Source: Candidatus Woesearchaeota archaeon (lineage in GTDB: Archaea; Nanobdellota; Nanobdellia; Woesearchaeales; DSVV01). From it: a stretch of 64,000 nt of DNA. Position numbers and translations under genes: made by a program. The notes beneath the pieces are model-generated. The model was not told the DNA's origin, did no database searches, and saw only the letters and a list, made by a program, of their open reading frames with translations. The stretch lies in assembly GCA_038884615.1 (NCBI GenBank), contig JAWABL010000004.1, positions 4,479 through 68,478 of the forward strand. The letters run 5' to 3'. Every line of letters begins with the position of its first letter. Position 1 is the stretch's first letter. Shown here one piece after another: positions 1 through 64,000 of the stretch.

Positions 1-2952
1 CCCTATCAAACTATTTGCTTTTATTACCGCAGAAACGCCTTTTCCAATTGTTGTAATCTCAGGAGCTAAATTCAATGCGATCTCTAAAGGAGATTTTGGG
101 ATTATCTCTTCAAACACCACCTTTGCATTTCTCCATCTCTCTTCTGACTTATATACTAGGTTCAACTTCGCAAATTCTGTTACCGCATCCATTGGTATCT
201 TATTTTCTTTAATCATTTCAATTATTTCCGGAGATGCGAAAAAGAGAGCGGGTTTTCCGTCTAACTCTATTTGAATATATTCGTGGGGTGTAACACCCTT
301 GTCTATGGATGTTAGTGTCTTTTCGTCAATAAACTCAACCGTGCCTTCAGTGTGTCTTCTTAGTTCTGCGCCCTTCAGCTTCCTGCCTTCTATGGCGTTT
401 GATAGAAAATTCTGGAAAATTTTTTGGTCGTCGGCTGATAGGGAAGATGTTATCTCTCCCCCGAGTATTTTTAAAGCAACAAGACCATCCCTCAATAACC
501 CTGGCTCTTTTCTTAAATAGGCCCTTGCAACTTCTAACGCAGATAAAATCTCTGCATCTTCTCTATTCACTATCTTTTTTTCTATTTTGCCTTCTTCCAA
601 GTAAAATAAGGGAACCTTTTCAGTGCTCATTAATTCAGCAATCTCTTTATTCATTTGATGTAGTAAATAGGGTTCATGAAAAGCGGCCTGAATTTCTGGG
701 CTTTGAGTAGATGCGAAAATCTCTGGTAAAGTCAGGGATGGGTTTGCTACCCTCGCAGAAAAAATTTGTTGTCCACCTTCATATCTCTCTTGATACACGC
801 CTATCAGCTTCTTAGCTTCTTCAACTGGGTATGTCGCTAGGATTTCTCTTATTAATTCTCTTGAACGAGGGCTGTCTGTGTTAACCGCTTTGGAGGAGTC
901 AATAATGGCTGATACAAATTGAAGCCTTGATTTTAGGAAAATCTCCTCCTGTTTTAGCGCAAATAGCCTCTCAAATTCGGCTTTCTTCTCCTCTTCATTG
1001 TTGTAATCCTTTGTTTCTAGTAGTTTCATTAACTCTTCTGAAGGCGCCTTGGTGCTGAAAAACCATTGATATGTCCCTCTCTCTACAACACGGAACTGGT
1101 CTGTTATTAGATGGTCTTCTTTTGTTATTGTGTATAGGTTTTGGACGGAAATTTTTGTGCCACTATTATCAAAGTTGAAGGCTGTATCGTCAACAATGTA
1201 TATGTTTCTCTGGCTGTCGCCTTTATTAAATGTGCTTACTGCTTGTTTTCCATGCAGGTATTCAAACTCGTCAAGGTATCTTTTCACACTTTTGCTTCCT
1301 CCATCTCCGCCACCTTGGAGATTATTAGATCTGTATACCCCAGTTCCATATACATCACTACCTCTGTTTGGGTTGTATATGTCATTGTCTGCAAAAGTTA
1401 TGCCAAATTCGTTGAACTTTGCAAACTCAATGTATGGCGCAATACTTCCTGCATCAATTCTGTTCTCCATATAATGCAGTTGAGGCACCCTATGCTCTGA
1501 AGAATAATAGTCATTTCCTATCCTGATGAATTTATTGTTTATAATGTTTACTCCCACTATCGTGTCCTTGCCTGATTTGCAACCGTCACAACTTTCAATT
1601 TTTAAGACTGCCATCGGAGTTTCTGTTGGGTCCTTTCCATCTGTATAATAAGAAACCTTGAGATTCTTATCAAATCCCTCATGAAAAGTGTCTCTCTCAA
1701 ATCTTGCTGCGACAAGGCCAGTAATCTCTGCCTTGTAACCTTTATCGCAGCCTAGAGCATTGCAGTTTCCATAGTCGAAAACTGTGAACCTTACAGAACC
1801 GTCCTTTCCCATGTCATCAAAGGAGTTGCATGCGAAGCAAACCGCAACCGAATTTCCACCCGAACCAGTTGCGATCTCAACATCTCCAAAATGTCTTCCT
1901 TCGTCTTTTTTTGGGTCTTTTAAGATGATAAAACTGTTGAACTTTCCAAGCGACCGCCTTTCAAACTTCATCAGCTCAATTTGATTGCTTAAATCAATCG
2001 CCGAGCCTGTTTCGTCAAGCTTGATGATAAATTTTCCGGCGAGGAGGTTGTCTCCGATTCTTAAAACCCCGTCGTTTACCTGCAAATTATTGTTTTCACG
2101 GCGTTGTAAGACGCCATTCTGATTGAGCACTATCTCGGCTTCTCCTATCTGTAGCGCACAGCCGTTTGCGCAGCTTACTATAGAACTACCATCACTAACT
2201 GAAAAAGAAACCGAATTCTTAAGCTCTTTGCCGCTCGTATCAATCCTAAAAACCTCGCCGTTGTATTCGTAACCTTCACCATTTCTTCTTATGGTTCCCT
2301 GAAGTACTTCTAAGAATGGGCCAGTCTCCCTGCGGAGTATGTAGCCACCGCCTTTTAATGCTTCAATTGCCTTAATTGTAGAGTCTTCCCTAATTGTCTT
2401 AAAATCAATCCATACATCTTTGCCATCCTTTGCTCCAAAAAAGAACCTTCCTATGGAGGACTCATATCTATAGGAAATGCCATTTACAAGCAATATATTC
2501 CTAACGCCTGTTTCTGCAACCAAAATCTTCTGTGCGATGCTGTTATCCTCCATGCTTAACACTCTTGAGCCGTCCGCTATATATGACAGATATCTTTTGA
2601 AGGATTCTGGTTGTTCCTCGTATACAATTTTACTTAGAACTTCCCTGAATATTCTTTCATTGCCTGCAATAGCAACTGTTTTGTCCTCAACAACCCTCTT
2701 TGCAAGCTGGAGTTCATTTTCTCTGTAGGTGCTCCTTTCCTTAAGATATTTTAATGCCGCTTCTTTGGCCGCAGGGTTGTCGTAGTTTTTTAGTATGAAC
2801 TCGGCTTTTTGCGCATCCGAAATCTGCTCCAATTGTCGATTAAAATCAACATAGCTCACATCAGAGTCTGGTTCGTCGTTCTGTCCAAAAACGCATAAAG
2901 AGTCCACTACTAAAACAAGTATAAGGAAAAGTGAAATGCTCTTTTTTGTCAT
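1..2952 (-). CDS. Large secreted hypothetical protein (partial; the C-terminus lies beyond the window start, so more than 980 aa are present)
   Basis: A continuous minus-strand reading frame runs from the ATG at 2950-2952 to position 1. This was checked by hand-translating several blocks, which gave MTKKSISLFLILVLVVDSLCVFGQNDEPDSD... and ...NKFIRIGNDYYS..., with no stops. The N-terminus is a hydrophobic signal peptide. The start overlaps the stop of the upstream gene by 4 nt (ATGA). Only short ORFs occur on the opposite strand. Confidence 0.55.
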   Translation of the reverse strand, partial: MTKKSISLFLILVLVVDSLCVFGQNDEPDSDVSYVDFNRQLEQISDAQKAEFILKNYDNPAAKEAALKYLKERSTYRENELQLAKRVVEDKTVAIAGNERIFREVLSKIVYEEQPESFKRYLSYIADGSRVLSMEDNSIAQKILVAETGVRNILLVNGISYRYESSIGRFFFGAKDGKDVWIDFKTIREDSTIKAIEALKGGGYILRRETGPFLEVLQGTIRRNGEGYEYNGEVFRIDTSGKELKNSVSFSVSDGSSIVSCANGCALQIGEAEIVLNQNGVLQRRENNNLQVNDGVLRIGDNLLAGKFIIKLDETGSAIDLSNQIELMKFERRSLGKFNSFIILKDPKKDEGRHFGDVEIATGSGGNSVAVCFACNSFDDMGKDGSVRFTVFDYGNCNALGCDKGYKAEITGLVAARFERDTFHEGFDKNLKVSYYTDGKDPTETPMAVLKIESCDGCKSGKDTIVGVNIINNKFIRIGNDYYSSEHRVPQLHYMENRIDAGSIAPYIEFAKFNEFGITFADNDIYNPNRGSDVYGTGVYRSNNLQGGGDGGSKSVKRYLDEFEYLHGKQAVSTFNKGDSQRNIYIVDDTAFNFDNSGTKISVQNLYTITKEDHLITDQFRVVERGTYQWFFSTKAPSEELMKLLETKDYNNEEEKKAEFERLFALKQEEIFLKSRLQFVSAIIDSSKAVNTDSPRSRELIREILATYPVEEAKKLIGVYQERYEGGQQIFSARVANPSLTLPEIFASTQSPEIQAAFHEPYLLHQMNKEIAELMSTEKVPLFYLEEGKIEKKIVNREDAEILSALEVARAYLRKEPGLLRDGLVALKILGGEITSSLSADDQKIFQNFLSNAIEGRKLKGAELRRHTEGTVEFIDEKTLTSIDKGVTPHEYIQIELDGKPALFFASPEIIEMIKENKIPMDAVTEFAKLNLVYKSEERWRNAKVVFEEIIPKSPLEIALNLAPEITTIGKGVSAVIKANSLIG

Positions 2953-3959
2953 CTTATTTCCAGATAAAACATTTGATTGTCTCTTGCACCTTTTACATCA
3001 ACAACTGTGATGTTTATAATATGAAGCCCAATATTGGCGTAACTTGGTGTAAAGTTTAATATGCCTGTCAGAGGCTCAACTACAAACATTTCAGAGTCAT
3101 CAAAAAATATAAGCGAGTCATTATCTGCGTCTGCCGCAGTAAAAGCGTAATCAAAACTCTTTCCGACCTGAGCTGTCTGGTATCCTATTTCTTTCAGAAC
3201 CGGTGCACTGTTTTTCCAGTATATATCATTATCTCTGGGAATCTCCTTAATTGTTGAATTGCATTGCGAGAACTTCACTGCAAACTGGAAAATATAAGGC
3301 TTGTTTAAATCAGGAACTCTTGATAAATTATCTAATATAATATAGATATCTGTGCAATTATCATATTGCAGCACAGAGATTTCTAAATCCTGATTTAATA
3401 GGAAAGTAAGGTCAACATAGTTTGGGTTTTCCTCAATCTTTTCTATTATCTCTTCTGATTTCTGTCTTATATAACCAATCCTAAAAGGGAGGTCGTACGA
3501 GAAGTCATCGATGTTGATTACAGTGTCGTTTCTAATAAACTTAACAGGAAAATCTACCTTTATTTTAGCCACGGCCGAGGCAATTTTCACTTCAGCAAGA
3601 GCTTCTCCAAACTCAATTGAGTAGCCATGTGTTTCAAACTGCGTTGACCTAATGCAGTGCTTTAGATTATCTTCAATATAAAGTGCCAACTGGTTTTGTA
3701 TGGTTTCAAGAGTAGGAACATCTCCTCTACCTTGTTTATAGTAATATGGCACCGAGAAAAACAAAGTCTCAAGACTATTATTTTTTGTGTTGTAAAAACC
3801 TCCTTGCTTACCAAGGTAATAAGCACCCTCTACTGATGTCCTCTTTACACAAGCATCAATGTAAACTCTAAAAAATGTTTTTTCTGGTTCGGTGTAAGAA
3901 TTGGAAATATCTTTTTTGTACTTTGTTATGTAAAGTGCGGCTGCAAGTATAAATAGCAA
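2949..3959 (-). CDS. Membrane-anchored hypothetical protein, co-transcribed with the large secreted protein
   Basis: 336-aa ORF. The N-terminus (K)AQTTIFITAGIFLLFILAAALYI is a single TM or class-III-signal-like helix. The track start is a TTG. There is no in-frame ATG or GTG upstream before the stop, so the true start is uncertain. A 4-nt overlap with the downstream gene suggests an operon. Confidence 0.5.
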   Translation of the reverse strand: MLFILAAALYITKYKKDISNSYTEPEKTFFRVYIDACVKRTSVEGAYYLGKQGGFYNTKNNSLETLFFSVPYYYKQGRGDVPTLETIQNQLALYIEDNLKHCIRSTQFETHGYSIEFGEALAEVKIASAVAKIKVDFPVKFIRNDTVINIDDFSYDLPFRIGYIRQKSEEIIEKIEENPNYVDLTFLLNQDLEISVLQYDNCTDIYIILDNLSRVPDLNKPYIFQFAVKFSQCNSTIKEIPRDNDIYWKNSAPVLKEIGYQTAQVGKSFDYAFTAADADNDSLIFFDDSEMFVVEPLTGILNFTPSYANIGLHIINITVVDVKGARDNQMFYLEIR

Positions 3960-4407
3960 AAATATGCCAGCCGTTATAAATATAGTTGTCTGCGCCTTTT
4001 CAATAAGGCCTCACCATTCTCCTTTTAATTCCTACTTTGATGATGAAATTCTCTTTGCAAAAAAAGAAAAGGCACCGCGCATCTTTTGGTTGCAACATCC
4101 ATCCTCTTATTGTCCTTTCTGCCTTGATATGTTTTCTGCTATATTCTTTTGGCTACTATCACTTTGCTACCTTTATCACTGCAGCATAAGGTGCAGCATA
4201 AAATAACTTTTATTCCTTTTTGTTCTCCTCTTATTATCCTTTTTATTTATTTTTTTCTGGATTTTTCTTTTTTTTACTCTCTTTCTTAGTCATAAGCTAT
4301 TAACTTAAATTTTTTGTTATTGTTATGATTTTTATAATCTTTATAATCTTTATACATCCACTTTATTTATTGAACACATAGCGCAACTATTAAGAGCCAT
4401 TGACAAC

Positions 4408-4445
4408 TATTATATACTTCATCTATTTTAGACATTTTGGGTGAT
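4408..4445 (+). promoter_or_regulatory. Putative archaeal TATA box (TATTATATA, 4408-4416) plus a GGGTGAT ribosome-binding site (4439-4445) upstream of the FKBP gene
   Basis: An AT-rich TATA-like octamer lies about 33 bp upstream of the ATG at 4449. A GGTGA-type SD lies 4 nt before that ATG. This SD motif recurs before many genes in the window. Confidence 0.3.
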
Positions 4446-4448
4446 TTT

Positions 4449-4874
4449 ATGCGAATAAAAGAAGGAAGCAGGGTAAAGGTCCATTATACAGGGACGCTTG
4501 ATGATGGAAGTGTGTTTGACAGCTCAGAGGGGGGCGAACCTTTGGAGTTTACAATCGGAGATGGGCAGATAATAAAAGGTTTTGAAGAGGGACTGTTGGG
4601 CAAAGAGGCTGGAGATGAGGCAAACTTTAAGATTCTGCCAGATGAGGCGTATGGCCGTGAAATACCTGAGTTTGTGCAGAAAGTTTCAAAAGAATTTATT
4701 CCACCTGGTATGGATGTTAAAACCGGCTCTCTAGTTGTGCTTAGGGCACCTGATGGTAGGCATATTCATGCGCGTGTAAAGGAGATAAGCGAGGGAGAAG
4801 TCACGCTTGATTTTAATCATCCACTTGCTGGTAAAACTCTTGCTTTTAGGGTAAAAATTATAGAGGTAAGATAA
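4449..4874 (+). CDS. slyD: FKBP-type peptidyl-prolyl cis-trans isomerase (SlyD-like)
   Basis: MRIKEGSRVKVHYTGTLDDGSVFDSSEGGEPLEFTIGDGQIIKGFEEGLLG matches the FKBP fold signature, and the IF/chaperone insert domain follows. The track starts 12 nt upstream at a TTG. The SD (GGGTGAT) supports the ATG at 4449. Confidence 0.85.
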   Translation: MRIKEGSRVKVHYTGTLDDGSVFDSSEGGEPLEFTIGDGQIIKGFEEGLLGKEAGDEANFKILPDEAYGREIPEFVQKVSKEFIPPGMDVKTGSLVVLRAPDGRHIHARVKEISEGEVTLDFNHPLAGKTLAFRVKIIEVR

Positions 4875-4904
4875 AAATACGAGTAATATCCAAATTAGCC
4901 AATC

Positions 4905-5117
4905 TTAGCTTAAATATCTTTTTTTGCCTACAAAATAGGCAATTAGAAACAGCACAATAAAGCTCGTAAAGAACAATATCACAAGCGGAAAAAATGGGGC
5001 ATTTTTAGCACTGACTTTTATAAATACTAGTATGAGGGTAATAAGCATAAAAAGACCTAGGCTTACAATAAGTTCCTTTTTCCAGTAACTCCTCCATCTT
5101 TTTAAGTTATAAGGCAT
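4905..5117 (-). CDS. Small hypothetical membrane protein (two predicted TM helices)
   Basis: 70-aa ORF with two hydrophobic stretches (LIVSLGLFMLITLILVFI and FFPLVILFFTSFIVLFLIAYFV). No recognised family. Confidence 0.3.
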   Translation of the reverse strand: MPYNLKRWRSYWKKELIVSLGLFMLITLILVFIKVSAKNAPFFPLVILFFTSFIVLFLIAYFVGKKRYLS

Positions 5118-5346
5118 TTTAGTATTTTATAATCTGCTTTATACCCCTTTAATCCTTTAATTCTTTTTTTATATTTTTAATATTAATTCTTTATACAATT
5201 CTTTATATTATACTTATTATCTCTTTATATTATACTAGTTATTATACTAGTTATCATACTCTTTAAATTTAGAATATTTAAATAATTTTAGCATAATCTT
5301 TATAAACTACTCCCACATCCATTCAAACTAACTGGAAGGTGATAAA

Positions 5347-5769
5347 ATGGCAGTTATTGGTTTTAATTTCAACAAAATTGTAGCAGAGCGGGGTTCGGCT
5401 CCAAAGGAAAAGGTGAGTGTAAGCAATAATTTGAGCATTAAGGATGTTGAAGAGGTGTCTATTGCGTTCGGAAAGGAAAAACAGAAGGCCCTAAGGTTTC
5501 TTTTTCAGTTTGAGTCAAAATACTCACCCCAAGATGTAGGGAACCTTAGTATTGATGGTGAAATCCTATATATGCAGGAACCCAAAAAACTAAAGGAAAT
5601 CCAAGAATATTGGAAAAAAAATAATAAGCTTCCGAATGATGTTATGCCTATTGTTATGAATCATATACTTTTCAAGACAAACCTTAAGGCGTTGAATCTG
5701 GCTAGTGATGTGAATCTTCCATTGCCATTGCCAATGCCGAGAGTGCGAAATGCGGGAAGCAAAGCTTAA
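5347..5769 (+). CDS. Hypothetical protein (140 aa) overlapping the start of cdc48
   Basis: The ORF is preceded by a GGAAGGTGA SD. It overlaps the CDC48 start by 20 nt. No recognisable motif. Confidence 0.4.
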
Positions 5770-8248
5770 GGTGGCGGAAGCCATACAGGATGATGTAAAC
5801 AAGGGCATTGTTAGAATGGATTCTGGCTTTATGCACGATATTGGTGTAAGGCCAGGTGACATTGTTGAGATTGAAGGAGAAAGAAAAACAGTTGGAATAG
5901 TTGATAGAAGCTATCCTGGGGATATCGGACTTAAAATTATTCGGATGGACGGAATTGTAAGACGCAATGCCAAGACCGGCATAGGCGAGACTGTTGTTGT
6001 AAGAAAGGCTGATGTCAAAGAGGCTAAGAAAATAGTAATCGCACCAGCACAGAAAGGAATTATGGTGAGGGTATCACCACATCTTCTTAAGCAGGGGCTG
6101 CTTGGCAGGGCGGCTGTTAAAGGTGACATTATAAGTCTTGGAGGCACAAGTCGCAGAAGAACAGCCATGGGCGGTTCGCCTTTCTTTGATGATATCTTTG
6201 CGAGTATGCTTGATGAAGGAGTGCAAAGTTTTGGATTTTCAGATATAAAATTTATTGTTGTGGATACAATGCCGAAGCAACCTGTTATTATAACCGAGCT
6301 TACTGAGATAGTATTTAATCCCGAGGCTGTGGAGGTAAGAGAGGAAAAAGTTCTTGAGGTAACCTATGAGGATATTGGCGGGCTTGGGGACGAAATAAAA
6401 AAAATAAGGGAAATGGTTGAGCTTCCTCTGAAGCACCCCGAAATATTTGAAAGGCTGGGAATAGAACCACCAAAAGGCGTTCTTTTGCATGGCCCACCTG
6501 GAACTGGGAAAACACTGCTCGCAAAGGCAGTTGCGAATGAAACAGCAAGCAATTTTTATCTTATTAATGGTCCTGAAATAATGAGCAAATTCTATGGGCA
6601 GTCTGAAGCAAACCTCAGAAAAAAGTTTGAAGATGCCGAGAAAAACGCACCTTCGATAGTGTTTATTGATGAAATTGACAGCCTTGCACCAAAAAGAGAG
6701 GAAAGTTACGGCGAGGTTGAGAGAAGGGTTGTTGCGCAGCTTCTTGCATTAATGGACGGGTTAAAAAGCAGGGGACGAGTTGTTGTTATTGCAGCGACAA
6801 ATATACCAGATGTTCTTGATCCAGCACTCAGAAGGCCTGGGCGCTTTGACAGAGAAATTGAAATCGGCGTGCCAAGCAAAGAGGGCAGACTTTCAATCTT
6901 AAAAATACACACACGAAACATGCCTCTGTTCGGACCTCTTGATGCACTTAGGGAAAATGCAAATATCGAGGAAAACTATAAGGAAGCAATAATTGACCTA
7001 TTTGCCAATATACGTGACAAGGAAGGCATAAATCTAAGAACACTAGATAAACAGATAGGAAAGTATCTCAAGGATAATCCTGATAAAAACAAGCTTTTTT
7101 CCGAACTTGACTATAACAAAATAAAACAGTACATCCAGATGATAACCGAGGATCAAAGAATTGTAGATTTGAAAACTATAGCTGAAATTACACATGGTTT
7201 TGTAGGTGCAGACTTAAGCGCACTTACAAAAGAGGCTGCAATGGAAGTTCTAAGAAGGCTGCTTCCTGAGATAAAACTTAGAGAGGACGAGCCTATCCCA
7301 AAAGAGCTTTTAGAAAAACTAAAAATAACACAACAGGACATGAAAGAGGCGCTAAGAAGCGTTAGGCCTAGTGCAATGCGTGAAGTGCTCGTTGAAGTTC
7401 CCAATGTTAAGTGGTCTGATATAGGTGGACTTGATGATGTCAAGCAGGAGCTGATAGAAGCAGTTGAGTGGCCCATAAAAAACCCGCAAAGTTTCAGGAG
7501 GCTCGGCGTCTCCCCTCCTAAAGGAATTCTTATATATGGTCCGCCTGGGACTGGAAAAACAATGCTTGGTAAGGCTGTTGCAACCGAGAGCCAGGCAAAC
7601 TTTATACTTGTAAAAGGACCTGAGCTGCTTTCAAAGTGGGTTGGCGAAAGCGAAAAGGCAGTGAGAAAAATATTTAAAAAAGCTAGGCAGGCATCGCCGA
7701 CTATTATATTCTTTGACGAGATAGATAGCCTTGCTCCAAAGCGCGATGCAAGTTCAGACAGTCATGTTACAGAAAGAGTGGTAAACCAACTGCTCACAGA
7801 AATGGATGGGCTTGAAGAATTGCATGATGTAGTTATAATTGCTGCGACCAATAGGCCAGATATAATTGACGCTGCCCTTCTCAGGCCAGGAAGATTTGAC
7901 AGACTTATTTATACGCCTGTACCTGATGAAAAATCAAGAGAAGAAATATTCAAGGTACACACTCGAAAAATGCCCTTGAAGGATGTAAGCCTAAAAGAAC
8001 TTGCTAGAGAAACAGAGGGTTATGTAGGTGCGGACATAGAGGCTGTTTGCAGAGAGGCTGCGATGCTGGCGCTTCGAGACGATATAAATACTAAAGAGGT
8101 AACAAAAAAATATTTTGATATGGCAATGGAAAAAGTAAGGCCGTCTGTTACCAAAGAGGTAGAAAAAGTATATAAAGAGATGGAGAATTATCTGCGCTCT
8201 GCAAAGGCCAATGAAATAAAAGAAGAAAAACCTGCGTACATGGGCTGA
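5750..8248 (+). CDS. cdc48: CDC48/VCP/VAT-type AAA+ ATPase (N-domain plus two AAA modules)
   Basis: Two Walker A motifs (GPPGTGKT twice), two Walker B motifs (IVFIDEIDS and IIFFDEIDS) and arginine fingers ([11 protein letters not shown] and [11 protein letters not shown]). There is a double-psi-barrel N-domain ([25 protein letters not shown]). Length is 832 aa. Confidence 0.95.
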
Positions 8249-8327
8249 TTTATGAGTTGGTTTGTTGCTTTACTAACACAAAAAATAGGAAAACACTTTT
8301 AAACCCGACATTATTTTCGCTACTAAA

Positions 8328-8537
8328 ATGGTTAAAAGATCATTGCCTTTATCGTCCATGGAGAGAATACTTAAAAAGTGCGGTGCTGAAAGAGTTAGTG
8401 ATGAGGCGAAAAAAGCACTTAAAGCGGTAATTGAAGAACGCGCCACTGCCATCGCACAGAAAGCAATAAAAATTGCCGAGCACACAGGCAGAAAAACTGT
8501 TAAGGGAGCGGATATAAGGTTAGCAGTCAGAAGGTGA
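8328..8537 (+). CDS. Archaeal histone (HMf family)
   Basis: 69 aa. LPLSSMERILKKCGAERVSDEAKKALKAVIEE...HTGRKTVKGADIRLAVRR aligns along its whole length to HMfB (AGAERVSD...HAGRKTIKAEDIELAVRR). Confidence 0.9.
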   Translation: MVKRSLPLSSMERILKKCGAERVSDEAKKALKAVIEERATAIAQKAIKIAEHTGRKTVKGADIRLAVRR

Positions 8538-8558
8538 GTTTTTTAAAAGGTGAATCTG

Positions 8559-8786
8559 ATGGGAAGAATAAAAACAGACCTGATAAAGCGCATTACACAT
8601 AAAATAATGGAGAAGCATGGATATAAAATTACGGATAATTTTGAAAAAAACAAACAGATTGTTGGGATGCTTGTTGATTTTCCATCAAAAAAAATAAGAA
8701 ATGTCGTTGCGGGCTATGCAACTCGGCTTGTTAAAATGCGGAATCGGCCGAGGGTAAGAAGAATTGTCCAGTCTGAAGAGATGTGA
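8559..8786 (+). CDS. rps17e: Ribosomal protein S17e
   Basis: MGRIKTDLIKRITHKIMEKH... is the conserved S17e N-terminus. AGGTGA lies 6 nt upstream of the ATG at 8559. The track start at 8550 is probably over-extended. Confidence 0.85.
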   Translation: MGRIKTDLIKRITHKIMEKHGYKITDNFEKNKQIVGMLVDFPSKKIRNVVAGYATRLVKMRNRPRVRRIVQSEEM

Positions 8787-8974
8787 AAATGGGAACTACG
8801 CTTTATAGCAAGAGGTACAATCCTAGATTTGGGAGAAACCGAAGACCTAGACCCAAGACCTTTAATACGCAAGAGGCTGCAAAGAAGTGGGCTCAAACAA
8901 AAGGACTTACTAATTTTGAAATTGTTCCTGCAAAAAAAGACAAATGGGCCGTAAAGACTTTAGAGTTACACTAG
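8783..8974 (+). CDS. Small basic hypothetical protein
   Basis: 63-aa ORF rich in K and R, overlapping the S17e stop. No recognised family. Confidence 0.3.
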   Translation: MKMGTTLYSKRYNPRFGRNRRPRPKTFNTQEAAKKWAQTKGLTNFEIVPAKKDKWAVKTLELH

Positions 8975-9150
8975 ACTCTAAATTAAACTCAAAAAAATAA
9001 AAGATTTATTAACAAATTTTTAAACTGGAGTAATATATAAAGATAATATTAATATAGAGATAATATCTTTATTGGAGCAAAAATTTCGTATGCGATTCCT
9101 GAAAAATTCTAAAGTTTCAAGTTATATATCTGTAAGTTATATATTTGTAT

Positions 9151-10470
9151 CTAGTTTATACTGCAACATACCTTTTTGTCGTATTCTGAGTTGCAATCTC
9201 CAATATAAGCGTCTGTTTGCTCTCCAACATCGTTTCCAAAACTGAAAAGACATCCTTCATTTCCGCTGCAACCACCAGCACTTCCGCTCTTAACACTACA
9301 AGTCGTGTCTCCTATGTTGGTATCTAAGCAAAGCCGTATGCTATAAAATGGAGTAGTATCATCATATCTTGCAATCTTGCTGTTGTTCCATGAAGACAGT
9401 TCAATTATGCCTGCAGACGACCCAGATATGTCCATGCACCTTTCCGAATCGCTTATATTGAAAACCTCCAAAACATCGAGTGTTCTTGACCTGCAGCAAA
9501 GAGTCCATTTGTAATCACTATAATTTGTTGTCTGGACAACTGCCTTATCATGCCCTCTGGTGCTGTTCTCCAGCCTTAAAATCGGTATCTCTTTTGTAAT
9601 GTCATTACATTCTGAGCTGTAGTTTATCATCCTGCAGACAATATCCCCTCTATAGTCCAAAAGGCCGTCACAATCATTGTCAATTCCATCATTGTCTATA
9701 GTTTCGCTTATCTCATAATCTGCTGATACAGATGGCTCATTGCCACCATTTATAGGGCTATCATCACCGCAGCACGCGTTTTGTCCAAAATATCCTGTCC
9801 AGTTATAGCCACTCGCAAGGCAAAGATAAATGCATGAATCGTTGTCGGTGTAAATCTCGTCGGTCTCTCCGTCGCAGTCGTCATCAAGAGCGTTGCAGTC
9901 TTCAGGCCTTGGCAGTATCTCATTTACGCAAACACTTTTATCCCCAAGACTGCACCTCAAGTTGCCTTCTTTACAGACACCTTGCAGGGTGTTTTCATCG
10001 CTATGGCACGATTCCTCAACACATGTATAATCTAGTCCTGTGCTTAGAATTATTACGCCGTAATCCTTTACTATATATATCAAGCCGCCACCAATATTGC
10101 TTTTATTTATCATGTCAACAAGCAAAACATCTGATTTAAAGGATACGCTTGTTATGCCTACAGGCGTTGAAATATTGAATACAAGCTCATTTCCAGCTCC
10201 TTTTGGAACATATATGCTCTCAACAGAGTCAGGCGTCTTAAAATTTAATTTTCTTAAAGTGTAACCCCCAGTTGAGTAAGCCATCTCTGCAACATCAATT
10301 ATCTCGTTGCCTATTTTCTTTACCTCTATAGTCTCAACATCGCTTACCGTCCTTTTGTGAAAATAATAGTATCCTACTAGCGCACCTATGAGTGCGAGAA
10401 AAACAAGGGTTATTGTTAATAAATATTCAAGACTCTGCTGCCCGTTTTTTCTTATGCCACCCTTTTTCAT
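9151..10470 (-). CDS. Type IV pilin-like protein with a large Cys-rich C-terminal domain carrying MopE-like metal-binding motifs
   Basis: The N-terminus MKKGGIRKNGQQSLEYLLTITLVFLALIGALVGYYYF matches the archaeal class III signal/pilin consensus (K-G-Q...E-Y-L plus a hydrophobic helix). The C-terminus has more than 35 Cys and two copies of C-x-x-x-DDDCDGETDE and DNDCDGLLDY. Confidence 0.6.
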   Translation of the reverse strand: MKKGGIRKNGQQSLEYLLTITLVFLALIGALVGYYYFHKRTVSDVETIEVKKIGNEIIDVAEMAYSTGGYTLRKLNFKTPDSVESIYVPKGAGNELVFNISTPVGITSVSFKSDVLLVDMINKSNIGGGLIYIVKDYGVIILSTGLDYTCVEESCHSDENTLQGVCKEGNLRCSLGDKSVCVNEILPRPEDCNALDDDCDGETDEIYTDNDSCIYLCLASGYNWTGYFGQNACCGDDSPINGGNEPSVSADYEISETIDNDGIDNDCDGLLDYRGDIVCRMINYSSECNDITKEIPILRLENSTRGHDKAVVQTTNYSDYKWTLCCRSRTLDVLEVFNISDSERCMDISGSSAGIIELSSWNNSKIARYDDTTPFYSIRLCLDTNIGDTTCSVKSGSAGGCSGNEGCLFSFGNDVGEQTDAYIGDCNSEYDKKVCCSIN

Positions 10471-10560
10471 ATTTTCAGCACATAATTTTTTTCAGCAAAT
10501 ATACTCTCTAAACTATATCATCTGCTCAGTAGTATTTATAAATATTTTTCTTTTATCTTG

Positions 10561-10725
10561 GGCACCCTTCAAAATCTCGTTTTCGGTCGGTTTAACATCA
10601 TGTTGGCACTTTTCCATTCAAATCAAAATATCTGGTTCTCCGTATGGAACAACTCACTTCAAACCCATATATTGTTCCTGAATGTACATACGCGGTAGAT
10701 GCTAACACACTTTTTGAACGCAGCC
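10561..10725 (+). repeat. MITE-like repeat element, copy 1 (about 165 bp, imperfect terminal inverted repeats GGCnnCGTTCAAAA)
   Basis: About 93% identical to 24649-24813. It is the reverse complement of 59895-60059 and 61726-61889. It is non-coding and intergenic between the pilin and T2SSF genes. Confidence 0.8.
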
Positions 10726-10783
10726 GTATTTAAAAAACTAAATCTAAATATCAACACAGATAAGTATTAGTGTTGGTTATACA

Positions 10784-12376
10784 TTATGAAAAGATGCTTC
10801 CAAACAGCATTCCCATTATTTTTGACGCAAGAAAAAATATAATCATTGTTGCCAAAATAAATATTGGGAGATAGTGTAGCCCTTCTTTCACATCGCCTTT
10901 TCTTATTGTTGTAACAATGATACCAGAAAATAGGGAAGAAACTCCAAGACATGCGTAGATAAATATTCTATAGTCTTCAGGTTTGATATTATCGCTAGAT
11001 ATATTTATTGATATCATTCCCCCTCTTGGCATTGAACCCGCTGAACTTACGCCAGTGGCTATCTTCTGTACAATTAAAAGAAGCTGTTCTGATAGGGCAA
11101 AAAGTACTGGTGCGGCTATTATAGAGGCGAATGTTATGAAAATCGCATAGGTCATTACATTCGCGCTCATCTCTTTTTTCATCGCTCGTAGTTCGCTTAT
11201 GTTTATTGCAATCTTGTTAAGAAGTTCGCCCACATCTCCGCCAGACTCAGTGCCTTCAATTAAAAGGGTTATTGAGCGCTCAAGTATTGTAGAATCATAT
11301 CTTTTTGAAAAATCAATAAGTGCCTTGTTAAGGTCTTCGCCGCTGAGAGTCCTTTTTGCAACATCTTCTATTTCCTTTGCAAGAACACCAAATTTTGGCC
11401 TTACAGCAAACCAAAGTGCTCGGTCAATGGACATGCCCGCCCTTATGTTTGCAGATGTAAGCTGAAGAAAATCTGGCAGTACTTCTTCAATCATAAGCTT
11501 TCTTTGGTACATCCTAATATCAATATAAATCATAAAAGACAGCCAGATAACTACCCATATAAGGAAGAATCCAAGAGTCCCTAATAGTAGAATCATTAAA
11601 GCAATATGACTTAGCGAGTCGTCATGTGAAGCTAGCCTTATGATTACAAAGAGAGTTGCAATTGCTGTAATTACGCCTGAGACTGTAAGAATTATTTTTG
11701 GTACCTTTGCGGGCTCAAGCTCAAGCCCTGCCTTCTCCATGTGCTCAACAAGCCGCCTTTTTCTTGCAGGAGCTGTCAGCTTCTTCCTTGTCTCCTCTGT
11801 TTGTTTTCTGAATACTTTAGCAATTTCAATCCTTTCTTCCTTTTTTGCGTTGTTTAGGCCATCTTTCTGTTTGTTTGAAATCTTAAATCTACTTTTGACA
11901 TGATTTATGGCATTGAGCAGGAGAGACCCTTTTGATTTTTCTACTACATCTTCAGATTTTTTAGCAGATGGTGTATTCTCCTCTTGATTATCTACTACTT
12001 TTTCAGCCTTTTTTTCAAATGTTTCTTTTTGCTGTTCCTCTTTTTTCTCTTTAGAACTCTCTTTTAGTTTACCAAGCAAATTTCTATATAAACTCCAAGT
12101 AAACCCGGCCTTCTTTGTACTTTTTTCATCATTTTTTGCGACATTTGAAAGACTTTCTCCCATGCTTTCTCTGCGACTAACTTTAGAAACATCTAACTTA
12201 GACTCCTGTGTTTTCTTTGTTATTTCTGTTTTTTTTCTATTCATTCCAGCAGCATTAGTTTTCATATTACTGCTGACTTTTTTTTCTCTTTTATCGCCTT
12301 TCGTTCTCTTTCCTGTACTAACTGCCTTTCCTTTATATAGCATTCCATATGCGCTTTTGATATTTTTTTTAGCCAT
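10784..12376 (-). CDS. T2SSF-domain membrane protein (TadC/FlaJ-like) with a lysine-rich disordered N-terminal extension of about 230 aa
   Basis: The C-terminal half has a GspF/TadB/FlaJ-type domain (LPDFLQLTSANIRAGMSIDRALWFA...LLIEGTESGGDVGELLNKIA) flanked by TM helices. The N-terminal 230 aa are low-complexity K/E/S-rich. Confidence 0.7.
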   Translation of the reverse strand: MAKKNIKSAYGMLYKGKAVSTGKRTKGDKREKKVSSNMKTNAAGMNRKKTEITKKTQESKLDVSKVSRRESMGESLSNVAKNDEKSTKKAGFTWSLYRNLLGKLKESSKEKKEEQQKETFEKKAEKVVDNQEENTPSAKKSEDVVEKSKGSLLLNAINHVKSRFKISNKQKDGLNNAKKEERIEIAKVFRKQTEETRKKLTAPARKRRLVEHMEKAGLELEPAKVPKIILTVSGVITAIATLFVIIRLASHDDSLSHIALMILLLGTLGFFLIWVVIWLSFMIYIDIRMYQRKLMIEEVLPDFLQLTSANIRAGMSIDRALWFAVRPKFGVLAKEIEDVAKRTLSGEDLNKALIDFSKRYDSTILERSITLLIEGTESGGDVGELLNKIAINISELRAMKKEMSANVMTYAIFITFASIIAAPVLFALSEQLLLIVQKIATGVSSAGSMPRGGMISINISSDNIKPEDYRIFIYACLGVSSLFSGIIVTTIRKGDVKEGLHYLPIFILATMIIFFLASKIMGMLFGSIFS

Positions 12377-12507
12377 TATCTCTCTTTTTTTGTTTATTTT
12401 AATTTTTTCCTCTATTTTTATTGAGTGTATAAAATATATAATTCCTAAAATAATTCCTAGATTCTTGCTGTTATACTTATGTTACACACCCGTTATGCAT
12501 ATATTAA

Positions 12508-13335
12508 TTATAATTCTACTGACGGCCTTGAGCTCTTGATTATTGCGTAAAACATGAATTGTATAAAACCAAGCATTCCTGCAACCATCAATAAAAAAAC
12601 AAGGGAAAGCTTAAATCCTATGAAACTTGAGAAAATTATTAGCATTGTTGTTCCGAGTGAGGGAAGGATTACTGCTATCAGCATATAAAACATAGCCAGC
12701 GGATTAAGCTTTCTGCCATATTCCTCAACTTCAATTTTTTGCTCTCTTACAATCTGCTCAAGCACAGATGAAAGTGCAGTTGTTACATCTGCGCCTGTTT
12801 TTATAGAGTTAAGAATTTGCCAGAATATTTTTCTTAAGTTGTTGGATGGCACAATCTCAGTTGCCTCTGTTATTGCATCGTCCATAGATGTCCCTAGATT
12901 AACCTTCTCTACAATGGCACCATAGTATCTTCCTACTGCAGGATACGCCTTTGCTACATTAACAAACGCGTTGTATATGGGCACTCCTGATTCAATCTCT
13001 ATTATGATAAATCTAGTAGCAAAAACAATCTCTTTGTTTATGGCCTTTTCACGGCGTTTGATTTTTATATCGGGCACTCTCATCATATAAAAGAACATTA
13101 TTGCAACAGCTATGGGAAAGAGGACAAGGGTTATTTCTATGGGGACTCCAAATCCCTTTAGGATGCCTCCAAGAAAAAGCACAACAACCCCAAATGAAAG
13201 CATGAGAGAGATGATTAAAGTTTTTCTTACAAATTCTTCAGGTGAGTCAAGAATTTCTGCCTGGACAAGCTTGAGCTTTAAGCCAGGGTAGAAATCGCTT
13301 ATTTTATGAAAGATAAAATGTACAATGTTAATCAC
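12508..13335 (-). CDS. T2SSF-domain membrane protein (TadB/FlaJ-like, second half-size paralog)
   Basis: 275 aa with TM helices at both ends and a central cytoplasmic T2SSF-like domain (NKEIVFATRFIIIEIESGVPIYNAFVNVAK...). It lies directly adjacent to the ATPase gene. Confidence 0.7.
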   Translation of the reverse strand: MINIVHFIFHKISDFYPGLKLKLVQAEILDSPEEFVRKTLIISLMLSFGVVVLFLGGILKGFGVPIEITLVLFPIAVAIMFFYMMRVPDIKIKRREKAINKEIVFATRFIIIEIESGVPIYNAFVNVAKAYPAVGRYYGAIVEKVNLGTSMDDAITEATEIVPSNNLRKIFWQILNSIKTGADVTTALSSVLEQIVREQKIEVEEYGRKLNPLAMFYMLIAVILPSLGTTMLIIFSSFIGFKLSLVFLLMVAGMLGFIQFMFYAIIKSSRPSVEL

Positions 13336-15144
13336 CTAAGCAAGCTTTTTATTTGCTCTTACATACTTCAATAGATTTTCATAGTTTGTGTAGTACTCTG
13401 CCATTACTCTGCCTACTCCATCAACTGTATCTATGTTATTTCTAACAAGGTAGTTGAGCACCTCCTCCTTTGTCTTAAGAATGTTTTGTATCTCTTTTGG
13501 CGAATGCCCTGTAAAAAGCTGGAGTGTCTGCATAAGCGCCTTGCTTTCCTTTACTTTTTTAAGTTTATCTTCCTTTGGGTCGTACTGCATTATAACATTA
13601 ACTGATGCGTCAGGTAAAATTTCGGCTATCTGGAATGTTCTTCTAAGGCCAGTTCTCCTGTTTCTAAACTGAACAATTATAAGAGAAATTGCAGGCATCA
13701 TGCTTTTTGGAACCTCAATAGGGGGGTTAGTCAGCCTGTTTACGGTCTCCTCAGCTGTGTTTGCGTGGAATGTTGCATAGCAGCTGTGCCCAGTATGTAT
13801 TGCCTCAAAAAGAGTTTCAGCCTCTCTCTTCCTTCTTACCTCGCCTACAAGTATTCTATCTGGCCTCATTCTAAGGCTATTTACAAGAAGGTCTTCCATT
13901 GTTACTTCTCCTTTCCCTTCGGTGTTTGGAAGCCTTGTATTCATAGGGACCCAATGCAAAAACTTAGGTAGCCTTATTTCTCTTGTATCCTCTATAGATA
14001 TTATTCGTTGGTTGGGGGGGAAGAAGCTTGCAAGCACATTAAGCGCGCTTGTTTTTCCGCTTGCAGTTCCTCCAGCTATTATCGCAGAAAGCTCATACTG
14101 CATGCAAAGCCAGATAAGTGCAGCCGCTTCTGTGCTGATTGTATTGTGCTGCAAAAACTTTGTTATTGTAAATGGGTCTCTTGAAAACTTTCTTATCGTA
14201 ATTGTATTGCCTCTTGTTGATATAGGCATGATTGTAGCATTGACCCTGTCACCCTCTGAGAGATGGGCGTCTAGCAACGGCTCAAGTATGCTAATCTGTC
14301 TCCCTACCCTGCGGCCTATCATTGCTGCATAGTGCTTTGTCTGGTCGTCATTTGGCATGAATATATTTGACTTTAGCCAGCCGTGTTTCTTATGGTATAC
14401 CCAAACCGGTTCCTCAACGCTGTTTATTACTATCTCCTCAAGAGCAACATCATGCATTAATATGTCAATATTTCCCATTCCAAGACTCTTTTGTATAAGA
14501 TATGTTGTTAGATACCCCTTGGTCTCATCGTCGACATCAGGGAAATACTTTTTAACAAGAATTGCTATCGTTTCCTTGAACTTTTCTTCTACAATCCCTG
14601 TTTCCTTTGGGTTTATTATCTCAACCATTCCAAGGGTTACTTCCTTAATCAGCTTTTTTCTTATTTGCTCAAGTATCATCTCAGTAGTCTTGCTGATGCT
14701 TGCGATTGAGACCTCATATATAGGCACAAACTCTCCTTCTTTTGTATATACTCTTATTGTTATCGGCATATTATCGCAGTTAAAATGGTATTCGTCAAGA
14801 AGCCGTATTATTCTATCAGAATTCTCATCAAGTCTTTCCTGTTTATCAAACGCACTATGCTGATAATTTTTTTTGTTTAATTTCTTTTTATCTTTGGCAG
14901 TCCCCTGCTTTTCTTGTAAGGCATCACCACTTTTTGTTTGAGATGCGTCTCCTTCCAGATGCTCTTTTACCTCTTCCTTCACTGCGCCTAGTTTGCCTGC
15001 TTCCTTTTTGCTGGAAGTTTGTGTAGATACGCCGCTAGTCAACTCCTGCGAGTCTCTCCTTTTTTTCTCTTTCGTTTTTTTTGTTTCTGGACTCCAAACT
15101 AATTTTGATTTGCCATGTCCCCCTCTTTTTTTAACCATCTTCAA
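13336..15144 (-). CDS. Type II/IV secretion-system ATPase (FlaI/PilB/VirB11 family) with a basic disordered N-terminal extension of about 110 aa
   Basis: Walker A (AGGTASGKTSALN), an Asp box / Walker B (IISIEDTREI), a His box (AIHTGHSCYATFHA) and the VirB11/GspE core (RMRPDRILVGEVRRKREAE). The N-terminus is K-rich low complexity. Confidence 0.85.
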   Translation of the reverse strand: MKMVKKRGGHGKSKLVWSPETKKTKEKKRRDSQELTSGVSTQTSSKKEAGKLGAVKEEVKEHLEGDASQTKSGDALQEKQGTAKDKKKLNKKNYQHSAFDKQERLDENSDRIIRLLDEYHFNCDNMPITIRVYTKEGEFVPIYEVSIASISKTTEMILEQIRKKLIKEVTLGMVEIINPKETGIVEEKFKETIAILVKKYFPDVDDETKGYLTTYLIQKSLGMGNIDILMHDVALEEIVINSVEEPVWVYHKKHGWLKSNIFMPNDDQTKHYAAMIGRRVGRQISILEPLLDAHLSEGDRVNATIMPISTRGNTITIRKFSRDPFTITKFLQHNTISTEAAALIWLCMQYELSAIIAGGTASGKTSALNVLASFFPPNQRIISIEDTREIRLPKFLHWVPMNTRLPNTEGKGEVTMEDLLVNSLRMRPDRILVGEVRRKREAETLFEAIHTGHSCYATFHANTAEETVNRLTNPPIEVPKSMMPAISLIIVQFRNRRTGLRRTFQIAEILPDASVNVIMQYDPKEDKLKKVKESKALMQTLQLFTGHSPKEIQNILKTKEEVLNYLVRNNIDTVDGVGRVMAEYYTNYENLLKYVRANKKLA

Positions 15145-16295
15145 TCCTTTACAAGACTTAACAGTTTTTTGAGCTTGTTATGGAAGCTTTCTCTTTTTTT
15201 GTCTACCTCTACAAACTTTTTCTCAAGCTCTGAAATATGCTTTTTGACATCTGCGCTGTTTGATGCTAGATTGAATGCGGTAGCTTTCTTGATAAGATTG
15301 TTAAGCTCTTCGCGAAGGCTTATCCTTAGGGCATCGGTTTCTTCAAGGATTTTCTCAACCTCGTTCTTCCTGCTGAAGAAGGCTTCAAATTTCTTTGCCG
15401 CAGACTTTGCGTCCTGGGGAACATTTTGCATGCTTTTCTTTTTTTCCAGGACTTTTGCAAGCACATCTTGCTGCAAGGAGAGTATCTTTTTTTCACCCAT
15501 CTTGCTCTGCTCAATCAGAGGTTCTAGCTTTTTCTTTTCTTCAAGTATTCTGCTTTTTATTTTTTCAGCTGACTTTTCAAGAGCCTTTATATGCTCTTCA
15601 GTTATCTCTATTTTCTTGTCTTCTTGGTAGATGCTTTCGCGTATCTTTTTTATTATGTCTGAGAACTCGTCTAGCTTTTTAAGAAGCCCTGCTTCTTGTT
15701 CCTTAAGGCCCAACGACTGCGATTTTTCTTCTGCAAGCTTAACTCTTTCAAGCTCTATGTCATCAACAAGTTCCTGATATTTTGATTTTTCCTTTAAAAG
15801 CTCTTTCTCTAGCTCTTGTATCTTGTTTTTGAATGCTGCCTGTTGCTCAAGCAGCTGTTTGTCTATATTTTTCTTGAGTCGTTCGTAGTTTTCAAGCTCG
15901 GCGAGTTCCTGTTTTACGGAGTCTATATCGCTGCCTAGCTCCTTCTTAATGGCGGCGAACTCCTTTTTCAGGTTTTCAAGCCCTTCACATTCTCTGTCAA
16001 GCGTGGTTATTGCACTCTCTACCTTCCTTATAAACGCTTCCTTTGAGCTGTGGTATTCCTTCTCCTTTTTTGTTATCTCCTTTTTTGAAAGCTTTCTCTC
16101 AACAAGATAAGTTGTTGCGAGCTTGTACTCAAGGCTTATAATACCTTCCTCCTCAAGAAAATCCGCCCATTCATCAATAACTGCAGGAGAAACCCCCAGA
16201 ATCTTGGCAGCCTCGCTAGTAGATATTCTCGTTTTCTCATTTACCAGCTTAACAAGTTTGTCAACTCCTGTTTCAATAATTCCTCCTTTAACCAT
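15141..16295 (-). CDS. HTH-domain plus long coiled-coil protein encoded within the pilus operon
   Basis: The first ~70 aa (TRISTSEAAKILGVSPAVIDEWADFLEEEGIISLEY) look like a winged-HTH. The next ~300 aa are heptad-rich with E/K/L, consistent with coiled coil. There is a 4-nt overlap with the ATPase gene start. Confidence 0.5.
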   Translation of the reverse strand: MVKGGIIETGVDKLVKLVNEKTRISTSEAAKILGVSPAVIDEWADFLEEEGIISLEYKLATTYLVERKLSKKEITKKEKEYHSSKEAFIRKVESAITTLDRECEGLENLKKEFAAIKKELGSDIDSVKQELAELENYERLKKNIDKQLLEQQAAFKNKIQELEKELLKEKSKYQELVDDIELERVKLAEEKSQSLGLKEQEAGLLKKLDEFSDIIKKIRESIYQEDKKIEITEEHIKALEKSAEKIKSRILEEKKKLEPLIEQSKMGEKKILSLQQDVLAKVLEKKKSMQNVPQDAKSAAKKFEAFFSRKNEVEKILEETDALRISLREELNNLIKKATAFNLASNSADVKKHISELEKKFVEVDKKRESFHNKLKKLLSLVKD

Positions 16296-16391
16296 AAAGG
16301 CGACTTTAAACCTTCTTTCTTTAAAAATGTTTCTATGCGTTATATCTCTATGCTATATCTGCTGCTCTTTGCTATTATATCTCCTACGCAC

Positions 16392-17330
16392 TCACTCAAT
16401 GAGTTCTTCAACCTCATACCTTGCAAGATGTCCACTCTCGTTGTCCAGCCTAAACCAGTTGTATGTGTTTTTTATAAGATAGTGTTCTGGGCTTTCCTTG
16501 CTGAAATATATATAATCTATACAAGACTTGTTTAGTGTGTTTATATCATTTGCCTCGAGCTCAATAAGGTTTACAAGGCTTTCAATGCCGTACGGAGAGC
16601 TATTTAGGTCTCCTTTTAGCCTCATAAGATAACTCGGTGCACTTTGTGAGTCTATATATAATGAATTGTCAAGATGGTATAGAAGGTTTGTTGTGTCGTT
16701 ATTTGGTCCGACAAAATCGGTTATGCTGCTTTTTTCAATTGTATTTATCACTCTTCCAAATGTATTTACAGTGTATAGTGGGTCTTCAAACCCCACTATA
16801 CTGAGCGATGTGTTTATTCTCTTGTTTCGTGACCAGTAGGCAAGTCCGTTTCTGTCCTGTATATACTCTGTAACATCTAGCGATATTGTTAGTGTCCAAG
16901 GATCAGAATGGCTTATACTTATGTCATTAAGCGTGTAGTTGAAATATATCCCTGTCTTTACAGCCTCAACCCTTATTCTTTCAACCCATATACTTAGCTG
17001 TGTATCATTCATAACACTCATGTATTCGCCGTTTATTGTTCCGTTTATTATAATCTCCTCAATAACATCATCTGTGTCATAAAGGAACTCGCCTTTTGAT
17101 GTTATATACTGCTGGATTGCTAGCAGAGACCTAAATGACGCGATATAAACACCCCTCTCAATGTCCTTTTCTAGGTCATCAACAAAATGGTCTAGCGTTG
17201 TAACTCTGCTGTCAATTACAATTGCTTTGTCTCTTAAGCGCGTCTGATAATCTAGCGAGATGTACAAAAAGAGTAGAACTAAAAATACCATCGCTGTTAA
17301 TGTAAAGAAAAACCCTTTTTTCACTGCCAT
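16392..17330 (-). CDS. Pilin-like protein (class III signal peptide MAVKKGFFF-hydrophobic)
   Basis: The N-terminus MAVKKGFFFTLTAMVFLVLLFLYISL is nearly identical to the N-terminus of the giant downstream protein. The mature part is rich in N-x-S/T sequons. It overlaps the next gene by 10 nt. Confidence 0.5.
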   Translation of the reverse strand: MAVKKGFFFTLTAMVFLVLLFLYISLDYQTRLRDKAIVIDSRVTTLDHFVDDLEKDIERGVYIASFRSLLAIQQYITSKGEFLYDTDDVIEEIIINGTINGEYMSVMNDTQLSIWVERIRVEAVKTGIYFNYTLNDISISHSDPWTLTISLDVTEYIQDRNGLAYWSRNKRINTSLSIVGFEDPLYTVNTFGRVINTIEKSSITDFVGPNNDTTNLLYHLDNSLYIDSQSAPSYLMRLKGDLNSSPYGIESLVNLIELEANDINTLNKSCIDYIYFSKESPEHYLIKNTYNWFRLDNESGHLARYEVEELIE

Positions 17331-20300
17331 ACCCTCACCTCAACAATGGTTGGTCCCCAGAGGTAGGGTATATCCCTTACTACCTTAGCGTCAATGACTG
17401 CATCTTCCTCATGGAAATTTATAAACACTCTACCATCGTTATTGTAGTCAAGATGTGTAAGAAGCAGATGCATTGCTACATCATAACTATCGTCGGAGTC
17501 ATATCCGGATGAATCATGAGACGAGTTTGTATAAAAGCACTTCTTACTACCTGAATAACTGCTTGGGACACTGACGTTTGTGAGGGTTAAGTCTTCAAGC
17601 TCTATTGTCCAGTTGCAGCCCTCAGCCTTGTATTTTACTTCGCTGTATGGCAAAGTGAAGTTTACAACATTTATAAGCCCAGTATATAGGAATGTGTTGT
17701 TTACAGAGCAGTTGCTTGTATTTGTTGGCTCGTCACCCACATTTATTTTTATAGTGTTGGTTTCTCCTCTTACAATATATGAGGTGCTAAATGGGATAGC
17801 GAATGGGTCTCCCATATAACTATAGTCTGTGCTGAAACGGCTGAGGTTATAGAAAACAAAAGTTCCCATAGAGTTATTTATTGTAAGCAAGTCTGTCCAA
17901 TGCGTACCAGAGTATGATGTAACCGCAGCTTCAATAGGTCTTACCTGACTTGGAATAAAAACACTAAAAGTGCAATTCTCCGGATTTTTGTATTCAAAGA
18001 ATATAGGAACCTCTCCATATTGAACAGGCTGTGTATATGGGGTATAATTAAGCATTATGTAAGAGTCAGGGTACAGGTAGCTCTTCTCAAAATTACCCAC
18101 TATTGTTATAATTTGCTGGACTTTATATGAAAAGCTGTTGCTTAGCTTCTCGGCTATCTCGCTGTATATTAGAGAAAGTCCGCTTGGGTTGTCGCTTTCA
18201 TAGTAGTGTGTATTGTTTGTGGAATTATATTCTGGATCGCACAGCGCCGTTAGGTTAAGCGTTTTCCTGCCGCCGGTGCCTACAGAACCAAATGCTACTG
18301 TATAAATAGAAAGATTGTATTTTTTTTGATAGTAGCATGTAATGTTTATAAGCTGTTCTGCGGCGTCTTCGTCTCCGTCAGAGAATTCAGCCTGGTCGAT
18401 TTCAGGCAGGTCTGGGCATGGCACGCTAAGCTGGCCTATTGCGTCAGGACAGCATCCTGAACCAGCGCAGTTGTCGCAGCCATTGTCAACCATCCCTCCG
18501 TCATCAACGCAGACATTTGCCTCGCCATCGCTCATTAAAACCAGCGCTTTCTGCCTTTTTGTTGCGTTTGCATAAAGCCCGACTTGCAGTTTGCCATTGC
18601 TATCTGAGTTGTACAGCTTAATGCCCATGATGTTTTCGCCTTCATTTAGGAGCGCCTTGCTTATCTGTGTCACCCTGTTGTCTACATGCCCAGTATAGGA
18701 GTCTACAAGGTTTCCGTTTATATAGACATCAGCTCCATCGTCTGATGTTATATTAATATATACATTTTCATCAATTCCAGTTGCATCAAGGACAAAAAAT
18801 TTATTTCTATAAAATGTGTTATTACTAGTGTTTGTAAATACAAGCTGGATGTTGTCAAATGAAAACGAGCCTATCTCGCTTGACGAATCTCTTCTCAGTT
18901 TTCCGCCGATTGCAAGGTAATAGTATCCTTCACCTGTAATCCACTCTGTTATATCCTGGACAAAATGTCCGCTATGCTCATAGTCCGGGTCATCAGCAGA
19001 CCATATTTCTTCGCCGGCGTCACCGTCATCTGAAGACATTTCAGTACCAAGGTAGTGTTTGCTTCCTGTTCTGTTCATAAAAAAGCCTTTAACCCATACC
19101 TCATCAGAAGTTTCAAACACGCTGGAGCTTCCGTCGTCAGCAGCGTCCCATCTGTAGTTGAATGACAACAGCGCTTTTCCACCGTTGCTGTTCATCATGT
19201 CTATCATTTCGGGGGTTATGTTAATCTGTATGCCCCATGCGCCCGAGTTTGAGCCAGAACCTGAGCCGTTTACAACAAATTCAAGGTTTCCTGTCGCGTT
19301 ATAGTAAAAATCAGTATAATTACCATTATAGCCAAAAACACCCCCCTGCCAGTCCCAGCCATCGTCTGTGCTTTCTATTGAAGGAGTGTAGTTTATAGTT
19401 ACACCTATATCATCAAACGCAACCACCGTCCTGCTTGTTCCATTGCTTACGACTGCGCCACATAGGAGGTTATAGCTGAATGTATCGGATGTAATAAGGT
19501 TTGTTATATCTATAATCTCTTCCTTTGGTCTTTCTGTGTTGTTGTTTGCCGACCAGTTTACAGACCATACCTCTGTTTCTCCGATAGGGGAAGTAATGTT
19601 GCAAAAAAGGTATGCAGTTCCATTAAAGTAAAGGTCATTTGTGCTGTGCCTAAGTGTTAAAGATACATTATTTGGCGAAGATGTTGGGCTTGTGAATGTT
19701 TGGTTTACATATCCTATTCCGCCAACCCATGAGTCTACAATAAAATAGTCGGTCATTCCAAACACATTTGTGCTTACATTGATATAGTCAAAATCTGCGC
19801 CATAATTTCCATCGTCCATAGCCCATGCATAGACAGCGACGGTTCCATTGGCTAATGTGTTGTCATTTGCTTGTGCGATGAGCGTTGAACCCCTATAAAT
19901 TTTAATATTAGTCCCGGTAACCTCAATAATCATGTTATTCCAGTTATCAGTACTGAAACCGGATGATGAACCTTCGTTTGACCATAGTATAGTTCTTGTT
20001 CCGCTGTGTATCCTCTCAAGCCTGGAAAATAGTCCGCCGAAGTTGTCGTTGTCAATTCTGAATCTATAGTAGTTCTGGTTATCATTATACCTAAATAGCA
20101 GTCCTATGCAGTCGTTGTCGTTAGGTCTTATTCTTGCATTCACAGTATAGTCTTTCCAGTTGAATCCATTTCTGTAGTAAGCATATGGACCGTAACCGTC
20201 GTCCCTTGAGCCTGGTGCAGAGTTTGTTGATTCTACAAGATAATTGTTAAATATTTGCCAGTTTCCTCCGTTTGGAACCTCCATCCAGTTGCTCCCTATA

Positions 20301-22228
20301 TTATCATTGTTTGGCCTGTTGAAATTATCATACATAAACTCCGCTATTCTAGAGCTCTCTGTTGCGACAGAGCCAGTAGACTGCCAGCTGTTAAGACTCG
20401 GTCCTGTAAAGTTCATGTTTTTGATTGGCATTATTGTAATAGCAGTTGGAAGTCCGAAAGTGTTTCCCTTAGAATATATGCCTGAATTGAAATCAACTGG
20501 TGCAATTTTATCGGATGGGTGAGGCCAGAGATACGCCTGAATAGTGTTACCAGCGTAGTAGTCTGCAGGAAAGCCTATACCAAACTTTAGTGTTCCTTCC
20601 TGCCAGAGGCTATCGTCATAGTCAACAGCAGTCCATCCGGGAGGTTCTGATACCTGAAACTCACTTGTATATCTCCACTTATTGTGCAATAGGTCAGTCA
20701 CATTGTTGCCCATAAGTATATTGACTCCTTGATAGACCCCGCATGAAATACAAGTTCCTCCGTTCGCATAATATTGCTTAATCTGGTCTAAAATAAGTGT
20801 GCTGTTTTTTGTTAAACTTAATATATCTCTAATGCCTGAATAATAACTTACAAGCCCTATCCTGTTTCCAGATGTGTTTACAACAATCTGCCTATTAAAA
20901 TCATCAAGTATGCATTTTAGCAAGCTCAGCCTTTGTGTGCTGTTAAGTTTTAGTAGAGGGTCTTTGCAAAACCTTTCAACCCCTGTATTTGTATCGTCAA
21001 ACCTCCAATTCATGCTTCCGCTTACATCGTTCACTACTACAACGTCTCCATTTCCTCTATCACTTATAGTTCTTACAAAAGAAAGGTTTTCAAACCCAAG
21101 CCTCACAGGGACTGTCTGGTTGCTGATTGCTTTATAATCAATCAAGCTACTAAGGTTGCTGTTATTAATATATACACTAATAGTTGTATTGGAGTAGTTG
21201 TCTGAGTAGATCAGCGTATTCCCTATAAGAAGTGAAAGTGTGCTGTTTGAGTTGTTTGAATGGTTTGCAAAATAATGAAGGTATACCTCCATGCTGTTCA
21301 GATCGCCTGGGATGTCAATAGCAGAATAAAAATTTATAATTCCTGAAATTCCAGAGAAAAGGAACACTTCTGAGTCAATATCTTTATAATATATTTGTTT
21401 GGTGTAATAGTCAATCCTTATGAACCCTCCGGCGACATATGCAGATTCTATCTCTTCTGGAAATACGAGTGTAAACTCTGTAGTTATGTCCTTGTTTATA
21501 AGGTTCTTGCATGATGTTATGTCAAAAGCGTCGGCCTCCATATTTCTCCCGCTGACTACGAAATCTCCGCAATGTGTTCCATTAATATAAAGGCTAAAAT
21601 TATTTCCCGCGGAAATCTCCATATAAACCTTTGTTATATTGGCATCGCTTGGGGTTTGCTGTATAATCTTTGTAATGTTTCCTTGTCCTTCAAACCCTCC
21701 AAAATATGCATAAATAGACCTTGCAAGTTGCTCCTCACCTCCTGTAAGAAATATTCTTGCAGAGGTTCCCTTTATTGGTCTTGATTTTTGTATTCCTGTT
21801 ATCATGCTTTTATAGACTGCAAGGTCCTTTTGTCTAGAAATATTTCTAGAATACATAGTTTGATTGCCGTAAATGGCCATCATTCCGTAAGTCCTTGGCA
21901 CAAGTTGAGCAGTAATGTTTTGTATAAGCACCTCTGCAATTTCTGTATTGTTTTTTGCCCATAGTATGCCAATTTCTTCTATAACTGTATTATCATACTC
22001 CGTTTCAGGGATGGTTCCATTGAATATAAGCTCTTTTAGGATAGGATTGTCAAACTCTATTACCTTGGTTGTTGAGAGGATACGGATTATATCCATCGGT
22101 GCGTAGTTTATCTGTGCGGTCGGCTGCTTATACGCGTAGATGGCGGAAAACAGAAGGAACCCTCCTCCTATGAGCATAAGAGCAAGAAGTGCATCAGTGC
22201 TGAAGAAAAATCCCCTTTTCACCGCCAT
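17321..22228 (-). CDS. Giant (1635 aa) pilin-like surface adhesin with VWA and LamG/concanavalin-like domains, heavily sequon-decorated
   Basis: The N-terminus MAVKRGFFFSTDALLALMLIGGGFLLF is class-III-signal-like. A VWA MIDAS motif is present (VVVVNDVSGSM ... and a second KALVLMSDGEANVC). A LamG-like segment is present (CIGLLFRYNDNQNYYRFRIDNDNFGG). More than 100 N-x-S/T sequons are visible by eye. Confidence 0.6.
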   Translation of the reverse strand: MAVKRGFFFSTDALLALMLIGGGFLLFSAIYAYKQPTAQINYAPMDIIRILSTTKVIEFDNPILKELIFNGTIPETEYDNTVIEEIGILWAKNNTEIAEVLIQNITAQLVPRTYGMMAIYGNQTMYSRNISRQKDLAVYKSMITGIQKSRPIKGTSARIFLTGGEEQLARSIYAYFGGFEGQGNITKIIQQTPSDANITKVYMEISAGNNFSLYINGTHCGDFVVSGRNMEADAFDITSCKNLINKDITTEFTLVFPEEIESAYVAGGFIRIDYYTKQIYYKDIDSEVFLFSGISGIINFYSAIDIPGDLNSMEVYLHYFANHSNNSNSTLSLLIGNTLIYSDNYSNTTISVYINNSNLSSLIDYKAISNQTVPVRLGFENLSFVRTISDRGNGDVVVVNDVSGSMNWRFDDTNTGVERFCKDPLLKLNSTQRLSLLKCILDDFNRQIVVNTSGNRIGLVSYYSGIRDILSLTKNSTLILDQIKQYYANGGTCISCGVYQGVNILMGNNVTDLLHNKWRYTSEFQVSEPPGWTAVDYDDSLWQEGTLKFGIGFPADYYAGNTIQAYLWPHPSDKIAPVDFNSGIYSKGNTFGLPTAITIMPIKNMNFTGPSLNSWQSTGSVATESSRIAEFMYDNFNRPNNDNIGSNWMEVPNGGNWQIFNNYLVESTNSAPGSRDDGYGPYAYYRNGFNWKDYTVNARIRPNDNDCIGLLFRYNDNQNYYRFRIDNDNFGGLFSRLERIHSGTRTILWSNEGSSSGFSTDNWNNMIIEVTGTNIKIYRGSTLIAQANDNTLANGTVAVYAWAMDDGNYGADFDYINVSTNVFGMTDYFIVDSWVGGIGYVNQTFTSPTSSPNNVSLTLRHSTNDLYFNGTAYLFCNITSPIGETEVWSVNWSANNNTERPKEEIIDITNLITSDTFSYNLLCGAVVSNGTSRTVVAFDDIGVTINYTPSIESTDDGWDWQGGVFGYNGNYTDFYYNATGNLEFVVNGSGSGSNSGAWGIQINITPEMIDMMNSNGGKALLSFNYRWDAADDGSSSVFETSDEVWVKGFFMNRTGSKHYLGTEMSSDDGDAGEEIWSADDPDYEHSGHFVQDITEWITGEGYYYLAIGGKLRRDSSSEIGSFSFDNIQLVFTNTSNNTFYRNKFFVLDATGIDENVYINITSDDGADVYINGNLVDSYTGHVDNRVTQISKALLNEGENIMGIKLYNSDSNGKLQVGLYANATKRQKALVLMSDGEANVCVDDGGMVDNGCDNCAGSGCCPDAIGQLSVPCPDLPEIDQAEFSDGDEDAAEQLINITCYYQKKYNLSIYTVAFGSVGTGGRKTLNLTALCDPEYNSTNNTHYYESDNPSGLSLIYSEIAEKLSNSFSYKVQQIITIVGNFEKSYLYPDSYIMLNYTPYTQPVQYGEVPIFFEYKNPENCTFSVFIPSQVRPIEAAVTSYSGTHWTDLLTINNSMGTFVFYNLSRFSTDYSYMGDPFAIPFSTSYIVRGETNTIKINVGDEPTNTSNCSVNNTFLYTGLINVVNFTLPYSEVKYKAEGCNWTIELEDLTLTNVSVPSSYSGSKKCFYTNSSHDSSGYDSDDSYDVAMHLLLTHLDYNNDGRVFINFHEEDAVIDAKVVRDIPYLWGPTIVEVRVWQ

Positions 22229-23340
22229 GCATACACCACCATTATAATTGGTTGACGGTTATACAACATAACTCTCTGAAGGCTTACAAGGCTGCTTGAG
22301 TTTACCTTACTGAAGTCAAGGCTTGCGTTTATCACTACATCATTAAAATGTTGTTCTACTGCCTCCTCAATATAGTCTTGGTATTCTCCGTATTCCCCAG
22401 AGTAGACTGCGTCAAAACTACTGAAATAGTAGACCTGACCTTTGCCGTAAACCCATTTTGCAATCGTGCTAGTCTCTCCAGATTTTGCTATAGTTTCAAA
22501 ATATTGTGTGCGGTTTCCTAGAACTGTGCTGTTGTGGTTATAGGATATTATGTCATTAGGATTAAAGTCCAGATAGTTGTCGCTGCTTACAACAGTAGAA
22601 TTAAATGTACCTAAATCTCCGGCAATATATGTTACATTAAGGAACTGCCCATCTGTTTGGGAAACATTGCCGGACAAAAAAATAAAGTGTCCTGTTCTAA
22701 CATAGTCCTCAATAATAGAGACCTGTGCAGGGCTGAACCTTGGATTTTCTATCAGTGCTGCGTCAAGCGAATTAATATTTGTAACAAGTTCGTCAGGACT
22801 TGTATACGATACAACATTTATCCCTGTCCTTGCCTCAAGAATAGGCATTTTTGTATGCAACAGGCTTGCTGGCATTGCATAATAGCCAAAAAATTTCTCG
22901 TCAGCATTTGTTTTTACCTCAACAGACCAATGCCCTATATAATACTGGCTTCCGATTTTTCTTAATCTTCCATCGGGGCTTTTGAAGAAAACCGCAAAAT
23001 CGCTTCTTGACCCAAAAAGAAACTTGCTTTTGTAGTAACTGCTGTTTGTGAGGTTTGCAAACCTATCTGCTTTTGATTTGTCAAGCACATAATCGCTTTT
23101 AAAAAGCCCTATCCTACGCACAGTGGTGTTAGTCCAGTCTGGTGGGTATCCTTCTGTCATAAGTCCTCCAGAAATAGACCTTGCGTCGTTATAGACCTCC
23201 TCAATCTTTTTGAGTTTTTGTTCTCTTATATTCGGAATAAAGCTGAATATAAACGCCATTGAAATGCTAAATATCACTATTGCAATTATAAAATCCTGGT
23301 ACCATACCTGACCATGCCTCTTTTTTAGCATTTCATGCAC
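22219..23340 (-). CDS. Pilin-like or secreted protein (373 aa)
   Basis: The N-terminus KKRHGQVWYQDFIIAIVIFSISMAFIFSFI is a basic stretch, then G-Q, then a hydrophobic helix, which is class-III-signal-like. It overlaps the giant gene by 10 nt. Confidence 0.45.
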   Translation of the reverse strand: MHEMLKKRHGQVWYQDFIIAIVIFSISMAFIFSFIPNIREQKLKKIEEVYNDARSISGGLMTEGYPPDWTNTTVRRIGLFKSDYVLDKSKADRFANLTNSSYYKSKFLFGSRSDFAVFFKSPDGRLRKIGSQYYIGHWSVEVKTNADEKFFGYYAMPASLLHTKMPILEARTGINVVSYTSPDELVTNINSLDAALIENPRFSPAQVSIIEDYVRTGHFIFLSGNVSQTDGQFLNVTYIAGDLGTFNSTVVSSDNYLDFNPNDIISYNHNSTVLGNRTQYFETIAKSGETSTIAKWVYGKGQVYYFSSFDAVYSGEYGEYQDYIEEAVEQHFNDVVINASLDFSKVNSSSLVSLQRVMLYNRQPIIMVVYAWR

Positions 23341-23419
23341 GCACTTTTACTGGCAATCTTGTTTTTGCTTTAGCACCCTGCGTATGTTTATTATTTTGCA
23401 TCTAACTGATATTTAGGTC

Positions 23420-23809
23420 TTAAATTACATTTATATAAACAATCCCCCCAAGTTTATCTATCTTGTTTGCTCCTTTGGTTATATTTCCGATCACATCAGG
23501 TACTATAAACTCTCTTTGAATGTTGGCCGATGTAATTATTATTGAACTGTTTTTTTGAAGTGTTATATTATAATACACTCCGTCCTTTTCTTCAGGGAGT
23601 ACAAAGATTCTGGTATAGCCATCGTCTACCATTGTGGCGGTGACTATCTCGTTTTGGACAAATTCACCGATATCGTTTATTGCTTCAAGTCTTTTTTGCT
23701 CGTTTACTTGTGATATCTCCTCAAAAATCAACCCTAATATAAAGATAAATAGCATTGTAGTTATTGATATAAGAATTACAAATTCTGTGGAAATCTGTGC
23801 TTTTCGCAA
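23420..23809 (-). CDS. Type IV pilin-like protein (129 aa)
   Basis: MRKAQISTEFVILISITTMLFIFILGLIF matches the archaeal pilin consensus (K-A-Q...E-F-V plus helix). Confidence 0.6.
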   Translation of the reverse strand: MRKAQISTEFVILISITTMLFIFILGLIFEEISQVNEQKRLEAINDIGEFVQNEIVTATMVDDGYTRIFVLPEEKDGVYYNITLQKNSSIIITSANIQREFIVPDVIGNITKGANKIDKLGGIVYINVI

Positions 23810-24000
23810 TACTCCACCTCCGCTATACTCTAAAATAACTTAAAGTTTATTCGGTTTTTAAGGCGTTCTTCTTTAGTATGGTGTTTTTTGTTAGTATTAT
23901 CCTCTTTGTTAGTTTTATTGTCTTTGTTAGCTTTACTATTTTTTGCTTCAACGACCCTTTCTTTAGTCGTCCAAAAAATAAGTAATCCTTTTAACTATGT

Positions 24001-24414
24001 TTAGTCATCTATTATGACGCCAGTGTCTGTAGCAGTTATGGATATATACCTTATACCTGCATGAGGCGATAAACTTCCTGAAAGATTGACTTGGCTTTGC
24101 TGGGTTATATCAGTAGTCTCTCCTTGCCATTTCATCCTAAAAACAAGTTCCTTTTCTGTTATTATAATTGCATCAATATTTTTTGGCATATAAACCTTAA
24201 GTGTTGTTTTTGAGGGCTCACCTAAGTAGTACACCGTTTCTGCCGAGTCAACTATCTTTCTTGCAAGAAGGTGTGCTTGATTAGCATTTACTCTCATCTC
24301 CACTGCACTTTTTTCAGAGCCGTATATAAAAAGAAGCGGTATCAATGCAAGAAGCGCAAATGAAACTATCACTACATATTCAATAGCAAACTGCGACCTA
24401 ACCCCTTTCATCAT
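24001..24414 (-). CDS. Type IV pilin-like protein (137 aa)
   Basis: MMKGVRSQFAIEYVVIVSFALLALIPLLFIYG matches the QxxxEY class III motif. Confidence 0.6.
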   Translation of the reverse strand: MMKGVRSQFAIEYVVIVSFALLALIPLLFIYGSEKSAVEMRVNANQAHLLARKIVDSAETVYYLGEPSKTTLKVYMPKNIDAIIITEKELVFRMKWQGETTDITQQSQVNLSGSLSPHAGIRYISITATDTGVIIDD

Positions 24415-24648
24415 CTACCCTCTTTTTTAGTAGCTTGAGACCTACTATTTTGGAGATATACTATTTAAATCTATTTCATAAGATGTAACTATCATCTAAT
24501 GATACCATCCTTCTCTATTCTAAAATAATCTGCTAAAATAAAAAATATATACTAATAAAAATATATACTGTTTTTAATTTTTATATAATTTTTTAAAGAT
24601 GTAGAGCAAAAGCTTATAGTAAGCAAGCCTTTAAGAAGATTACTTTAA

Positions 24649-24813
24649 GGCTGCGTTCAAAATCTAGTTTTCGGTCGGTTTAACATCATGTTGGTACTTT
24701 TCCGTTTAAATGAAAATATCTGGTTCTCCGTATGGAACAACTCACTTCAAACCCATATATTGTTCCTGAATGTGCATACGCGGTGGATGCTAACACACTT
24801 TTTGAACGGTGCC
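24649..24813 (+). repeat. MITE-like repeat element, copy 2, flanked by a 12-bp direct duplication GATTACTTTAAG (24638-24649 and 24814-24825)
   Basis: It has the same family sequence as copy 1. A perfect 12-bp direct repeat lies immediately on both flanks, consistent with a target-site duplication. Confidence 0.8.
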
Positions 24814-25101
24814 GATTACTTTAAGAAAATTATTTATACTTATTATCTAATTAATAATAGACATGCCTCTTACAAAACCAGGAACCAAATCGCCAGCGGT
24901 CGAGTATGCAATAAAGGAGTACAAAGGCAAGGGTAGATTGCGAAAGGCTGATGCTTCACTGGAAAAAAAGTCAAGCGACACCGTTGAACAAAACAATATA
25001 TCTATTGATGTAGTAAGGATAAAAAAAAGGCCGCTAAGAAGGGCGCTGGATAAAATTAAGAGGTATTTCAAGTAAATATTAATATAATCTACTCTTAAAA
25101 A

Positions 25102-25833
25102 TTGAAGAATGTCAAAATGAAAGCCCAGGTTACGCTCTTTATCTTGATAGGGCTGTTTATATTGTTTGCTTTTGCACTGTCCTTCAGCACTTTGACTGAT
25201 ATTAACAGCCTTAAAGAGCCGTCTTCTGATGCAAAAAAAGCAAGGGCGTTTGTTGAGTCGTGTCTTGCATCATCTCTTAGTGATGGAATAAGTGATGTTG
25301 CACAGCACGGCGGTTATTATGTTGTTCCTGAGCCAAAAACTATTGTGTATCTATTTCATCAGATTCCTTTTTACTTTAAAAATGCAACCTTACATGTTCC
25401 AACAAAAAAGGAGGTTGAAGAGCAGCTTGGGGCGTATGTTTCAGACAGACTTAAATATTGCATAGAGTCCTATAACGGCATTAGCTCGCATGATCTTGCA
25501 GTCAGCATAGCCATTTACGATGATGCGATAAAGGCAACTACTTCTGGCTCAATTGAAATAAGCAATCAAAAGAAAACCACAAGGCTTTCAGGCTTTCAAG
25601 CTCAGAAAAACTCGCAATTTGGAATGGTTTACAATGCAGTTCTTGAGATTCTTGAGATTCAGAAAAGATACCCTACCGAGATATGCTTAACTTGCGCATA
25701 CACAATCGCCACCGAGAAAGGGCTTGCAATTTCGGTTGTTCTTATAGGAAACAAAACAGCACTCTTCACAATCCTTGATAACCAGATTAATCCAACTGTG
25801 AATTATATGTTCCTATATGAGGTTGTAAAATGA
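25102..25833 (+). CDS. Secreted or pilin-like hypothetical protein
   Basis: The internal start MKAQVTLFILIGLFILFAFALSF at 25117 resembles a class III signal. The rest has no recognised motifs. Confidence 0.45.
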   Translation: MKNVKMKAQVTLFILIGLFILFAFALSFSTLTDINSLKEPSSDAKKARAFVESCLASSLSDGISDVAQHGGYYVVPEPKTIVYLFHQIPFYFKNATLHVPTKKEVEEQLGAYVSDRLKYCIESYNGISSHDLAVSIAIYDDAIKATTSGSIEISNQKKTTRLSGFQAQKNSQFGMVYNAVLEILEIQKRYPTEICLTCAYTIATEKGLAISVVLIGNKTALFTILDNQINPTVNYMFLYEVVK

Positions 25834-27164
25834 AAGGTTTGTTTAGCATGGTCGCGAGCATTGTCATTTTAAATATATGCTTAATATGCTTATCCGTTTC
25901 TGCTGAAGAGAGCAACGAAGCCGGCATTTTACAAACTAAAGAGGAAAGCATAACTATTGAAGCGTTGCGGGAAATTGGTTTTGAAAATCTAAAACCAGAG
26001 CAGCTTTTAGATGTCCCTGATAGCATCCTTAATGAAGCAACAACGAAGGATGCTGCAGACTATTTCAAGGGAAAACTTCCAAAGGAGCTTGCACGTAAAG
26101 AAAGGATTTTGTATGCTAAACTTTCCGGGATTGATTTTAATGATGCTAAAACTTTTCCAAGCTCTGCTTTATTTGACATAGAATCCATAAGGCTTGGCGG
26201 CTCAGCAGTTCAGTTTTCAAGCTCAGGCGAAAAGAATATAAAATGGGCAGAAAACAAGATTGTTGTTAATAGCAATATTGAATTACAATCAGGAACATTA
26301 ACTATAATTGATAATGGTCTTTTATTTATTGACAAAGAAAGCAGGCTTTTATATAAGGATAATGAGAAAACGCTTGATATAACAACAGATGCTATACCGA
26401 TAAATATACAGTTTGGCTATGGGTGTAGCGTCAACTGCCTTTCAATAAGAGATGGAGCAGTTTTTGCGGACGGCGATTTTTCATTTGAAGTTGTCGGACG
26501 TGGCATAAGATACGAAAACGGCAATGTTTTTCAGCAGTTATCTTTTATGGGCACGGAAGGTTCTGAACTGTTCCTACAGACAAGCCATGCAGTTTTTCTG
26601 CTTAACTCCGATGGAACACTCTATTCATATAATGGCGTAGGAGGCGCTGGGGAAGAATATCCTTCTGAGGCCTGCAAAACAGAAATCAGCGGCACAGGAT
26701 ATAGTATTTATTCAATAACTGGTTTGCAAATGGCTAGCAATAGCAAACCATGCTATGTTCAAACAGCCTCTGTTTCAACAGGAAGAATACTTGAAGATTT
26801 AAGAGGGGTTGAAGCCTCCTGTTCCTCAGAGAGATGTGATATATTTTTAGACAACCCTGGATATAAAACTTTACTTGGATTTATCAAAATAGACCTTTTT
26901 GATATAATTGATCATATAAGTAAGATGTCAGAACTGACCGACTATAAGGACCAAATTACAGTTCTTGAGCGAAATTTTAAGACAGCGCTCAAGAGTAATG
27001 GATTTAAACCCGATGCTCTTTCAACATCAACCGTGACCATAGAAAGCGGGAAAATCTCTGTTGTTATACGGGGAAAAGAAATGCGGATTGAAGTTTCATG
27101 CAGCCGTGAACTCACAACAGCAATGAACAAGTTGATAATTGATAAAATAACTGCTCCATCTTGA
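25830..27164 (+). CDS. Secreted hypothetical protein (444 aa, Sec-type signal peptide)
   Basis: The N-terminus MKGLFSMVASIVILNICLICLSVSAEES is a signal peptide. There is a 4-nt overlap with the upstream gene. Confidence 0.45.
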   Translation: MKGLFSMVASIVILNICLICLSVSAEESNEAGILQTKEESITIEALREIGFENLKPEQLLDVPDSILNEATTKDAADYFKGKLPKELARKERILYAKLSGIDFNDAKTFPSSALFDIESIRLGGSAVQFSSSGEKNIKWAENKIVVNSNIELQSGTLTIIDNGLLFIDKESRLLYKDNEKTLDITTDAIPINIQFGYGCSVNCLSIRDGAVFADGDFSFEVVGRGIRYENGNVFQQLSFMGTEGSELFLQTSHAVFLLNSDGTLYSYNGVGGAGEEYPSEACKTEISGTGYSIYSITGLQMASNSKPCYVQTASVSTGRILEDLRGVEASCSSERCDIFLDNPGYKTLLGFIKIDLFDIIDHISKMSELTDYKDQITVLERNFKTALKSNGFKPDALSTSTVTIESGKISVVIRGKEMRIEVSCSRELTTAMNKLIIDKITAPS

Positions 27165-27286
27165 AAGGTATAATAAGAGTGAGAAGTGTAATAAATAAGT
27201 GTAGTAAGATTTGCTTCCTCATTTTTTATTTTTTGTCAAAGTAAAGAACAGCAAAATAGAAGCATACAAATAAAAAAGCTAGGAGC

Positions 27287-27907
27287 CTACCATCCTCCTG
27301 TAATTCTCTCATACATCATAAAGCTTAGTAGCATGTTGAACTTGTTTATATTTTTCCAGTGTTCATAAAGCTCTTTTAGATGCGGAGAAACATAGTTGTG
27401 GTTACCTTGCATCAGTGCATTCATTTGGATAGTTCTTACAACCTCTTTCCTTTCATCATAAGATATTAGTTCTTCTCCGATATTTGAGGCTTTTCTACCA
27501 TCTTGACTGATATACTCATAGTCGGCAACTCTTGTAGACGCGCCTTCTCTAAGATAAGCCAAAAGAAAATTCATATGGCTTTTAAGAGTTCTCTCATAAT
27601 TTTCGCGAAATAACATCTCTTCAATCTCTCTGTACTTCACCTTGTGCGTATCACTTAGTCCTTTAGGTTCAGAGTCGCTTTTTTTTGTAAGCTTTTCCTT
27701 CTCAAGCGAGGATTCAATATTTACGCTCTTAGAAATGCTCTTTATATTTCCACTTGCTTTTTCTTGTTTAATTGTTTTTTTGCTGCTGCCAGTCTCAAAA
27801 TATTTGTAACCTTCTCTGTAATTGTCTTTATCTATAACAAGCTCTTCGATGCACTGCCTTTTTCTTTCTTCTTCCAGTGATGCTTTTTTTTTGTCTTGCT
27901 CGGTCAT
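27287..27907 (-). CDS. Hypothetical protein
   Basis: 206-aa ORF of charged, low-complexity character. No family recognised. Confidence 0.35.
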   Translation of the reverse strand: MTEQDKKKASLEEERKRQCIEELVIDKDNYREGYKYFETGSSKKTIKQEKASGNIKSISKSVNIESSLEKEKLTKKSDSEPKGLSDTHKVKYREIEEMLFRENYERTLKSHMNFLLAYLREGASTRVADYEYISQDGRKASNIGEELISYDERKEVVRTIQMNALMQGNHNYVSPHLKELYEHWKNINKFNMLLSFMMYERITGGW

Positions 27908-28059
27908 ATCTTAAATAGCGCAAATGATTACATAATTTAAAACAGGGTTTAATTCAAGTCTTATAAATTTAATTGCACAAATTGCATAGCTTGACTTTGT
28001 GCCTTAGCATAAGCTCTTTTTATTAAGCTCTCTTTTTTATGTTTTTGCTTATTGTGCTT

Positions 28060-29322
28060 TTAAGTTCCTTCCTCCCAGCTTTCATAATACTTTTTTTGTT
28101 CTGGAGTCATTCTATCAATTCTAACTCCCATTGCTTCAAGCTGAAGTTCTGCAACCATTTTATCAATTTCTTCTGGTAGGGTTATAATTTTTATTGGTAG
28201 ATCTATTCTATTTTTTGATAGGTACTCGCATGCAAGCGCCTGACCACAGAAGCTCGTTGACATCACTTCGCTTGGATGCCCTTCCGCAGCAGCTAGGTTT
28301 ACAAGTCTTCCTTCCCCGGCAACAAATAGTCTCTTTCCTGAGAAAACATATTCATCGAGGAACATCCTTACTTTTCTCTTGCATTTTGCCATTTTCTCAA
28401 GTGCAACAAGATTAATCTCTACATCAAAATGTCCGCTATTAGCGAGAATAGCTCCGTCCTTCATAACCTTAAAATGTTCTTCGTCCAGCACATGCTTATT
28501 TCCTGTTACAGTGATGAAAATATCACCAATTTTTGCTGCTTCCAATAGCGGCATTACAAGATGCCCGTCCATTTTTGCCTGCAGCGCTCTTATAGGGTCT
28601 ACCTCTGTTATTATAACATTTGCACCCATACCCCTGGCCCTAAGAGACACCCCCTTGCCGCAGCTTCCATAGCCTGACACAACCACAGTTTTTCCTGCGA
28701 AGAGGATGTTTGAGGAACGCATAAGTCCGTCTATTGTGCTTTGCCCAGTGCCGTAAAAATTATCAAATAGATGTTTTGTCTTATTGTCGTTTACAGCGAT
28801 AATCGGATATTTAAGTGCATTGGCATGCTCCATAGCTCTCAGCCTTATAACACCTGTGGTTGTTTCCTCGCAGCCCCCTATAATTTCCTTTATAAGCTCT
28901 TTGTGTTTTGTATGTATCTCACTAACTAGGTCGCATCCATCGTCAATTGTGATATGTGGCTTGAATCCAATTACATATCCAAGAAACCTATAATAGTCTT
29001 CTTTGGTCTCCCCTTTGTAAGCCCAGACCTTTACGCCTCGTTTTGCAAGCGCCGCTGCTACATCATCCTGCGTTGAAAGAGGATTACAACCAGTTATTGC
29101 AATCTCAGCGCCGCCGGCCATAAGTGTTTCCACAAGATTTGCAGTTTCTTTTGTAACATGGAGGGCCATCCCTATTCTAAGCCCTGCGAGCGGTTTTTCT
29201 TTTGCAAATCTATCTCTAACTTTTGTGAGTGCACCCATATGCATGCGTGCAAATTCTATATTTTTTTCTCCTTGCTCAGCAAGATTTATATCTCTTACCT
29301 CATATGTTTTTCCTTGGTCCAT
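28060..29322 (-). CDS. ahcY: Adenosylhomocysteinase
   Basis: [26 protein letters not shown] matches the AhcY N-terminus. The NAD-binding site is [40 protein letters not shown]. The archaeal-short length is 420 aa. Confidence 0.95.
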
Positions 29323-29968
29323 TCTTTCCCTCCAATCTTGAAATAATTTTTTTTGTAAGCTTACGGATATCCGGTATGACTACATCCGCTTTGGAAAGCT
29401 CTGCTTTTTTAAACGTGCTTGCTATTGCAATGCATTTCATTCCTGCTTTCTTTGCTGCTTCAATACCCTTTTTTGAGTCTTCAATAACTACACACTCGTT
29501 CGGCGCAACCTTGAGCCTTCTTGCACATTCTAAAAATATATCAGGTACAGGCTTTGCCCTTTCTACATCCTCGTCTACAACCACAGTCGAAAAGAATTTG
29601 TCTAGCATGAATCTTCTTATAAGCAGGAACGCATCTGCTCTATTACTGGAGGTGGCGAGTCCAAGTATATAACTCTTAGAAATCTCCTTGAGCTTTGGTC
29701 TAGCTCCTGTAAAAAGTCTGGCTTTTCTCAGTAAAGTCATGTTGAGCGTTTTTTTCTGCCTTATAATATCCACTACAGGAACCTTAAGTTTAAACTGCTT
29801 TTTTCTTATTAAAGCAGTCTCCTCCACAGAGTACCCATTGAGCCTATTAAACTCGCGTTGTGAAAGCCTTATTCCATACCTTGCAAGTACTATTCTCCAA
29901 GCCTCATAATGTAGTCCGACGGAGTCAACAAGAACACCATCAAGATCAAAAATTATTGCCTTTATCAT
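29300..29968 (-). CDS. HAD-superfamily hydrolase (beta-phosphoglucomutase-like subfamily IA)
   Basis: [16 protein letters not shown] carries HAD motif I, DxDG. GLATSS matches motif II and KPVPDIF...[16 protein letters not shown] matches motifs III/IV. It overlaps the ahcY start by 23 nt. Confidence 0.8.
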
Positions 29969-30093
29969 GCTTGGTTAACTATTGTCAATGTTTTTATATT
30001 TTTTCCATTCTATAAAATAAATTGTTCATAATAATTGTATTTTTATGGACAAATAGAAAAAATTTTTATATTTTTGCATAAATACTTCCAAAA

Positions 30094-30765
30094 ATGCTGT
30101 TTATAGTTGCAACACCCATTGGAAATTTGAAGGACATAACGCTTCGTGCGCTTGAAACACTAAAAACCGTAGATATAATCGCAGCAGAAGATACTCGCAG
30201 GACAGGTATTTTGCTAAGTCACTATAATATCGTTTGCGATATGGTTAGTTATAACGAGCACAACAAAAAAAAGAGAACACCCTTTCTTATAAGCAAAATG
30301 AAGGATGGAAAAAAAGTGGCGCTTGTTTCAGACGCAGGAACACCGGGCATATCAGACCCAGGATACCATCTTATATGTGCCGCAATTTCTGAAGGTATAA
30401 GAGTGGTTCCACTTCCTGGTCCATGCGCAGCTGTAACAGCTCTTGTCTGCTCAGGGCTTCAGACTTCCTCATATTCATTCTATGGTTTTCTTCCAAAAAA
30501 AGAGCATCAAAAAAAGAAATTGTTCAGGTCTTTAAGCATGGAGACTGCTGCAACCAAAACATTAATTTTTTACGAGTCTCCTCACCGCATACATAAAACT
30601 CTTAGACTTCTTTGCGATGTTTTGCCTAAGAAGAATCTGTGCGTCGCAAGAGAGCTAACAAAGAAGTTTGAAGAGTTTATAAGAGGAACACCCGGTGAGG
30701 TTATCTCCAAGATAGGCAATAAAAAGCTTAAAGGTGAAATTGTACTTTTAATCGGAGAGGTGTAA
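30094..30765 (+). CDS. rsmI: Tetrapyrrole-methylase-family SAM methyltransferase, RsmI-like (16S rRNA C1402 2'-O-methyltransferase-like)
   Basis: LFIVATPIGNLKDITLRALETLKTVDIIAAEDTRRTGILLSHYNI is nearly identical in pattern to the bacterial RsmI N-terminus. Confidence 0.8.
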   Translation: MLFIVATPIGNLKDITLRALETLKTVDIIAAEDTRRTGILLSHYNIVCDMVSYNEHNKKKRTPFLISKMKDGKKVALVSDAGTPGISDPGYHLICAAISEGIRVVPLPGPCAAVTALVCSGLQTSSYSFYGFLPKKEHQKKKLFRSLSMETAATKTLIFYESPHRIHKTLRLLCDVLPKKNLCVARELTKKFEEFIRGTPGEVISKIGNKKLKGEIVLLIGEV

Positions 30766-30789
30766 GCCGGATAGGCGCAGTGATTAGAT

Positions 30790-31230
30790 TTGAGGATGGT
30801 GAGAAAAATGCTTGATGAGCGAGATAGGAGGATTATTGCAGAGCTAAAAAAAAACAGCCGAAGCACAATAAGAAACATTGCTAAAAAAACCAGGTTAAGA
30901 CCAAGCACAGTGCATATGAGAATAAAGTGGCTTGAAAAAAACAAGGTCATAGAAAAATATACAATTGGCCTCAATCGCAAATCTGTCGGTAGGGATCTGG
31001 TTGCTTTTGTCCTTATTCAGACAGAAGGTAGACTTCCTTTGTCTATTATAGACAATTTGCATATTGAAGAGGCGTACGGCATAACAGGAGAATATGACCT
31101 TCTCCTGAAGATGTCTTTCGGCGGCATAGAAGACTTTAATAGATTCCTTCTTAGATTACGGGAAGTTGATGCAGTTGAAAAGACACTTAGCATGGTTGCG
31201 ACACTGTGTCTTAAAGAATCCTCATATTAA
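30790..31230 (+). CDS. Lrp/AsnC-family transcriptional regulator
   Basis: LDERDRRIIAELKKNSRSTIRNIAKKTRLRPSTVHMRIKWLEKNKVIEKYT is the HTH. A C-terminal RAM domain follows (VAFVLIQTEG...). Confidence 0.85.
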   Translation: MRMVRKMLDERDRRIIAELKKNSRSTIRNIAKKTRLRPSTVHMRIKWLEKNKVIEKYTIGLNRKSVGRDLVAFVLIQTEGRLPLSIIDNLHIEEAYGITGEYDLLLKMSFGGIEDFNRFLLRLREVDAVEKTLSMVATLCLKESSY

Positions 31231-31285
31231 TAGGAGCTAGCATAAATCTATCGCCTATAAATACAATTATCTTATTATGAGCTCC

Positions 31286-31783
31286 CTATTTTTTTTGTCG
31301 CTTAGTCTCCATCTTTTTTATTATGTCTTTACAGAAGTTTTTGACAATCTCAGGTATCATTTTCCTTTCTCTAGGCATCCTTATCCCTATTTTAGCAATA
31401 ATTTCTGCATTTGGTATCATCTTCTCAGTTTCAGCAAAGCACTTTTTATCCCCTGAGCTGCCCATTGTACAGAACAACGCAACCCTTTTCCTTCCTATAT
31501 CATACTTTGAAAGAAATGTTCGCAACGCAGGCACCATAGTCCATCCCCAGACAGGCTGGCCGATTATGATTGTATCGTATTTTTCTGGCTTTTTCTTTAT
31601 CGACTCTATTCTTGTCATTTTTTTGCGGATAGCGTCTCTCCCTGCGCGGAGGTAACCAAGAACTCCTTCTCTGCTAGTCTTGTCTACTATTTCTTCAATA
31701 TCCGCATTTAGCTCTTTTGCAATCATTTCTGCAACAAGCCTTGTGTTTCCAGTTCTTGAATAATAAATAACAAGTGTTTGCAT
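31286..31783 (-). CDS. Flavodoxin-like protein
   Basis: MQTLVIYYSRTGNTRLVAEMIAKEL is the flavodoxin FMN-binding loop. GQPVWGWTMVPALRTFL also fits. The track start is a TTG 12 nt upstream. The ATG at 31781-31783 has a GAGGG SD. Confidence 0.8.
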   Translation of the reverse strand: MQTLVIYYSRTGNTRLVAEMIAKELNADIEEIVDKTSREGVLGYLRAGRDAIRKKMTRIESIKKKPEKYDTIIIGQPVWGWTMVPALRTFLSKYDIGRKRVALFCTMGSSGDKKCFAETEKMIPNAEIIAKIGIRMPRERKMIPEIVKNFCKDIIKKMETKRQKK

Positions 31784-31932
31784 ACTAGCCCTCAAATCGT
31801 TTTTATGCCTTTTTCGCGTATAAATCTATGCTCTTATTTCTCTTCTTTCGCGCAACATTACTATAACTTTCTGCCTAAGCTACTGATTATAGTTATTTAT
31901 AATATAATAATCATTGATATTTATAATCTTTT

Positions 31933-32832
31933 TTAAAACTTAACAATCTCCTCAAACTCATTATACCTTTTTTCGATGTCCATCATTGAAATTACTTTAA
32001 GTTTGTTGAGTGAGAAGTCCTCAGCGTTGAAGCTTGCAACGGTGCTGCCATAAATTATCCCCTTTCGCATGGAAGATTCGTCAATATCTTTGCATTTTCC
32101 AAGGTACCCTATAAATGCCCCTGCAAAACTGTCGCCGCAGCCTGTCGGGTCTTTTATAATTTCAAGCGGAAACCCCGGAGCAAAAAAAAACCTTCCGTTG
32201 CTGAAAAGAAGCGCACCATGTTCGCCTTTCTTTATGACCATCGTCTTTACCCCCATCTTTCTTCCTTTTTTTGCAGCATCAACAAGATTAACGGTTTCAA
32301 AAAGCTGCCTTGCTTCTGCGTCGTTTACAACGAGAATGTCACACATGCCGATGGCTTCAATAACTCTGTCTCTTTTGGTCTGAATCCAGTAGTTCATTGT
32401 ATCCAGAACGACAAGCCTTGGCTTTTTAAGCTGCTTCAGTATGCTTATTTGAAGCTCAGGGTCTGTATTTGCAAGAAAGCAGTATTTTGCTTTCTTGTAT
32501 TTTTCAGGGAGTTCAGGCTTAAACTCTGAAAGGCAGTTAATTTCTGTGGCAATGGTTTTTGCTTCATTCATGTCATATTCATACTCCCCTTTCCACCTAA
32601 AAGTCGTGCCTTTAACTTGCAGACCTTCGGTATTTATACCTCTTTTTTTCAATAGAGTGATATGCTCTTTTGGGAAGTCCTCGCCTATTATACTTACTAT
32701 CCCAACATCCAAAAAGAATGACGCTGCAAGTGCTGAGTAAACTGCAGAGCCACCTAGAACCTCTTCAGCCACTCCGAACGGAGTTTTTATGCTGTCAATT
32801 CCCACGGTTCCAAGTATTATTAGCTCAACCAT
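31933..32832 (-). CDS. PfkB-family carbohydrate/nucleoside kinase
   Basis: There is an N-terminal GG motif (EVLGGSAVYSA). The PfkB signature 2 is DPTGCGDSFAGAFIGYL. Confidence 0.85.
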   Translation of the reverse strand: MVELIILGTVGIDSIKTPFGVAEEVLGGSAVYSALAASFFLDVGIVSIIGEDFPKEHITLLKKRGINTEGLQVKGTTFRWKGEYEYDMNEAKTIATEINCLSEFKPELPEKYKKAKYCFLANTDPELQISILKQLKKPRLVVLDTMNYWIQTKRDRVIEAIGMCDILVVNDAEARQLFETVNLVDAAKKGRKMGVKTMVIKKGEHGALLFSNGRFFFAPGFPLEIIKDPTGCGDSFAGAFIGYLGKCKDIDESSMRKGIIYGSTVASFNAEDFSLNKLKVISMMDIEKRYNEFEEIVKF

Positions 32833-32928
32833 TCGCTAGATGCAATTATTTTCACTATTTAAATATGTCGTAGCATGTACTTGATAATTAGGAATCTTTT
32901 TATATTTTGCATTTATAACCTTGTGCAC

Positions 32929-34188
32929 ATGCAATCCGTACTTAAGAAGTACAAGTTCAGCGAGAAAGAAATGGCTGAAATAATGGACAAAGTAAACTCC
33001 TTCTGTAATAAGCTTAGTCAGAAGCTTAAAAAAAATAATGTCAGCGCAGATGTTATGCTTGGTGGAAGCGCGGCAAAAGGCACTTTAATAAAAGGCGACT
33101 TTGACTGCGATATTTTTGTAAGGTTTAATGATAAATACTCATCTGTAAACATTTCTGATGTTCTTGAGAATGCTCTACATAGCCAAAAATATCAACGGTT
33201 GCACGGCTCAAGAGATTATTTCCAAGTTTATTCAAAAGGAATAAAGTATGAAATAGTTCCTGTTCTAAGGGTTGATAAAACTGAACAGGCAAAAAATGTT
33301 ACTGATCTATCTCCTTTGCATGTCAGCTGGATAAAGGCAAGGATTCAAAAAAACCCTTCTCTCGTTGATGAGATACTTCTTGCAAAACTTTTTTGCAAGG
33401 CACAGAACCTGTATGGTGCGGAGAGCTACATAAGAGGCTTTTCGGGGCATGTTCTTGACATACTTGTTGCATACTATGGCTCATTTGAGAGTTTGCTGAG
33501 AAACGCTGTTCATTGGCACAGGTACAAGGTTATTGACATTGAAGGGCATAATTCAAGAAGAGAGCTTAACAAATCAAAAATATCTCCTCTTATTGTTATA
33601 GATCCAATACAAAAGGATAGGAATGCAGCGGCGGCGTTGAGCATTGAAAATTTTGAACTCTTCAAAAAAAGAGCAAAAGAGTATATAGACCATCCTTCTC
33701 CAAAGTTTTTCGATAAAAAGCCTATTACTGTTGGAGTTTTGAGGAGGCTTTGTCCACCAGGTCGTGATGCAGTGATTCTTGAGGTAAGTCCATTAGAAGG
33801 AAAAGAAGATATCATAGGCACAAAGATGCTTAAAGTTTTTATTTTTATTTCAAGGCAGCTGGAGTTGCATGATTTCATAGTAACAGATAAAGGGTGGTCA
33901 TGGGACAGGAAAAAAAAGGCGCTTATGTGGTTTTTTGTTCCAAAAGGCGAGATTGCGCATACGAAAGAGCACATGGGTCCTCCGCTACATTGCAAGAAGG
34001 ATGTTTCAGCATTCAAGGCGGCTCATCGTGATACTTTTGTTCGCGGACATAGAATTTTTGCCAGAATAAAGAGACAATTTGTATTTCATAGGGACCTTAT
34101 TGAGCATCTTATAAATCAAAGCTATATAAAAGAAAAGGTTGCATCGGTTAGGCTGCTATCCGAAAATAAGCATAAACGAGGCGCATAA
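32929..34188 (+). CDS. cca: CCA-adding enzyme (archaeal class I tRNA nucleotidyltransferase)
   Basis: GGSAAKGTLIKGDFDCDIFVRF is the Pol-beta-type NTase motif (GS...D.D) typical of the archaeal CCA enzyme. The track starts 54 nt upstream. The sensible start is MQSVLKKY. Confidence 0.7.
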   Translation: MQSVLKKYKFSEKEMAEIMDKVNSFCNKLSQKLKKNNVSADVMLGGSAAKGTLIKGDFDCDIFVRFNDKYSSVNISDVLENALHSQKYQRLHGSRDYFQVYSKGIKYEIVPVLRVDKTEQAKNVTDLSPLHVSWIKARIQKNPSLVDEILLAKLFCKAQNLYGAESYIRGFSGHVLDILVAYYGSFESLLRNAVHWHRYKVIDIEGHNSRRELNKSKISPLIVIDPIQKDRNAAAALSIENFELFKKRAKEYIDHPSPKFFDKKPITVGVLRRLCPPGRDAVILEVSPLEGKEDIIGTKMLKVFIFISRQLELHDFIVTDKGWSWDRKKKALMWFFVPKGEIAHTKEHMGPPLHCKKDVSAFKAAHRDTFVRGHRIFARIKRQFVFHRDLIEHLINQSYIKEKVASVRLLSENKHKRGA

Positions 34189-34197
34189 TTAGTTCAG

Positions 34198-34779
34198 GTG
34201 TTTGTCTTGGACAAGGTTGAGTTTAGGAGGCAGGTATTTCATCTTGTATCTGGTATAGTTTTAACACTGCTTCTTTATTTTGGAGTAATTAGCAGGTTTC
34301 ATATGCTTGTTTTTATTCCTATATCTATTTTAATAAGCATTTTTTCAATATGGTATCGGCTTCCATTTTTTGCTTTCATGCTTGAAAAGTTTGACAGAAA
34401 GACGTCTCTTATTCCTGGTCAGGGGGCAATAACTTTTTTAATCGGCTCGGTGGCTGCGCTTTACTTATTTGAAAAAAATATCGCATATGCGTCAATTCTG
34501 ATTTTGTCTTTAGGTGACTCTGTTGCGCCGATTGTAGGAATAAACTACGGCAGAAGAAGGATGTGGTTCAATAAAAAAAGGTACCTAGAGGGAATGATTG
34601 CAGGATTTGTTGCATCGGCATTAGCTGCATCTATTTTCGTGCCGTTTATTGATGCTTTTATAGCGTCGTTTTTAGCAATGCTTATAGAAACTATAGAAGT
34701 CACACTTTTCAATCGCCATTTAGACGATAATCTTTACCTCCCTGTTGTGGCTGGTGTTGTGCTGTCTTTTTTGAAGTAG
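34198..34779 (+). CDS. CTP-dependent polyprenol (dolichol) kinase-like / CdsA-family integral membrane protein
   Basis: Six hydrophobic segments. The C-terminal motif LGDSVAPIVGINYGRRR resembles the cytidylyltransferase/dolichol kinase signature. Confidence 0.5.
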   Translation: MFVLDKVEFRRQVFHLVSGIVLTLLLYFGVISRFHMLVFIPISILISIFSIWYRLPFFAFMLEKFDRKTSLIPGQGAITFLIGSVAALYLFEKNIAYASILILSLGDSVAPIVGINYGRRRMWFNKKRYLEGMIAGFVASALAASIFVPFIDAFIASFLAMLIETIEVTLFNRHLDDNLYLPVVAGVVLSFLK

Positions 34780-34831
34780 CAGAAATCGCCGATAAATCGC
34801 ATTAACAATAAAACAAAACTTTATAAAATAA

Positions 34832-35890
34832 ATGGCACTTCACTTCTATCCTATGCAAATTCAAGAACAGCTAAAAAAGGCATTTTTAGGCAGAGAAGAT
34901 GTACTAACTGATATTATTGGTCAGGATTCTGCAAAAAAAGAACTTATGAGTGCGCTTCTCATGGGCAGGCATATTATAATCTTTGGGAAGCCGGGGATTG
35001 GAAAGACCACTCTTGCAAAAAATGTGGCAAGGCTGCTTCCAGAGCTTGAGCTTTCAGACTGCGATTACAATTGTCTCCCTGAAAAGCCCCTCTGTCCTAG
35101 GTGTATCGCAGGAAAAAGCAGGACGCGGAAGGTTCCGGGAGTAAAGAGGTTTGTTCGTGTGCAGGGTAGCCCTGACCTCACAGCAGAGGATATTCTTGGG
35201 GACATTGATCCGATAAAAGCGATGAAATTTGGTCCATTAAGTATCGAGGCATTCACGCCAGGCAAAATACTTAAGGCAAATAACGGAATTTTGTTTTTTG
35301 ACGAGCTCAACAGATGCCCCGAAAAACTGCAAAATGCTCTGCTTCAGGTGCTTGAGGAAGGAAAAATTACAATTGGAGGATATGATTTCGATTTTCCTGT
35401 GAACTTTCTTTTTATAGGCACGATGAACCCCCAAGATACAAGCACAGAGGAACTTTCAGAAGTTCTCCTTGACAGGTTTGATGTTGTCTACATGAGTTAT
35501 CCTGAGAGCGACAAGATTGAAATACAAGTTGTAAAGACAAATGGAAAACAAGTGTGTGAGATTTCTGAGGGGATGCTTGCACTTTTGGTGCGGTTTATCC
35601 GCTCGCTTCGTGAAGATAGCAAGCTCGAGCTTGTTCCAAGCGTTAGGGCTACTATAGGGCTTTATGAGCGTTCTCAAGCAAATGCGTTGCTTCAAGGAAG
35701 AAAAAAAGTGCAGTTTGAAGACATAAAGGACGCAGTGATTAGCGTTGTGGCGCACAGAATTCGCCTTAAGCCTAGCGCAAAGTTTCTTGACGAACCAACA
35801 AGCTACTTAAAAAAAGAATTTGAAGACTTTATAAACAATAATTATCCTGAAGCACAGCAACTGGAGCAGGACCGCGGTGATTATCGGTAG
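34832..35890 (+). CDS. MoxR/ChlI-family AAA+ ATPase with a Cys-rich insertion
   Basis: Walker A is IIFGKPGIGKTT. Walker B is GILFFDELNRCPEKLQNALLQVLEEG. Sensor 2 also fits. An inserted CDYNCLPEKPLCPRC carries 4 Cys, a possible Zn ribbon. Confidence 0.7.
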   Translation: MALHFYPMQIQEQLKKAFLGREDVLTDIIGQDSAKKELMSALLMGRHIIIFGKPGIGKTTLAKNVARLLPELELSDCDYNCLPEKPLCPRCIAGKSRTRKVPGVKRFVRVQGSPDLTAEDILGDIDPIKAMKFGPLSIEAFTPGKILKANNGILFFDELNRCPEKLQNALLQVLEEGKITIGGYDFDFPVNFLFIGTMNPQDTSTEELSEVLLDRFDVVYMSYPESDKIEIQVVKTNGKQVCEISEGMLALLVRFIRSLREDSKLELVPSVRATIGLYERSQANALLQGRKKVQFEDIKDAVISVVAHRIRLKPSAKFLDEPTSYLKKEFEDFINNNYPEAQQLEQDRGDYR

Positions 35891-37076
35891 CGTAAGCAGT
35901 CTGCATAATGGGCATATGGGTGTAAAGTGCTCTTCAAACATAAAAGAGTTCCCGGGTAGCTTGCATTTTCAGGCGCTTGATGCAAAACTTATGCATTCTG
36001 TAATTGAAAATGATAAGGGAGTTATTGATGAGGGAAAGCTGATTAGCGAAGCCATCAACTTAGGGGTCGGCTCTTTTATGCCGGAACTCATGTTTGAGAG
36101 CATCGTCAATAATTTTGCGGTTGCAAAAAACCTTTATGGCGAAAGGCTTATAAGGGAGATATGTGGTTGCGAGCCGGACTACATTGAAAAAAACGCATCA
36201 GTCCCAGAATTTCGGCGTTGGCTAAAAAAGCGCATTCAAGACAAGCTTGATGCCATGAGGTTCTCTAAGCTGCTTGAAAGAGACTATTCAATAAGCGAGA
36301 AAGGCATTGAGCTTGCTGCTCTTGTTATGTATGTAGATGAGCTTGAAAAAATAGTGCCTACAGGAATGAAAGGAAGAAGGGAGCATAGAAAATCCTATAT
36401 TTATGGTGAGAAGCAGAATGTCAGGAACTATACTAAACAATCAAGGTATAGGGACATTGCGTTGAGAAATTCCATAAAGACAGCCTTGCGTAGAGGGCAT
36501 CGTTCTCTTGAGAAAGAAGATTTAAGGGTATTTGAGCGGAGCTCAAAAGGTATGAACCATATAATATATGCTCTTGATGCATCAGGCAGCATGAAGGGCA
36601 AAAAAATTGATAGCTGCAAAAGGGCGGGAGTTGCTCTTGTTTACAAGGCACTGTCTGAAAAGGACATGGTTGGGCTTATTGTCTTTGGCAAGGAGGTTTC
36701 AAAGGCAATCCCTCCGACAAATGATTTCGCCATGCTTGTGAAAGAAATATCTTCAATACATGCAGCACACGAAACCAATCTCTCTGCAACAATAAAAAAA
36801 TCTATGGAGTTGTTTTCAGACAGCAAAGTGACAAGACATCTTATTCTTATAACTGATGTTTTGCCTACTGTCGGGACAGACCCTTCTACAGAGACGCTTG
36901 AAGCTGTTTCGGAGGCAAGAAGCGCCGGCATCACCATCTCTGTTGTTGGCATAAACCTTGATGACAAGGGAAAGAATCTAGGAGAAAAAATAGTTGAGAT
37001 TGGAAAAGGTAGGTTTTATATTGCTGGGACAGACAATCTTGATAAAGTTGTGCTTGAAGACTACTACTCAATTTAA
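35877..37076 (+). CDS. VWA-domain protein, partner of the MoxR/ChlI-like ATPase
   Basis: MIDAS motif IIYALDASGSMKGKKID...LITDVLPTVG. It overlaps the upstream ATPase gene by 14 nt. Confidence 0.7.
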   Translation: MIIGSVSSLHNGHMGVKCSSNIKEFPGSLHFQALDAKLMHSVIENDKGVIDEGKLISEAINLGVGSFMPELMFESIVNNFAVAKNLYGERLIREICGCEPDYIEKNASVPEFRRWLKKRIQDKLDAMRFSKLLERDYSISEKGIELAALVMYVDELEKIVPTGMKGRREHRKSYIYGEKQNVRNYTKQSRYRDIALRNSIKTALRRGHRSLEKEDLRVFERSSKGMNHIIYALDASGSMKGKKIDSCKRAGVALVYKALSEKDMVGLIVFGKEVSKAIPPTNDFAMLVKEISSIHAAHETNLSATIKKSMELFSDSKVTRHLILITDVLPTVGTDPSTETLEAVSEARSAGITISVVGINLDDKGKNLGEKIVEIGKGRFYIAGTDNLDKVVLEDYYSI

Positions 37077-37193
37077 AGAGGTGGAAGAGCAATTTAGAAA
37101 TAAACTAAGTTTTAGAAATATACTAAATAAATAGCAGTACAAACAATTGCGCAAAGAAAAAACTTATAAAACTTAAAGTACATTCGGTATGTT

Positions 37194-37784
37194 ATGAGAA
37201 TTCTTGCCTTTACTGACATGCATGGAGATTTAAGCTCGTTAAAATCAATCAAGAAGAAAGCAAGAAATGCAGATGTAGTTGTTTGCTGTGGAGACTTAAC
37301 CATCCTTGGACAGCATCTTTCCTATCTTTTGCTTGAGTTAAACCGCCTTGGAAAACCAGTCTTCATTGTTCATGGTAATCATGAAGGCGAAAGCGCGATG
37401 AGGAAGGCAGGGTCTCTTTTTAGCCGTATCCATTATCTCCACAGGGACTATTTTGTTTACGGTGATGTTGTTTTCTTAGGTTATGGCGGCGGTGGGTTTT
37501 CAATGCACGATGCAGGGTTTGAAAAGGATGCAGAAAAGCTTTTCGGTGCAATGAAAAAAGCTGAAAGTTCCGTACTTATTCTTCATGGGCCGCCGTATGG
37601 AGTAAAGCAGGACAGAATAATGAATGGCCATTGTGGGAACAAAAGCTACACAAAGTTTATTCGTGAAAAGAAGCCGAATTATGTTTTTTGTGGTCATATA
37701 CACGAGAACAATGGAACAATAGACAAGATAGAAGACAGTATTATTTGTAATCCGGGCCATAAAGGAAAATTAATTAATCTTTAA
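37194..37784 (+). CDS. Calcineurin-like metallophosphoesterase
   Basis: MRILAFTDMHGD...VVVCCGDLT...VHGNHEG...ILHGPP...GHIHE is the complete set of phosphoesterase metal-ligand motifs. Confidence 0.8.
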   Translation: MRILAFTDMHGDLSSLKSIKKKARNADVVVCCGDLTILGQHLSYLLLELNRLGKPVFIVHGNHEGESAMRKAGSLFSRIHYLHRDYFVYGDVVFLGYGGGGFSMHDAGFEKDAEKLFGAMKKAESSVLILHGPPYGVKQDRIMNGHCGNKSYTKFIREKKPNYVFCGHIHENNGTIDKIEDSIICNPGHKGKLINL

Positions 37785-38710
37785 GGATGTTTTTTGTCGT
37801 TAACGCTTGTGAGAAGCACTACTCGTGACTCTTTTTTTTCATCAGTTATTCTATAATTGCAGTGCTTGCAAATTTCTTCTGCAAAGTTTTTCACCTCTGA
37901 ATGCAGCGGCATGTTCTCCATTTTTAGTCGGAATCGCGAAAAACCAACATGCATATACGCCTTGACTTCCACAAACATCGGCTCTGCTTTGCTTATTATT
38001 TCTGCCCATTGTTTTGGGTGTACCATATTTAAGCCTTTAATCATTGTAAATCTGAGAGTTGTCCTTGTTTTGTTCCTTAGGTTCTTTAGTATCGTAAGGC
38101 TTTTCATCAGCCTTTCCCAGCCGTCCTTTAGCATTGGCTGGTCAATCTTCTTAAAAAGCTCCCTGTTTGGCGCGTCAACAGATACATATAGTTGCGTTGG
38201 CTGCACAATCTTTGCCAGCTTGCTCGGCATCATTCCGTTTGTTACAAGAAAAGTTGTGAATCCTTGCTTGTGTAGCTCGGTTATAAGCTCATTAAGTTTT
38301 GGATAAATTGTAGGTTCGCCTACAAGAGATATTGCAAAATGTTTTGGTTGTGCTGCTTCTTTAAGCTTTTTTTTGTCGGCTCTTTCATACCCACCATATC
38401 CTGAAAGAAGCTTTTTCTGCATAAGGAGCGAATTTTTTATTATGTTTCTGGGCTTGTCAAGGATATTCTTTTGTATTCTTGTTCCCTCAGTGTACTCAAT
38501 CGGTCTCCAACAAAACACGCATCTGTTATGGCAGTAGCCAATAGAAGGGCTCATCTGTACGCATCTGTGACTTGCAATTCCATAAAACTGCTGCTTGTAG
38601 CAATGACCCTGCCCCCTGAGTGCCTTTTTTGTCCATGTACAAAGCTTCACAGCAGAATGATTTCCTGAAAAAGCATAGTGCTGTTTTGCAAGAATTCCCT
38701 TGTAGTTCAT
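37781..38710 (-). CDS. Radical SAM enzyme, TYW1/Taw1-like (tRNA 4-demethylwyosine synthase)
   Basis: Radical SAM Cx3Cx2C (GYCHNRCVFCWRP) is preceded by additional conserved Cys (GHCYKQQFYGIASHRCVQM), as in TYW1. LVGEPTIYPKLNELI...FLVTNG follows. Confidence 0.6.
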   Translation of the reverse strand: MNYKGILAKQHYAFSGNHSAVKLCTWTKKALRGQGHCYKQQFYGIASHRCVQMSPSIGYCHNRCVFCWRPIEYTEGTRIQKNILDKPRNIIKNSLLMQKKLLSGYGGYERADKKKLKEAAQPKHFAISLVGEPTIYPKLNELITELHKQGFTTFLVTNGMMPSKLAKIVQPTQLYVSVDAPNRELFKKIDQPMLKDGWERLMKSLTILKNLRNKTRTTLRFTMIKGLNMVHPKQWAEIISKAEPMFVEVKAYMHVGFSRFRLKMENMPLHSEVKNFAEEICKHCNYRITDEKKESRVVLLTSVNDKKHP

Positions 38711-38716
38711 TTTAAG

Positions 38717-38977
38717 CTATTTTATCAATGTAAAACCTATTGCCTTATAATAGCATTTTGAATCTATTGGATAATATGTGTTGCATCTCTCATCTTTAAG
38801 AACTGCAATTCTTATTCTTCCGTTGATTGGTTTGTTGCAAAAATAACACTGAAATCTTGAAAGTCCAATTGCGTCATAATCTTTTTCAAGCCCCCTTATC
38901 TCAGCATATCCTTCTCTGATTCTCTCCGCAAGTTCCATTCTTGCCTCCTCAACTCTTGAGCCGATTTTAATAACCAT
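38717..38977 (-). CDS. Hypothetical small protein with a CxxC...C...C cluster
   Basis: 86 aa. FQCYFCNKPINGRIRIAVLKDERCNTYYPIDSKCYY is a possible zinc-ribbon. Confidence 0.35.
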   Translation of the reverse strand: MVIKIGSRVEEARMELAERIREGYAEIRGLEKDYDAIGLSRFQCYFCNKPINGRIRIAVLKDERCNTYYPIDSKCYYKAIGFTLIK

Positions 38978-39307
38978 ACTACAGGAATGCTGCAGTAGTT
39001 TATAAATCTGCCTTATTACTGCTAATTAAATATATCTCAATTAATTAAATAATTAATTAAATATAATTATAAACATAACTATTGGACTATAATAAATATT
39101 AAACTATCATTTTTACCTTTTTCCTAATTCTAAATCACAAATTTTTTGAATATCTAACTTATAGTTTATTTCTATAGTTTATTTTTATAGCTTATTTTTG
39201 TAGCTAATATATCAATGTTATGAATAATTATGAATACCCATTTTAAAAGCTTATTTCAGAGAAACTATTTCAAAAAACTATATAAAGAATAAAAATATTG
39301 GTCACTT

Positions 39308-39802
39308 ATGCTTGTAACGGATATTGTTGAGCAGGTTGAAAAAAGCCAGACCTATACTTCATGGGAGGGAAGAGAAAACTTCTATTTGGTGCATCTTTTT
39401 TATATGACCGGCCATAATTGGCAGGTTGGTTATTATAATAAAGGTACAGGGAGGATAGTAACATTTGAGGCAAACGGCGGGGTAAAAAGGCTTGAGGAGT
39501 CAGATGTTTTTCAGGACAGTCCTCTACCTCTTTCTAGATTAAATGTTGAATCTGTTAAGATAGATTATAAGGATGCAGTGGAAAAAGCAAAGATTGTAGC
39601 AGAGAAACATTTTCCACATGAGCATATTGATAAGGAGATTGCGGTGCTTCAGGAAACAAAGCAAGGTGTCTTGTATAATATCACTTTTTTAACACGAAGC
39701 TTTAAAATGCTTAACATAAAGATTGATGCGGACAAAAGTGAAGTGCTTCATTATGAATTGCACTCCCTTATGGATATGACAAGAAAAGAGGATATTTTAT
39801 AA
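39308..39802 (+). CDS. Hypothetical protein
   Basis: 164-aa ORF in an AT-rich context. No recognised motif. Confidence 0.4.
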   Translation: MLVTDIVEQVEKSQTYTSWEGRENFYLVHLFYMTGHNWQVGYYNKGTGRIVTFEANGGVKRLEESDVFQDSPLPLSRLNVESVKIDYKDAVEKAKIVAEKHFPHEHIDKEIAVLQETKQGVLYNITFLTRSFKMLNIKIDADKSEVLHYELHSLMDMTRKEDIL

Positions 39803-39988
39803 TAGTGGAGGATAGTAGTTAAACTCCAAGAATAACCAAGAATAATATATGGAACAGCTATTATATACCCTACTATTATATCCACTCTTATATGTCTTTT
39901 TATAATATATTTTGTAGAATAAAATATTTTATATATTACTTGTTTGCTTTTTTTTTAAAAAAATTTTTAAAAAAGTGGGGGTGATGTT

Positions 39989-40417
39989 GTGAGGGTACGA
40001 ATAAAGCTTTTGCATAAGGAAGCAAAGATACCTCAATATGCGCATAAAGGGGATTCTGGCGTTGATTTATACTCGATTGAAAATATTGTTATAAAACATG
40101 GAGAATGGCAGCTTGTTAGAACAGGTGTGTCTATAGAGATTCCGTCTGGTTATGAAGCCCAGATTAGGCCAAGAAGTGGGCTAGCGCTTAAACATGGAAT
40201 AAGCGTTCTTAACACACCAGGGACTATTGATTCTGGTTACAGGGGAGAAATAGGTGTGATTCTTGTAAATCATTCGCGGCACGATTTTCTTGTTGAAAAG
40301 CATACTAAGATAGCTCAAATGGTTTTTTGTAAAGTTGAGCGAGTGTCCTTTCAGCAGGTTGATAAGCTTAAAGAAACTACAAGAAATAAGGGAGGCTTTG
40401 GAAGCACAGGTAAATAG
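39989..40417 (+). CDS. dut: dUTP diphosphatase (dUTPase)
   Basis: dUTPase motifs: AHKGDSGVDLY, IRPRSGLALKHGI, GTIDSGYRGEIGVIL and GGFGSTG. It has a GTG start preceded by a GGGGGTGAT SD. Confidence 0.85.
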   Translation: MRVRIKLLHKEAKIPQYAHKGDSGVDLYSIENIVIKHGEWQLVRTGVSIEIPSGYEAQIRPRSGLALKHGISVLNTPGTIDSGYRGEIGVILVNHSRHDFLVEKHTKIAQMVFCKVERVSFQQVDKLKETTRNKGGFGSTGK

Positions 40418-40644
40418 GGGGTGTAAAAATGGCGTTAGTCAGAAACAATATAAGCTATAACACAATAAAAAAGAACCAGACTCTATCACAGTTTGTAAAA
40501 TTGAAATCAGAAGAGAAGAATGAGGATACCAACTCTGAGTCATAAAACGCATTATTTTTCTTGAATGCATCCTCACATGTAAATAAATTTGCCTAAAGAA
40601 AATTATTTAAGGTATCTTAAAATTCTTTCTTTTAGGGGGTTTAA

Positions 40645-41388
40645 TTGCAGGCGTATATTGCAGAACTATCTGATATATCAGAGGAAAATCTTCATGGTAG
40701 ACTTTCTCTTGCAGTCTATTTTGCAGGCTGCGATTTTCACTGTGTTGGTTGCAACACACCTGCACTTAGAGAGTTTAAAAGCGTCTATATGAAAGAACTT
40801 AGAGAGGTAAAAAACCACATCAAGATGAGAATGCCTACAGCAGTAACTTTTACAGGTGGAGAGCCCTGTCTTCAGAAAGAAGCGCTTTTTGATCTGGCAA
40901 AGTTCTGCCGTAGACTTGGTATAAAAACTGCAATAGAAACAAATGGCTCAAGACCTGATGTTCTCCGTGCTCTCCTTTTAATGGAGCTTATTGATTTTGT
41001 TGCGCTTGACATAAAGGCTCCATTGACAAAAGATATATTCCAAAGGGTTTCTCGTTGCAACACCTTCTTCAAAGGAACAGATTCTGTTATTGAAGACATA
41101 ACATGCAGCATTGATGTTCTTAAGGAGTTTCAAGCAAAAAATCCCAAGCTTGATATAGAGTTTCGCACTACGATTATCCCAGGAAACATCTATAGAAAGG
41201 AGCACATTCTTGAAATAGCCGATAAGATTAGTGGGTTTTATAGCAGGTACAGACTTCAGCAGTACAGGCCTGAGAATGTTGCAGATAAGAATATGAAAAA
41301 CATAAATTCGCCAAGCAAGGAGTTTTTAAAAAATCTTGCAAATGCAATCAGAAAACAGTACCCTGACATGAGAGTGGTTGTTTCATGA
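40645..41388 (+). CDS. Radical SAM activating enzyme (NrdG/PflA/QueE-like)
   Basis: Cx3Cx2C (AGCDFHCVGC) lies near the N-terminus. TFTGGEPCLQ matches the SAM-binding GGE motif. It has a TTG start with an AGGGGGT SD. Confidence 0.7.
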   Translation: MQAYIAELSDISEENLHGRLSLAVYFAGCDFHCVGCNTPALREFKSVYMKELREVKNHIKMRMPTAVTFTGGEPCLQKEALFDLAKFCRRLGIKTAIETNGSRPDVLRALLLMELIDFVALDIKAPLTKDIFQRVSRCNTFFKGTDSVIEDITCSIDVLKEFQAKNPKLDIEFRTTIIPGNIYRKEHILEIADKISGFYSRYRLQQYRPENVADKNMKNINSPSKEFLKNLANAIRKQYPDMRVVVS

Positions 41389-41603
41389 AAGACCCTGATG
41401 TAGGAAAGAAGATTGACTATGCCCATGCTATTATGCATATGTTTCAGTACAACTATAAGGATCAGTGGGTGCCACAAGCAGCATTGATAGGCAGAGATAG
41501 GCTATGGACCCAGACCTTCAATGAGCTTGTAAAGAAGGGCATCATTGAGCGCAAAAAAACATTTTTTGGTTATCAATACCGCTGGAAAGCAAAGTTTCCT
41601 TAA
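41385..41603 (+). CDS. Hypothetical small protein
   Basis: 72-aa ORF overlapping the stop of the upstream gene by 4 nt. Confidence 0.3.
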   Translation: MKDPDVGKKIDYAHAIMHMFQYNYKDQWVPQAALIGRDRLWTQTFNELVKKGIIERKKTFFGYQYRWKAKFP

Positions 41604-41633
41604 TTCCTTTTTGATACTTGATTACTTAGAATT

Positions 41634-42362
41634 TCATTGTCCTAAAAATTCCCTAAAAATCTCAATGCTTTTTCTTTTTGTATCCTCAACAGAGTCAGGA
41701 GGATTTGTATCAAGATACACTACCTTTGTACCTCGCTGCTCAAAAAGTCTCTTTAGCCACTCGCTTTCGTATCTCTCTTCTATCTTTCTTTGGAAAATAA
41801 GGTTCTCAAATATGGCATAGTCCTTCTTCTCCCTTAGCTCTAACCTTTTTATAACAACCTCAGGCTGAACCTTGGTTATTATTAATAAATCTGGTGGATA
41901 CTGAAGCGCAAGCCTATTGCCTGGTAGCGACATTACTGTTGAAAGGTCAATCTTTTCATGCTGTACTGGCTGATAGACAAGTGAGGTTACAACGCCTCTT
42001 TCCTGAACAACTATCATGCCCTTTTTTAAAATAGGTATAATCAATTTCGTATATAATATCTCTCTATCTAGTGCAAACGCATGCGCAGTTGAGAGGGCAG
42101 AATAACTCCTTCCATGACTGTTTACTCTTATTATCTCATCTCTTATAACCTTTCCAATAAGCCCATAAGTCGGCTCTGACGAGATTATCGCATCATACTC
42201 TTTAACTTCCTCACTTTCAGGGATGTTATTACAGGTTTTCCAGTACTCATTCAAATCAAAGATACGCTTTCCTATACTTTCAAGATACTCTTTAATTGCT
42301 GTAACACACACGCCCTTGCCTGAGCCGTCAAGCCCATCAACGATAATAAGTTTTCCTTTCAC
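41634..42362 (-). CDS. P-loop nucleotide kinase (thymidylate kinase / deoxynucleoside kinase-like)
   Basis: KLIIVDGLDGSGKG is the P-loop of the dTMP-kinase type (I-x-G-x-D-G-S-GK). ERG..TSLVYQ is lid-like. It lies near dut, thyA and folA. Confidence 0.5.
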   Translation of the reverse strand: MKGKLIIVDGLDGSGKGVCVTAIKEYLESIGKRIFDLNEYWKTCNNIPESEEVKEYDAIISSEPTYGLIGKVIRDEIIRVNSHGRSYSALSTAHAFALDREILYTKLIIPILKKGMIVVQERGVVTSLVYQPVQHEKIDLSTVMSLPGNRLALQYPPDLLIITKVQPEVVIKRLELREKKDYAIFENLIFQRKIEERYESEWLKRLFEQRGTKVVYLDTNPPDSVEDTKRKSIEIFREFLGQ

Positions 42363-42582
42363 TCTGTCGTGTAAACATAAAATAATATATTAATATTTTG
42401 ATGTTTAGTTTAGGTAGATTGTTATTTCCTCTCTATTTTCTACTTTTATCTTCTTTTCTATAATCTTCTTTCTTAAATTTTCTTTCTTATATCTTGCTTA
42501 CTATAGAAAGTAACAGAGACGAACATAAATTAATAAATAACTAAATATTTATAAATAACAACTTTGTTATAGCATCCAAGGG

Positions 42583-43152
42583 GTGATACAAATGAATTGG
42601 CTATTGTGGGGTTTTTTTGGAGTTGCAGCGTTTTTTTTGCTTTGGATAGCTTTCGCATACAACAGGCTTATTGTGCTCAGGACAAGAATAGATAATGCGT
42701 GGTCTCAGATAGATGTTCAGCTTAAGAGAAGATATGATCTTATACCTAATCTTGTAGAAACAGTTAAGGGGTATGCAAAGCACGAGCGGAAAGTTTTTGA
42801 GGAAGTTACAAAGGCACGTAGCGCATGGGCGAATGCAAAATCAGTTCAGGAAAAGGTGCAAGCGTCAGAAGGTCTTGCAGGAGTTCTTAAGTCTTTGTTT
42901 GCAGTTGCAGAGAACTATCCAACTCTCAAGGCGAATGAAAACTTCAAGATGCTTCAGGAAGAGCTTTCAGGAACTGAGTCAAAGATAGCCTATAGCAGGC
43001 AGTTCTATAACGACAATGTTATGGTCTATAACGCAAAGCTTCAGATGTTTCCTACAAACATTTTAGCGAGGTTGTTTAATTTTACCCAGCGTGAATTTTT
43101 CAAGACTGATACAGAAGAGGAGAGGAAGCCTGTTAAAGTAAAATTTGATTAG
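42583..43152 (+). CDS. lemA: LemA-family membrane protein
   Basis: An N-terminal TM helix is followed by the full LemA core ([43 protein letters not shown]...[13 protein letters not shown]...QFYND). Confidence 0.85.
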
Positions 43153-43216
43153 ATGTTTGCTGCTAAAAGCGAATTTGGCAACAAAAAGAAGCTGCAAAAG
43201 TAGGTTCATCTAAAAA

Positions 43217-44122
43217 ATGGAGACACTATATGATAGAATAAGCGTCAACAAAAGAAGCACTTATTTACTTGTTTTTCTTTTTACCTGTATTATTGGATTT
43301 TTGGGGTATATGTTTGGTTTGTATATGGGTTCTCCATATGTCGGGCTTGCAGTAGCACTTACAATTGCAGTTGCACTATCGCTTTTCTCGTATTTTGAAG
43401 GCGCGAGCGCAATCCTCGAACTCTCTGGTGCAAGGCTTGCTAAAAAAGAAAATTTTTCTTATCTTATAAATACCGTAGAGGGCTTATCAATTGCAGCCGG
43501 AATTCCAGCACCAAAGGTTTATGTTATTGATGAGGACTCTATAAACGCATTTGCTACAGGCCGGGACCCAGAGCATGCAAGCATTGCTGTGACGACAGGT
43601 GCGCTGAAAAAACTTAACCGGTCAGAACTTGAGGGTGTAATAGCGCATGAAATAAGCCACATAAAAAATTATGATATCCGTCTTATGATGATTGTTGTTA
43701 TTCTTGTTGGTGTTGCTGCTCTTTTAAGCGATATGATATTAAGGACCTTTATATATGGAAAAGGTCGTCGTAACGCCCATGAAAACCGAGGGGGTGTTTT
43801 TTTTGTTGTATTGCTTACAGCAGGACTTATCCTTGCAGTGCTTTCGCCTATAATAGCGCAGATAATAAAATTCGCCATATCACGAAGGAGGGAGTATCTT
43901 GCAGATGCAGATGGTGCCCTTCTAACAAGACATCCAAAAGCTCTTGCAAATGCACTTAGAAAAATAAAAAATGATAATGATAGGATTGTTGACTCTGCAA
44001 ACAAGGTAACTGCTCACCTCTGGATAGAAAATCCTTTGCGTAAATATGAAGGTGTAATAAACAGGATGTTCAGCACACATCCACCTATAGAAGAGCGGAT
44101 AAAAATTCTTGAATCAATGTAG
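43217..44122 (+). CDS. htpX: HtpX-like M48 zinc metalloprotease
   Basis: HEXXH is present (IAHEISHIKNYD). There are four TM segments. The C-terminal motif EYLADADGALLT matches M48. The pairing with LemA is typical. Confidence 0.85.
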   Translation: METLYDRISVNKRSTYLLVFLFTCIIGFLGYMFGLYMGSPYVGLAVALTIAVALSLFSYFEGASAILELSGARLAKKENFSYLINTVEGLSIAAGIPAPKVYVIDEDSINAFATGRDPEHASIAVTTGALKKLNRSELEGVIAHEISHIKNYDIRLMMIVVILVGVAALLSDMILRTFIYGKGRRNAHENRGGVFFVVLLTAGLILAVLSPIIAQIIKFAISRRREYLADADGALLTRHPKALANALRKIKNDNDRIVDSANKVTAHLWIENPLRKYEGVINRMFSTHPPIEERIKILESM

Positions 44123-44261
44123 CTATTCTGGTAAATAAAATATGCGTCAAAGAACTCGCATACCCAACTTATCTCTAAACTTAAAAATAAACTAATAGCG
44201 CCAAAAAAGAGGAACATAAAAAAATAACACTTATAAATTAGTTTTCCTTTCCTAACTATTT

Positions 44262-44513
44262 ATGTATGAGAAATTAGCATTATGTGCAAAACATTTTCAT
44301 GGCAAATATTATTCGCTTAAAGATATAAAAGAACAAATTCGCGCATATGGGTATACCTCATGTTTAAGCAGTACTATGGCCTTTATTGTGGCAAGGAGCG
44401 GTTTTTTTGTGCGTGAAGAAGGTAACCTTGCCCTTTATTTTCTTAAAAAAGACACACACCATACTTTTTCATGGCAGCAAACCAAAGTGTCGTCTTTAGA
44501 CTTAATTTTATAG
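44262..44513 (+). CDS. Hypothetical small protein
   Basis: 83-aa ORF. No recognised motif. Confidence 0.3.
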   Translation: MYEKLALCAKHFHGKYYSLKDIKEQIRAYGYTSCLSSTMAFIVARSGFFVREEGNLALYFLKKDTHHTFSWQQTKVSSLDLIL

Positions 44514-44653
44514 TTTTTTTGGTTAATAATCTAATAAGCCGATGCTGAACTAATATAGTTACTACAAATATTTTATGGTTTAATATACCTGGTTAATATA
44601 TACGGTTAATATAATATAAATAATATAAATAAACTCTACACTAAATATCTTAA

Positions 44654-45163
44654 CTAATCAGGTGTTTTTGCAGGACTAGATGCTAGATGCTTTATTCTTT
44701 CGTATTTTAAAAAACTGTATCCGTTATGTTTTTCTTCATTTACACGGCGCCATTCTTTCCAGTCAATATGAGGGAACACGACGTCTCCAATTGGGCTTGT
44801 ATGTACTCGCGTAATTTCAAGTGTATTAGCATCTTTAAGAGCCGTCCTGTAAACAGAGGCGCCTCCGCACACGAAAACCTTTTCTCTATTTTTTAAATAT
44901 GAGATGGCACTCTCCCATGATTCAAACACTTTTGCACCTTTCGCACGATAATTGCGGTTAGTTGTTAGAACTATATTCTCTCTTCCAGGGAGAGGTCTAG
45001 CATTGTCCGGCAGGGACTCGTAGGTAAGCCTGCCCATCACACATGCATGTCCCATTGTAAGCTTTTTGAAGTGCATGAAATCTTCTTTTATATGCCATGG
45101 AATTTTTCCATCCTTCCCTATAACACCGTTCTCAGCAACTGCAGCAATTATGATGATTTCCAT
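44654..45163 (-). CDS. folA: Dihydrofolate reductase
   Basis: MEIIIIAAVAENGVIGKDGKIPWHIKEDFMHFKKLT has the DHFR signature (I-G-x-x-x-x-x-P-W ... F-x-x-x-T). VCGGASVY is the C-terminal GG motif. Confidence 0.85.
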   Translation of the reverse strand: MEIIIIAAVAENGVIGKDGKIPWHIKEDFMHFKKLTMGHACVMGRLTYESLPDNARPLPGRENIVLTTNRNYRAKGAKVFESWESAISYLKNREKVFVCGGASVYRTALKDANTLEITRVHTSPIGDVVFPHIDWKEWRRVNEEKHNGYSFLKYERIKHLASSPAKTPD

Positions 45164-45177
45164 TGTAGCACGGCTCT

Positions 45178-46044
45178 TTAAACTGAAATCTCAAAATGTA
45201 TTTTAGGATGGCAGCGATAGTCTAATATTTCAGAGTCAGTATACTCCCATTCAAATATTGACTTAAATCTCTCTGTTTTTATTTTTGGCAATGGAAACGG
45301 TTCTCTGCCAAGCTGTTCTCTTAGTCCTTGTATGTGGTTAAGATAGATATGTGTGTCGCCGAGAAAACCAACAAGCCTGCCTTCCTTTAATCCAGACTCT
45401 TTTGCAAGAAGATGCAGTAGCAGCCCATATCCGGCGATATTGAACGGTAGCCCAAGTGCAACATCCACGGATCTCTGGCTCCACATAAGACTTAGCTTAT
45501 CTTCTATTACAACAACCTGAAAACAAAAATGGCATGGAGGAAGAGCCATTCTTGGCAGGTCAGTAGGGTTCCAGGCGCTTACAATCATTCGTCTGTCTGA
45601 AGGATTCTTCTTTAGAGTTTCAACGACACAACGTAGTTGGTCAATGCCGTTGCTTTGTGGTGGTTTATCGTATGAAACATATTTCGCGCCGAAATTGCGC
45701 CACTGCCAACCGTATATCGGCCCAAGCTCTATCTCCTCCATCATCTTTTTTTTTGTTTCCTCATCATGCCCATATTTTACTTTCTCAGGGCTGCACCACT
45801 CGTCCCAGATATGGTTGTTTCTTTCCTGCAACCATTTCTTGTTTGTTATGCCCTTTATGAAAAACTCCATTTCAGACGCAATAAGTCTGAACGGCATTTT
45901 TTTGGTAGTAAGGAGCGGAAACCCCTCAGGCATGTTATGTTCAAACATCACGCCAGCAATGGCAAGTGTTCCTGTTCCTGTCCTATCATCCTTTCTTTGC
46001 CCTTGCTCCAGAATTTTTCTGACAATATCCAAATAGCCTTTCAT
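45178..46044 (-). CDS. thyA: Thymidylate synthase (ThyA, bacterial/eukaryotic type)
   Basis: DRTGTGT is present. The catalytic Cys lies in ALPPCHFCFQVVV, which matches the ThyA active-site pattern. Length is 288 aa. Confidence 0.9.
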   Translation of the reverse strand: MKGYLDIVRKILEQGQRKDDRTGTGTLAIAGVMFEHNMPEGFPLLTTKKMPFRLIASEMEFFIKGITNKKWLQERNNHIWDEWCSPEKVKYGHDEETKKKMMEEIELGPIYGWQWRNFGAKYVSYDKPPQSNGIDQLRCVVETLKKNPSDRRMIVSAWNPTDLPRMALPPCHFCFQVVVIEDKLSLMWSQRSVDVALGLPFNIAGYGLLLHLLAKESGLKEGRLVGFLGDTHIYLNHIQGLREQLGREPFPLPKIKTERFKSIFEWEYTDSEILDYRCHPKIHFEISV

Positions 46045-46068
46045 GAAAAACTGGTATTGAGCTATGTT

Positions 46069-47439
46069 TTAAATAGTTTGCTGGATGTTGCTTACATAAA
46101 GATGGCCTGAAAAATCTGTTATTACAATCGGGCCGTTTGAAACTCCAATTCGTTGTGCAACAATCTTCTGTAGGCTGGCAAGAGCATATATATTTGGAAC
46201 AAACGCGCCCTCTCCTTTAATGAGCCTTCCATCATGCGTGACTGTCGCAATATGATGACTTCTGTAAAGTGCGTGCATTTCAAGTTTGTTCTCTCTTACA
46301 ACAAACCACAGTATGTCAAGGCAGGGGCTATTCTCGCGCTCAATATCATCTTGGCTGTCCCATAGAGATATTGTAGCCCTTCTAGTGTTTGGTTTAGAGA
46401 TAAGAAGTTTAACCACTTTTTCAACCTGGTTGCCCCATCTTTTGAAAATCCTGTTGTGATAGGTATAGACAAAATCGTCCAAAATATTCTCTCCACCGTT
46501 CAAGAACTCATCGGTATATTTTTTTAAATACTCCTCAGAAAATCCGTCGGGTATGCTTTTCAGCGGCTCAAGTATTGTTATAGATATGCTTCTGCATTCT
46601 ATAATCATTATGCCGCGCTGATCCCTAAGCATTGTTCCATTTTTGTATATAAACGCCGCAGCCTGAGTAAGTGCATCTGTCAGTGTCTCTGCTTGAACCG
46701 ATTGGCCGATAGTCGTTGCGAGTGCTCTCTCCTCAAATATTATATTTTCAGCTGCTTGTGCAAGCTCAAGCAACATTGGTTCGTCAAATCTGCAACCGCC
46801 ATCGTAAATCTTTTTACAGGATGCTTTACAGAGTGTATTTGTTATAAATTCAAACCCCTCAGGTGTTTCAATAGCATTTTGTGGTTCTTGAATGCACCCT
46901 CGAACAAGATGCTCTATCCTGTCAAAGTCACCAAAACTGAGATCTCTGCCAATAATCAAGTCGCATTGCTTTCTTATTCTTTCAAGTGCTTCAATTGGTA
47001 CACCTTCAAATTTTGGATTTGCCGCTTTTGTGTTCAGGATTATTCCATTGCTGTTTGTTCCATTCTTCCAGAATTTTTCAAGGGCATCTACAAGCATATG
47101 GCCATTGTCTTTTTTGTCAAACACAAGCAAGATAATTTTGTTTATGTTTGGGTTTGAGAGCAGGTTGGCAAACACATATTTTGCACCGTTGGTTGTTCTC
47201 CAAAAACCAGTCAGTGCGCAGTAGTTTGAAATTTTCAAAAAGAACTGTCTTATTTCTTCAGGCGGCAAATCGCTTTTCCATGTATACACAAATGCGACAG
47301 CCACATTTGATGTAGGGTTTCCTGATACGACATCTTTGGAATTGAAGAGCTGGACTTTTGGAATCTCATTTTGTTCATATACTATTTTTTTAATATCCCT
47401 TATAAGAAAAGGATCATACCCAATTTTAATCGTTTTCAT
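46069..47439 (-). CDS. Fusion protein: unknown N-terminal domain (about 235 aa) plus a compact thymidylate-synthase-like (ThyA-fold) C-terminal domain
   Basis: C-terminal residues align to ThyA landmarks. The matches are VEKVVKLLISKPNTRRATISLWD, SPCLDILWFVV (nucleophile Cys), LYRSHH, PNIYALASL and ITDFSGHLY. The N-terminal half has no P-loop or other recognisable motif. Confidence 0.6.
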   Translation of the reverse strand: MKTIKIGYDPFLIRDIKKIVYEQNEIPKVQLFNSKDVVSGNPTSNVAVAFVYTWKSDLPPEEIRQFFLKISNYCALTGFWRTTNGAKYVFANLLSNPNINKIILLVFDKKDNGHMLVDALEKFWKNGTNSNGIILNTKAANPKFEGVPIEALERIRKQCDLIIGRDLSFGDFDRIEHLVRGCIQEPQNAIETPEGFEFITNTLCKASCKKIYDGGCRFDEPMLLELAQAAENIIFEERALATTIGQSVQAETLTDALTQAAAFIYKNGTMLRDQRGIMIIECRSISITILEPLKSIPDGFSEEYLKKYTDEFLNGGENILDDFVYTYHNRIFKRWGNQVEKVVKLLISKPNTRRATISLWDSQDDIERENSPCLDILWFVVRENKLEMHALYRSHHIATVTHDGRLIKGEGAFVPNIYALASLQKIVAQRIGVSNGPIVITDFSGHLYVSNIQQTI

Positions 47440-47652
47440 AGGTTAAGTTAATCTTAAATAATATATAAAGATTGTACATGCCTATTTATAAATAATTATA
47501 AATAATATCAACGAGATGTAAACAATATCAACAAGACATACTAAAGTCCTATTAGAATACATGTTTCTTAAAGTTAGGGTGCTGAGGTCTAATCTTAATT
47601 ACTTTTTATAATAATTACTTTTATAAACTCTTTTTAATCTAGCATATGCAGT

Positions 47653-48231
47653 ATGATTGTAGGTTTGACAGGGCCAAGCGGTTCAGGCAAGGGGAGTGTT
47701 GCAGACTATCTTATTGAAAAGGGATTTGTCTACCTGTCGCTGTCAAACTTTTTGCGTGAAGAGGCTAAAAAAATTGGAGTGCCTGATACAAGACTTGCGT
47801 TACAGGACCTTGGAAATAGGCTTAGGCGTAGAAACGGGCCAGGGTTTCTTGCAGAACTTGCTGTAAAAAAGATTTTATCCGATAAAAATTATAAACATAA
47901 AAACTATGTTGTAGACAGCATAAGGAACCCTGAGGAAGTGCAGTGCTTAAGACGACTTTGTGACTTTTTTTTAATATCTGTTGATGCTCCAGTTGAAGTT
48001 AGATACAAAAGAATCATTGCACGAGGAAGAGAAGAGAATGCCCCTACATTAACAAGATTTATAGAGATTGAAAAGAGAGAGAACGAAGAAGGGCCGGAGA
48101 GGATACAGGTTTTAAAGTGTATGGAGCTGGCAGATTTCTTTATAAATAACAATAGAACTCTTGCAGACCTTAAACTGAAAACAAAAAAGACCCTAAAAAA
48201 TATAACTGAAAGACTCACTCAATCTTTATGA
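47653..48231 (+). CDS. P-loop kinase (dephospho-CoA kinase / dNMP kinase-like)
   Basis: MIVGLTGPSGSGKGSVADYL is a Walker A of the CoaE/dNMP-kinase type. Length 192 aa. It lies adjacent to the ThyA-like fusion and thyA-folA. Confidence 0.5.
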   Translation: MIVGLTGPSGSGKGSVADYLIEKGFVYLSLSNFLREEAKKIGVPDTRLALQDLGNRLRRRNGPGFLAELAVKKILSDKNYKHKNYVVDSIRNPEEVQCLRRLCDFFLISVDAPVEVRYKRIIARGREENAPTLTRFIEIEKRENEEGPERIQVLKCMELADFFINNNRTLADLKLKTKKTLKNITERLTQSL

Positions 48232-48460
48232 GTTTTGTTGAGTTTTTTACACCCCTTAATATTTTTGCATTTTTATTGGTAAGCTTTTTGAGATATTTTA
48301 TTATCTCTATGTTTGCAGCACCGTTTTCAGGAGCTGCATGAACATCCATTTTTAAGACCCTTCCATCCCATGCGGTTATTTTTGTTTCAGGCATCCTTGT
48401 TTTTGCCTTTACACAAAAAGTTCCGGAACAAAGGTCTCTTATAGAATTCGTTGCTTCCAT
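48215..48460 (-). CDS. DUF167 (YggU/UPF0235-like) protein
   Basis: 81 aa. VKAKTRMPETKI...LKMDVHAAPENGAANIEIIKYL...ILRGVKNSTKLIKI matches the DUF167 pattern A-x-P-x-x-G-x-A-N. Confidence 0.5.
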   Translation of the reverse strand: MEATNSIRDLCSGTFCVKAKTRMPETKITAWDGRVLKMDVHAAPENGAANIEIIKYLKKLTNKNAKILRGVKNSTKLIKIE

Positions 48461-48472
48461 CTTATTGCTTAT

Positions 48473-48781
48473 TTAATGGCTTTTATGTATAATCTGTGAT
48501 TCAATCTTTTTCAGTACCTTGTCTACTGCAAAAAGCAGGTTTCTATCCTCAACTTCAGCATGATATATATGGTCTGTTGTAAGTTTTGCCTGAAGCTCAA
48601 AAACTTGTGAATCTTCTCGCTCATGAACCTTTTTAAGCGTGAGGTTTAGCCTCTGGAATTTAGGGTTGTGCTGGTTTAAATCCTTAACAAAATTCCCTAC
48701 TATCTTTTTTATTATTATCATATTACCGCCGTCAATATCCTTAAATCCTGCAAGCTCTATATTCCCGCCAAGCTCTATCAT
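48473..48781 (-). CDS. Ribosome hibernation-promoting factor (HPF/RaiA)-like protein
   Basis: 102 aa. The C-terminal AEVEDRNLLFAVDKVLKKIESQIIHKSH parallels the HPF signature (...DMYAAIDGLIDKLARQLTKHKDK). This is a weak remote similarity. Confidence 0.4.
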   Translation of the reverse strand: MIELGGNIELAGFKDIDGGNMIIIKKIVGNFVKDLNQHNPKFQRLNLTLKKVHEREDSQVFELQAKLTTDHIYHAEVEDRNLLFAVDKVLKKIESQIIHKSH

Positions 48782-49137
48782 GTTGCTTCACCACTTACTA
48801 TCGTTTTTTGTATTCTATTTTTATTTTTGTTTCTTCTTTTTTAGATTTATATTCTTAATTATTAAATTATTATTATATCACTCTTATATAATACCCTCTT
48901 ATACTCACTATATTTACCTATCTAAATATTTAAATGTTGTGTTTGAACCCAGCTTGTTTGTTAGCGAATAATTATATCGTGAATAAATATCTAATTAGAC
49001 CTAGGATAGACATAGAATATATAATATACATAATACTCTGATACACATAATATAAACGTAGGAGTATTATTATACAAAAGTATAAAGGGGCACAAACAAT
49101 TTAGTCTTAGATTTAATTTATGGTTATAGGTGGGCTT

Positions 49138-50397
49138 ATGGTTAGGATATACATCAAAACATTTGGTTGTAGTGCAAACCAAAGTGACTCTGAAATAATG
49201 GAAGGTATATTGGTAGATTCAGGCACTGAGATAGTTCATTGTATAGAGAATGCAGACATGGTTGTGGTAAACACCTGCACAGTTAAATCAGCCACAGAAG
49301 TAGGGGTCATAAGGTATCTTAAGCGGCTTCCGAAGATTCCTGTGGTTGTTACAGGTTGCCTTGCACAGGCAAGGCCAGAATTATTCACCGACTATACTGT
49401 TTTGGGCACTTACCATATCCATAGAATAAAGGATGCTGTTCTAAGCGCACTTGCAAATAAACCTGAAAAATATCTTAATATGGAGCATGACGAGCAAATG
49501 ATGAAAAGAAAAAAGCTTGAGCTTCCTTATGTAAGAAAAAACAAGGTTATTGAGATTCTGCCTATCTCTGTTGGCTGTCTTGGTGAGTGTAGCTACTGTC
49601 ATACGAAGTTTGCAAAAGGGAGGCTCGTTTCGTTTCGAGAATATGATGTTGTTAATCGAGCAAAAAAAGCAATAGCAGAAGGAGCCAAAGAAATATGGCT
49701 TACTTCACAGGACACTGCAGCATATGGTATAGATACCGGCACAAACCTCGTCTCGCTCCTAGAAAAGCTAGTTAAAATTGATGGTGATTTTCATATCAGG
49801 CTTGGAATGGCCAACCCTGAGCATATCATGCCATTAAAAAAAAGACTTTCGTATATTCTAAAAAATGATAAGATGTTTAAGTTCCTCCATATCCCTGTTC
49901 AGTCAGGCAATGATAGAATTCTTGGGCTTATGGAAAGAAAATATACAACAAAGGATTTTATAGAGACCATATCTTACTTCCGCAGAGAGATACCCAAAAT
50001 AACCATCTCTACAGATATAATCTGTGGTTTTCCTGGTGAAACGGATAAAGAGTTCTTAGATACTTTAAAACTTGTAGAGGAGGTAAAACCTGGAGTATTA
50101 AACATTAGTAGATATTCGCAGAGACCAGGAACAAAATCAGCGGCTCTTAAACCACAAGCAGGAAGCGTCATAAAATCACGCTCCAGAGCGGCTACAAAAC
50201 TGTTTTCCAAAATCAGCCTTCAGGAAAATAGAAAATGGATTGGTTGGCATGGTTGGGTTCTTGTTGATGAATATCATAAGAGTTTTGTCGGAAGAAATTA
50301 TGCTTACAAGCAGGTAGTTTTAAGCGAAGCACATACACTTGGAACAAAAGTAAATGTTAAGGTAAAAAGTGTGACCTCTTATGATCTTAGAGCCTAG
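49138..50397 (+). CDS. MiaB-family tRNA methylthiotransferase (archaeal MtaB/e-MtaB type; radical SAM plus TRAM)
   Basis: An MTTase N-domain is present (YIKTFGCSANQSDSEIMEG...VNTCTVK). Radical SAM is VGCLGECSYC. A TRAM-like C-terminus is present. GGTGGG SD precedes the ATG at 49138. The track start is 18 nt upstream. Confidence 0.85.
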   Translation: MVRIYIKTFGCSANQSDSEIMEGILVDSGTEIVHCIENADMVVVNTCTVKSATEVGVIRYLKRLPKIPVVVTGCLAQARPELFTDYTVLGTYHIHRIKDAVLSALANKPEKYLNMEHDEQMMKRKKLELPYVRKNKVIEILPISVGCLGECSYCHTKFAKGRLVSFREYDVVNRAKKAIAEGAKEIWLTSQDTAAYGIDTGTNLVSLLEKLVKIDGDFHIRLGMANPEHIMPLKKRLSYILKNDKMFKFLHIPVQSGNDRILGLMERKYTTKDFIETISYFRREIPKITISTDIICGFPGETDKEFLDTLKLVEEVKPGVLNISRYSQRPGTKSAALKPQAGSVIKSRSRAATKLFSKISLQENRKWIGWHGWVLVDEYHKSFVGRNYAYKQVVLSEAHTLGTKVNVKVKSVTSYDLRA

Positions 50398-51310
50398 CCT
50401 TGCCTTTGCTCCCAAAAAGAACCATCTTGGCCATCACAATCTCTTTTATTGCATTTCTCGCAGTAGCGAAAATCTTTCTTGGGTCATATATATTTGGGTT
50501 TGTAGATAGATATTCTCTTATTGCTTCTGTAGCAGTAATTCTAAGGTCAGTATCTATGTTGATTTTTGAGATTCCTAATTTACAGGCCTTCTTTATGCTT
50601 TCCGGATCAACGCCTCTCGCGCCTTCAAGAAGCATTCCTGACTTAAGACCGTTGTTTACAATATCAGATGGGATTTCAGAAGCGCCGTGCAAAACCAATG
50701 GAATTTTGACATTCGTGCTTATTTTTCTGAGCCTTTCAAAATCAAGTTTTGGTTTGCCACTGAACTTATAAGGGCCATGGCTTGTGCCTATTGCTATGGC
50801 AAGGCAGTCAACGCCGGTTCTTTTTATAAATTCGACTGCTTCATATGGATCTGTAAAAAAAGATTCTCGTGTTGCAACATTATCCTCGGCGCCTCTTATC
50901 ATTCCAAGCTCACCCTCAACGCTCACATTTTTTGGCTTGGCCATGCTTACAACCTTCTTTGTGATAGCAATATTATCCTCAAAAGATAGATGCGAGCCAT
51001 CAATCATAACAGAAGTAAAGCCAGCTGTGATGCATTTTTTTATTATTGTTATGTCCCTTCCATGGTCAAGATGAAGCGATATAGGAACTTTTGCATTCTT
51101 CCCTGCCGCTTTTACTATTGAAATAATCATCTCAACTCCGCAATAATGTACGCTGTGCTCACTTACTGCAAGTATAACCGGCGAGTTGCATTCAAAAGCA
51201 GCATCAATGACCGCCTTAACGCTCTCCATATTGTAAACATTGAAGGCTCCGATAGCATAATGGCCTCTGCGCGCTTTTTCCAGAATTCTCTTTGTTGATA
51301 CAATTGACAT
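50387..51310 (-). CDS. fba: Class II fructose/tagatose-bisphosphate aldolase
   Basis: YAIGAFNVYNMESVKAVIDAAFECNSPVILAVSE, LHLDHG and MIDGSHLSFEDNIA are zinc-aldolase motifs. Confidence 0.85.
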   Translation of the reverse strand: MSIVSTKRILEKARRGHYAIGAFNVYNMESVKAVIDAAFECNSPVILAVSEHSVHYCGVEMIISIVKAAGKNAKVPISLHLDHGRDITIIKKCITAGFTSVMIDGSHLSFEDNIAITKKVVSMAKPKNVSVEGELGMIRGAEDNVATRESFFTDPYEAVEFIKRTGVDCLAIAIGTSHGPYKFSGKPKLDFERLRKISTNVKIPLVLHGASEIPSDIVNNGLKSGMLLEGARGVDPESIKKACKLGISKINIDTDLRITATEAIREYLSTNPNIYDPRKIFATARNAIKEIVMAKMVLFGSKGKARL

Positions 51311-51545
51311 ATCAGTTAGTTCTTTTAAATAATCCTATTTAAATATTTACTTTTATCTTAAACTTTTTTGTTTTTATTAAATCTTATAATTCTTTATATA
51401 TTCTACCTTATATATCCTATTTTATATACTATCTGTTGTACTTTGTCAATCAATTACCTATATCATTTTATCTTTATTTTACATTTTATCTCATACCACA
51501 TCATATAATGTAATACAAATACAAAATTTTATAAATATGTAAATT

Positions 51546-52388
51546 GTGCTTCACAAAATGAAAGAGCGGGTTACACTCACATTAGAATCAAGTATTCTTT
51601 CACAGATTGATAGTCAGGTAGATGGCTTTAAGGTTAAGAACAGAAGCCATGCAATAGAACTTTTGCTTTTAAAAAGTCTTGGGAAAGATATACCAAAAAC
51701 AGGGTTTATCCTCGCAGGTGGACGAGGGACGAGACTTAAGCCGATAACTAATGAGATACCAAAACCAATGATACCTCTGCATGACAAGCCGATTATTGAG
51801 CACACTATTGACCTTTTCAAGAAATATGGCATTAGAAGAATAATCATCAGTATAGGCTACAAGGGTGACAAAATAAAAGAGTATTTTGGTGATGGCAGGC
51901 GCATAGGGCTTAATATCCTATATATAGAAGAAAAAGAACCTCTTGGTACAGCGGGGCCATTGAACCTTGTAAAGCCTTTTATAAACGACACCTTTATCAT
52001 GTGCAACGCCGATGAGCTTAAGGATATTGACCTTAATGAGATGTATTTACAACACAAAGAAAGCAAGGCAGTTGCTACGATAGCTCTGACTACCGTAGAG
52101 AATCCTTCTTCGTTTGGTGTGGTTAAGCTGAAGGGAAATAGGATTGTAGAGTTCATTGAAAAACCAAAACATGCTCCTAGCAAGCTTATAAACGCGGGTT
52201 TGTATATGCTCGAGCCTGAGATATTTAGTTATGCACCTCAACAAGTGGGTTCTATTGAGAAGGATGTGTTTCCAAAGCTCGCAAAGGAGGGTAAGCTCTT
52301 TGGTTTTCCTTTTGATGGTCAGTGGTTTGATACAGGAACTATGGAAAGGTACCAGGAAGCAATTGAGAAGTGGAAGGACATTAATTAA
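51546..52388 (+). CDS. Sugar-phosphate nucleotidyltransferase (G1P thymidylyl/uridylyl-transferase-like) with an N-terminal ribbon-helix-helix-like extension
   Basis: GFILAGGRGTRLKPITNEIPKPMIPL is the NTP-transferase signature. The preceding ~45 aa (ERVTLTLESSILSQIDSQVDGFKVKNRSHAIELLLLKSL) resemble a CopG/RHH fold. Confidence 0.75.
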   Translation: MLHKMKERVTLTLESSILSQIDSQVDGFKVKNRSHAIELLLLKSLGKDIPKTGFILAGGRGTRLKPITNEIPKPMIPLHDKPIIEHTIDLFKKYGIRRIIISIGYKGDKIKEYFGDGRRIGLNILYIEEKEPLGTAGPLNLVKPFINDTFIMCNADELKDIDLNEMYLQHKESKAVATIALTTVENPSSFGVVKLKGNRIVEFIEKPKHAPSKLINAGLYMLEPEIFSYAPQQVGSIEKDVFPKLAKEGKLFGFPFDGQWFDTGTMERYQEAIEKWKDIN

Positions 52389-52390
52389 AA

Positions 52391-53710
52391 ATGAGCGTAT
52401 TTAAGGCATATGATATACGTGGTGTATATCCAAGAGAGATTAATGAAACTCTTGCATACATGATAGGACGGGCATTTGTAATATTTCTTTCCTGCAAAAA
52501 GGTTGTTGTCGGAAGAGATGCAAGGCTCTCAAGTCCATCTCTTTTTGAGGCTCTTACAAGGGGCATTACAGACCAAGGTGCAGATGTTATGGACATAGGT
52601 GTTTGCACCACTCCATTAGTTAGTTTTGCTGTTGCAAGCAAAGAACTTGATGCTGGAATAATGATAAGTGCGTCGCACAACCCTTCACAGTACAATGCTT
52701 TTAAGATAATCGGAAAAAGGGCGGTGCAGTTGCATAAGGATACAGGAATTGAGAATATTAGACAGATTGTTGAAAAGGGAGTTTTCCCCGATGCAAAAAA
52801 AGGCAGGATAATCCATTTTAAAATATTGGAGGATTATATATCGCATATTATGAGTTTTGTAGTTGGAATAAAAGGTATAAAAATTGTAGTTGATTATGGC
52901 AACGGTGTTGGCTCTATAACTGCGAAGCCTGTATTTGCAAAGTTGCCTATCAAAGTCATAGGGATGTTTGAGGAACCAGACGGAACCTTTCCTAATCATC
53001 CTGCGAATCCTCATGATGTAGAGAATATAGCTCCTTTACAAAAAAAGGTTCTTGAGGAAAAAGCAGATGTCGGGCTTTTTTTTGACGGAGATGGAGACCG
53101 ATGCCTTTTTGTGGATGAACATGGCAAAATAGTTTTTCCAGATCTTTTGCTTGCGCTTCTTGCTCAGGCAGAGCTTGCAAAGCATACACACGAGAAAGTA
53201 TACTTTGATCTTAGATTCAGCAGGGTTGTAAAGGATGTGATTGAAAGAAGCGGCGGCATTCCTGTTATGATGCGTGTTGGCAATCCTTATTACAAAGAGA
53301 AGCTTGTTTACGAGGGTGGCGTCTGCGGTGGAGAATTTTCGGGGCATATGTTTTTTAGGGATAATTACTGCATTGATGATGGGCTTTTTGCAGCAATTAA
53401 ACTTTTATCTTTGTTATCCTCAAAAGGCAGGCCTCTTTCAGAGCTTATAAACCCTCTTAAGGTTTATTTTTCGTCTGAAGAGATAAGTCTTCATGTGAAA
53501 GACACCGATTCTGTAATTGAAAAAGTTAGAAGAGAATTTTCAGATGGAGAAAACATAGAGCTAGATGGCTTGTTGATACAATATTCTGATTGGTGGTTTA
53601 GCCTAAGAAAGTCAAATACAGAACCTCTAGTCAGACTGCGCCTTGAGGCAAATACTGCTGAAAAACTTGAAAGGATGCGTTCAAAACTATTTTCCATTAT
53701 TAAAAGCTAG
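52391..53710 (+). CDS. Phosphoglucomutase/phosphomannomutase (alpha-D-phosphohexomutase)
   Basis: The active-site Ser loop is ISASHNP. The metal-binding motif is FFDGDGDRC. The sugar-binding motif is GGEFSGH. Confidence 0.9.
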   Translation: MSVFKAYDIRGVYPREINETLAYMIGRAFVIFLSCKKVVVGRDARLSSPSLFEALTRGITDQGADVMDIGVCTTPLVSFAVASKELDAGIMISASHNPSQYNAFKIIGKRAVQLHKDTGIENIRQIVEKGVFPDAKKGRIIHFKILEDYISHIMSFVVGIKGIKIVVDYGNGVGSITAKPVFAKLPIKVIGMFEEPDGTFPNHPANPHDVENIAPLQKKVLEEKADVGLFFDGDGDRCLFVDEHGKIVFPDLLLALLAQAELAKHTHEKVYFDLRFSRVVKDVIERSGGIPVMMRVGNPYYKEKLVYEGGVCGGEFSGHMFFRDNYCIDDGLFAAIKLLSLLSSKGRPLSELINPLKVYFSSEEISLHVKDTDSVIEKVRREFSDGENIELDGLLIQYSDWWFSLRKSNTEPLVRLRLEANTAEKLERMRSKLFSIIKS

Positions 53711-53751
53711 CAAGTTAGGAACTAAGTTAGGGGCTAATAAGCTGGATTGCG

Positions 53752-54615
53752 CTAGGCGTTGCGAGAAAGCATAATAACTGCATCCTCTATCATTTTAATC
53801 TGCTTTTTAAGCCTGCCAAAAATAGCTTCACAGTTTACATATCTAATATTCATTTTTCCACAGTAATATGACATAGAACCGTCATTAATATGCTCTCTTG
53901 CAAGAACAGTATTATACCCTTTTTTTCTCATATAATGAAAGTCCTGTTCATGTGTAACAAGGAAAAAGTCGTCAGGCTCACTGTCATTTATGAAAACTTC
54001 CTTTGCTTGCTTAATAAACTCGTCGTCTTCAAGATAACTACGCGCAGAAAAATCCTTTCCATTTTTGCTTCGGAAATCAACATTATTGTGGACAGCGAGA
54101 ACAGGGCTATTTGGCAAAAGAGAGGACTTAACTACCTCTGCAAGCTTGTTCACGAGCCTTGTAGATTCGGCGTCTGCCTTTGAGTATCCATTGCCGCAGT
54201 AATTATTTAGTGTTCCAACAATCCCTTCAATAGTATAAATCCTATTTGGGTCAAATCTGTAAGACTTTCCATTGTTGTCAAAACATATCAACCTTTCTGG
54301 CTTTTGGCCTTCAATTACGACAAGTCTGCCTCCTTTTGTCTCATGCACAATCCTTGCAGCCTCAATCGCAGTTTTTTCGTTCTGATGAACCCAAAGATAA
54401 GTAATGTATGCACCAGATTTATTCTTGTTTACAACATTAATCAAAGAATTTCCGAGTCTTATAGGATAATATTCAGAGCGAACAGCGTCAGCGACGCTAT
54501 TTGTAGATTTAATGGTCCCGGTACCATCTACAATAACGGCTCTTCCTAATGTTCTAGATGCTTCTGCATTAGATGCATATTTATGGGTATATATTGAGCA
54601 ATATTCTGCACACAC
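53752..54615 (-). CDS. Hypothetical protein
   Basis: 287-aa ORF. No confident family assignment. Confidence 0.4.
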   Translation of the reverse strand: MCAEYCSIYTHKYASNAEASRTLGRAVIVDGTGTIKSTNSVADAVRSEYYPIRLGNSLINVVNKNKSGAYITYLWVHQNEKTAIEAARIVHETKGGRLVVIEGQKPERLICFDNNGKSYRFDPNRIYTIEGIVGTLNNYCGNGYSKADAESTRLVNKLAEVVKSSLLPNSPVLAVHNNVDFRSKNGKDFSARSYLEDDEFIKQAKEVFINDSEPDDFFLVTHEQDFHYMRKKGYNTVLAREHINDGSMSYYCGKMNIRYVNCEAIFGRLKKQIKMIEDAVIMLSRNA

Positions 54616-55101
54616 TCCTAAAAAAGCATATTTTAAAAATCCCTTCTACAGAGATTGGTATTCATCTTCTTTATTTTTATTCTTTTTACTTTTTTGTCTA
54701 TTTATCTATATATCGCTATCTATATTACTATTATAATCTCTATATATGTTTATATATCAATATATGTATATCAATATATATAATTATCAAATATCAATTA
54801 TCTAATTTCAATATCATACCAATATTATCAATATAATGTCTTCTTTTTTATGTATTATTATGTATACTTATCTATAATATACTTTTTATTATCTCTATAT
54901 CTCCTATATCTATAATTCTATGACTTCAATATAATTATAATTTTTAATAATTATAATACTTTATATATAACTTGGTTAAGGATAAAAACATTAAATTTAA
55001 ATACCACTGGCTTCTTGCTAAATAAGGAGAGAAAAAGGAAGAAAAGCAATCAAAAGCTTTTTTCTCAATTAATAAAAGTTGTTTTCGGGTGAAAAAGACT
55101 G
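54616..55101. repeat. AT-rich low-complexity intergenic region (degenerate TATA/ATATC-type microrepeats) between divergent genes
   Basis: About 480 bp composed of irregular ta/tat/tatc repeats. There is no regular repeat-spacer periodicity. It is a probable divergent promoter region. Confidence 0.5.
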
Positions 55102-55644
55102 ATGAAACGGTTGAAAGCGGTTTCACCGTGTTTAAGAGAAAAAAAACGTTATTTGGCGTATGAAGTTTTATCTAAACAACCAATAAATGATAAAAAAGTG
55201 TTATTTGACGCCTTAAACAAATCTTTTATAGACTATTTAGGGCAACTTGAGGCAGGAAAAGCAAGCATTATAATTATGCCTGAGATATATATACCAGTAT
55301 ATAAACAATCTTGCACACAAGGTACTATAAGAGGTACTATAGGTAATGTAACACCAAATAATGAAATATTGAAGACAGAAAGCAAAAGCATGGAAGATTT
55401 TGTACAGAATAAGTATAACAAATATAAAAAACAATATAATGAACCTATAAATAATTATACTATAAATAAGTATATAATAAATGGTATAATTAAAGTGAAC
55501 AACAAGTATGTAGACCATGTCAGGGCATCGCTTTGCTTTGTAAATAGGGTAGGAGAACAAGATGTTATTGTAAGGAGTATAAAAGTTTCAGGAATGATAG
55601 GCAAAATAAAAAGGCATATAATAGATAGAAAGATGGCGATGTAG
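55102..55644 (+). CDS. RNase P protein component Pop5/Rpp14-like, with a low-complexity insertion
   Basis: The N-terminus (LKAVSPCLREKKRYLAYEVLS) matches the Pop5 signature (L-x-x-x-L-R-x-K-x-R-Y-(L/I)-x-F-E-(V/I)). It sits in the conserved slot upstream of psmA in the archaeal exosome superoperon. An N/K/Y-rich insert of about 50 aa is present. Confidence 0.55.
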   Translation: MKRLKAVSPCLREKKRYLAYEVLSKQPINDKKVLFDALNKSFIDYLGQLEAGKASIIIMPEIYIPVYKQSCTQGTIRGTIGNVTPNNEILKTESKSMEDFVQNKYNKYKKQYNEPINNYTINKYIINGIIKVNNKYVDHVRASLCFVNRVGEQDVIVRSIKVSGMIGKIKRHIIDRKMAM

Positions 55645-55834
55645 AGGTGTAAAAAGCGCATAAAGCATAAAAAACAGCCACTTTTAGTTTTAATATTTAA
55701 AATTAATTTAAAATAAATATTTAGGATAGATATTTAGAATAATAAGAATAATAAATTTTTAGAAAAAAATACCTTTTTTAGAAAAAGAAAAAAAATGAAT
55801 AATAACTTAGACAAACTAGCTGGAGGATGATAAA

Positions 55835-56590
55835 ATGCAACCGATGAATCATCAGATAATGGGTTATGACCGGGCAATAACAATGTTTAGTCCAGATGGA
55901 AGGCTACTTCAAGTAGAGTATGCTAAAAAAACCGTGAAGCAGGGAAGCACTGCTATTGGCATTGTATGTAAAGATGGAGTGCTTCTGTGCACTGACAAAC
56001 GCATAGTTGACCCTCTTGTAGTTCCAGAGTCTGTGGAAAAGATATGGCAGATTGACGATCATATTGCAGCCACTGCTTCAGGTATCCTCTCTGACGCAAG
56101 AGTGCTTATTGAGCGTGCACAGTTAAAGGCGCAGCAATACAAAGTTACATATGATGGCCCTATTGACACTGTTTCAATCATAAAAGACATGTGCAACCTT
56201 ATGCAGTTGTGTACACAATCAGGTGGGCTAAGGCCTTTTGGCGTGTCTATTCTCGTTGCTGGTATAGACAATGGAACTCCTAAGCTTTTTGAAACAGACC
56301 CTACAGGCATATACTTCCAGTACAAAGCAGCAGCCATTGGAGAAGGTGAAACAGAAGCCGAGGAAATACTAAACAAAGAGTATAAGCCAGATATAACTAC
56401 TGAAGAGGGGCTTAAGCTTGCTGTAAAGGCGCTTGCGCATTCACTAAACTATAATGTTACAATTGAAAGGCTTGACTGCGTCATGATTGCGACAAAGGAT
56501 AAGACTTTTATACGGGTTCCTCAGGAGAAAATATCAAGAATTCTTGCTGATATTAAACCAACCTCTGATGTGAAGAAAAAGCGACAGTGA
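55835..56590 (+). CDS. psmA: Proteasome subunit alpha
   Basis: YDRAITMFSPDGRLLQVEYA is the alpha-subunit N-terminal signature. The rest follows the Ntn-hydrolase fold pattern. Confidence 0.95.
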   Translation: MQPMNHQIMGYDRAITMFSPDGRLLQVEYAKKTVKQGSTAIGIVCKDGVLLCTDKRIVDPLVVPESVEKIWQIDDHIAATASGILSDARVLIERAQLKAQQYKVTYDGPIDTVSIIKDMCNLMQLCTQSGGLRPFGVSILVAGIDNGTPKLFETDPTGIYFQYKAAAIGEGETEAEEILNKEYKPDITTEEGLKLAVKALAHSLNYNVTIERLDCVMIATKDKTFIRVPQEKISRILADIKPTSDVKKKRQ

Positions 56591-56609
56591 TTAAAAAAGG
56601 TGTTTTAAA

Positions 56610-57332
56610 ATGGTTGATGTAGACAAGGCAATAATTGCACGGTTTAAGACGCAGGGCATTGTTTTTGAGGTTCTTGTTGATTGTGATTTGGCATTGGCTT
56701 TAAAAGGAGGCCAGAGCGTAGACATGCATGATGTTCTTGCAGTTCAGAAGGTATTTAATGATGCAAGGAAAGCGATGGTTGCGCCAGAAAACCAGCTTAT
56801 CCAGATATTTGGTACCTCCGATGTTTTTTCTGTGGCAAAAGATATAATAATAAAAGGCGAAGTTCAAATAACTGCAGAGCACAGGGCAAAAATTCTGGAA
56901 GAAAAAAGAAAAAGAATACTTTATACAATCCATAAAAATGGCGTTGACCCAAAAACCCATTTGCCTCACCCTATAACAAGGCTTGAGCTTGCATTTGAAG
57001 AGGCGAAAATAAGGATTGACGAGTATCAAAGTGAAGAGAAGCAGATCAAAGAAATTCTGAAAAAGCTAAGACCTATTCTTCCTATTGCTTTTGAGAAAAA
57101 GGAAGTTGCTGTAAAGATACCTCCTGAGTTTGGCCATAAGGCATACCAGGCAGTAAAGAATTTTGGTGAACTTAAAAAGGACGAATGGCAGAACGATGGA
57201 AGCTGGGTTGCAGTGGTTGAAATACCAGCAGGGCTTCAGGCAGAGTTTTTTGAGAAGCTAAATAGCCTTACTCATGGCAGTGTTGAAAGCAAAATCCTAA
57301 AAACAACGAGGAGTGAAAATGACAAAGAGTGA
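56610..57332 (+). CDS. SBDS-family ribosome maturation protein (Sdo1)
   Basis: IARFKTQGIVFEVLVDCDLALALKGG is the FYSH domain N-terminus typical of archaeal SBDS. It sits in the conserved position between psmA and rrp4. Confidence 0.9.
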   Translation: MVDVDKAIIARFKTQGIVFEVLVDCDLALALKGGQSVDMHDVLAVQKVFNDARKAMVAPENQLIQIFGTSDVFSVAKDIIIKGEVQITAEHRAKILEEKRKRILYTIHKNGVDPKTHLPHPITRLELAFEEAKIRIDEYQSEEKQIKEILKKLRPILPIAFEKKEVAVKIPPEFGHKAYQAVKNFGELKKDEWQNDGSWVAVVEIPAGLQAEFFEKLNSLTHGSVESKILKTTRSENDKE

Positions 57333-58089
57333 ATTAATTGCAAAAGACAAGTGCGTGGTTGTTCCAGGCGAAGTGCTTGTAGAAGGGATGGACTATTTGC
57401 CGGGTTTCGGTACTTATAGGCTTGGTGAAAGAATACTTGCCTCACGACTAGGGCTTGTAAACATAGACGGCAGGGCGATTAAAATAATACCCTTAAGTGG
57501 GAGATATCTACCAAAGAGGAATGATGTGATAATTGGCAGAGTGATTGATGTAACTCTTAATGGTTGGAGGCTTGACATAAATAGCGCATACACAGCAATG
57601 CTTATGATAAAGGATGGAACAAGCGATTTTGTTAACAAAGGCGCAGACCTTACTCAGTACTATAATCTTGGTGACTATATAGTATGCAAGATAATAAATG
57701 TAACCACACAAAAGCTTGTTGATGTTACAATGAGAGGTCCGGGACTTAAAAAGCTTAAGAATGGAAGAATCTTAAAGGTGAATCCATTCAAGGTACCTAG
57801 GATAATTGGAAAGCAAGGCTCAATGGTTAGTATGATTAAGGATGCTACAAAGTGCTGGATAATAGTAGGTCAAAACGGCATTATCTGGCTGCAAGGAAAG
57901 CCAAGGGATGAGGTTATTGCAGTTCAGGCAATAAGGATGATTGAAAAAGAGGCGCACCTTCCAGGATTGACTGACAAGATAAAGCAACATTTGGAAAGCT
58001 TCTATGGAAAACAAGAGCAAAAAGAAACACAAAAAGAAATAAGATCTGAGCAGCTAAAATATGAAATAGGTGAAGAAGATGACTTATGA
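57313..58089 (+). CDS. rrp4: Exosome complex RNA-binding protein Rrp4 (S1 + KH)
   Basis: VVPGEVLVEG...PGFGTY is the N-terminal domain. An S1 domain is present (IIGRVIDVTLNGWRLDI). A KH domain is present (RIIGKQGSMVSMIKDATKCWIIVGQNG). Confidence 0.9.
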   Translation: MKMTKSELIAKDKCVVVPGEVLVEGMDYLPGFGTYRLGERILASRLGLVNIDGRAIKIIPLSGRYLPKRNDVIIGRVIDVTLNGWRLDINSAYTAMLMIKDGTSDFVNKGADLTQYYNLGDYIVCKIINVTTQKLVDVTMRGPGLKKLKNGRILKVNPFKVPRIIGKQGSMVSMIKDATKCWIIVGQNGIIWLQGKPRDEVIAVQAIRMIEKEAHLPGLTDKIKQHLESFYGKQEQKETQKEIRSEQLKYEIGEEDDL

Positions 58090-58804
58090 GAAAAGACCTT
58101 CAAATCGTGGGTTTACTGATGTTAGGCCTATAGAGGCAAAAGCAGGGATTATACCTAATGCAGATGGTTCTGCGTTTTTTAAAATTGGCAATACTACAGC
58201 TTATGCAGCTGTCTATGGACCCAGAGATTTGCATCCTAAGTTTTTGCAGGATCCATCAAAAGGCATTTTAAGGTGCAACTATAATATGATGCCTTTTGCA
58301 GGGATGGGTGAGCGAGTGAAGCCTGGTCCAAGCAGAAGATCACGCGAAATTTCAGTGGTAACTGAAAAAGCACTTCTTCCAGTGGTTGACTTAGACGAGT
58401 TCCCAAATGCAGTTGTTGATGTTTTTATTGAGCTTCCTGAGACAGATGCGGGTAGCCGTTGTGCAGGCATTTGTGCTGCTAGCATAGCTCTTGCAGACGC
58501 AGGAATCCCAATGAAAGACCTTGTAACAGCAGTGTCCATTGGCAAGGTTGATGATAAGCTACTTGTTGACCTTGAATATGAAGAAGAGGCGTATGAAGAA
58601 GGCCCTGTTGCTGATATACCTATTGCAATGGTTCCTTCAACAGGAAGGCTGTCATTGCTTCAGATGGACGGCGAAATAAAAAAGGAAGAACTCATAAAGC
58701 TTTTCGACATTGGGAAAAGTGCAATTATGAAGATATACGAAGCTCAGAAAAATGCTTTAAAAGAGAGGTATGCTATAGAAGCGGTGAGTAAAAATGAACA
58801 ATGA
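58070..58804 (+). CDS. rrp41: Exosome complex exonuclease Rrp41 (RNase PH domain)
   Basis: RPIEAKAGIIPNADGSAFFKIGNTTAYAAVYGPRD is the RNase PH core. It overlaps rrp4 by 20 nt. Confidence 0.9.
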   Translation: MKKMTYEKRPSNRGFTDVRPIEAKAGIIPNADGSAFFKIGNTTAYAAVYGPRDLHPKFLQDPSKGILRCNYNMMPFAGMGERVKPGPSRRSREISVVTEKALLPVVDLDEFPNAVVDVFIELPETDAGSRCAGICAASIALADAGIPMKDLVTAVSIGKVDDKLLVDLEYEEEAYEEGPVADIPIAMVPSTGRLSLLQMDGEIKKEELIKLFDIGKSAIMKIYEAQKNALKERYAIEAVSKNEQ

Positions 58805-59570
58805 TTTTAGGGTGCACATTATTGTTTCACTTAAAGAAAATATAAGGCTTGATGGAAGAAAGCTAGACGAATATAGACCTATAAAGATTCAGTATGGCGT
58901 TTCAAGGACAGCAGAAGGCTCTGCAATGGTATCTATCGGAGAAACAAAGGTGATTGCAGGAGTTAAGATGCTGATTGCAGAACCTTTTCCTGACAAACCT
59001 GATGAGGGTACTATCATGGTAAATGCAGAGCTTTTGCCAATGTCAAACCCTTTATTTGAACCAGGTCCGCCAGGGGATAATGCAATCGAGCTTGCAAGAG
59101 TTGTTGATAGAGGCATAAGGGAAAGCAAGGCTATTGATGTAAAAAAACTATTGATAAAAAAAGGTGAAAAGTGCTGGGTTGTTTCAATAGATATAATAAC
59201 CGTAAACGATAGTGGAAATCTATTTGATGCATCAGCGCTTGCAGCGGTTGCAGCCATACAGGACACTACCTTGCCTCTTTATGAGAACGATGAAATCAAC
59301 TATAAGAAACGAACAGAGGAAAGGCTTCCTATAACAAAGCTTCCAGTAAGCGTGACTGTTATAAAGATAGGTGACAGCTATATAGTTGATCCACTTCCTG
59401 AAGAGGAAGCTGCGTGCGATGCGCGGCTTACAGCAGCAACAACAGAAGATGGAACAATCTGTGCGCTTCAGAAAGGAGGTAATGAAACATTAAGCATTGA
59501 TGATGTATCGGCAATGCTTGATATAGCAATTGAAAAGGCAAGATATCTAAGGGGTTGCTTAAAAAGCTAA
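58794..59570 (+). CDS. rrp42: Exosome complex component Rrp42
   Basis: RLDGRKLDEYRPIKIQYGVSRTAEGSAMVSIGETKVIAGVK is the inactive RNase PH-like subunit pattern. It overlaps rrp41 by 11 nt. Confidence 0.9.
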   Translation: MNNDFRVHIIVSLKENIRLDGRKLDEYRPIKIQYGVSRTAEGSAMVSIGETKVIAGVKMLIAEPFPDKPDEGTIMVNAELLPMSNPLFEPGPPGDNAIELARVVDRGIRESKAIDVKKLLIKKGEKCWVVSIDIITVNDSGNLFDASALAAVAAIQDTTLPLYENDEINYKKRTEERLPITKLPVSVTVIKIGDSYIVDPLPEEEAACDARLTAATTEDGTICALQKGGNETLSIDDVSAMLDIAIEKARYLRGCLKS

Positions 59571-59677
59571 AATAAATACCTTCTAAATACAAGCATAAAT
59601 ACTCAATCTAGATTATAAAATATAATCTAAGAATATAATATAGGGGATTATAAAAATAGAAAGACTATGGTATGTTG

Positions 59678-59830
59678 CTAAGGTGTATTGCAACGGCAAA
59701 TCTCAATTCCTATTGGTATAACTTTGTATACTATAAGAAGTATTAAGATTATTCCTGCAATGAGCCCAAAAAAAAATCCCTTGAAAACATCAGACCACAT
59801 TCCTACAAAAGCATTTTTTAATTTAAGCAT
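59678..59830 (-). CDS. Possible small membrane protein (50 aa, below the ORF-track threshold)
   Basis: Hand-translated as MLKLKNAFVGMWSDVFKGFFFGLIAGIILILLIVYKVIPIGIEICRCNTP*, with a single TM helix. There is no homology evidence, so this is speculative. Confidence 0.2.
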   Translation of the reverse strand: MLKLKNAFVGMWSDVFKGFFFGLIAGIILILLIVYKVIPIGIEICRCNTP

Positions 59831-59894
59831 CTTCATCTCTTATCACCTTTTAAACTTTTATAGAAACTTATATAAATAATTTACCTTTTTATTG

Positions 59895-60059
59895 GGCACC
59901 GTTCAAAAAGTGTGTTAGCATCCACCGCGTATGCACATTCAGGAACAATATATGGGTTTGAAGTGAGTTGTTCCATACGGAGAACCGGATATTTTCATTT
60001 AAACGGAAAAGTGCCAACATGATGTTAAACCGACCGAAAACGAGATTTTGAACGCAGCC
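59895..60059 (-). repeat. MITE-like repeat element, copy 3 (reverse orientation)
   Basis: It is the reverse complement of the 24649-24813 family sequence, with more than 90% identity. It lies immediately upstream of the Sm gene. Confidence 0.8.
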
Positions 60060-60190
60060 CTTGCAAAAGAAAAGATTTAAATATGGTTCACAATTCCGCT
60101 GATTTAGTTTTATATATGTTTATTTTGATTTGGGATTAAATTTTAAGGTTGATTTTTTAACTTAGCAAGGTTTATATGGAGGTTATATTT

Positions 60191-60421
60191 ATGGAGACAA
60201 GACCATTAGATGCTCTTAATCAGTCAAGAAACAAAAGAGTAATTGTTGAGCTAAAGAACAATAAGCAGTATGTAGGTCTTCTGAAAGCTTTTGATATACA
60301 TATAAATATAGTACTAGAAGATGCAGAAGAGAGAATTGATGGAGAGGTCAAGAGAAAGTTGGGCACTGTTTTTGTAAGAGGAGACACAATAACAATAATA
60401 TCGGCTTCAAAGCAAGCGTGA
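60191..60421 (+). CDS. Sm-like archaeal protein (SmAP/Lsm)
   Basis: RPLDALNQSRNKRVIVELKNNKQYVGLLKAFDIHINIVLEDAEE contains the Sm1 and Sm2 motifs. GGAGGT SD is 8 nt upstream of the ATG at 60191. The track's upstream ATG lies inside that SD. Confidence 0.85.
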   Translation: METRPLDALNQSRNKRVIVELKNNKQYVGLLKAFDIHINIVLEDAEERIDGEVKRKLGTVFVRGDTITIISASKQA

Positions 60422-60509
60422 TAGTAGTATTATATTTTAAACAATCTCTAATAATATAATAAATATAAAGCATATCAAACATAATATCAAGCTTTAATAG
60501 TGAATTAAA

Positions 60510-60677
60510 ATGTCAAAAGGAACAGCAAGTCATGGCAAGAAATCTGGTAAAAAGACACATATACCTTGTAGGCGTTGTGGTAATTATTCTTATCATATAA
60601 GAAAAAAGGTTTGTTCAAGCTGTGGTTTTGGTAAATCAAAACGCAAAAGAAGCTATGCATGGCAGAAAAAGGGTTAA
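60510..60677 (+). CDS. rpl37e: Ribosomal protein L37e
   Basis: Hand-translated as [55 protein letters not shown], which is the L37e C4 zinc ribbon. It occupies the typical Sm-L37e gene pair. It is below the ORF-track size cutoff. Confidence 0.85.
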
Positions 60678-60686
60678 TTTTTTGAT
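60676..60686 (+). terminator. Oligo-T tract (TTAATTTTTTG) after rpl37e, an archaeal-type terminator candidate
   Basis: A run of 6 T immediately follows the stop codon. Archaeal RNAP terminates at oligo-T. Confidence 0.3.
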
Positions 60687-60849
60687 ATATCTCTTTTAGG
60701 GGATCCTGAACCTAGAAAATAAACCACTATAAATAAACAGAATAATAACTATAAACCAATATAAATATATACTACCATCTAACCTGTACATAAAATATAG
60801 GTGCATAAAATCTAATATGTTGTATTTAATTAAATGTATTTAATTAAAT

Positions 60850-61051
60850 GCGGGGATGCCGGAGTGGCCAAACGGGATAGGCTTAGGACCTATTGGCTTA
60901 GTGCCTGCAGGGGTTCGAAAAACAGAATACCAAATGAAACAGAAAATGCGCGTTTTATCCATCATGGTTTTAAATAGTTTTATTTGATTAAAAAGTGGTT
61001 AAATAAAGACAATTTATTTTTGGTGTTCTGGCGGAAGTCCTCTTCCCCGCA
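60850..61051 (+). tRNA. tRNA-Leu(TAG) interrupted by an intron of about 118 nt in the T-loop (position 59/60)
   Basis: Acceptor 5' GCGGGGA (60850-56) pairs with 3' TCCCCGC (61044-50), followed by discriminator A. The D-arm is GCCGGAGTGGCCAAACGGG. The anticodon stem-loop is ATAGG-CTTAGGA-CCTAT, with anticodon TAG. The variable arm is GGCTTAGTGCC (class II). T-stem AGGGG and T-loop TTCGAA are separated from the final loop nt T and the 3' T-stem CCTCT by about 118 nt. No CCA is encoded. Confidence 0.7.
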
Positions 61052-61381
61052 TATTTAATTTTTTAATAAAAAAATTTGCTGTTAGCAAAGCATTTTTAAT
61101 GCAAAGACATGCCATCGGATTTTATTTATCAGTACTTTGAATTCATGCCCTATTATTCTTATGACCTATATAATAGAATACTTATAAAAAAATACTTTAT
61201 AAAAACACTATAGATATATATACAAGCTCTTTTTTATATCATAAATTTATATCATAAAAATAATATGGCAAACAGGGCAAACACCGTAAGACCTTTGCCC
61301 TTTGTTTTTAATAGAATTTTATATAAAGAAGCTTTTTGCTACAAATTTTTAAGGTTTTTATAAAACCTGTAAAACATTTTT

Positions 61382-61545
61382 GCGGGGGTGCCGGAGTGGC
61401 CAAACGGGCACGATTCAGGCACTTGCCTGCCTGACATAGGCAGATTGAAACGTCGTGTGGCTCAGTGCCTACAGGGGTTCAAATAGCGAATTACAAAAAA
61501 TAGAAAACCATTTACGGAATTCGCTTGGGAGTCCTCTCCCCCGCA
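61382..61545 (+). tRNA. tRNA-Leu(CAG) with two introns (about 32 nt at canonical 37/38; about 48 nt in the T-loop at 59/60)
   Basis: Acceptor GCGGGGG pairs with CCCCCGC plus A73. The D-arm is identical to the neighbouring tRNA. The anticodon stem CACGA pairs with TCGTG across a 32-nt insert placed after the loop TTCAGG (anticodon CAG). The variable arm is GGCTCAGTGCC. T-stem AGGGG and loop TTCAAA are followed by a 48-nt insert containing the perfect 8-bp inverted repeat AGCGAATT...AATTCGCT, then T CCTCT. Confidence 0.7.
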
Positions 61546-61725
61546 TTAATTTATTTCTTTAACTACTTATAACTACTTATATAATTATAGGGTCATTTAT
61601 AGATATCATATAATAAACCCTCCATATTATTAATTCCCTATTTTATTATTGTGTTTATTGTGTTATACATATCATCATGTTATACACTATTTTATACTAT
61701 TTTATGTTATTATACTCTATATTAT

Positions 61726-61889
61726 GGCACCGTTCAAAAAGTGTGTTAGCATCCACCGTGTATGCACATTCAGGAACCATATATGGGTTTGAAGTGAGTT
61801 GTTCCATATGAAGAACCAGATATTTTCATTTAAACGGAAAAGTGCCAACATGATGTTAAACCGACCGAAAACGAGATTTTGAATGCAGC
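61726..61889 (-). repeat. MITE-like repeat element, copy 4 (reverse orientation)
   Basis: It has the same family sequence as 59895-60059, with a few substitutions. It lies downstream of the second tRNA-Leu. Confidence 0.8.
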
Positions 61890-62355
61890 TCTAATATATA
61901 TTATATAATATATATTATATTAATAGTATCTAATAGTACGCTGATGTAATAGTACATTATATACACGTTATATACTAATTAAATCATTAGTATTAATTCT
62001 TTAAGTAGTAAGTTGAGTGTTTTATTCTCTATGTGGGTGTTATTTTGTCATTTTGTTTTTGCTTTTAATTTAACTATTTTTAATCTTATAACAAAATAAA
62101 AATAGAATTAATACCTTGTGACTACTTACTATTTGATATCTATTTACAAGTGATAACAGCCTCTTTTGTAGTTTAATAGTATTATTAAGCCTTAATAAGG
62201 CTCTTTGCCTATTTTATAGTTTTATTAATCACGAAAAATTTATAAAGCAGGGTTCATAAACAAACAACTTAATAGCTGTCATAGTGTTTGTTATAGCTCT
62301 TTTGTTTGGGGCGTAACATTTAAAAACAAAGGTAGAATACGGCTATAATGATGGC

Positions 62356-62374
62356 TTTAAAAAACATGGAGGTG
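62356..62374 (+). promoter_or_regulatory. TATA-like element (TTTAAAAA) plus a strong Shine-Dalgarno sequence (GGAGGTG, 62368-62374) upstream of the S-layer gene
   Basis: GGAGGTG lies 6 nt before the ATG at 62381. An AT-rich box lies immediately upstream. The placement of the TATA box relative to the TSS is not established. Confidence 0.3.
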
Positions 62375-62380
62375 TGATAG

Positions 62381-64000
62381 ATGAAGGTTAGGAAAGCAAT
62401 TAAAAAAATTGCTGCACTCAGCCTTGGTGCCTCAATGATGGGCGCGACAATGATGGGTGCATTGGCTGCCGACCTATCGGAATACCCGGGGATGTTTATT
62501 AAGAACGGCGAATTCCAGGGTGTTATCGTTGTTGGTAAGGAGGCGCTGTCAACAGACACCATCGGCATGACCAATATTGCGCTGGGTTTGCAGGGAGCTG
62601 CAAAAACATGTACGCAAGTGTGCACTGGTGGCGGAGCAGTGCCTGTCTCAGTTGATGACGGCGTTGAACTTGGAGACAAAAACCTCTTCTATGGTTCAGC
62701 TATTACAGCAGACCAGTCTCTGCTTGACGCAAACGACTTGGACATTCTTGCAGATGGAACATACGAGGATAGTGAAGGCAACAATGAAAATGATGAAGAC
62801 TATGAGCAAAGTTTGACAATAGGAGGGAATATTTTTAGCTATTACCAAGATGACCACCTCCTTCCAGAAGCTGCACCGGCTGTAAAGCTCGCAGAAGAGA
62901 CAGTAATGTACAACTATACACTTGAATTTGACAATGCCATTGACCATGATGGCACAAGCAGCGACCTGACAGGTACCACCATTATGATACAGGGAAGAGA
63001 ATATACAATAACAAAGGCAGGTTTCAGTAGTAACATCTTAACAAAATTAACTCTTCAGTCAGGAGAAAGTTCCCTCTGGCTTACCAAGGGTGACGAGCCG
63101 CTGGAAAAAACAATCAATGGAAAGAACCATCAGATTGAGGTTACAGGCGTCAATATAAACGAGAACAAGTGTGGCCTAAAAGTTGATGGTGTTTCAGCAA
63201 CAGTAAACGAAGGCTCTACAAAGAGTATCGGCGGAATAGACATTGGGGTTCTTGATGTTGTTGCAATGCATACAGCAGGCGGACAGTTGACTTCGCCAGA
63301 CATGTGTAAAATAACCATCGGCAGCGATGAGATAGTACTTGAAGACGGTCAAGAAGTTATTGTAAATGGAAAAACATTGTCAGGTATAAATGTTGGCAGG
63401 GCAAATGTAGAAATAACTGGAACTGCATATAAATGGGATGGGTTTACAATTGACTTCAAGCCTGATGACGATGTATATTTGGCTGAAGGAGACTCTTATA
63501 TAGACCCTGTGTTTAACAACTTTAAGATATACTTTGCCAACCTGGTGACAGGCAGTGCTGACAAGATAGTGTTTAAGTCTTCAGGAAGCACAGCAAAAGT
63601 AACAATACCCAACTCAGATGGCAAAGAGCTTGAATTTGACTTGAAACAAAGCGGAACAAACATTATTTTGGGTGACGGCACAGACATTGATGACAAAATC
63701 TACCTTGAAGGCGAGACCTGTTCATTTACAGGTACAGACATAACTCAGTGTGAAGGCGCAAGGTTCTTGTTCGTAAAGAACAATGAAGAAGCACACATCC
63801 TTGAAATAACAGACTTTGATGCAAACAACGGAGAAGTAAGTCTTAAGGACCTGACCTATGGAAAAACATTGGCAGACAGGGATGCGACATTTGCACCAAA
63901 TCTGACAACAGTTGCCTTAGGTTCTGGCTATGGTGACATAGTCTTTAAAACAAGAATCGATAATGGGACATGCGACTTTACCAACTGTACAACTTTAGTG
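62381..64000 (+). CDS. S-layer protein (Methanococcales/Thermococcales-type N-terminal S-layer domain); partial, continues beyond the window end
   Basis: A signal peptide MKVRKAIKKIAALSLGASMMGATMMGALA is followed by ADLSEYPGMFIKNGEFQGVIVVGKEALSTDTIGMTNIALGLQ. This matches the conserved N-terminal S-layer domain motif (DLsdyP.pFv.dG..d..iVVG..Aa..Dv.ga.diA..L). The frame stays open to position 64000. Confidence 0.75.
   Translation, partial: MKVRKAIKKIAALSLGASMMGATMMGALAADLSEYPGMFIKNGEFQGVIVVGKEALSTDTIGMTNIALGLQGAAKTCTQVCTGGGAVPVSVDDGVELGDKNLFYGSAITADQSLLDANDLDILADGTYEDSEGNNENDEDYEQSLTIGGNIFSYYQDDHLLPEAAPAVKLAEETVMYNYTLEFDNAIDHDGTSSDLTGTTIMIQGREYTITKAGFSSNILTKLTLQSGESSLWLTKGDEPLEKTINGKNHQIEVTGVNINENKCGLKVDGVSATVNEGSTKSIGGIDIGVLDVVAMHTAGGQLTSPDMCKITIGSDEIVLEDGQEVIVNGKTLSGINVGRANVEITGTAYKWDGFTIDFKPDDDVYLAEGDSYIDPVFNNFKIYFANLVTGSADKIVFKSSGSTAKVTIPNSDGKELEFDLKQSGTNIILGDGTDIDDKIYLEGETCSFTGTDITQCEGARFLFVKNNEEAHILEITDFDANNGEVSLKDLTYGKTLADRDATFAPNLTTVALGSGYGDIVFKTRIDNGTCDFTNCTTLV

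Follow-up and report, generated by a model that had tools for sequence, protein, structure and literature searches.

We found that a gene of a Candidatus Woesearchaeota archaeon joins an N-terminal domain of the MtrA type to a C-terminal compact thymidylate synthase (ThyA) domain, and this fusion suggests an undescribed B12-dependent route to thymine. The gene lies in a 64,000-nucleotide stretch of DNA, here called the window (Table 1). Two solutions for thymidylate synthesis are recognised: ThyA, in which folate is both one-carbon donor and reductant, and ThyX, which uses folate and flavin. We tentatively propose, with some reservation, that the fusion is a cobamide-dependent thymidylate synthase, in which methyl-Co(III) would give its methyl group to dUMP activated by the catalytic cysteine. 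If this is true, a ThyA-fold enzyme coupled to a B12 carrier would add a third solution. The initial annotation of the window had suggested an alternative-cofactor reaction, and this appears to be the most attractive reading. It had also called the fusion novel. The fusion is indeed a genuine, conserved two-domain protein, but databases already label its members: the JGI name is 'thymidylate synthase/tetrahydromethanopterin S-methyltransferase subunit A', and the window protein, which is 100% identical to an NCBI protein from a Woesearchaeota MAG, is named 'thymidylate synthase' there. Our literature searches found no paper on an MtrA/ThyA fusion, and nothing relevant on MtrA in DPANN archaea, DUF4346, or 'dCMP hydroxylase'.

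Table 1. Features of the fusion gene and its neighbours, in window coordinates.
Feature	Position	Strand	Basis
Fusion gene, 456-aa MtrA-like/compact-ThyA protein	46069..47439	minus	ORF list, stop codon included
N-terminal MtrA-type, predicted cobamide-binding Rossmann domain, aa 1-225	46765..47439	minus	PF04208, 5LAA
Thr82-Thr83-Asn84-Gly85 codons, equivalent to MtrA loop Thr53-Glu54-Asn55-(Leu56)-Gly57	47185..47196	minus	
His114 codon, equivalent to MtrA cobalt axial ligand His84	47098..47100	minus	GH motif aligned to 5LAA
Interdomain linker, aa 226-245	46705..46764	minus	Low model confidence
C-terminal compact (methanogen-type) ThyA-fold domain, aa 246-456	46072..46704	minus	TIGR03283, PF00303, Foldseek
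Cys373 codon, putative catalytic nucleophile (E. coli Cys146)	46321..46323	minus	Alignments, 117/117 Cys
Clade-specific 12-residue insertion, aa 397-412 IATVTHDGRLIKGEGA, including a few flanking residues	46204..46251	minus	
Canonical bacterial-type ThyA, 24 bp downstream of fusion	45178..46044	minus	PF00303 319.8 bits, TIGR03284 307 bits
DHFR FolA, 14 bp past thyA	44654..45163	minus	PF00186 E 2e-53
P-loop nucleotide-kinase-like gene, divergent	47653..48231	plus	AAA_18/AAA_17
dTMP kinase Tmk	41634..42362	minus	TIGR00041 85.3 bits vs cutoff 83.25
Radical-SAM activase	40645..41388	plus	PF04055 + Fer4_12
dUTPase, supplies dUMP	39989..40417	plus	PF00692 E 4e-34

The open reading frame starts with ATG and ends with TAA. 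A homologue search with the protein returned 138 clusters, and almost all of the 120 listed were 440-470 residues long with both domains; thus it is not a chance reading frame. Separate assemblies of 28 GTDB genomes, one of them a closed 1.84-Mb chromosome, contain this architecture. An AlphaFold2 model of the whole fusion had a pLDDT of 88.7 and a pTM of 0.86, and its weak part was the linker, where residues 237-244 fell below a pLDDT of 50; the linker also varies in length and sequence across the family. Two relatives might hint that the protein is an inactive pseudoenzyme, or an artefact of annotation or assembly, since the ThyA half of one (L024) is degenerate and contig L026 carries only the N-domain, joined to unrelated sequence. 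We consider this scarcely credible, in view of the high-confidence model, the recurrence of the architecture in these genomes, and the catalytic cysteine and arginines, which are present in 117/117 relatives. The pseudoenzyme reading was rejected on this invariance. These conservation counts cover 117 family members, whose overall identity is only 45-60%. The L024 genome also encodes canonical thyA-folA, and the decay of its ThyA half beside a canonical ThyA suggests redundancy with ThyA.

No recognisable motif had been reported for the N-terminal half, but it is MtrA-like. MtrA, known from methane-producing archaea, is the corrinoid subunit of methyl-H4MPT:coenzyme M methyltransferase. Residues 37-191 match the Pfam MtrA family PF04208 (E 8e-14, 52.1 bits against a gathering cutoff of 25), and residues 70-194 match the complex of cytoplasmic MtrA with cobalamin (5LAA, E 3e-14). 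The PDB matches (5LAA, 5L8X, and 8Q3V) range from E 3e-14 to 2e-10. NF002126, TIGR01111, and PRK14053 were also matched, with the score on the MtrA equivalog TIGR01111 (51.3 bits) far under its cutoff of 249. In 5LAA, cobalamin is contacted by Asp17, Thr53, Asn55, Gly57, Asn64, His84, and residue 82, which is Asn82 in the paper (PMC4915002) but Gln in the 5LAA chain. The corresponding residues of the fusion are Asp36, Thr82, Asn84, Gly85, Asn92, His114, and Asn112, and they are invariant in 115-117 of the 117 relatives (Asp36 in 115; Thr82, Asn84, Gly85, Asn92, and His114 in all 117). The MtrA loop Thr53-Glu54-Asn55-(Leu56)-Gly57 holds the nucleotide tail and a propionamide, and Glu54 is the hydrogen-bond partner of the histidine ligand (PMC4915002). 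The N-domain may therefore be a corrinoid carrier that holds a cobamide in the base-off/His-on form through His114, as judged from the alignments.

The fusion shares with MtrA the sequence family, the Rossmann-type domain, the His84 ligand, and the contacts to the nucleotide tail and propionamide, but it differs in several ways. The position of Glu54 is Thr83 in 117/117 relatives; Glu54 is replaced in every fused form, while two split forms (L039 and L043) retain TEN. Two distant fusions have Tyr at the position of the cobalt-ligand His. Tyr18 of MtrA is replaced by Val. The meander GAIPYxEN becomes A(P/A)NPKFE(Q/G); in the window protein, AANPKFEG keeps only Pro142, Glu145, and part of the pattern of the consensus GAIPF/YxEN. 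The N-domain also has a conserved LYDDGxRF segment (aa 211-218), and by our own reading of a partial 5LAA alignment it appears to be the counterpart of the DPGAF stretch after helix alpha4 of MtrA. Unlike MtrA, the fusion has no C-terminal membrane anchor, and the N-domain is followed by the ThyA domain with no transmembrane helix. Scans of regions of the window revealed no gene of an mtrEDCBAFGH operon. The MtrA-like domain is joined to a nucleotide-modifying enzyme, with no sodium pump role.

The C-terminal half is a ThyA-fold domain that looks catalytically intact, as the initial annotation had concluded. Residues 248-453 align to positions 3-199 of the 201 in the methanogen-type ThyA model TIGR03283 (129.4 bits against a cutoff of 174.55). 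PF00303 matches with E 9e-9 (35.3 bits against a cutoff of 24.3), and Foldseek with the model returned hundreds of ThyA chains (prob 1.0, E around 1e-11). The motifs listed in the initial annotation (SPCLD, the TRR pair, YRSHH, and SGHLY) are all present and align with ThyA catalytic residues: TRRATISLW contains Arg353/Arg354 (E. coli R126/R127), SPCLD contains Cys373 (C146), YRSHH contains Arg393/Ser394 (R166/S167), VPNIY contains Asn416 (N177), and SGHLY contains His446/Tyr448 (H207/Y209). Arg275, Arg353/354, Cys373, Arg393, Asn416, and His446 are each present in 117/117 relatives, Ser394 and Tyr325 in 116, and Tyr448 in 111. Cys373, Arg353, Arg354, and Arg393 align exactly, and Arg275 is one column off E. 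coli R21. The alignments disagree on the counterpart of Glu58, which is either Tyr308 or Glu311. From this set of residues, the compact domain would bind dUMP, and Cys373 would add to C6 by Michael addition and activate C5.

The closest family is methanogen-type ThyA (TIGR03283), which includes ORF59 of Methanobacterium virus PhiF1 (MK994522), 31.8% identical to the C-terminal domain of the fusion. They share a compact layout of about 200 residues that ends just after His-x-Tyr, and the motifs DxR...E, YTYGxR, TRR, PC, RS, and N. In a rough neighbour-joining tree of 30 sequences and 196 columns, a compact clade that includes the fusion was separated from the E. coli and window ThyAs with 100% bootstrap, although internal branching was weak and PhiF1 was the sole genuine methanogen-associated sequence. 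The ThyA domain therefore falls inside the compact archaeal radiation, one half of what the initial annotation had raised against its own proposal. The other half, a regulatory N-domain, fails, as this domain appears to be a cofactor carrier. Unlike methanogen-type ThyA, the fusion scores below the trusted cutoff, has the N-terminal MtrA domain, and carries a 12-residue insertion with Gly-Glu-Gly-Ala as well as an invariant His where Asp169 would be. Bifunctional DHFR-TS of protozoa and plants also has an N-terminal alpha/beta cofactor domain before a C-terminal ThyA domain, and a loose Foldseek alignment spans both halves (about 520 columns, TM about 0.3). However, the ThyA half of the fusion is of the compact archaeal type, DHFR is encoded separately two genes downstream, and the fusion has no DHFR domain (PF00186), and a DHFR-TS-like protein was rejected for this last reason.

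The domain keeps the ThyA catalytic set, but classical folate-binding elements are absent or altered. The segment bearing Ile79, Trp80, and Trp83 of E. coli ThyA is an alignment gap in the fusion. The fusion ends eight residues past Tyr448, where E. coli ThyA has 55 more, so that a C-terminal lid of roughly 50 residues is missing. Asp169 of E. coli is replaced by the invariant His396, and His147 by Leu. Directly after His396, between the equivalents of Arg166 and Asn177, is the 12-residue insertion, whose Gly-Glu-Gly-Ala is invariant. This loop is on the cofactor side of the ThyA active site, and neither the other fusion clades nor the unfused compact ThyAs have it.

The initial annotation described a dTTP-centred neighbourhood, and all the genes that it named (DHFR, P-loop kinase, dTMP kinase, dUTPase, and radical-SAM activase) are present. 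The fusion gene, thyA, and folA form one apparent operon with folA last. The relatives keep this setting too: the fusion is found across the Woesearchaeota within clusters of dTMP and folate genes. Among the 28 Woesearchaeota loci, a tmk-like gene is the commonest neighbour (16 loci) and is often directly downstream. Canonical thyA is next to the fusion in 8 loci, a dUTPase gene is nearby in 7, folA and SHMT in 6 each, and a Mur-ligase-family gene, read as FolC-like, in 4. The radical-SAM gene, probably the activase of an anaerobic ribonucleotide reductase (NrdG-type), recurs together with dUTPase near the fusion in five loci. The P-loop kinase is a conserved partner of the fusion system. Its cluster, which also contains a dCMP deaminase, is represented in 15 of the 28 loci, and in 11 of the 28, tblastn matched the kinase no more than 10 kb from the fusion. 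The best NCBIfam match of the kinase is the N-terminal part of NF041025 (E 3e-20), followed by PRK08356. It is similar to the kinase portion of a dCTP deaminase with an anti-phage role.

Since the operon also encodes complete canonical ThyA and FolA, ThyA could make dTMP, while the fusion might produce some other pyrimidine nucleotide modified at C5 (5-hydroxymethyl-dUMP or another altered dUMP, for example), which the P-loop kinase would phosphorylate. We regard this as improbable. It would fit the altered cofactor side (Asp169 to His, His147 to Leu, and the insertion) and a dedicated kinase neighbour that is like part of an anti-phage protein. It would also fit the best TM-scores, which were to the AfhB dCMP hydroxylase, MilA, and T4 dCMP hydroxymethylase; the highest target-normalised score (0.76) was to 9IQU, the flavin-dependent AfhB. 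The T4 enzyme, the CMP hydroxymethylase MilA, and AfhB of phage HY126 (9IQU/9IQC) share the compact ThyA fold, and they show that cofactors other than folate can serve it. However, the fusion has no flavin-related features. Its gene is conserved on the chromosomes of cellular genomes and linked to tmk, dut, dcd, and thyA, with no link to DNA-modification or glycosylation genes. Fusions of other clades have no canonical thyA within 7-8 kb, and the decayed ThyA half of L024 in a genome that keeps canonical ThyA points to redundancy. The viral collections also gave no fusion: Foldseek against BFVD returned only ordinary viral ThyA-fold proteins, IMG/VR scans with fusion queries found none, and tblastn against phage GenBank gave matches to the C-domain only, the best being the methanogen-type ThyA of PhiF1, and no two-domain match. 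The dCMP enzymes have Asp at the N177 position, which specifies uracil when it is Asn. Asn416 of the fusion is of the uracil type and argues against the dCMP-hydroxymethylase-type activity that the initial annotation had entertained; a dCMP hydroxymethylase was rejected because this residue is retained.

The pairing of an MtrA-type domain with a compact ThyA recurs independently. Fused, split, and differently ordered forms are found in DPANN archaea, other archaea, and CPR bacteria. Three other fusions score above the TIGR03283 cutoff of 174.55 (P0240, 210.6 bits; P0334, 223.6; P0423, 185.2). One fusion adjoins mtd and mch, the genes of two enzymes of the methylene-H4MPT pathway, and another adjoins NrdD and dCTP deaminase genes. 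In an Aenigmatarchaeota MAG, a split operon encodes MtrA-DUF4346, compact ThyA, and dCTP deaminase, and beside it is a 41%-identical ortholog of the window's P-loop kinase. A CPR bacterial operon encodes DUF4430, DUF6580, a dCTP-deaminase-MtrA-DUF4346 protein, and compact ThyA. DUF4430 is the C-terminal domain of transcobalamin B12 binders (PMC4350170). The DUF4430 and DUF6580 proteins had no sequence match in the PDB, and no homologues of them were found in the Woesearchaeota loci or the window. No cobalamin riboswitch or any other Rfam family was found in the window, the CPR operon, or the Aenigmatarchaeota operon.

If the fusion is a cobamide-dependent thymidylate synthase, the compact ThyA would bind dUMP, Cys373 would attack C6 to activate C5, and the one-carbon unit would come from the cobamide and not from free folate. 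The C5 enolate of the covalently bound dUMP would attack methyl-Co(III), giving dTMP and Co(I) with no pterin oxidised, and a separate partner would re-methylate Co(I) from a methyl-pterin or another donor. This proposal draws on the MtrA identity and kept cobalamin contacts of the N-domain, the invariant ThyA catalytic set, the missing folate determinants, the independent recurrence of the pairing, the synteny in 28 Woesearchaeota loci, and the decay of a ThyA half beside canonical ThyA. Elsewhere, MtrA-like domains are joined to ferredoxin or other 4Fe-4S/FeS domains, as expected for redox-activated corrinoid proteins. There are chemical parallels as well. The m5U and m5C methyltransferases that use SAM combine the same Cys-activated C5 nucleophile with an electrophilic methyl group, and TsrM transfers the methyl group of methylcobalamin to a carbon nucleophile. 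A precedent in logic is the core methionine synthase MesA, which Price et al. predicted to draw methyl groups from MtrA (PMC7857596). The enzyme would be a 'core' thymidylate synthase, parallel to the folate-independent core methionine synthases. As proposed, it would share with MetH and with MesA/MesB, for which MtrA or CoFeSP is the predicted methyl source (PMC7857596), the principle of a corrinoid domain serving a substrate-activating domain, and with the core enzymes a catalytic domain lacking folate-binding parts; this is an analogy, as the catalytic domains are not homologous. Unlike MetH, its corrinoid domain is of the MtrA type and its acceptor would be a carbon nucleophile (dUMP C5) instead of a zinc-activated thiolate. 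With the adjacent ThyA-FolA, in which canonical ThyA is proposed as the B12-independent isozyme, it would make a B12-dependent/B12-independent pair like MetH/MetE.

Several observations count against this proposal. Up to 10 kb from the fusion, neither the 28 Woesearchaeota loci nor the window showed a methyl-pterin:corrinoid methyltransferase gene (MtrH/DHPS-like) or a gene for B12 uptake or salvage. To our knowledge, DPANN archaea do not make cobamides. Glu54 is replaced in all fused forms, and two distant fusions have Tyr for the ligand His. A complete folate cycle (ThyA, FolA, SHMT, and a FolC-like gene) is nearby, so that use of folate is equally possible. Moreover, according to work cited in a review (PMC9931769), archaeal cell extracts made dTMP from formaldehyde and a tetrahydropterin, the classical route.

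These last two points also favour an ordinary archaeal-type thymidylate synthase, in which a methylene-tetrahydropterin (folate here, H4MPT in other hosts) would be both one-carbon donor and reductant. The MtrA-like domain would then be accessory, as a structural part, an oligomerisation or B12-responsive regulatory module, or a vestige. The NCBI pipeline name, the relatives above the TIGR03283 equivalog cutoff, and the relative beside mtd and mch, whose products generate methylene-H4MPT, are consistent with this, as is the existence of unfused compact ThyAs such as that of PhiF1, which has no MtrA gene nearby. We nevertheless find it somewhat doubtful. A vestigial or structural domain would be expected to lose its cobalamin contacts, which are kept in 115-117 of 117 relatives at 45-60% identity, and the pairing was re-created or kept as a fusion, as split genes, or in a different order in DPANN and other archaea and in CPR bacteria. 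The compact ThyA has neither the Trp80/Trp83 segment nor the lid for folate, and Asp169 has become His.

Another possibility is that the pterin gives the methylene group and the corrinoid is a reductant or electron relay. The exocyclic-methylene intermediate would be reduced through the cobamide, tetrahydropterin would be released, and no dihydropterin would form, as in ThyX but with B12 replacing flavin. FolA is missing from many archaea that have a compact ThyA, and this, the folate and H4MPT gene context, and the union of MtrA-like domains with ferredoxin and FeS domains elsewhere would suit such an enzyme. Nevertheless, we consider it very improbable: no ferredoxin or FeS domain was found in the fusion or recurring beside it, the folate-binding elements are missing, and no chemical precedent is known to us in which a cobamide reduces an intermediate of this kind. 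A cobamide-dependent methyl transfer would likewise resemble ThyX in making dTMP without dihydrofolate, but the fusion has no sequence or fold relationship to ThyX.

More broadly, all compact archaeal-type ThyAs could be cobamide-dependent, with the methyl group donated by an MtrA-type protein that is fused, adjacent, or, in methanogens, MtrA or its cytoplasmic paralogues; this wider version is rather doubtful. If it holds, these enzymes would form a third mechanistic class next to ThyA and ThyX, with members among DPANN and other archaea and in some CPR bacteria. The biochemistry and cofactor of archaeal ThyA are essentially uncharacterised according to recent reviews, and the cofactor of methanogen-type ThyA was never established with purified enzyme (PMC9931769, PMC9012536). 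A cobamide donor would explain why the one-carbon donor of methanogen ThyA was never pinned down. With it, dTMP would join the few products that have B12-dependent and B12-independent isozymes, and B12 would act directly in making DNA precursors in DPANN archaea and CPR bacteria, whose genomes are tiny. As the fusion is a self-contained protein to express and assay, this old gap is directly testable. Methanogens also have extra cytoplasmic MtrA copies that are unexplained (PMC4915002), and the fusion suggests a candidate function for them. Since MtrA-family hits in DPANN genomes would be domains of a fused nucleotide enzyme, ancestral-state reconstructions could go wrong if such hits are scored as traces of methanogenesis. 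Nor does the MtrA-like domain always accompany ThyA: in Bathyarchaeia, stand-alone MtrA-like genes (P0347 and P0394), and in bacteria, MtrA-DUF4346 genes (P0426 and P0425), are found in neighbourhoods with neither ThyA nor dNTP genes.

By their spacing, the fusion gene, thyA and folA look like one operon. The dTMP kinase, dUTPase and radical-SAM activase genes of the window lie 4–7 kb from the fusion. NCBI has an entry with 100% identity to the fusion protein, named 'thymidylate synthase' and derived from a Candidatus Woesearchaeota MAG; the source of the window is an archaeon. Among NCBIfam models, the P-loop kinase fits best to the N-terminal, kinase-like portion of NF041025, 'anti-phage dCTP deaminase' (E 3e-20). 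At the related locus L001, the ortholog of this kinase adjoins a stand-alone dCMP deaminase, and therefore the NF041025-type pairing of kinase and deaminase is also present as housekeeping neighbours.

Coordinates of the fusion gene, its neighbours in the window and features of related loci (prefix L)
Feature	Position	Strand	Remarks
MtrA-ThyA fusion ORF	46069..47439	-	456 codons, intact; start ATG, stop TAA
Canonical bacterial-type thyA	45178..46044	-	24 bp downstream of fusion
folA	44654..45163	-	14 bp after thyA
P-loop kinase gene	47653..48231	+	divergent from fusion; 213-bp AT-rich spacer between
164-aa ORF	39308..39802	+	no Pfam match
MoxR/ChlI-type AAA ATPase and VWA-domain gene pair	34832..37076	+	with flavodoxin gene, 9–15 kb from fusion
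Flavodoxin gene	31286..31795	-	
Long gene run	9151..24414	-	includes 1635-aa ORF 17321..22228
Stand-alone compact 'thymidylate synthase'	L019:1575..2231	+	~8 kb upstream of L019 fusion gene
Fusion relative, 381 aa	L024:9986..11131	+	
N-domain-like ORF	L026:10001..11008	+	
P0335, 522-aa MtrA-ThyA fusion	L030/L031:8001..9569		
Paceibacteria gene group	L039:4856..8301		

The initial annotation saw no recognisable motif in the N-terminal half (aa 1–225), but this was wrong: residues 37–191 match the Pfam family MtrA (PF04208) with 52 bits (gathering cutoff 25). In 5LAA, the structure of cytoplasmic MtrA with cobalamin, His84 is the lower axial ligand and is hydrogen-bonded by Glu54, the propionamides are bound by Asn55 and residue 82, the nucleotide tail contacts Asp17, Lys52, Thr53, Gly57, and Asn64, and the base is sandwiched between Tyr18 and Val61 (Wagner et al., PMC4915002). 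Residue 82 is named Asn in that paper, but the 5LAA chain has Gln there. By alignment, these contacts map to Asp36, Val37, Arg81, Thr82, Thr83, Asn84, Gly85, Val89, Asn92, Asn112, and His114 of the fusion. Among 117 aligned full-length members of the fusion family, whose overall identity is just 45–60%, Thr82, Asn84, Gly85, Asn92, Asn112, and His114 were each found in 117/117 and Asp36 in 115/117, as would be expected of a working cofactor site and not of a vestige. The clear departure from MtrA is at the Glu54 position, where the fusion has an invariant Thr (Thr83). A conserved LYDDGxRF segment after the N-domain seems to be the counterpart of the DPGAF stretch of MtrA that folds back onto the sheet, as judged from a partial alignment with 5LAA.

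The ThyA landmarks reported in the C-terminal half (aa 246–456) are all real, and in alignments they fall on catalytic residues of ThyA from E. coli and L. casei. Arg353/Arg354 correspond to E. coli R126/R127, Cys373 to C146, Arg393/Ser394 to R166/S167, Asn416 to N177, His446/Tyr448 to H207/Y209, Tyr325 to Y94, and Arg275 to R21 (one alignment column off). A pseudoenzyme or an artefact, which we consider extremely improbable, was rejected because the catalytic residues are conserved in the family. The top family model was the methanogen-type ThyA TIGR03283 (model positions 3–199 of 201; 129 bits, under the trusted cutoff of 174.55), while the bacterial-type model TIGR03284 scored just 32 bits. 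An AlphaFold2 model of the fusion, made with 40 homologues as input, was confident, with a pLDDT of 88.7 and a pTM of 0.86, and Foldseek assigned it the ThyA fold with probability 1.0. The top target-normalised scores were from compact ThyA-fold enzymes, namely AfhB, MilA, and T4 dCMP hydroxymethylase; the TMt to AfhB, the dCMP hydroxylase of phage HY126 (9IQU), was 0.76.

Classical ThyA holds folate with a helix segment bearing Ile79/Trp80/Trp83 and with a C-terminal lid. The domain of the fusion is compact because this segment and the entire lid of ~50 residues are missing, and the protein ends 8 residues past Tyr448. The Asp169 position of ThyA is an invariant His in the fusion family, the His147 position is Leu, and the loop lining the cofactor side of the pocket has an insertion of 12 residues that includes an invariant Gly-Glu-Gly-Ala. 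The fusion might still carry out classical methylene-pterin chemistry with the MtrA domain as an accessory. The folate-cluster context of the gene is in keeping with this, and archaeal extracts form dTMP from formaldehyde and tetrahydropterin (work cited in PMC9931769). However, the folate-binding elements are missing and the corrinoid-type site is invariant in the family, and we regard classical chemistry as a minority possibility.

Homologues of the fusion fell into 138 clusters. Of the 120 that were listed, nearly all were 440–470 aa long with both Pfam domains, and the named members among them were from Woesearchaeota or Nanoarchaeota MAGs. A scan of GTDB with one genome per species gave 28 loci, one of them on a closed 1.84-Mb chromosome. 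We clustered all genes within 10 kb of the fusion in these 28 loci. A tmk-like kinase was found in 16/28, often immediately downstream of the fusion, and the P-loop kinase and/or dCMP deaminase cluster in 15/28, often divergent from it. Canonical thyA (8/28), dUTPase (7/28), folA and serine hydroxymethyltransferase (SHMT; 6/28 each), and a Mur-ligase-family gene that we read as FolC-like (4/28) also recurred. Therefore, the fusion gene is embedded in thymidylate metabolism. At L001 the order is dCMP deaminase and kinase, then divergently the fusion, thyA, folA, and SHMT, followed further on by the FolC-like gene and tmk. No MtrH, DHPS-like or B12 transport genes were seen within these 10-kb flanks. 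The product might also be another C5-modified dUMP, since the fusion co-exists with ThyA, has altered cofactor-side residues and has a dedicated kinase as neighbour; yet its synteny is of a housekeeping kind and it was not found in the viral collections scanned, which makes such a product rather unlikely.

The relative at L024 has a conserved MtrA half (His kept in DNSH) and a ThyA half without the Arg pair and Cys. It adjoins a Mur-ligase-like gene (FolC-like by sequence), tmk, radical-SAM activase, and dUTPase, with thyA-folA 7 kb off, and suggests that the N-domain can be retained alone. The ORF at L026 is 53% identical to fusion aa 1–231, but its remainder is unrelated. Its neighbours on the 103-kb contig, which was binned as Desulfobacteraceae, are typical bacterial genes, so that the ORF is either a transferred fragment or a chimera of the assembly.

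The pairing of MtrA with a compact ThyA is far wider than the clade of the window. When 1.84 billion representatives were searched exhaustively for the N-domain with HMMER, there were just 84 matches, several of which were other MtrA-ThyA fusions with far more canonical MtrA halves (E 1e-39 to 1e-42), and a profile search gave ~30 further clusters. The fused proteins P0240, P0334, and P0423 scored 211, 224, and 185 bits with TIGR03283, all above the trusted cutoff, and therefore bona fide methanogen-type ThyAs occur fused to MtrA. One fusion adjoins mtd and mch, genes of two methylene-H4MPT-pathway enzymes, and another adjoins the anaerobic ribonucleotide reductase NrdD and dCTP deaminase. In an Aenigmatarchaeota MAG, a split operon encodes MtrA-DUF4346, a compact ThyA (Cys kept), and dCTP deaminase, next to a P-loop kinase 41% identical to that of the window. 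In the CPR Paceibacteria MAG GCA_028710765.1 (L039), an operon starts with a DUF4430 gene and the gene of a DUF6580 membrane protein, followed by one in which dCTP deaminase, MtrA, and PterinBD-DUF4346 are all three fused and by a 257-aa compact ThyA. There is a hint here of a docking module common to pterin-binding and corrinoid proteins. Vertebrate transcobalamin B12 binders have DUF4430 as their C-terminal domain (PMC4350170). In other architectures, the MtrA-like domain is joined to 4Fe-4S ferredoxin or FeS domains, as in redox-activated corrinoid proteins.

All fusion clades share Cys373, Arg393, Thr82, Gly85, Asn92, and the NPN motif without exception, and 10 of 12 representatives have His114. 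The fused forms all have another residue in place of Glu54, which the split forms retain. In a rough neighbour-joining tree, where the ThyA of Methanobacterium virus PhiF1 was the sole methanogen-associated unfused ThyA, the compact domains, fused or not, stood apart from canonical ThyA with 100% bootstrap. The clade of the window had 100% support, and P0228, P0231, and the PhiF1 ThyA were nearest to it with weak support. The P0335 fusion lies among ~25 small ORFs, mostly without a Pfam match, together with a resolvase, a PD-(D/E)XK protein, and an SNF2-type helicase, so the region is a virus or mobile element by appearance; P0335 was not found in IMG/VR.

The fusion has a ThyA-type active site with all residues for uracil nucleotide binding and C6 attack, and a predicted corrinoid-binding site with conserved contact residues (Glu54 excepted). 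The coupling of MtrA and ThyA was repeated in evolution in four gene arrangements, among dNTP genes. Therefore, we infer that the fusion may be a cobamide-dependent thymidylate synthase, a reading that we rate as a good possibility, somewhat short of even. Methyl transfer from methyl-Co(III) to dUMP, its specific chemistry, is more doubtful. The C5 enolate of Cys-activated dUMP would attack methyl-Co(III) on the MtrA domain to give dTMP and Co(I), without making dihydropterin, and Co(I) would then be re-methylated. The acceptor half of this chemistry would be the same as in SAM-dependent m5U and m5C methyltransferases, and TsrM is a precedent for a carbon nucleophile that takes its methyl group from methylcobalamin. 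The logic would also be that of the core methionine synthases, which have lost the folate-binding domain, use methylcobalamin in vitro, and were predicted by Price et al. to draw methyl from MtrA or the corrinoid iron-sulfur protein CoFeSP (PMC7857596). Alternatively, the corrinoid could be a ThyX-like reductant, which we consider improbable. As a cobamide-dependent synthase alongside canonical ThyA-FolA, the fusion would resemble one half of a B12-dependent/independent isozyme pair; the decayed ThyA half at L024, in a genome that keeps thyA-folA, fits redundancy. If the mechanism is true, this would be a new class of thymidylate synthase.

Databases already show the architecture, through precomputed Pfam domain pairs and JGI names; full-text literature searches found no paper describing or testing an MtrA-ThyA fusion. 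As a sequence object, the fusion is a compact archaeal ThyA joined to a domain of the corrinoid-carrier type. The MtrA-family (arCOG03221) matches in DPANN, at least in Woesearchaeota, are the N-domain of this nucleotide enzyme, and reconstructions of MtrA in the archaeal ancestor (e.g. PMC13473441) might be swayed by such non-Mtr members.

A second DPANN family comprises stand-alone compact 'thymidylate synthases' of ~215 aa, with ~100 clusters (P0121–P0220) from Woesearchaeota and Pacearchaeota and one member at L019. In seven aligned proteins Gly replaces the catalytic Cys (PG vs PC). The Arg pair is still present, as Lys-Arg in some of them, and so are Arg-Ser-x-Asp and His. Judging from this alignment, these proteins cannot use the classical nucleophile despite their annotation, and they might pair with another subunit.

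The 164-aa ORF of the window is kept beside the dUTPase/fusion neighbourhood in 9/28 loci. A pair similar to the AAA ATPase and VWA-domain genes of the window, made up of a VWA protein and an AAA-ATPase-like ORF, occurs in 4–5 related loci. In E. coli, flavodoxin reductively activates the cobalamin of MetH, and cobalt chelatases include AAA+VWA pairs. The products of the long gene run have hydrophobic N-termini, and the run is a candidate pilus or secretion-type cluster.

Follow-up and report, generated by a model that had tools for sequence, protein, structure and literature searches.

We found that two tRNA-Leu genes in a Candidatus Woesearchaeota (DPANN) MAG are split within the T-loop, at position 59/60, by inserts of 118 and 48 nt, and that the second of them has a further insert of 32 nt at the canonical position 37/38. 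The genes lie in a 64-kb stretch of DNA that was analyzed at its full length and is called the window below. The two genes, tRNA-Leu(UAG) (gene 1) and tRNA-Leu(CAG) (gene 2), are very likely a functional, intron-containing pair whose introns would be spliced at bulge-helix-bulge (BHB) motifs by EndA and an RtcB-type ligase. This reading builds on what we observed of the gene structure, the BHB geometry, the recurrence of the interruption in the clade, and covariation; from these we infer the splicing, its enzymes, and the use of promoters and terminators.

Structure of the two tRNA-Leu genes

Both tRNA-Leu genes lie downstream of the archaeal exosome superoperon, in which the genes for proteasome alpha, SBDS, Rrp4, Rrp41, and Rrp42 are followed by those for an Sm protein and ribosomal protein L37e. 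Gene 1 spans positions 60850-61051 (+), a total of 202 nt, and has one insert, the 118 nt at 59/60. Its first exon (60850..60919 (+), tRNA positions 1-59) was defined by reading the sequence and by in-silico splicing. It begins with the acceptor strand GCGGGGA and contains a 3-bp D-stem (CCG/CGG), the anticodon arm ATAGG-CTTAGGA-CCTAT with the anticodon UAG, a long variable arm, and the 5' side of the T-arm, with the T-stem strand AGGGG and the T-loop sequence TTCGAA. The intron (60920..61037 (+), 29% GC) separates TTCGAA from the last T of the loop; it was characterized by sequence, folding, and a shuffle test, as were the two introns of gene 2. The second exon (61038..61051 (+), positions 60-73), read from the sequence, supplies T60, the T-stem 3' strand CCTCT, the acceptor 3' strand TCCCCGC, and the discriminator A. 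The CCA end is not encoded.

Gene 2 spans positions 61382-61545 (+), a total of 164 nt, and has two inserts, of 32 nt at 37/38 and 48 nt at 59/60. Sequence reading and in-silico splicing placed its first exon at 61382..61419 (+) (positions 1-37) and its second at 61452..61483 (+) (positions 38-59). The canonical 32-nt intron between them (61420..61451 (+)) follows G37, and the 48-nt intron (61484..61531 (+)) follows TTCAAA. The third exon, read as T CCTCT CCCCCGC A (61532..61545 (+), positions 60-73), again ends without an encoded CCA. The first-pass annotation of this DNA had claimed this layout for both genes, and we found its coordinates and its insert lengths of 118, 48, and 32 nt to be exact to the base.

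The sequence around the genes contains candidate signals for transcription. An A/T-rich, TATA-like element, TTTAATTAAA (60825..60834 (+)), precedes gene 1 by 16-25 nt; it falls within the first of two tandem copies of a 14-nt sequence (gtatttaattaaat x2, 60822-60849). A second TATA-like element, TTTTTATAAAA (61355..61365 (+)), is located 17-27 nt upstream of gene 2. Judged by the usual archaeal TATA spacing, both are putative promoters. A T-rich trailer is present behind each gene, and that of gene 1, tatttaattttttaa (61052..61066 (+)), is likely to be an oligo-T terminator. We suggest that tRNA-Leu(UAG) and tRNA-Leu(CAG) would be transcribed independently of each other.

Removal of the inserts restores class II tRNAs

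In the unspliced sequence, ARAGORN detected zero tRNAs in the entire 64-kb window, and Rfam at the gathering threshold had no match to either gene. A permissive Rfam search matched only the 5' part of gene 1 (60850-60909), at 26.7 bits against a cut-off of 29. When the three inserts were deleted in silico, ARAGORN called a tRNA-Leu(tag) and a tRNA-Leu(cag), both with full class II cloverleaves, a long variable arm, and discriminator A. The split halves match their own partner, as A7:T66 in gene 1 and G7:C66 in gene 2. The exons thus rebuild valid tRNAs, which bears out the earlier claim that these are intron-bearing tRNA-Leu genes with non-canonical introns at 59/60 and one canonical intron. 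A permissive Rfam scan of the whole window found no further disrupted tRNAs.

Because ARAGORN and the Rfam/Infernal tRNA model miss both genes, DPANN MAGs with such genes would be scored as missing tRNAs. Genes missed in this way distort estimates of the completeness and decoding capacity of DPANN MAGs.

That the tRNA finders fail to recognize the genes also speaks for a different explanation, in which both are pseudogenes with junk or mobile DNA in the T-loop and working continuous copies are located elsewhere in the genome. So does a 167-nt MITE-like repeat that looks active; it has four interspersed copies, two of which bracket the tRNA block. (We also considered the flanking 167-nt direct repeats as att sites or as the boundary of a duplication, and rejected this because they belong to the four-copy family.) However, a BLAST search of the window and 81 related loci found no other copy of any of the three introns. 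With no repeat-family copies and no relationship to the window's MITE-like repeat, the inserts do not have the character of a MITE or another transposon. The exons are intact. The first-pass annotation had held that these genes would be pseudogenes if the genome had an uninterrupted tRNA-Leu(UAG) or tRNA-Leu(CAG) at another place; the 64-kb window contains no such gene, nor any second tRNA-Leu copy or fragment. Further evidence on this explanation comes from the splice junctions and from related genes, as described below.

All three introns fit BHB motifs

The archaeal BHB motif is a 4-bp central helix between two 3-nt bulges on opposite strands, each of which is cut after its second nucleotide (PMC4090602). 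The first-pass annotation had called for a search for this motif by folding the junctions, and we found a BHB or relaxed BHB motif at every one of them. The 48-nt intron has a strict hBHBh' structure, the 32-nt intron is near-strict, and the 118-nt intron is relaxed at its 5' site.

At the 48-nt intron, the lower part is made up of the T-stem (AGGGG/CCTCT), the 3' bulge A-G-T60, and the central helix TTCA/TGGG. In the upper part, an 8-bp helix (AGCGAATT/AATTCGCT) directly adjoins the 5' bulge A58-A59-T. At the 32-nt intron, the anticodon stem (CACGA/TCGTG) is the lower helix, followed by the 3' bulge A-C-G38 and the central helix TTCA/TGAA; the upper part has the 5' bulge G36-G37-C, then A-T, a C.A mismatch, and a helix of 6-7 bp. 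The 118-nt intron again uses the T-stem AGGGG/CCTCT and the 3' bulge A-G-T60, with TTCG/CGGA as the central helix. Its 3' end, CGGA-AG, pairs with T54-G57 and gives a canonical 3' site (hBH). In the upper part, five unpaired A residues face one unpaired G beneath a 12-bp helix (CAGAATACCAAA/TTTGGTGTTCTG). Because the 5' site is a 5x1 internal loop, its cleavage would require an endonuclease with relaxed specificity.

We then compared each intron with 20,000 shuffles of its sequence, counting those in which a central helix fell exactly at the junction with an upper helix next to it. For the 118-, 32-, and 48-nt introns, the observed 4-bp central helix together with an upper helix of 12, 7, and 8 bp, respectively, was reached in 0, 0, and 1 shuffles. 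Therefore, the BHB geometry at the window junctions is beyond chance (<=5e-5 of shuffles). Minimum free energy folds recovered the T-stem and the upper helices, and the weak central helices only in part; since these helices are short and contain G-U pairs, this partial recovery is no argument against a BHB motif. That all three inserts sit in precise BHB motifs argues against pseudogenes filled with junk DNA.

Other kinds of interruption do not agree with the inserts. Self-splicing group I or group II introns would be expected to have a catalytic core detectable by covariance models and to measure some 200 nt or more; the inserts, at 32-118 nt, are shorter, and Rfam found no intron match at their coordinates. 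The genes are not split or permuted genes of the trans-spliced type either, in that the exons are colinear and in cis, within 202 and 164 nt.

We propose that the functional pair would mature as follows. Each primary transcript would fold with a BHB motif at every exon-intron boundary. At the T-loop introns, the T-stem would serve as the lower helix, and T54-R57 would pair with the four nucleotides that precede the last two of the intron, forming the 4-bp central helix. The flanking bulges would then contain the cut sites, one following A59 and the other preceding T60. EndA would cut both sites, an RtcB-type ligase would join the exons, and the excised intron would probably be circular. Afterwards, the 3' CCA would be added by the CCA-adding enzyme for which the window has a gene. 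A scan of the window ORFs identified this class I CCA-adding enzyme (32875-34188) and the RNase P protein Pop5 (55102-55644), and their presence fits tRNA genes without an encoded CCA. Neither EndA nor RtcB was among the 30 window ORFs scanned, and tblastn with an approximate sequence of M. jannaschii EndA as the query found no EndA in the window or the fetched loci, a weak negative result.

The 59/60 interruption recurs with a covarying splicing helix

We looked for the same genes in relatives. Among 80 reference-genome loci anchored on Rrp42, only one (L003) had a related tRNA-Leu, and synteny was lost at 50-65% Rrp42 identity. The tRNA-Leu(UAG) of this locus is near-identical, but its T-loop is continuous and its introns interrupt the D-loop and position 37/38 instead. 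The Rrp42 encoded in the window is 100% identical to a protein of a Candidatus Woesearchaeota MAG, located on a 70.8-kb contig. The nearest relative beyond this MAG is L081, whose Rrp42 is 74% identical to that of the window. It retains the Sm-L37e-tRNA-Leu(UAG)-tRNA-Leu(CAG) neighborhood with the pair inverted, and ARAGORN recognizes both genes as continuous. The continuous state in the closest relative is a further point in favor of pseudogenes in the window. However, the T-stem is GTGGG/CCTAC in L081 versus AGGGG/CCTCT in the window. It has therefore changed on both strands, and the two halves of the interrupted T-stem in the window still match each other.

A metagenome scan for the shared D-arm yielded at least 120 tRNA-Leu loci. 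These were analyzed with a structural parser that looks for the 5' T-stem strand plus TTCRA, and then for a contiguous and fully paired 3' T-stem strand and 3' acceptor strand. We parsed by structure because alignment to a single mature reference misplaces gaps where the anticodon arms differ. The parser resolved 111 of 124 genes among the matches listed; 98 have a continuous T-arm, and 13 are split at exactly 59/60. The 13 split genes are the two of the window and eleven metagenomic ones, with metagenomic inserts of 31-104 nt. Among these listed matches, 59/60 introns are present in about 9% of the sampled tRNA-Leu genes, and about 60% of the surveyed genes exceed the length of a continuous tRNA. 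The 59/60 intron mostly occurs alongside introns at 30/31 and 37/38, giving tRNA-Leu(CAA) and tRNA-Leu(UAG) genes with three introns (again among the matches listed).

The 3' end of the intron is conserved in all 13 split genes, where CGAA, CGGA, TGAA, TGGA, or TGGG is followed by two nucleotides and then T60. Those four intron nucleotides pair with positions 54-57 in 13 of 13 split genes among the matches listed. Over the same listed genes, the central helix is 95.5% paired and includes three double changes from G57:C to A57:U. The pairing of the acceptor and T-stem is imposed by the parser and is not independent evidence in this count; the central helix is not imposed. The earlier proposal of a DPANN-type archaeal setting therefore holds, with a Woesearchaeota MAG as the host and a 59/60 position that recurs, with covariation, in at least 11 further genes. 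Because at least 11 other clade genes are interrupted at the same site and conserve the splicing helix, and because the split stems show covariation, we consider it very unlikely that the window genes are pseudogenes. Woesearchaeota class II tRNA-Leu thus joins the list of tRNAs with T-loop introns, and the trait is recurrent in the clade.

Six of the relatives' introns among the matches listed (L087, L139, L158, L161, L184, and L194) form a long 59/60 intron family of 76-104 nt, with the sequence ACAGCTTTTTTGC-N-GCAAAAAACCTGGGAAAA...ATTTTGC-N-GCAAAAT...AAAAGCTG-N-CGAAAG. In the matches listed, the family is common to CAA and UAG genes. From one member to another, the interior arm has been exchanged or lost, and covariation within it is almost absent. 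The 118-nt intron of the window is longer than the 59/60 intron of any of the eleven relatives among the matches listed. We considered it as a member of the long family and rejected this, because only the ends are alike (AACAG...CTG-N-CGRAAG, followed by T) and the family profile misses the window. One feature that its ends share with the family is a single unpaired nucleotide opposite the 5' bulge.

The introns probably have no function of their own

The first-pass annotation had suggested that a C/D box or another sRNA could be encoded in the 118-nt intron. This intron is long by the standard of archaeal tRNAs, its predicted fold has several hairpins closed by a 12-bp stem, and relatives have a conserved 76-104-nt family at the same site. 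These features would suit an intron that hosts a functional small RNA, such as a C/D box guide like that in euryarchaeal tRNA-Trp, or a stable circular RNA. However, neither strand of the 118-nt or the 48-nt intron contains a C box (RUGAUGA) or a D box (CUGA); in the 32-nt intron, a single CTGA occurs but no C box. Rfam found no snoRNA or sRNA match inside the introns, and the 118-nt intron was unmatched even at E<=10. Its GC content of 29% is similar to the roughly 31% of the non-coding DNA around it (60001-62000). BLAST found no homologue of it among the 81 loci searched, and the profile of the long family, run against 201 loci and the window, matched none of the window introns. The replacement or deletion of the interior arm among members also argues against a conserved RNA within the family itself. 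With no boxes, no Rfam match, and no family-profile match, the sRNA suggestion is unsupported, and we regard a functional RNA in the 118-nt intron as most improbable. The window introns are probably without a function of their own.

The tRNA-Trp intron of Haloferax volcanii (Euryarchaeota) is about 105 nt long, is located at 37/38, and has C, D', C', and D boxes. Like the 118-nt intron, it is around 100 nt in length and is removed by way of a BHB. However, it differs in its 37/38 position and in its boxes, of which the 118-nt intron has none.

Spare 3' exons and intron turnover in relatives

The continuous genes of L081 have trailers of about 100 nt that match the long 59/60 intron family over their full length. 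Each trailer closes with a decayed 3' exon copy (TCCCCAC in one, TCCCAGC in the other). On the 5' side, the difference amounts to only 12 nt, TCCTACTC[T/C]CCG (positions 60-71), exactly at the expected start of the intron. Other genes have similar arrangements. Among the matches listed, 15 clade genes are followed, on the same strand and within 450 nt, by copies of their own 3' end (19 matches, 10 of them exact), well above the upstream and opposite-strand controls, which gave 5, 3, and 1 matches, none exact. The spacers before the spare copies are intron-sized and non-coding, at 47-250 nt. Locus L149 is a mirror case, in which a 5' fragment (positions 1-30) and the start of the same element precede a complete gene. 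Most of the downstream copies begin upstream of position 60, and therefore they are not simply former 3' exons. The window itself contains no spare exon copies.

One tentative reading is that a 59/60 intron and a gene followed by an intron-sized spacer and a spare 3' end are interconvertible states of one locus in this clade. In this scenario, the window may be the intron state of the locus that is syntenic with L081. The L081 arrangement may have arisen in either direction. It may represent loss by intron bypass, in which a local duplication of the 3' exon turned the intron and the old exon into a trailer. Alternatively, it may represent a step toward intron birth, by deletion after duplication of the 3' end, helped by the self-complementary T-loop TTCGAA. 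If true, either direction would provide a concrete DNA-level mechanism for the turnover of archaeal tRNA introns. If the link between introns and spare 3' exons holds, the clade would lend itself well, as a natural system, to studies of the gain and loss of archaeal tRNA introns.

A related idea concerns origin: the 59/60 introns may be relics of short elements carrying a second copy of the tRNA 3' end, such as integration scars or products of local duplication, and not ancient introns of vertical descent. The homology of the L081 trailers to the long family, with a decayed 3' exon copy at their end, is consistent with this idea, as are the downstream 3'-end copies of the 15 listed genes and the mirror arrangement of L149. 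Since TTCGAA is identical to its reverse complement, duplication of the T-loop would provide the strand that pairs with T54-G57, and the mobile-element model of Sugahara et al. is a published precedent (PMC3293823). However, the window has no spare exon copies, and its introns are unmatched to the element. Intron loss is an equally good reading of L081, most downstream copies begin upstream of position 60, and no integrase or other mobility gene is linked to these elements. On balance, we consider this origin doubtful.

Comparison with known systems

The closest published likenesses to the window genes are the pre-tRNA-Cys(GCA) of ARMAN-2 (Ca. Micrarchaeum) and tRNAs of Thermoproteales, which have the 59/60 site in common and use the T-stem as the lower helix (PMC5829648, PMC4090602). 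Positions 59/60, 30/31, and 53/54 are listed among the archaeal non-canonical intron sites (PMC4090602). A mini-helix modeled on the 59/60 hBH intron of the ARMAN-2 pre-tRNA-Cys is a substrate for endonuclease cleavage in vitro (PMC5829648). The likeness to ARMAN-2 extends to a DPANN host and to a 59/60 intron beside a canonical 37/38 intron in one gene (PMC5829648, PMC4090602). DPANN lineages with an L3-loop EndA show marked disruption of their tRNA genes, and this EndA is of broad specificity (PMC5829648). A woesearchaeote was among the genomes analyzed with tRNAscan-SE in that work, and incomplete DPANN tRNA sets were taken to point to undetected disrupted genes (PMC5829648).

Multi-intron tRNAs are known from Thermoproteales, such as the Pyrobaculum tRNA-Pro with introns at 25/26, 37/38, and 56/57, and relatives of the window genes likewise have up to three introns. 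Related introns in different Thermoproteales tRNAs (PMC4090602) are comparable with the one family common to tRNA-Leu(CAA) and tRNA-Leu(UAG) here. However, the phylum is different, and among the sampled genes the sharing of introns is within the tRNA-Leu family only. Since the exons are near-identical, gene conversion is a simpler explanation than transposition for the shared tRNA-Leu introns.

At the tRNA-Thr locus of Caldiarchaeum subterraneum, direct repeats of the tRNA end lie beside a complete gene and have been tied to intron gain (PMC3293823). The arrangement is comparable with that in relatives L081, L149, L173, and others. In C. subterraneum, however, a 1.8-kb recombinase element lies between the copies, whereas the relatives here have non-coding spacers of 47-250 nt, one of which is homologous to a bona fide intron. 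Nothing of this repeat arrangement is found in the window itself.

Introns at 59/60, tRNAs with several introns, and heavy disruption of tRNA genes in DPANN have thus been described before, and the type is rare but known. What is specific here, compared with ARMAN-2 and Thermoproteales, is the class II tRNA-Leu isotype, the Woesearchaeota lineage, and a 118-nt intron with a relaxed 5' site in the form of a 5x1 loop.

Partial tRNA copies next to tRNA-Leu genes of relatives

In L081, the syntenic locus of the closest relative, neither tRNA-Leu gene has an intron. Each is followed at its 3' side by a trailer of about 100 nt (11585 to 11722 and 11965 to 12098, minus strand) that shares homology with the long 59/60 intron family, the conserved long T-loop introns of other relatives. 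Each trailer terminates in a 3'-exon copy that has decayed, and a 12-nt copy of tRNA positions 60 to 71 lies precisely at the would-be 5' splice site. This arrangement could have arisen by bypass, and so loss, of the intron, or it could be a pre-intron state. The tRNA-Leu(CAG) gene is separated from its trailer by a 56-nt spacer, which holds the GC hairpin GGCGGGC-TTCAT-GCCCGCC, and by a second partial tRNA copy spanning the variable arm through to the 3' end (GTAGCTAATGCTTACGTGGGTTCGAATCCTACTCCCCGCA; 11696 to 11791 with the spacer, minus strand). With this second copy, the 3'-part copies form a nested series.

Similar copies occur at continuous or anticodon-intron tRNA-Leu genes, whose own T-arm and 3' end is repeated once or twice, 47 to 250 nt downstream. 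The copies are exact in L092, L147, L165, L173, L179, L192, and L198, and near in L088, L121/L127, L166, L171, and L189. A perfect 72-nt tandem in L179 is repeated twice. The spacers of L092 and L147 include a stretch complementary to the 3'-end copy, which gives a minihelix-like hairpin. Among the matches listed, the downstream copies are enriched, with 19 hits in 15 genes versus 5, 3, and 1 hits in the controls.

A 5' copy is found in the metagenomic locus L149 (404 to 642), where a 125-nt spacer separates a tRNA-Leu 5' fragment (positions 1 to 30) from the complete, continuous tRNA-Leu(CAA) gene that comes next. The conserved intron element (ACAGCTTTTTT...AAAACCTGGGAAAA) stands at the start of the spacer, which is closed by AATTGCAA/TTGCAATT. 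The fragment stops at 30/31, a frequent intron site in the clade among the matches listed.

The tRNA-Leu genes of the window and their surroundings

The likeness between window genes 1 and 2 (60894 to 60934 versus 61458 to 61498) continues into the T-loop introns for about 15 nt, with 9 of 15 positions identical, and both introns have AG|T at their 3' end. These shared features weakly suggest that the two introns have a common ancestry, in which case a split gene would have been duplicated or gene-converted. Between the two genes, at 61268 to 61310, there is a short hairpin-like stretch, GGCAAACAGGGCAAA...TTTGCCCTTTG, for which Rfam gives no match.

The block of Sm, L37e, and tRNA-Leu genes is flanked on both sides by copies of a 167-nt interspersed repeat, 1831 nt apart (59895 to 60061 and 61726 to 61892, plus strand). 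Sequence comparison within the window identified two further copies on the minus strand (24649 to 24813 and 10560 to 10720), and the four are 94 to 98% identical. The repeat is MITE-like, because it has inverted termini (GGCACCGTTCAAAA ... TTTTGAACGCAGCC). It has no copy in the 81 related loci searched, and sequence comparison found no relationship between it and the window tRNA-Leu introns.

A CCA-adding enzyme of the archaeal class I type (32875 to 34188) and the RNase P protein Pop5/Rpp14 (55102 to 55644) are also encoded in the window, both on the plus strand, which fits tRNA genes without an encoded CCA.

Intron positions and contents in related tRNA-Leu genes

The tRNA-Leu(UAG) gene of the reference-genome locus L003 (11190 to 11354, minus strand) has almost the same exons as window gene 1. 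It carries two introns, one of 32 nt in the D-loop (after GCCGGAGTGGCCAAA) and one of 49 nt at 37/38, and its T-loop has none. Intron positions thus change fast between closely similar tRNAs. In L183 (gene start 3582, minus strand), an insert at 53/54, the T-stem/T-loop boundary, separates the T-stem from the T-loop (GCAGG|TAATTG...CTGCA|TTCGAAACCTGC); this is a further putative T-arm intron position within the clade.

A conserved motif, GTGATGAGGC-N-GCCGATGAA, recurs in many 37/38 introns of tRNA-Leu genes of relatives (L161, L184, L087, L158, L147, L198, and L166) and is absent from the 32-nt 37/38 intron of the window. The isoacceptor is mostly CAA, and UAG in L166. The motif comprises a short hairpin between two GATGA-type elements and may be a K-turn or L7Ae-type site.
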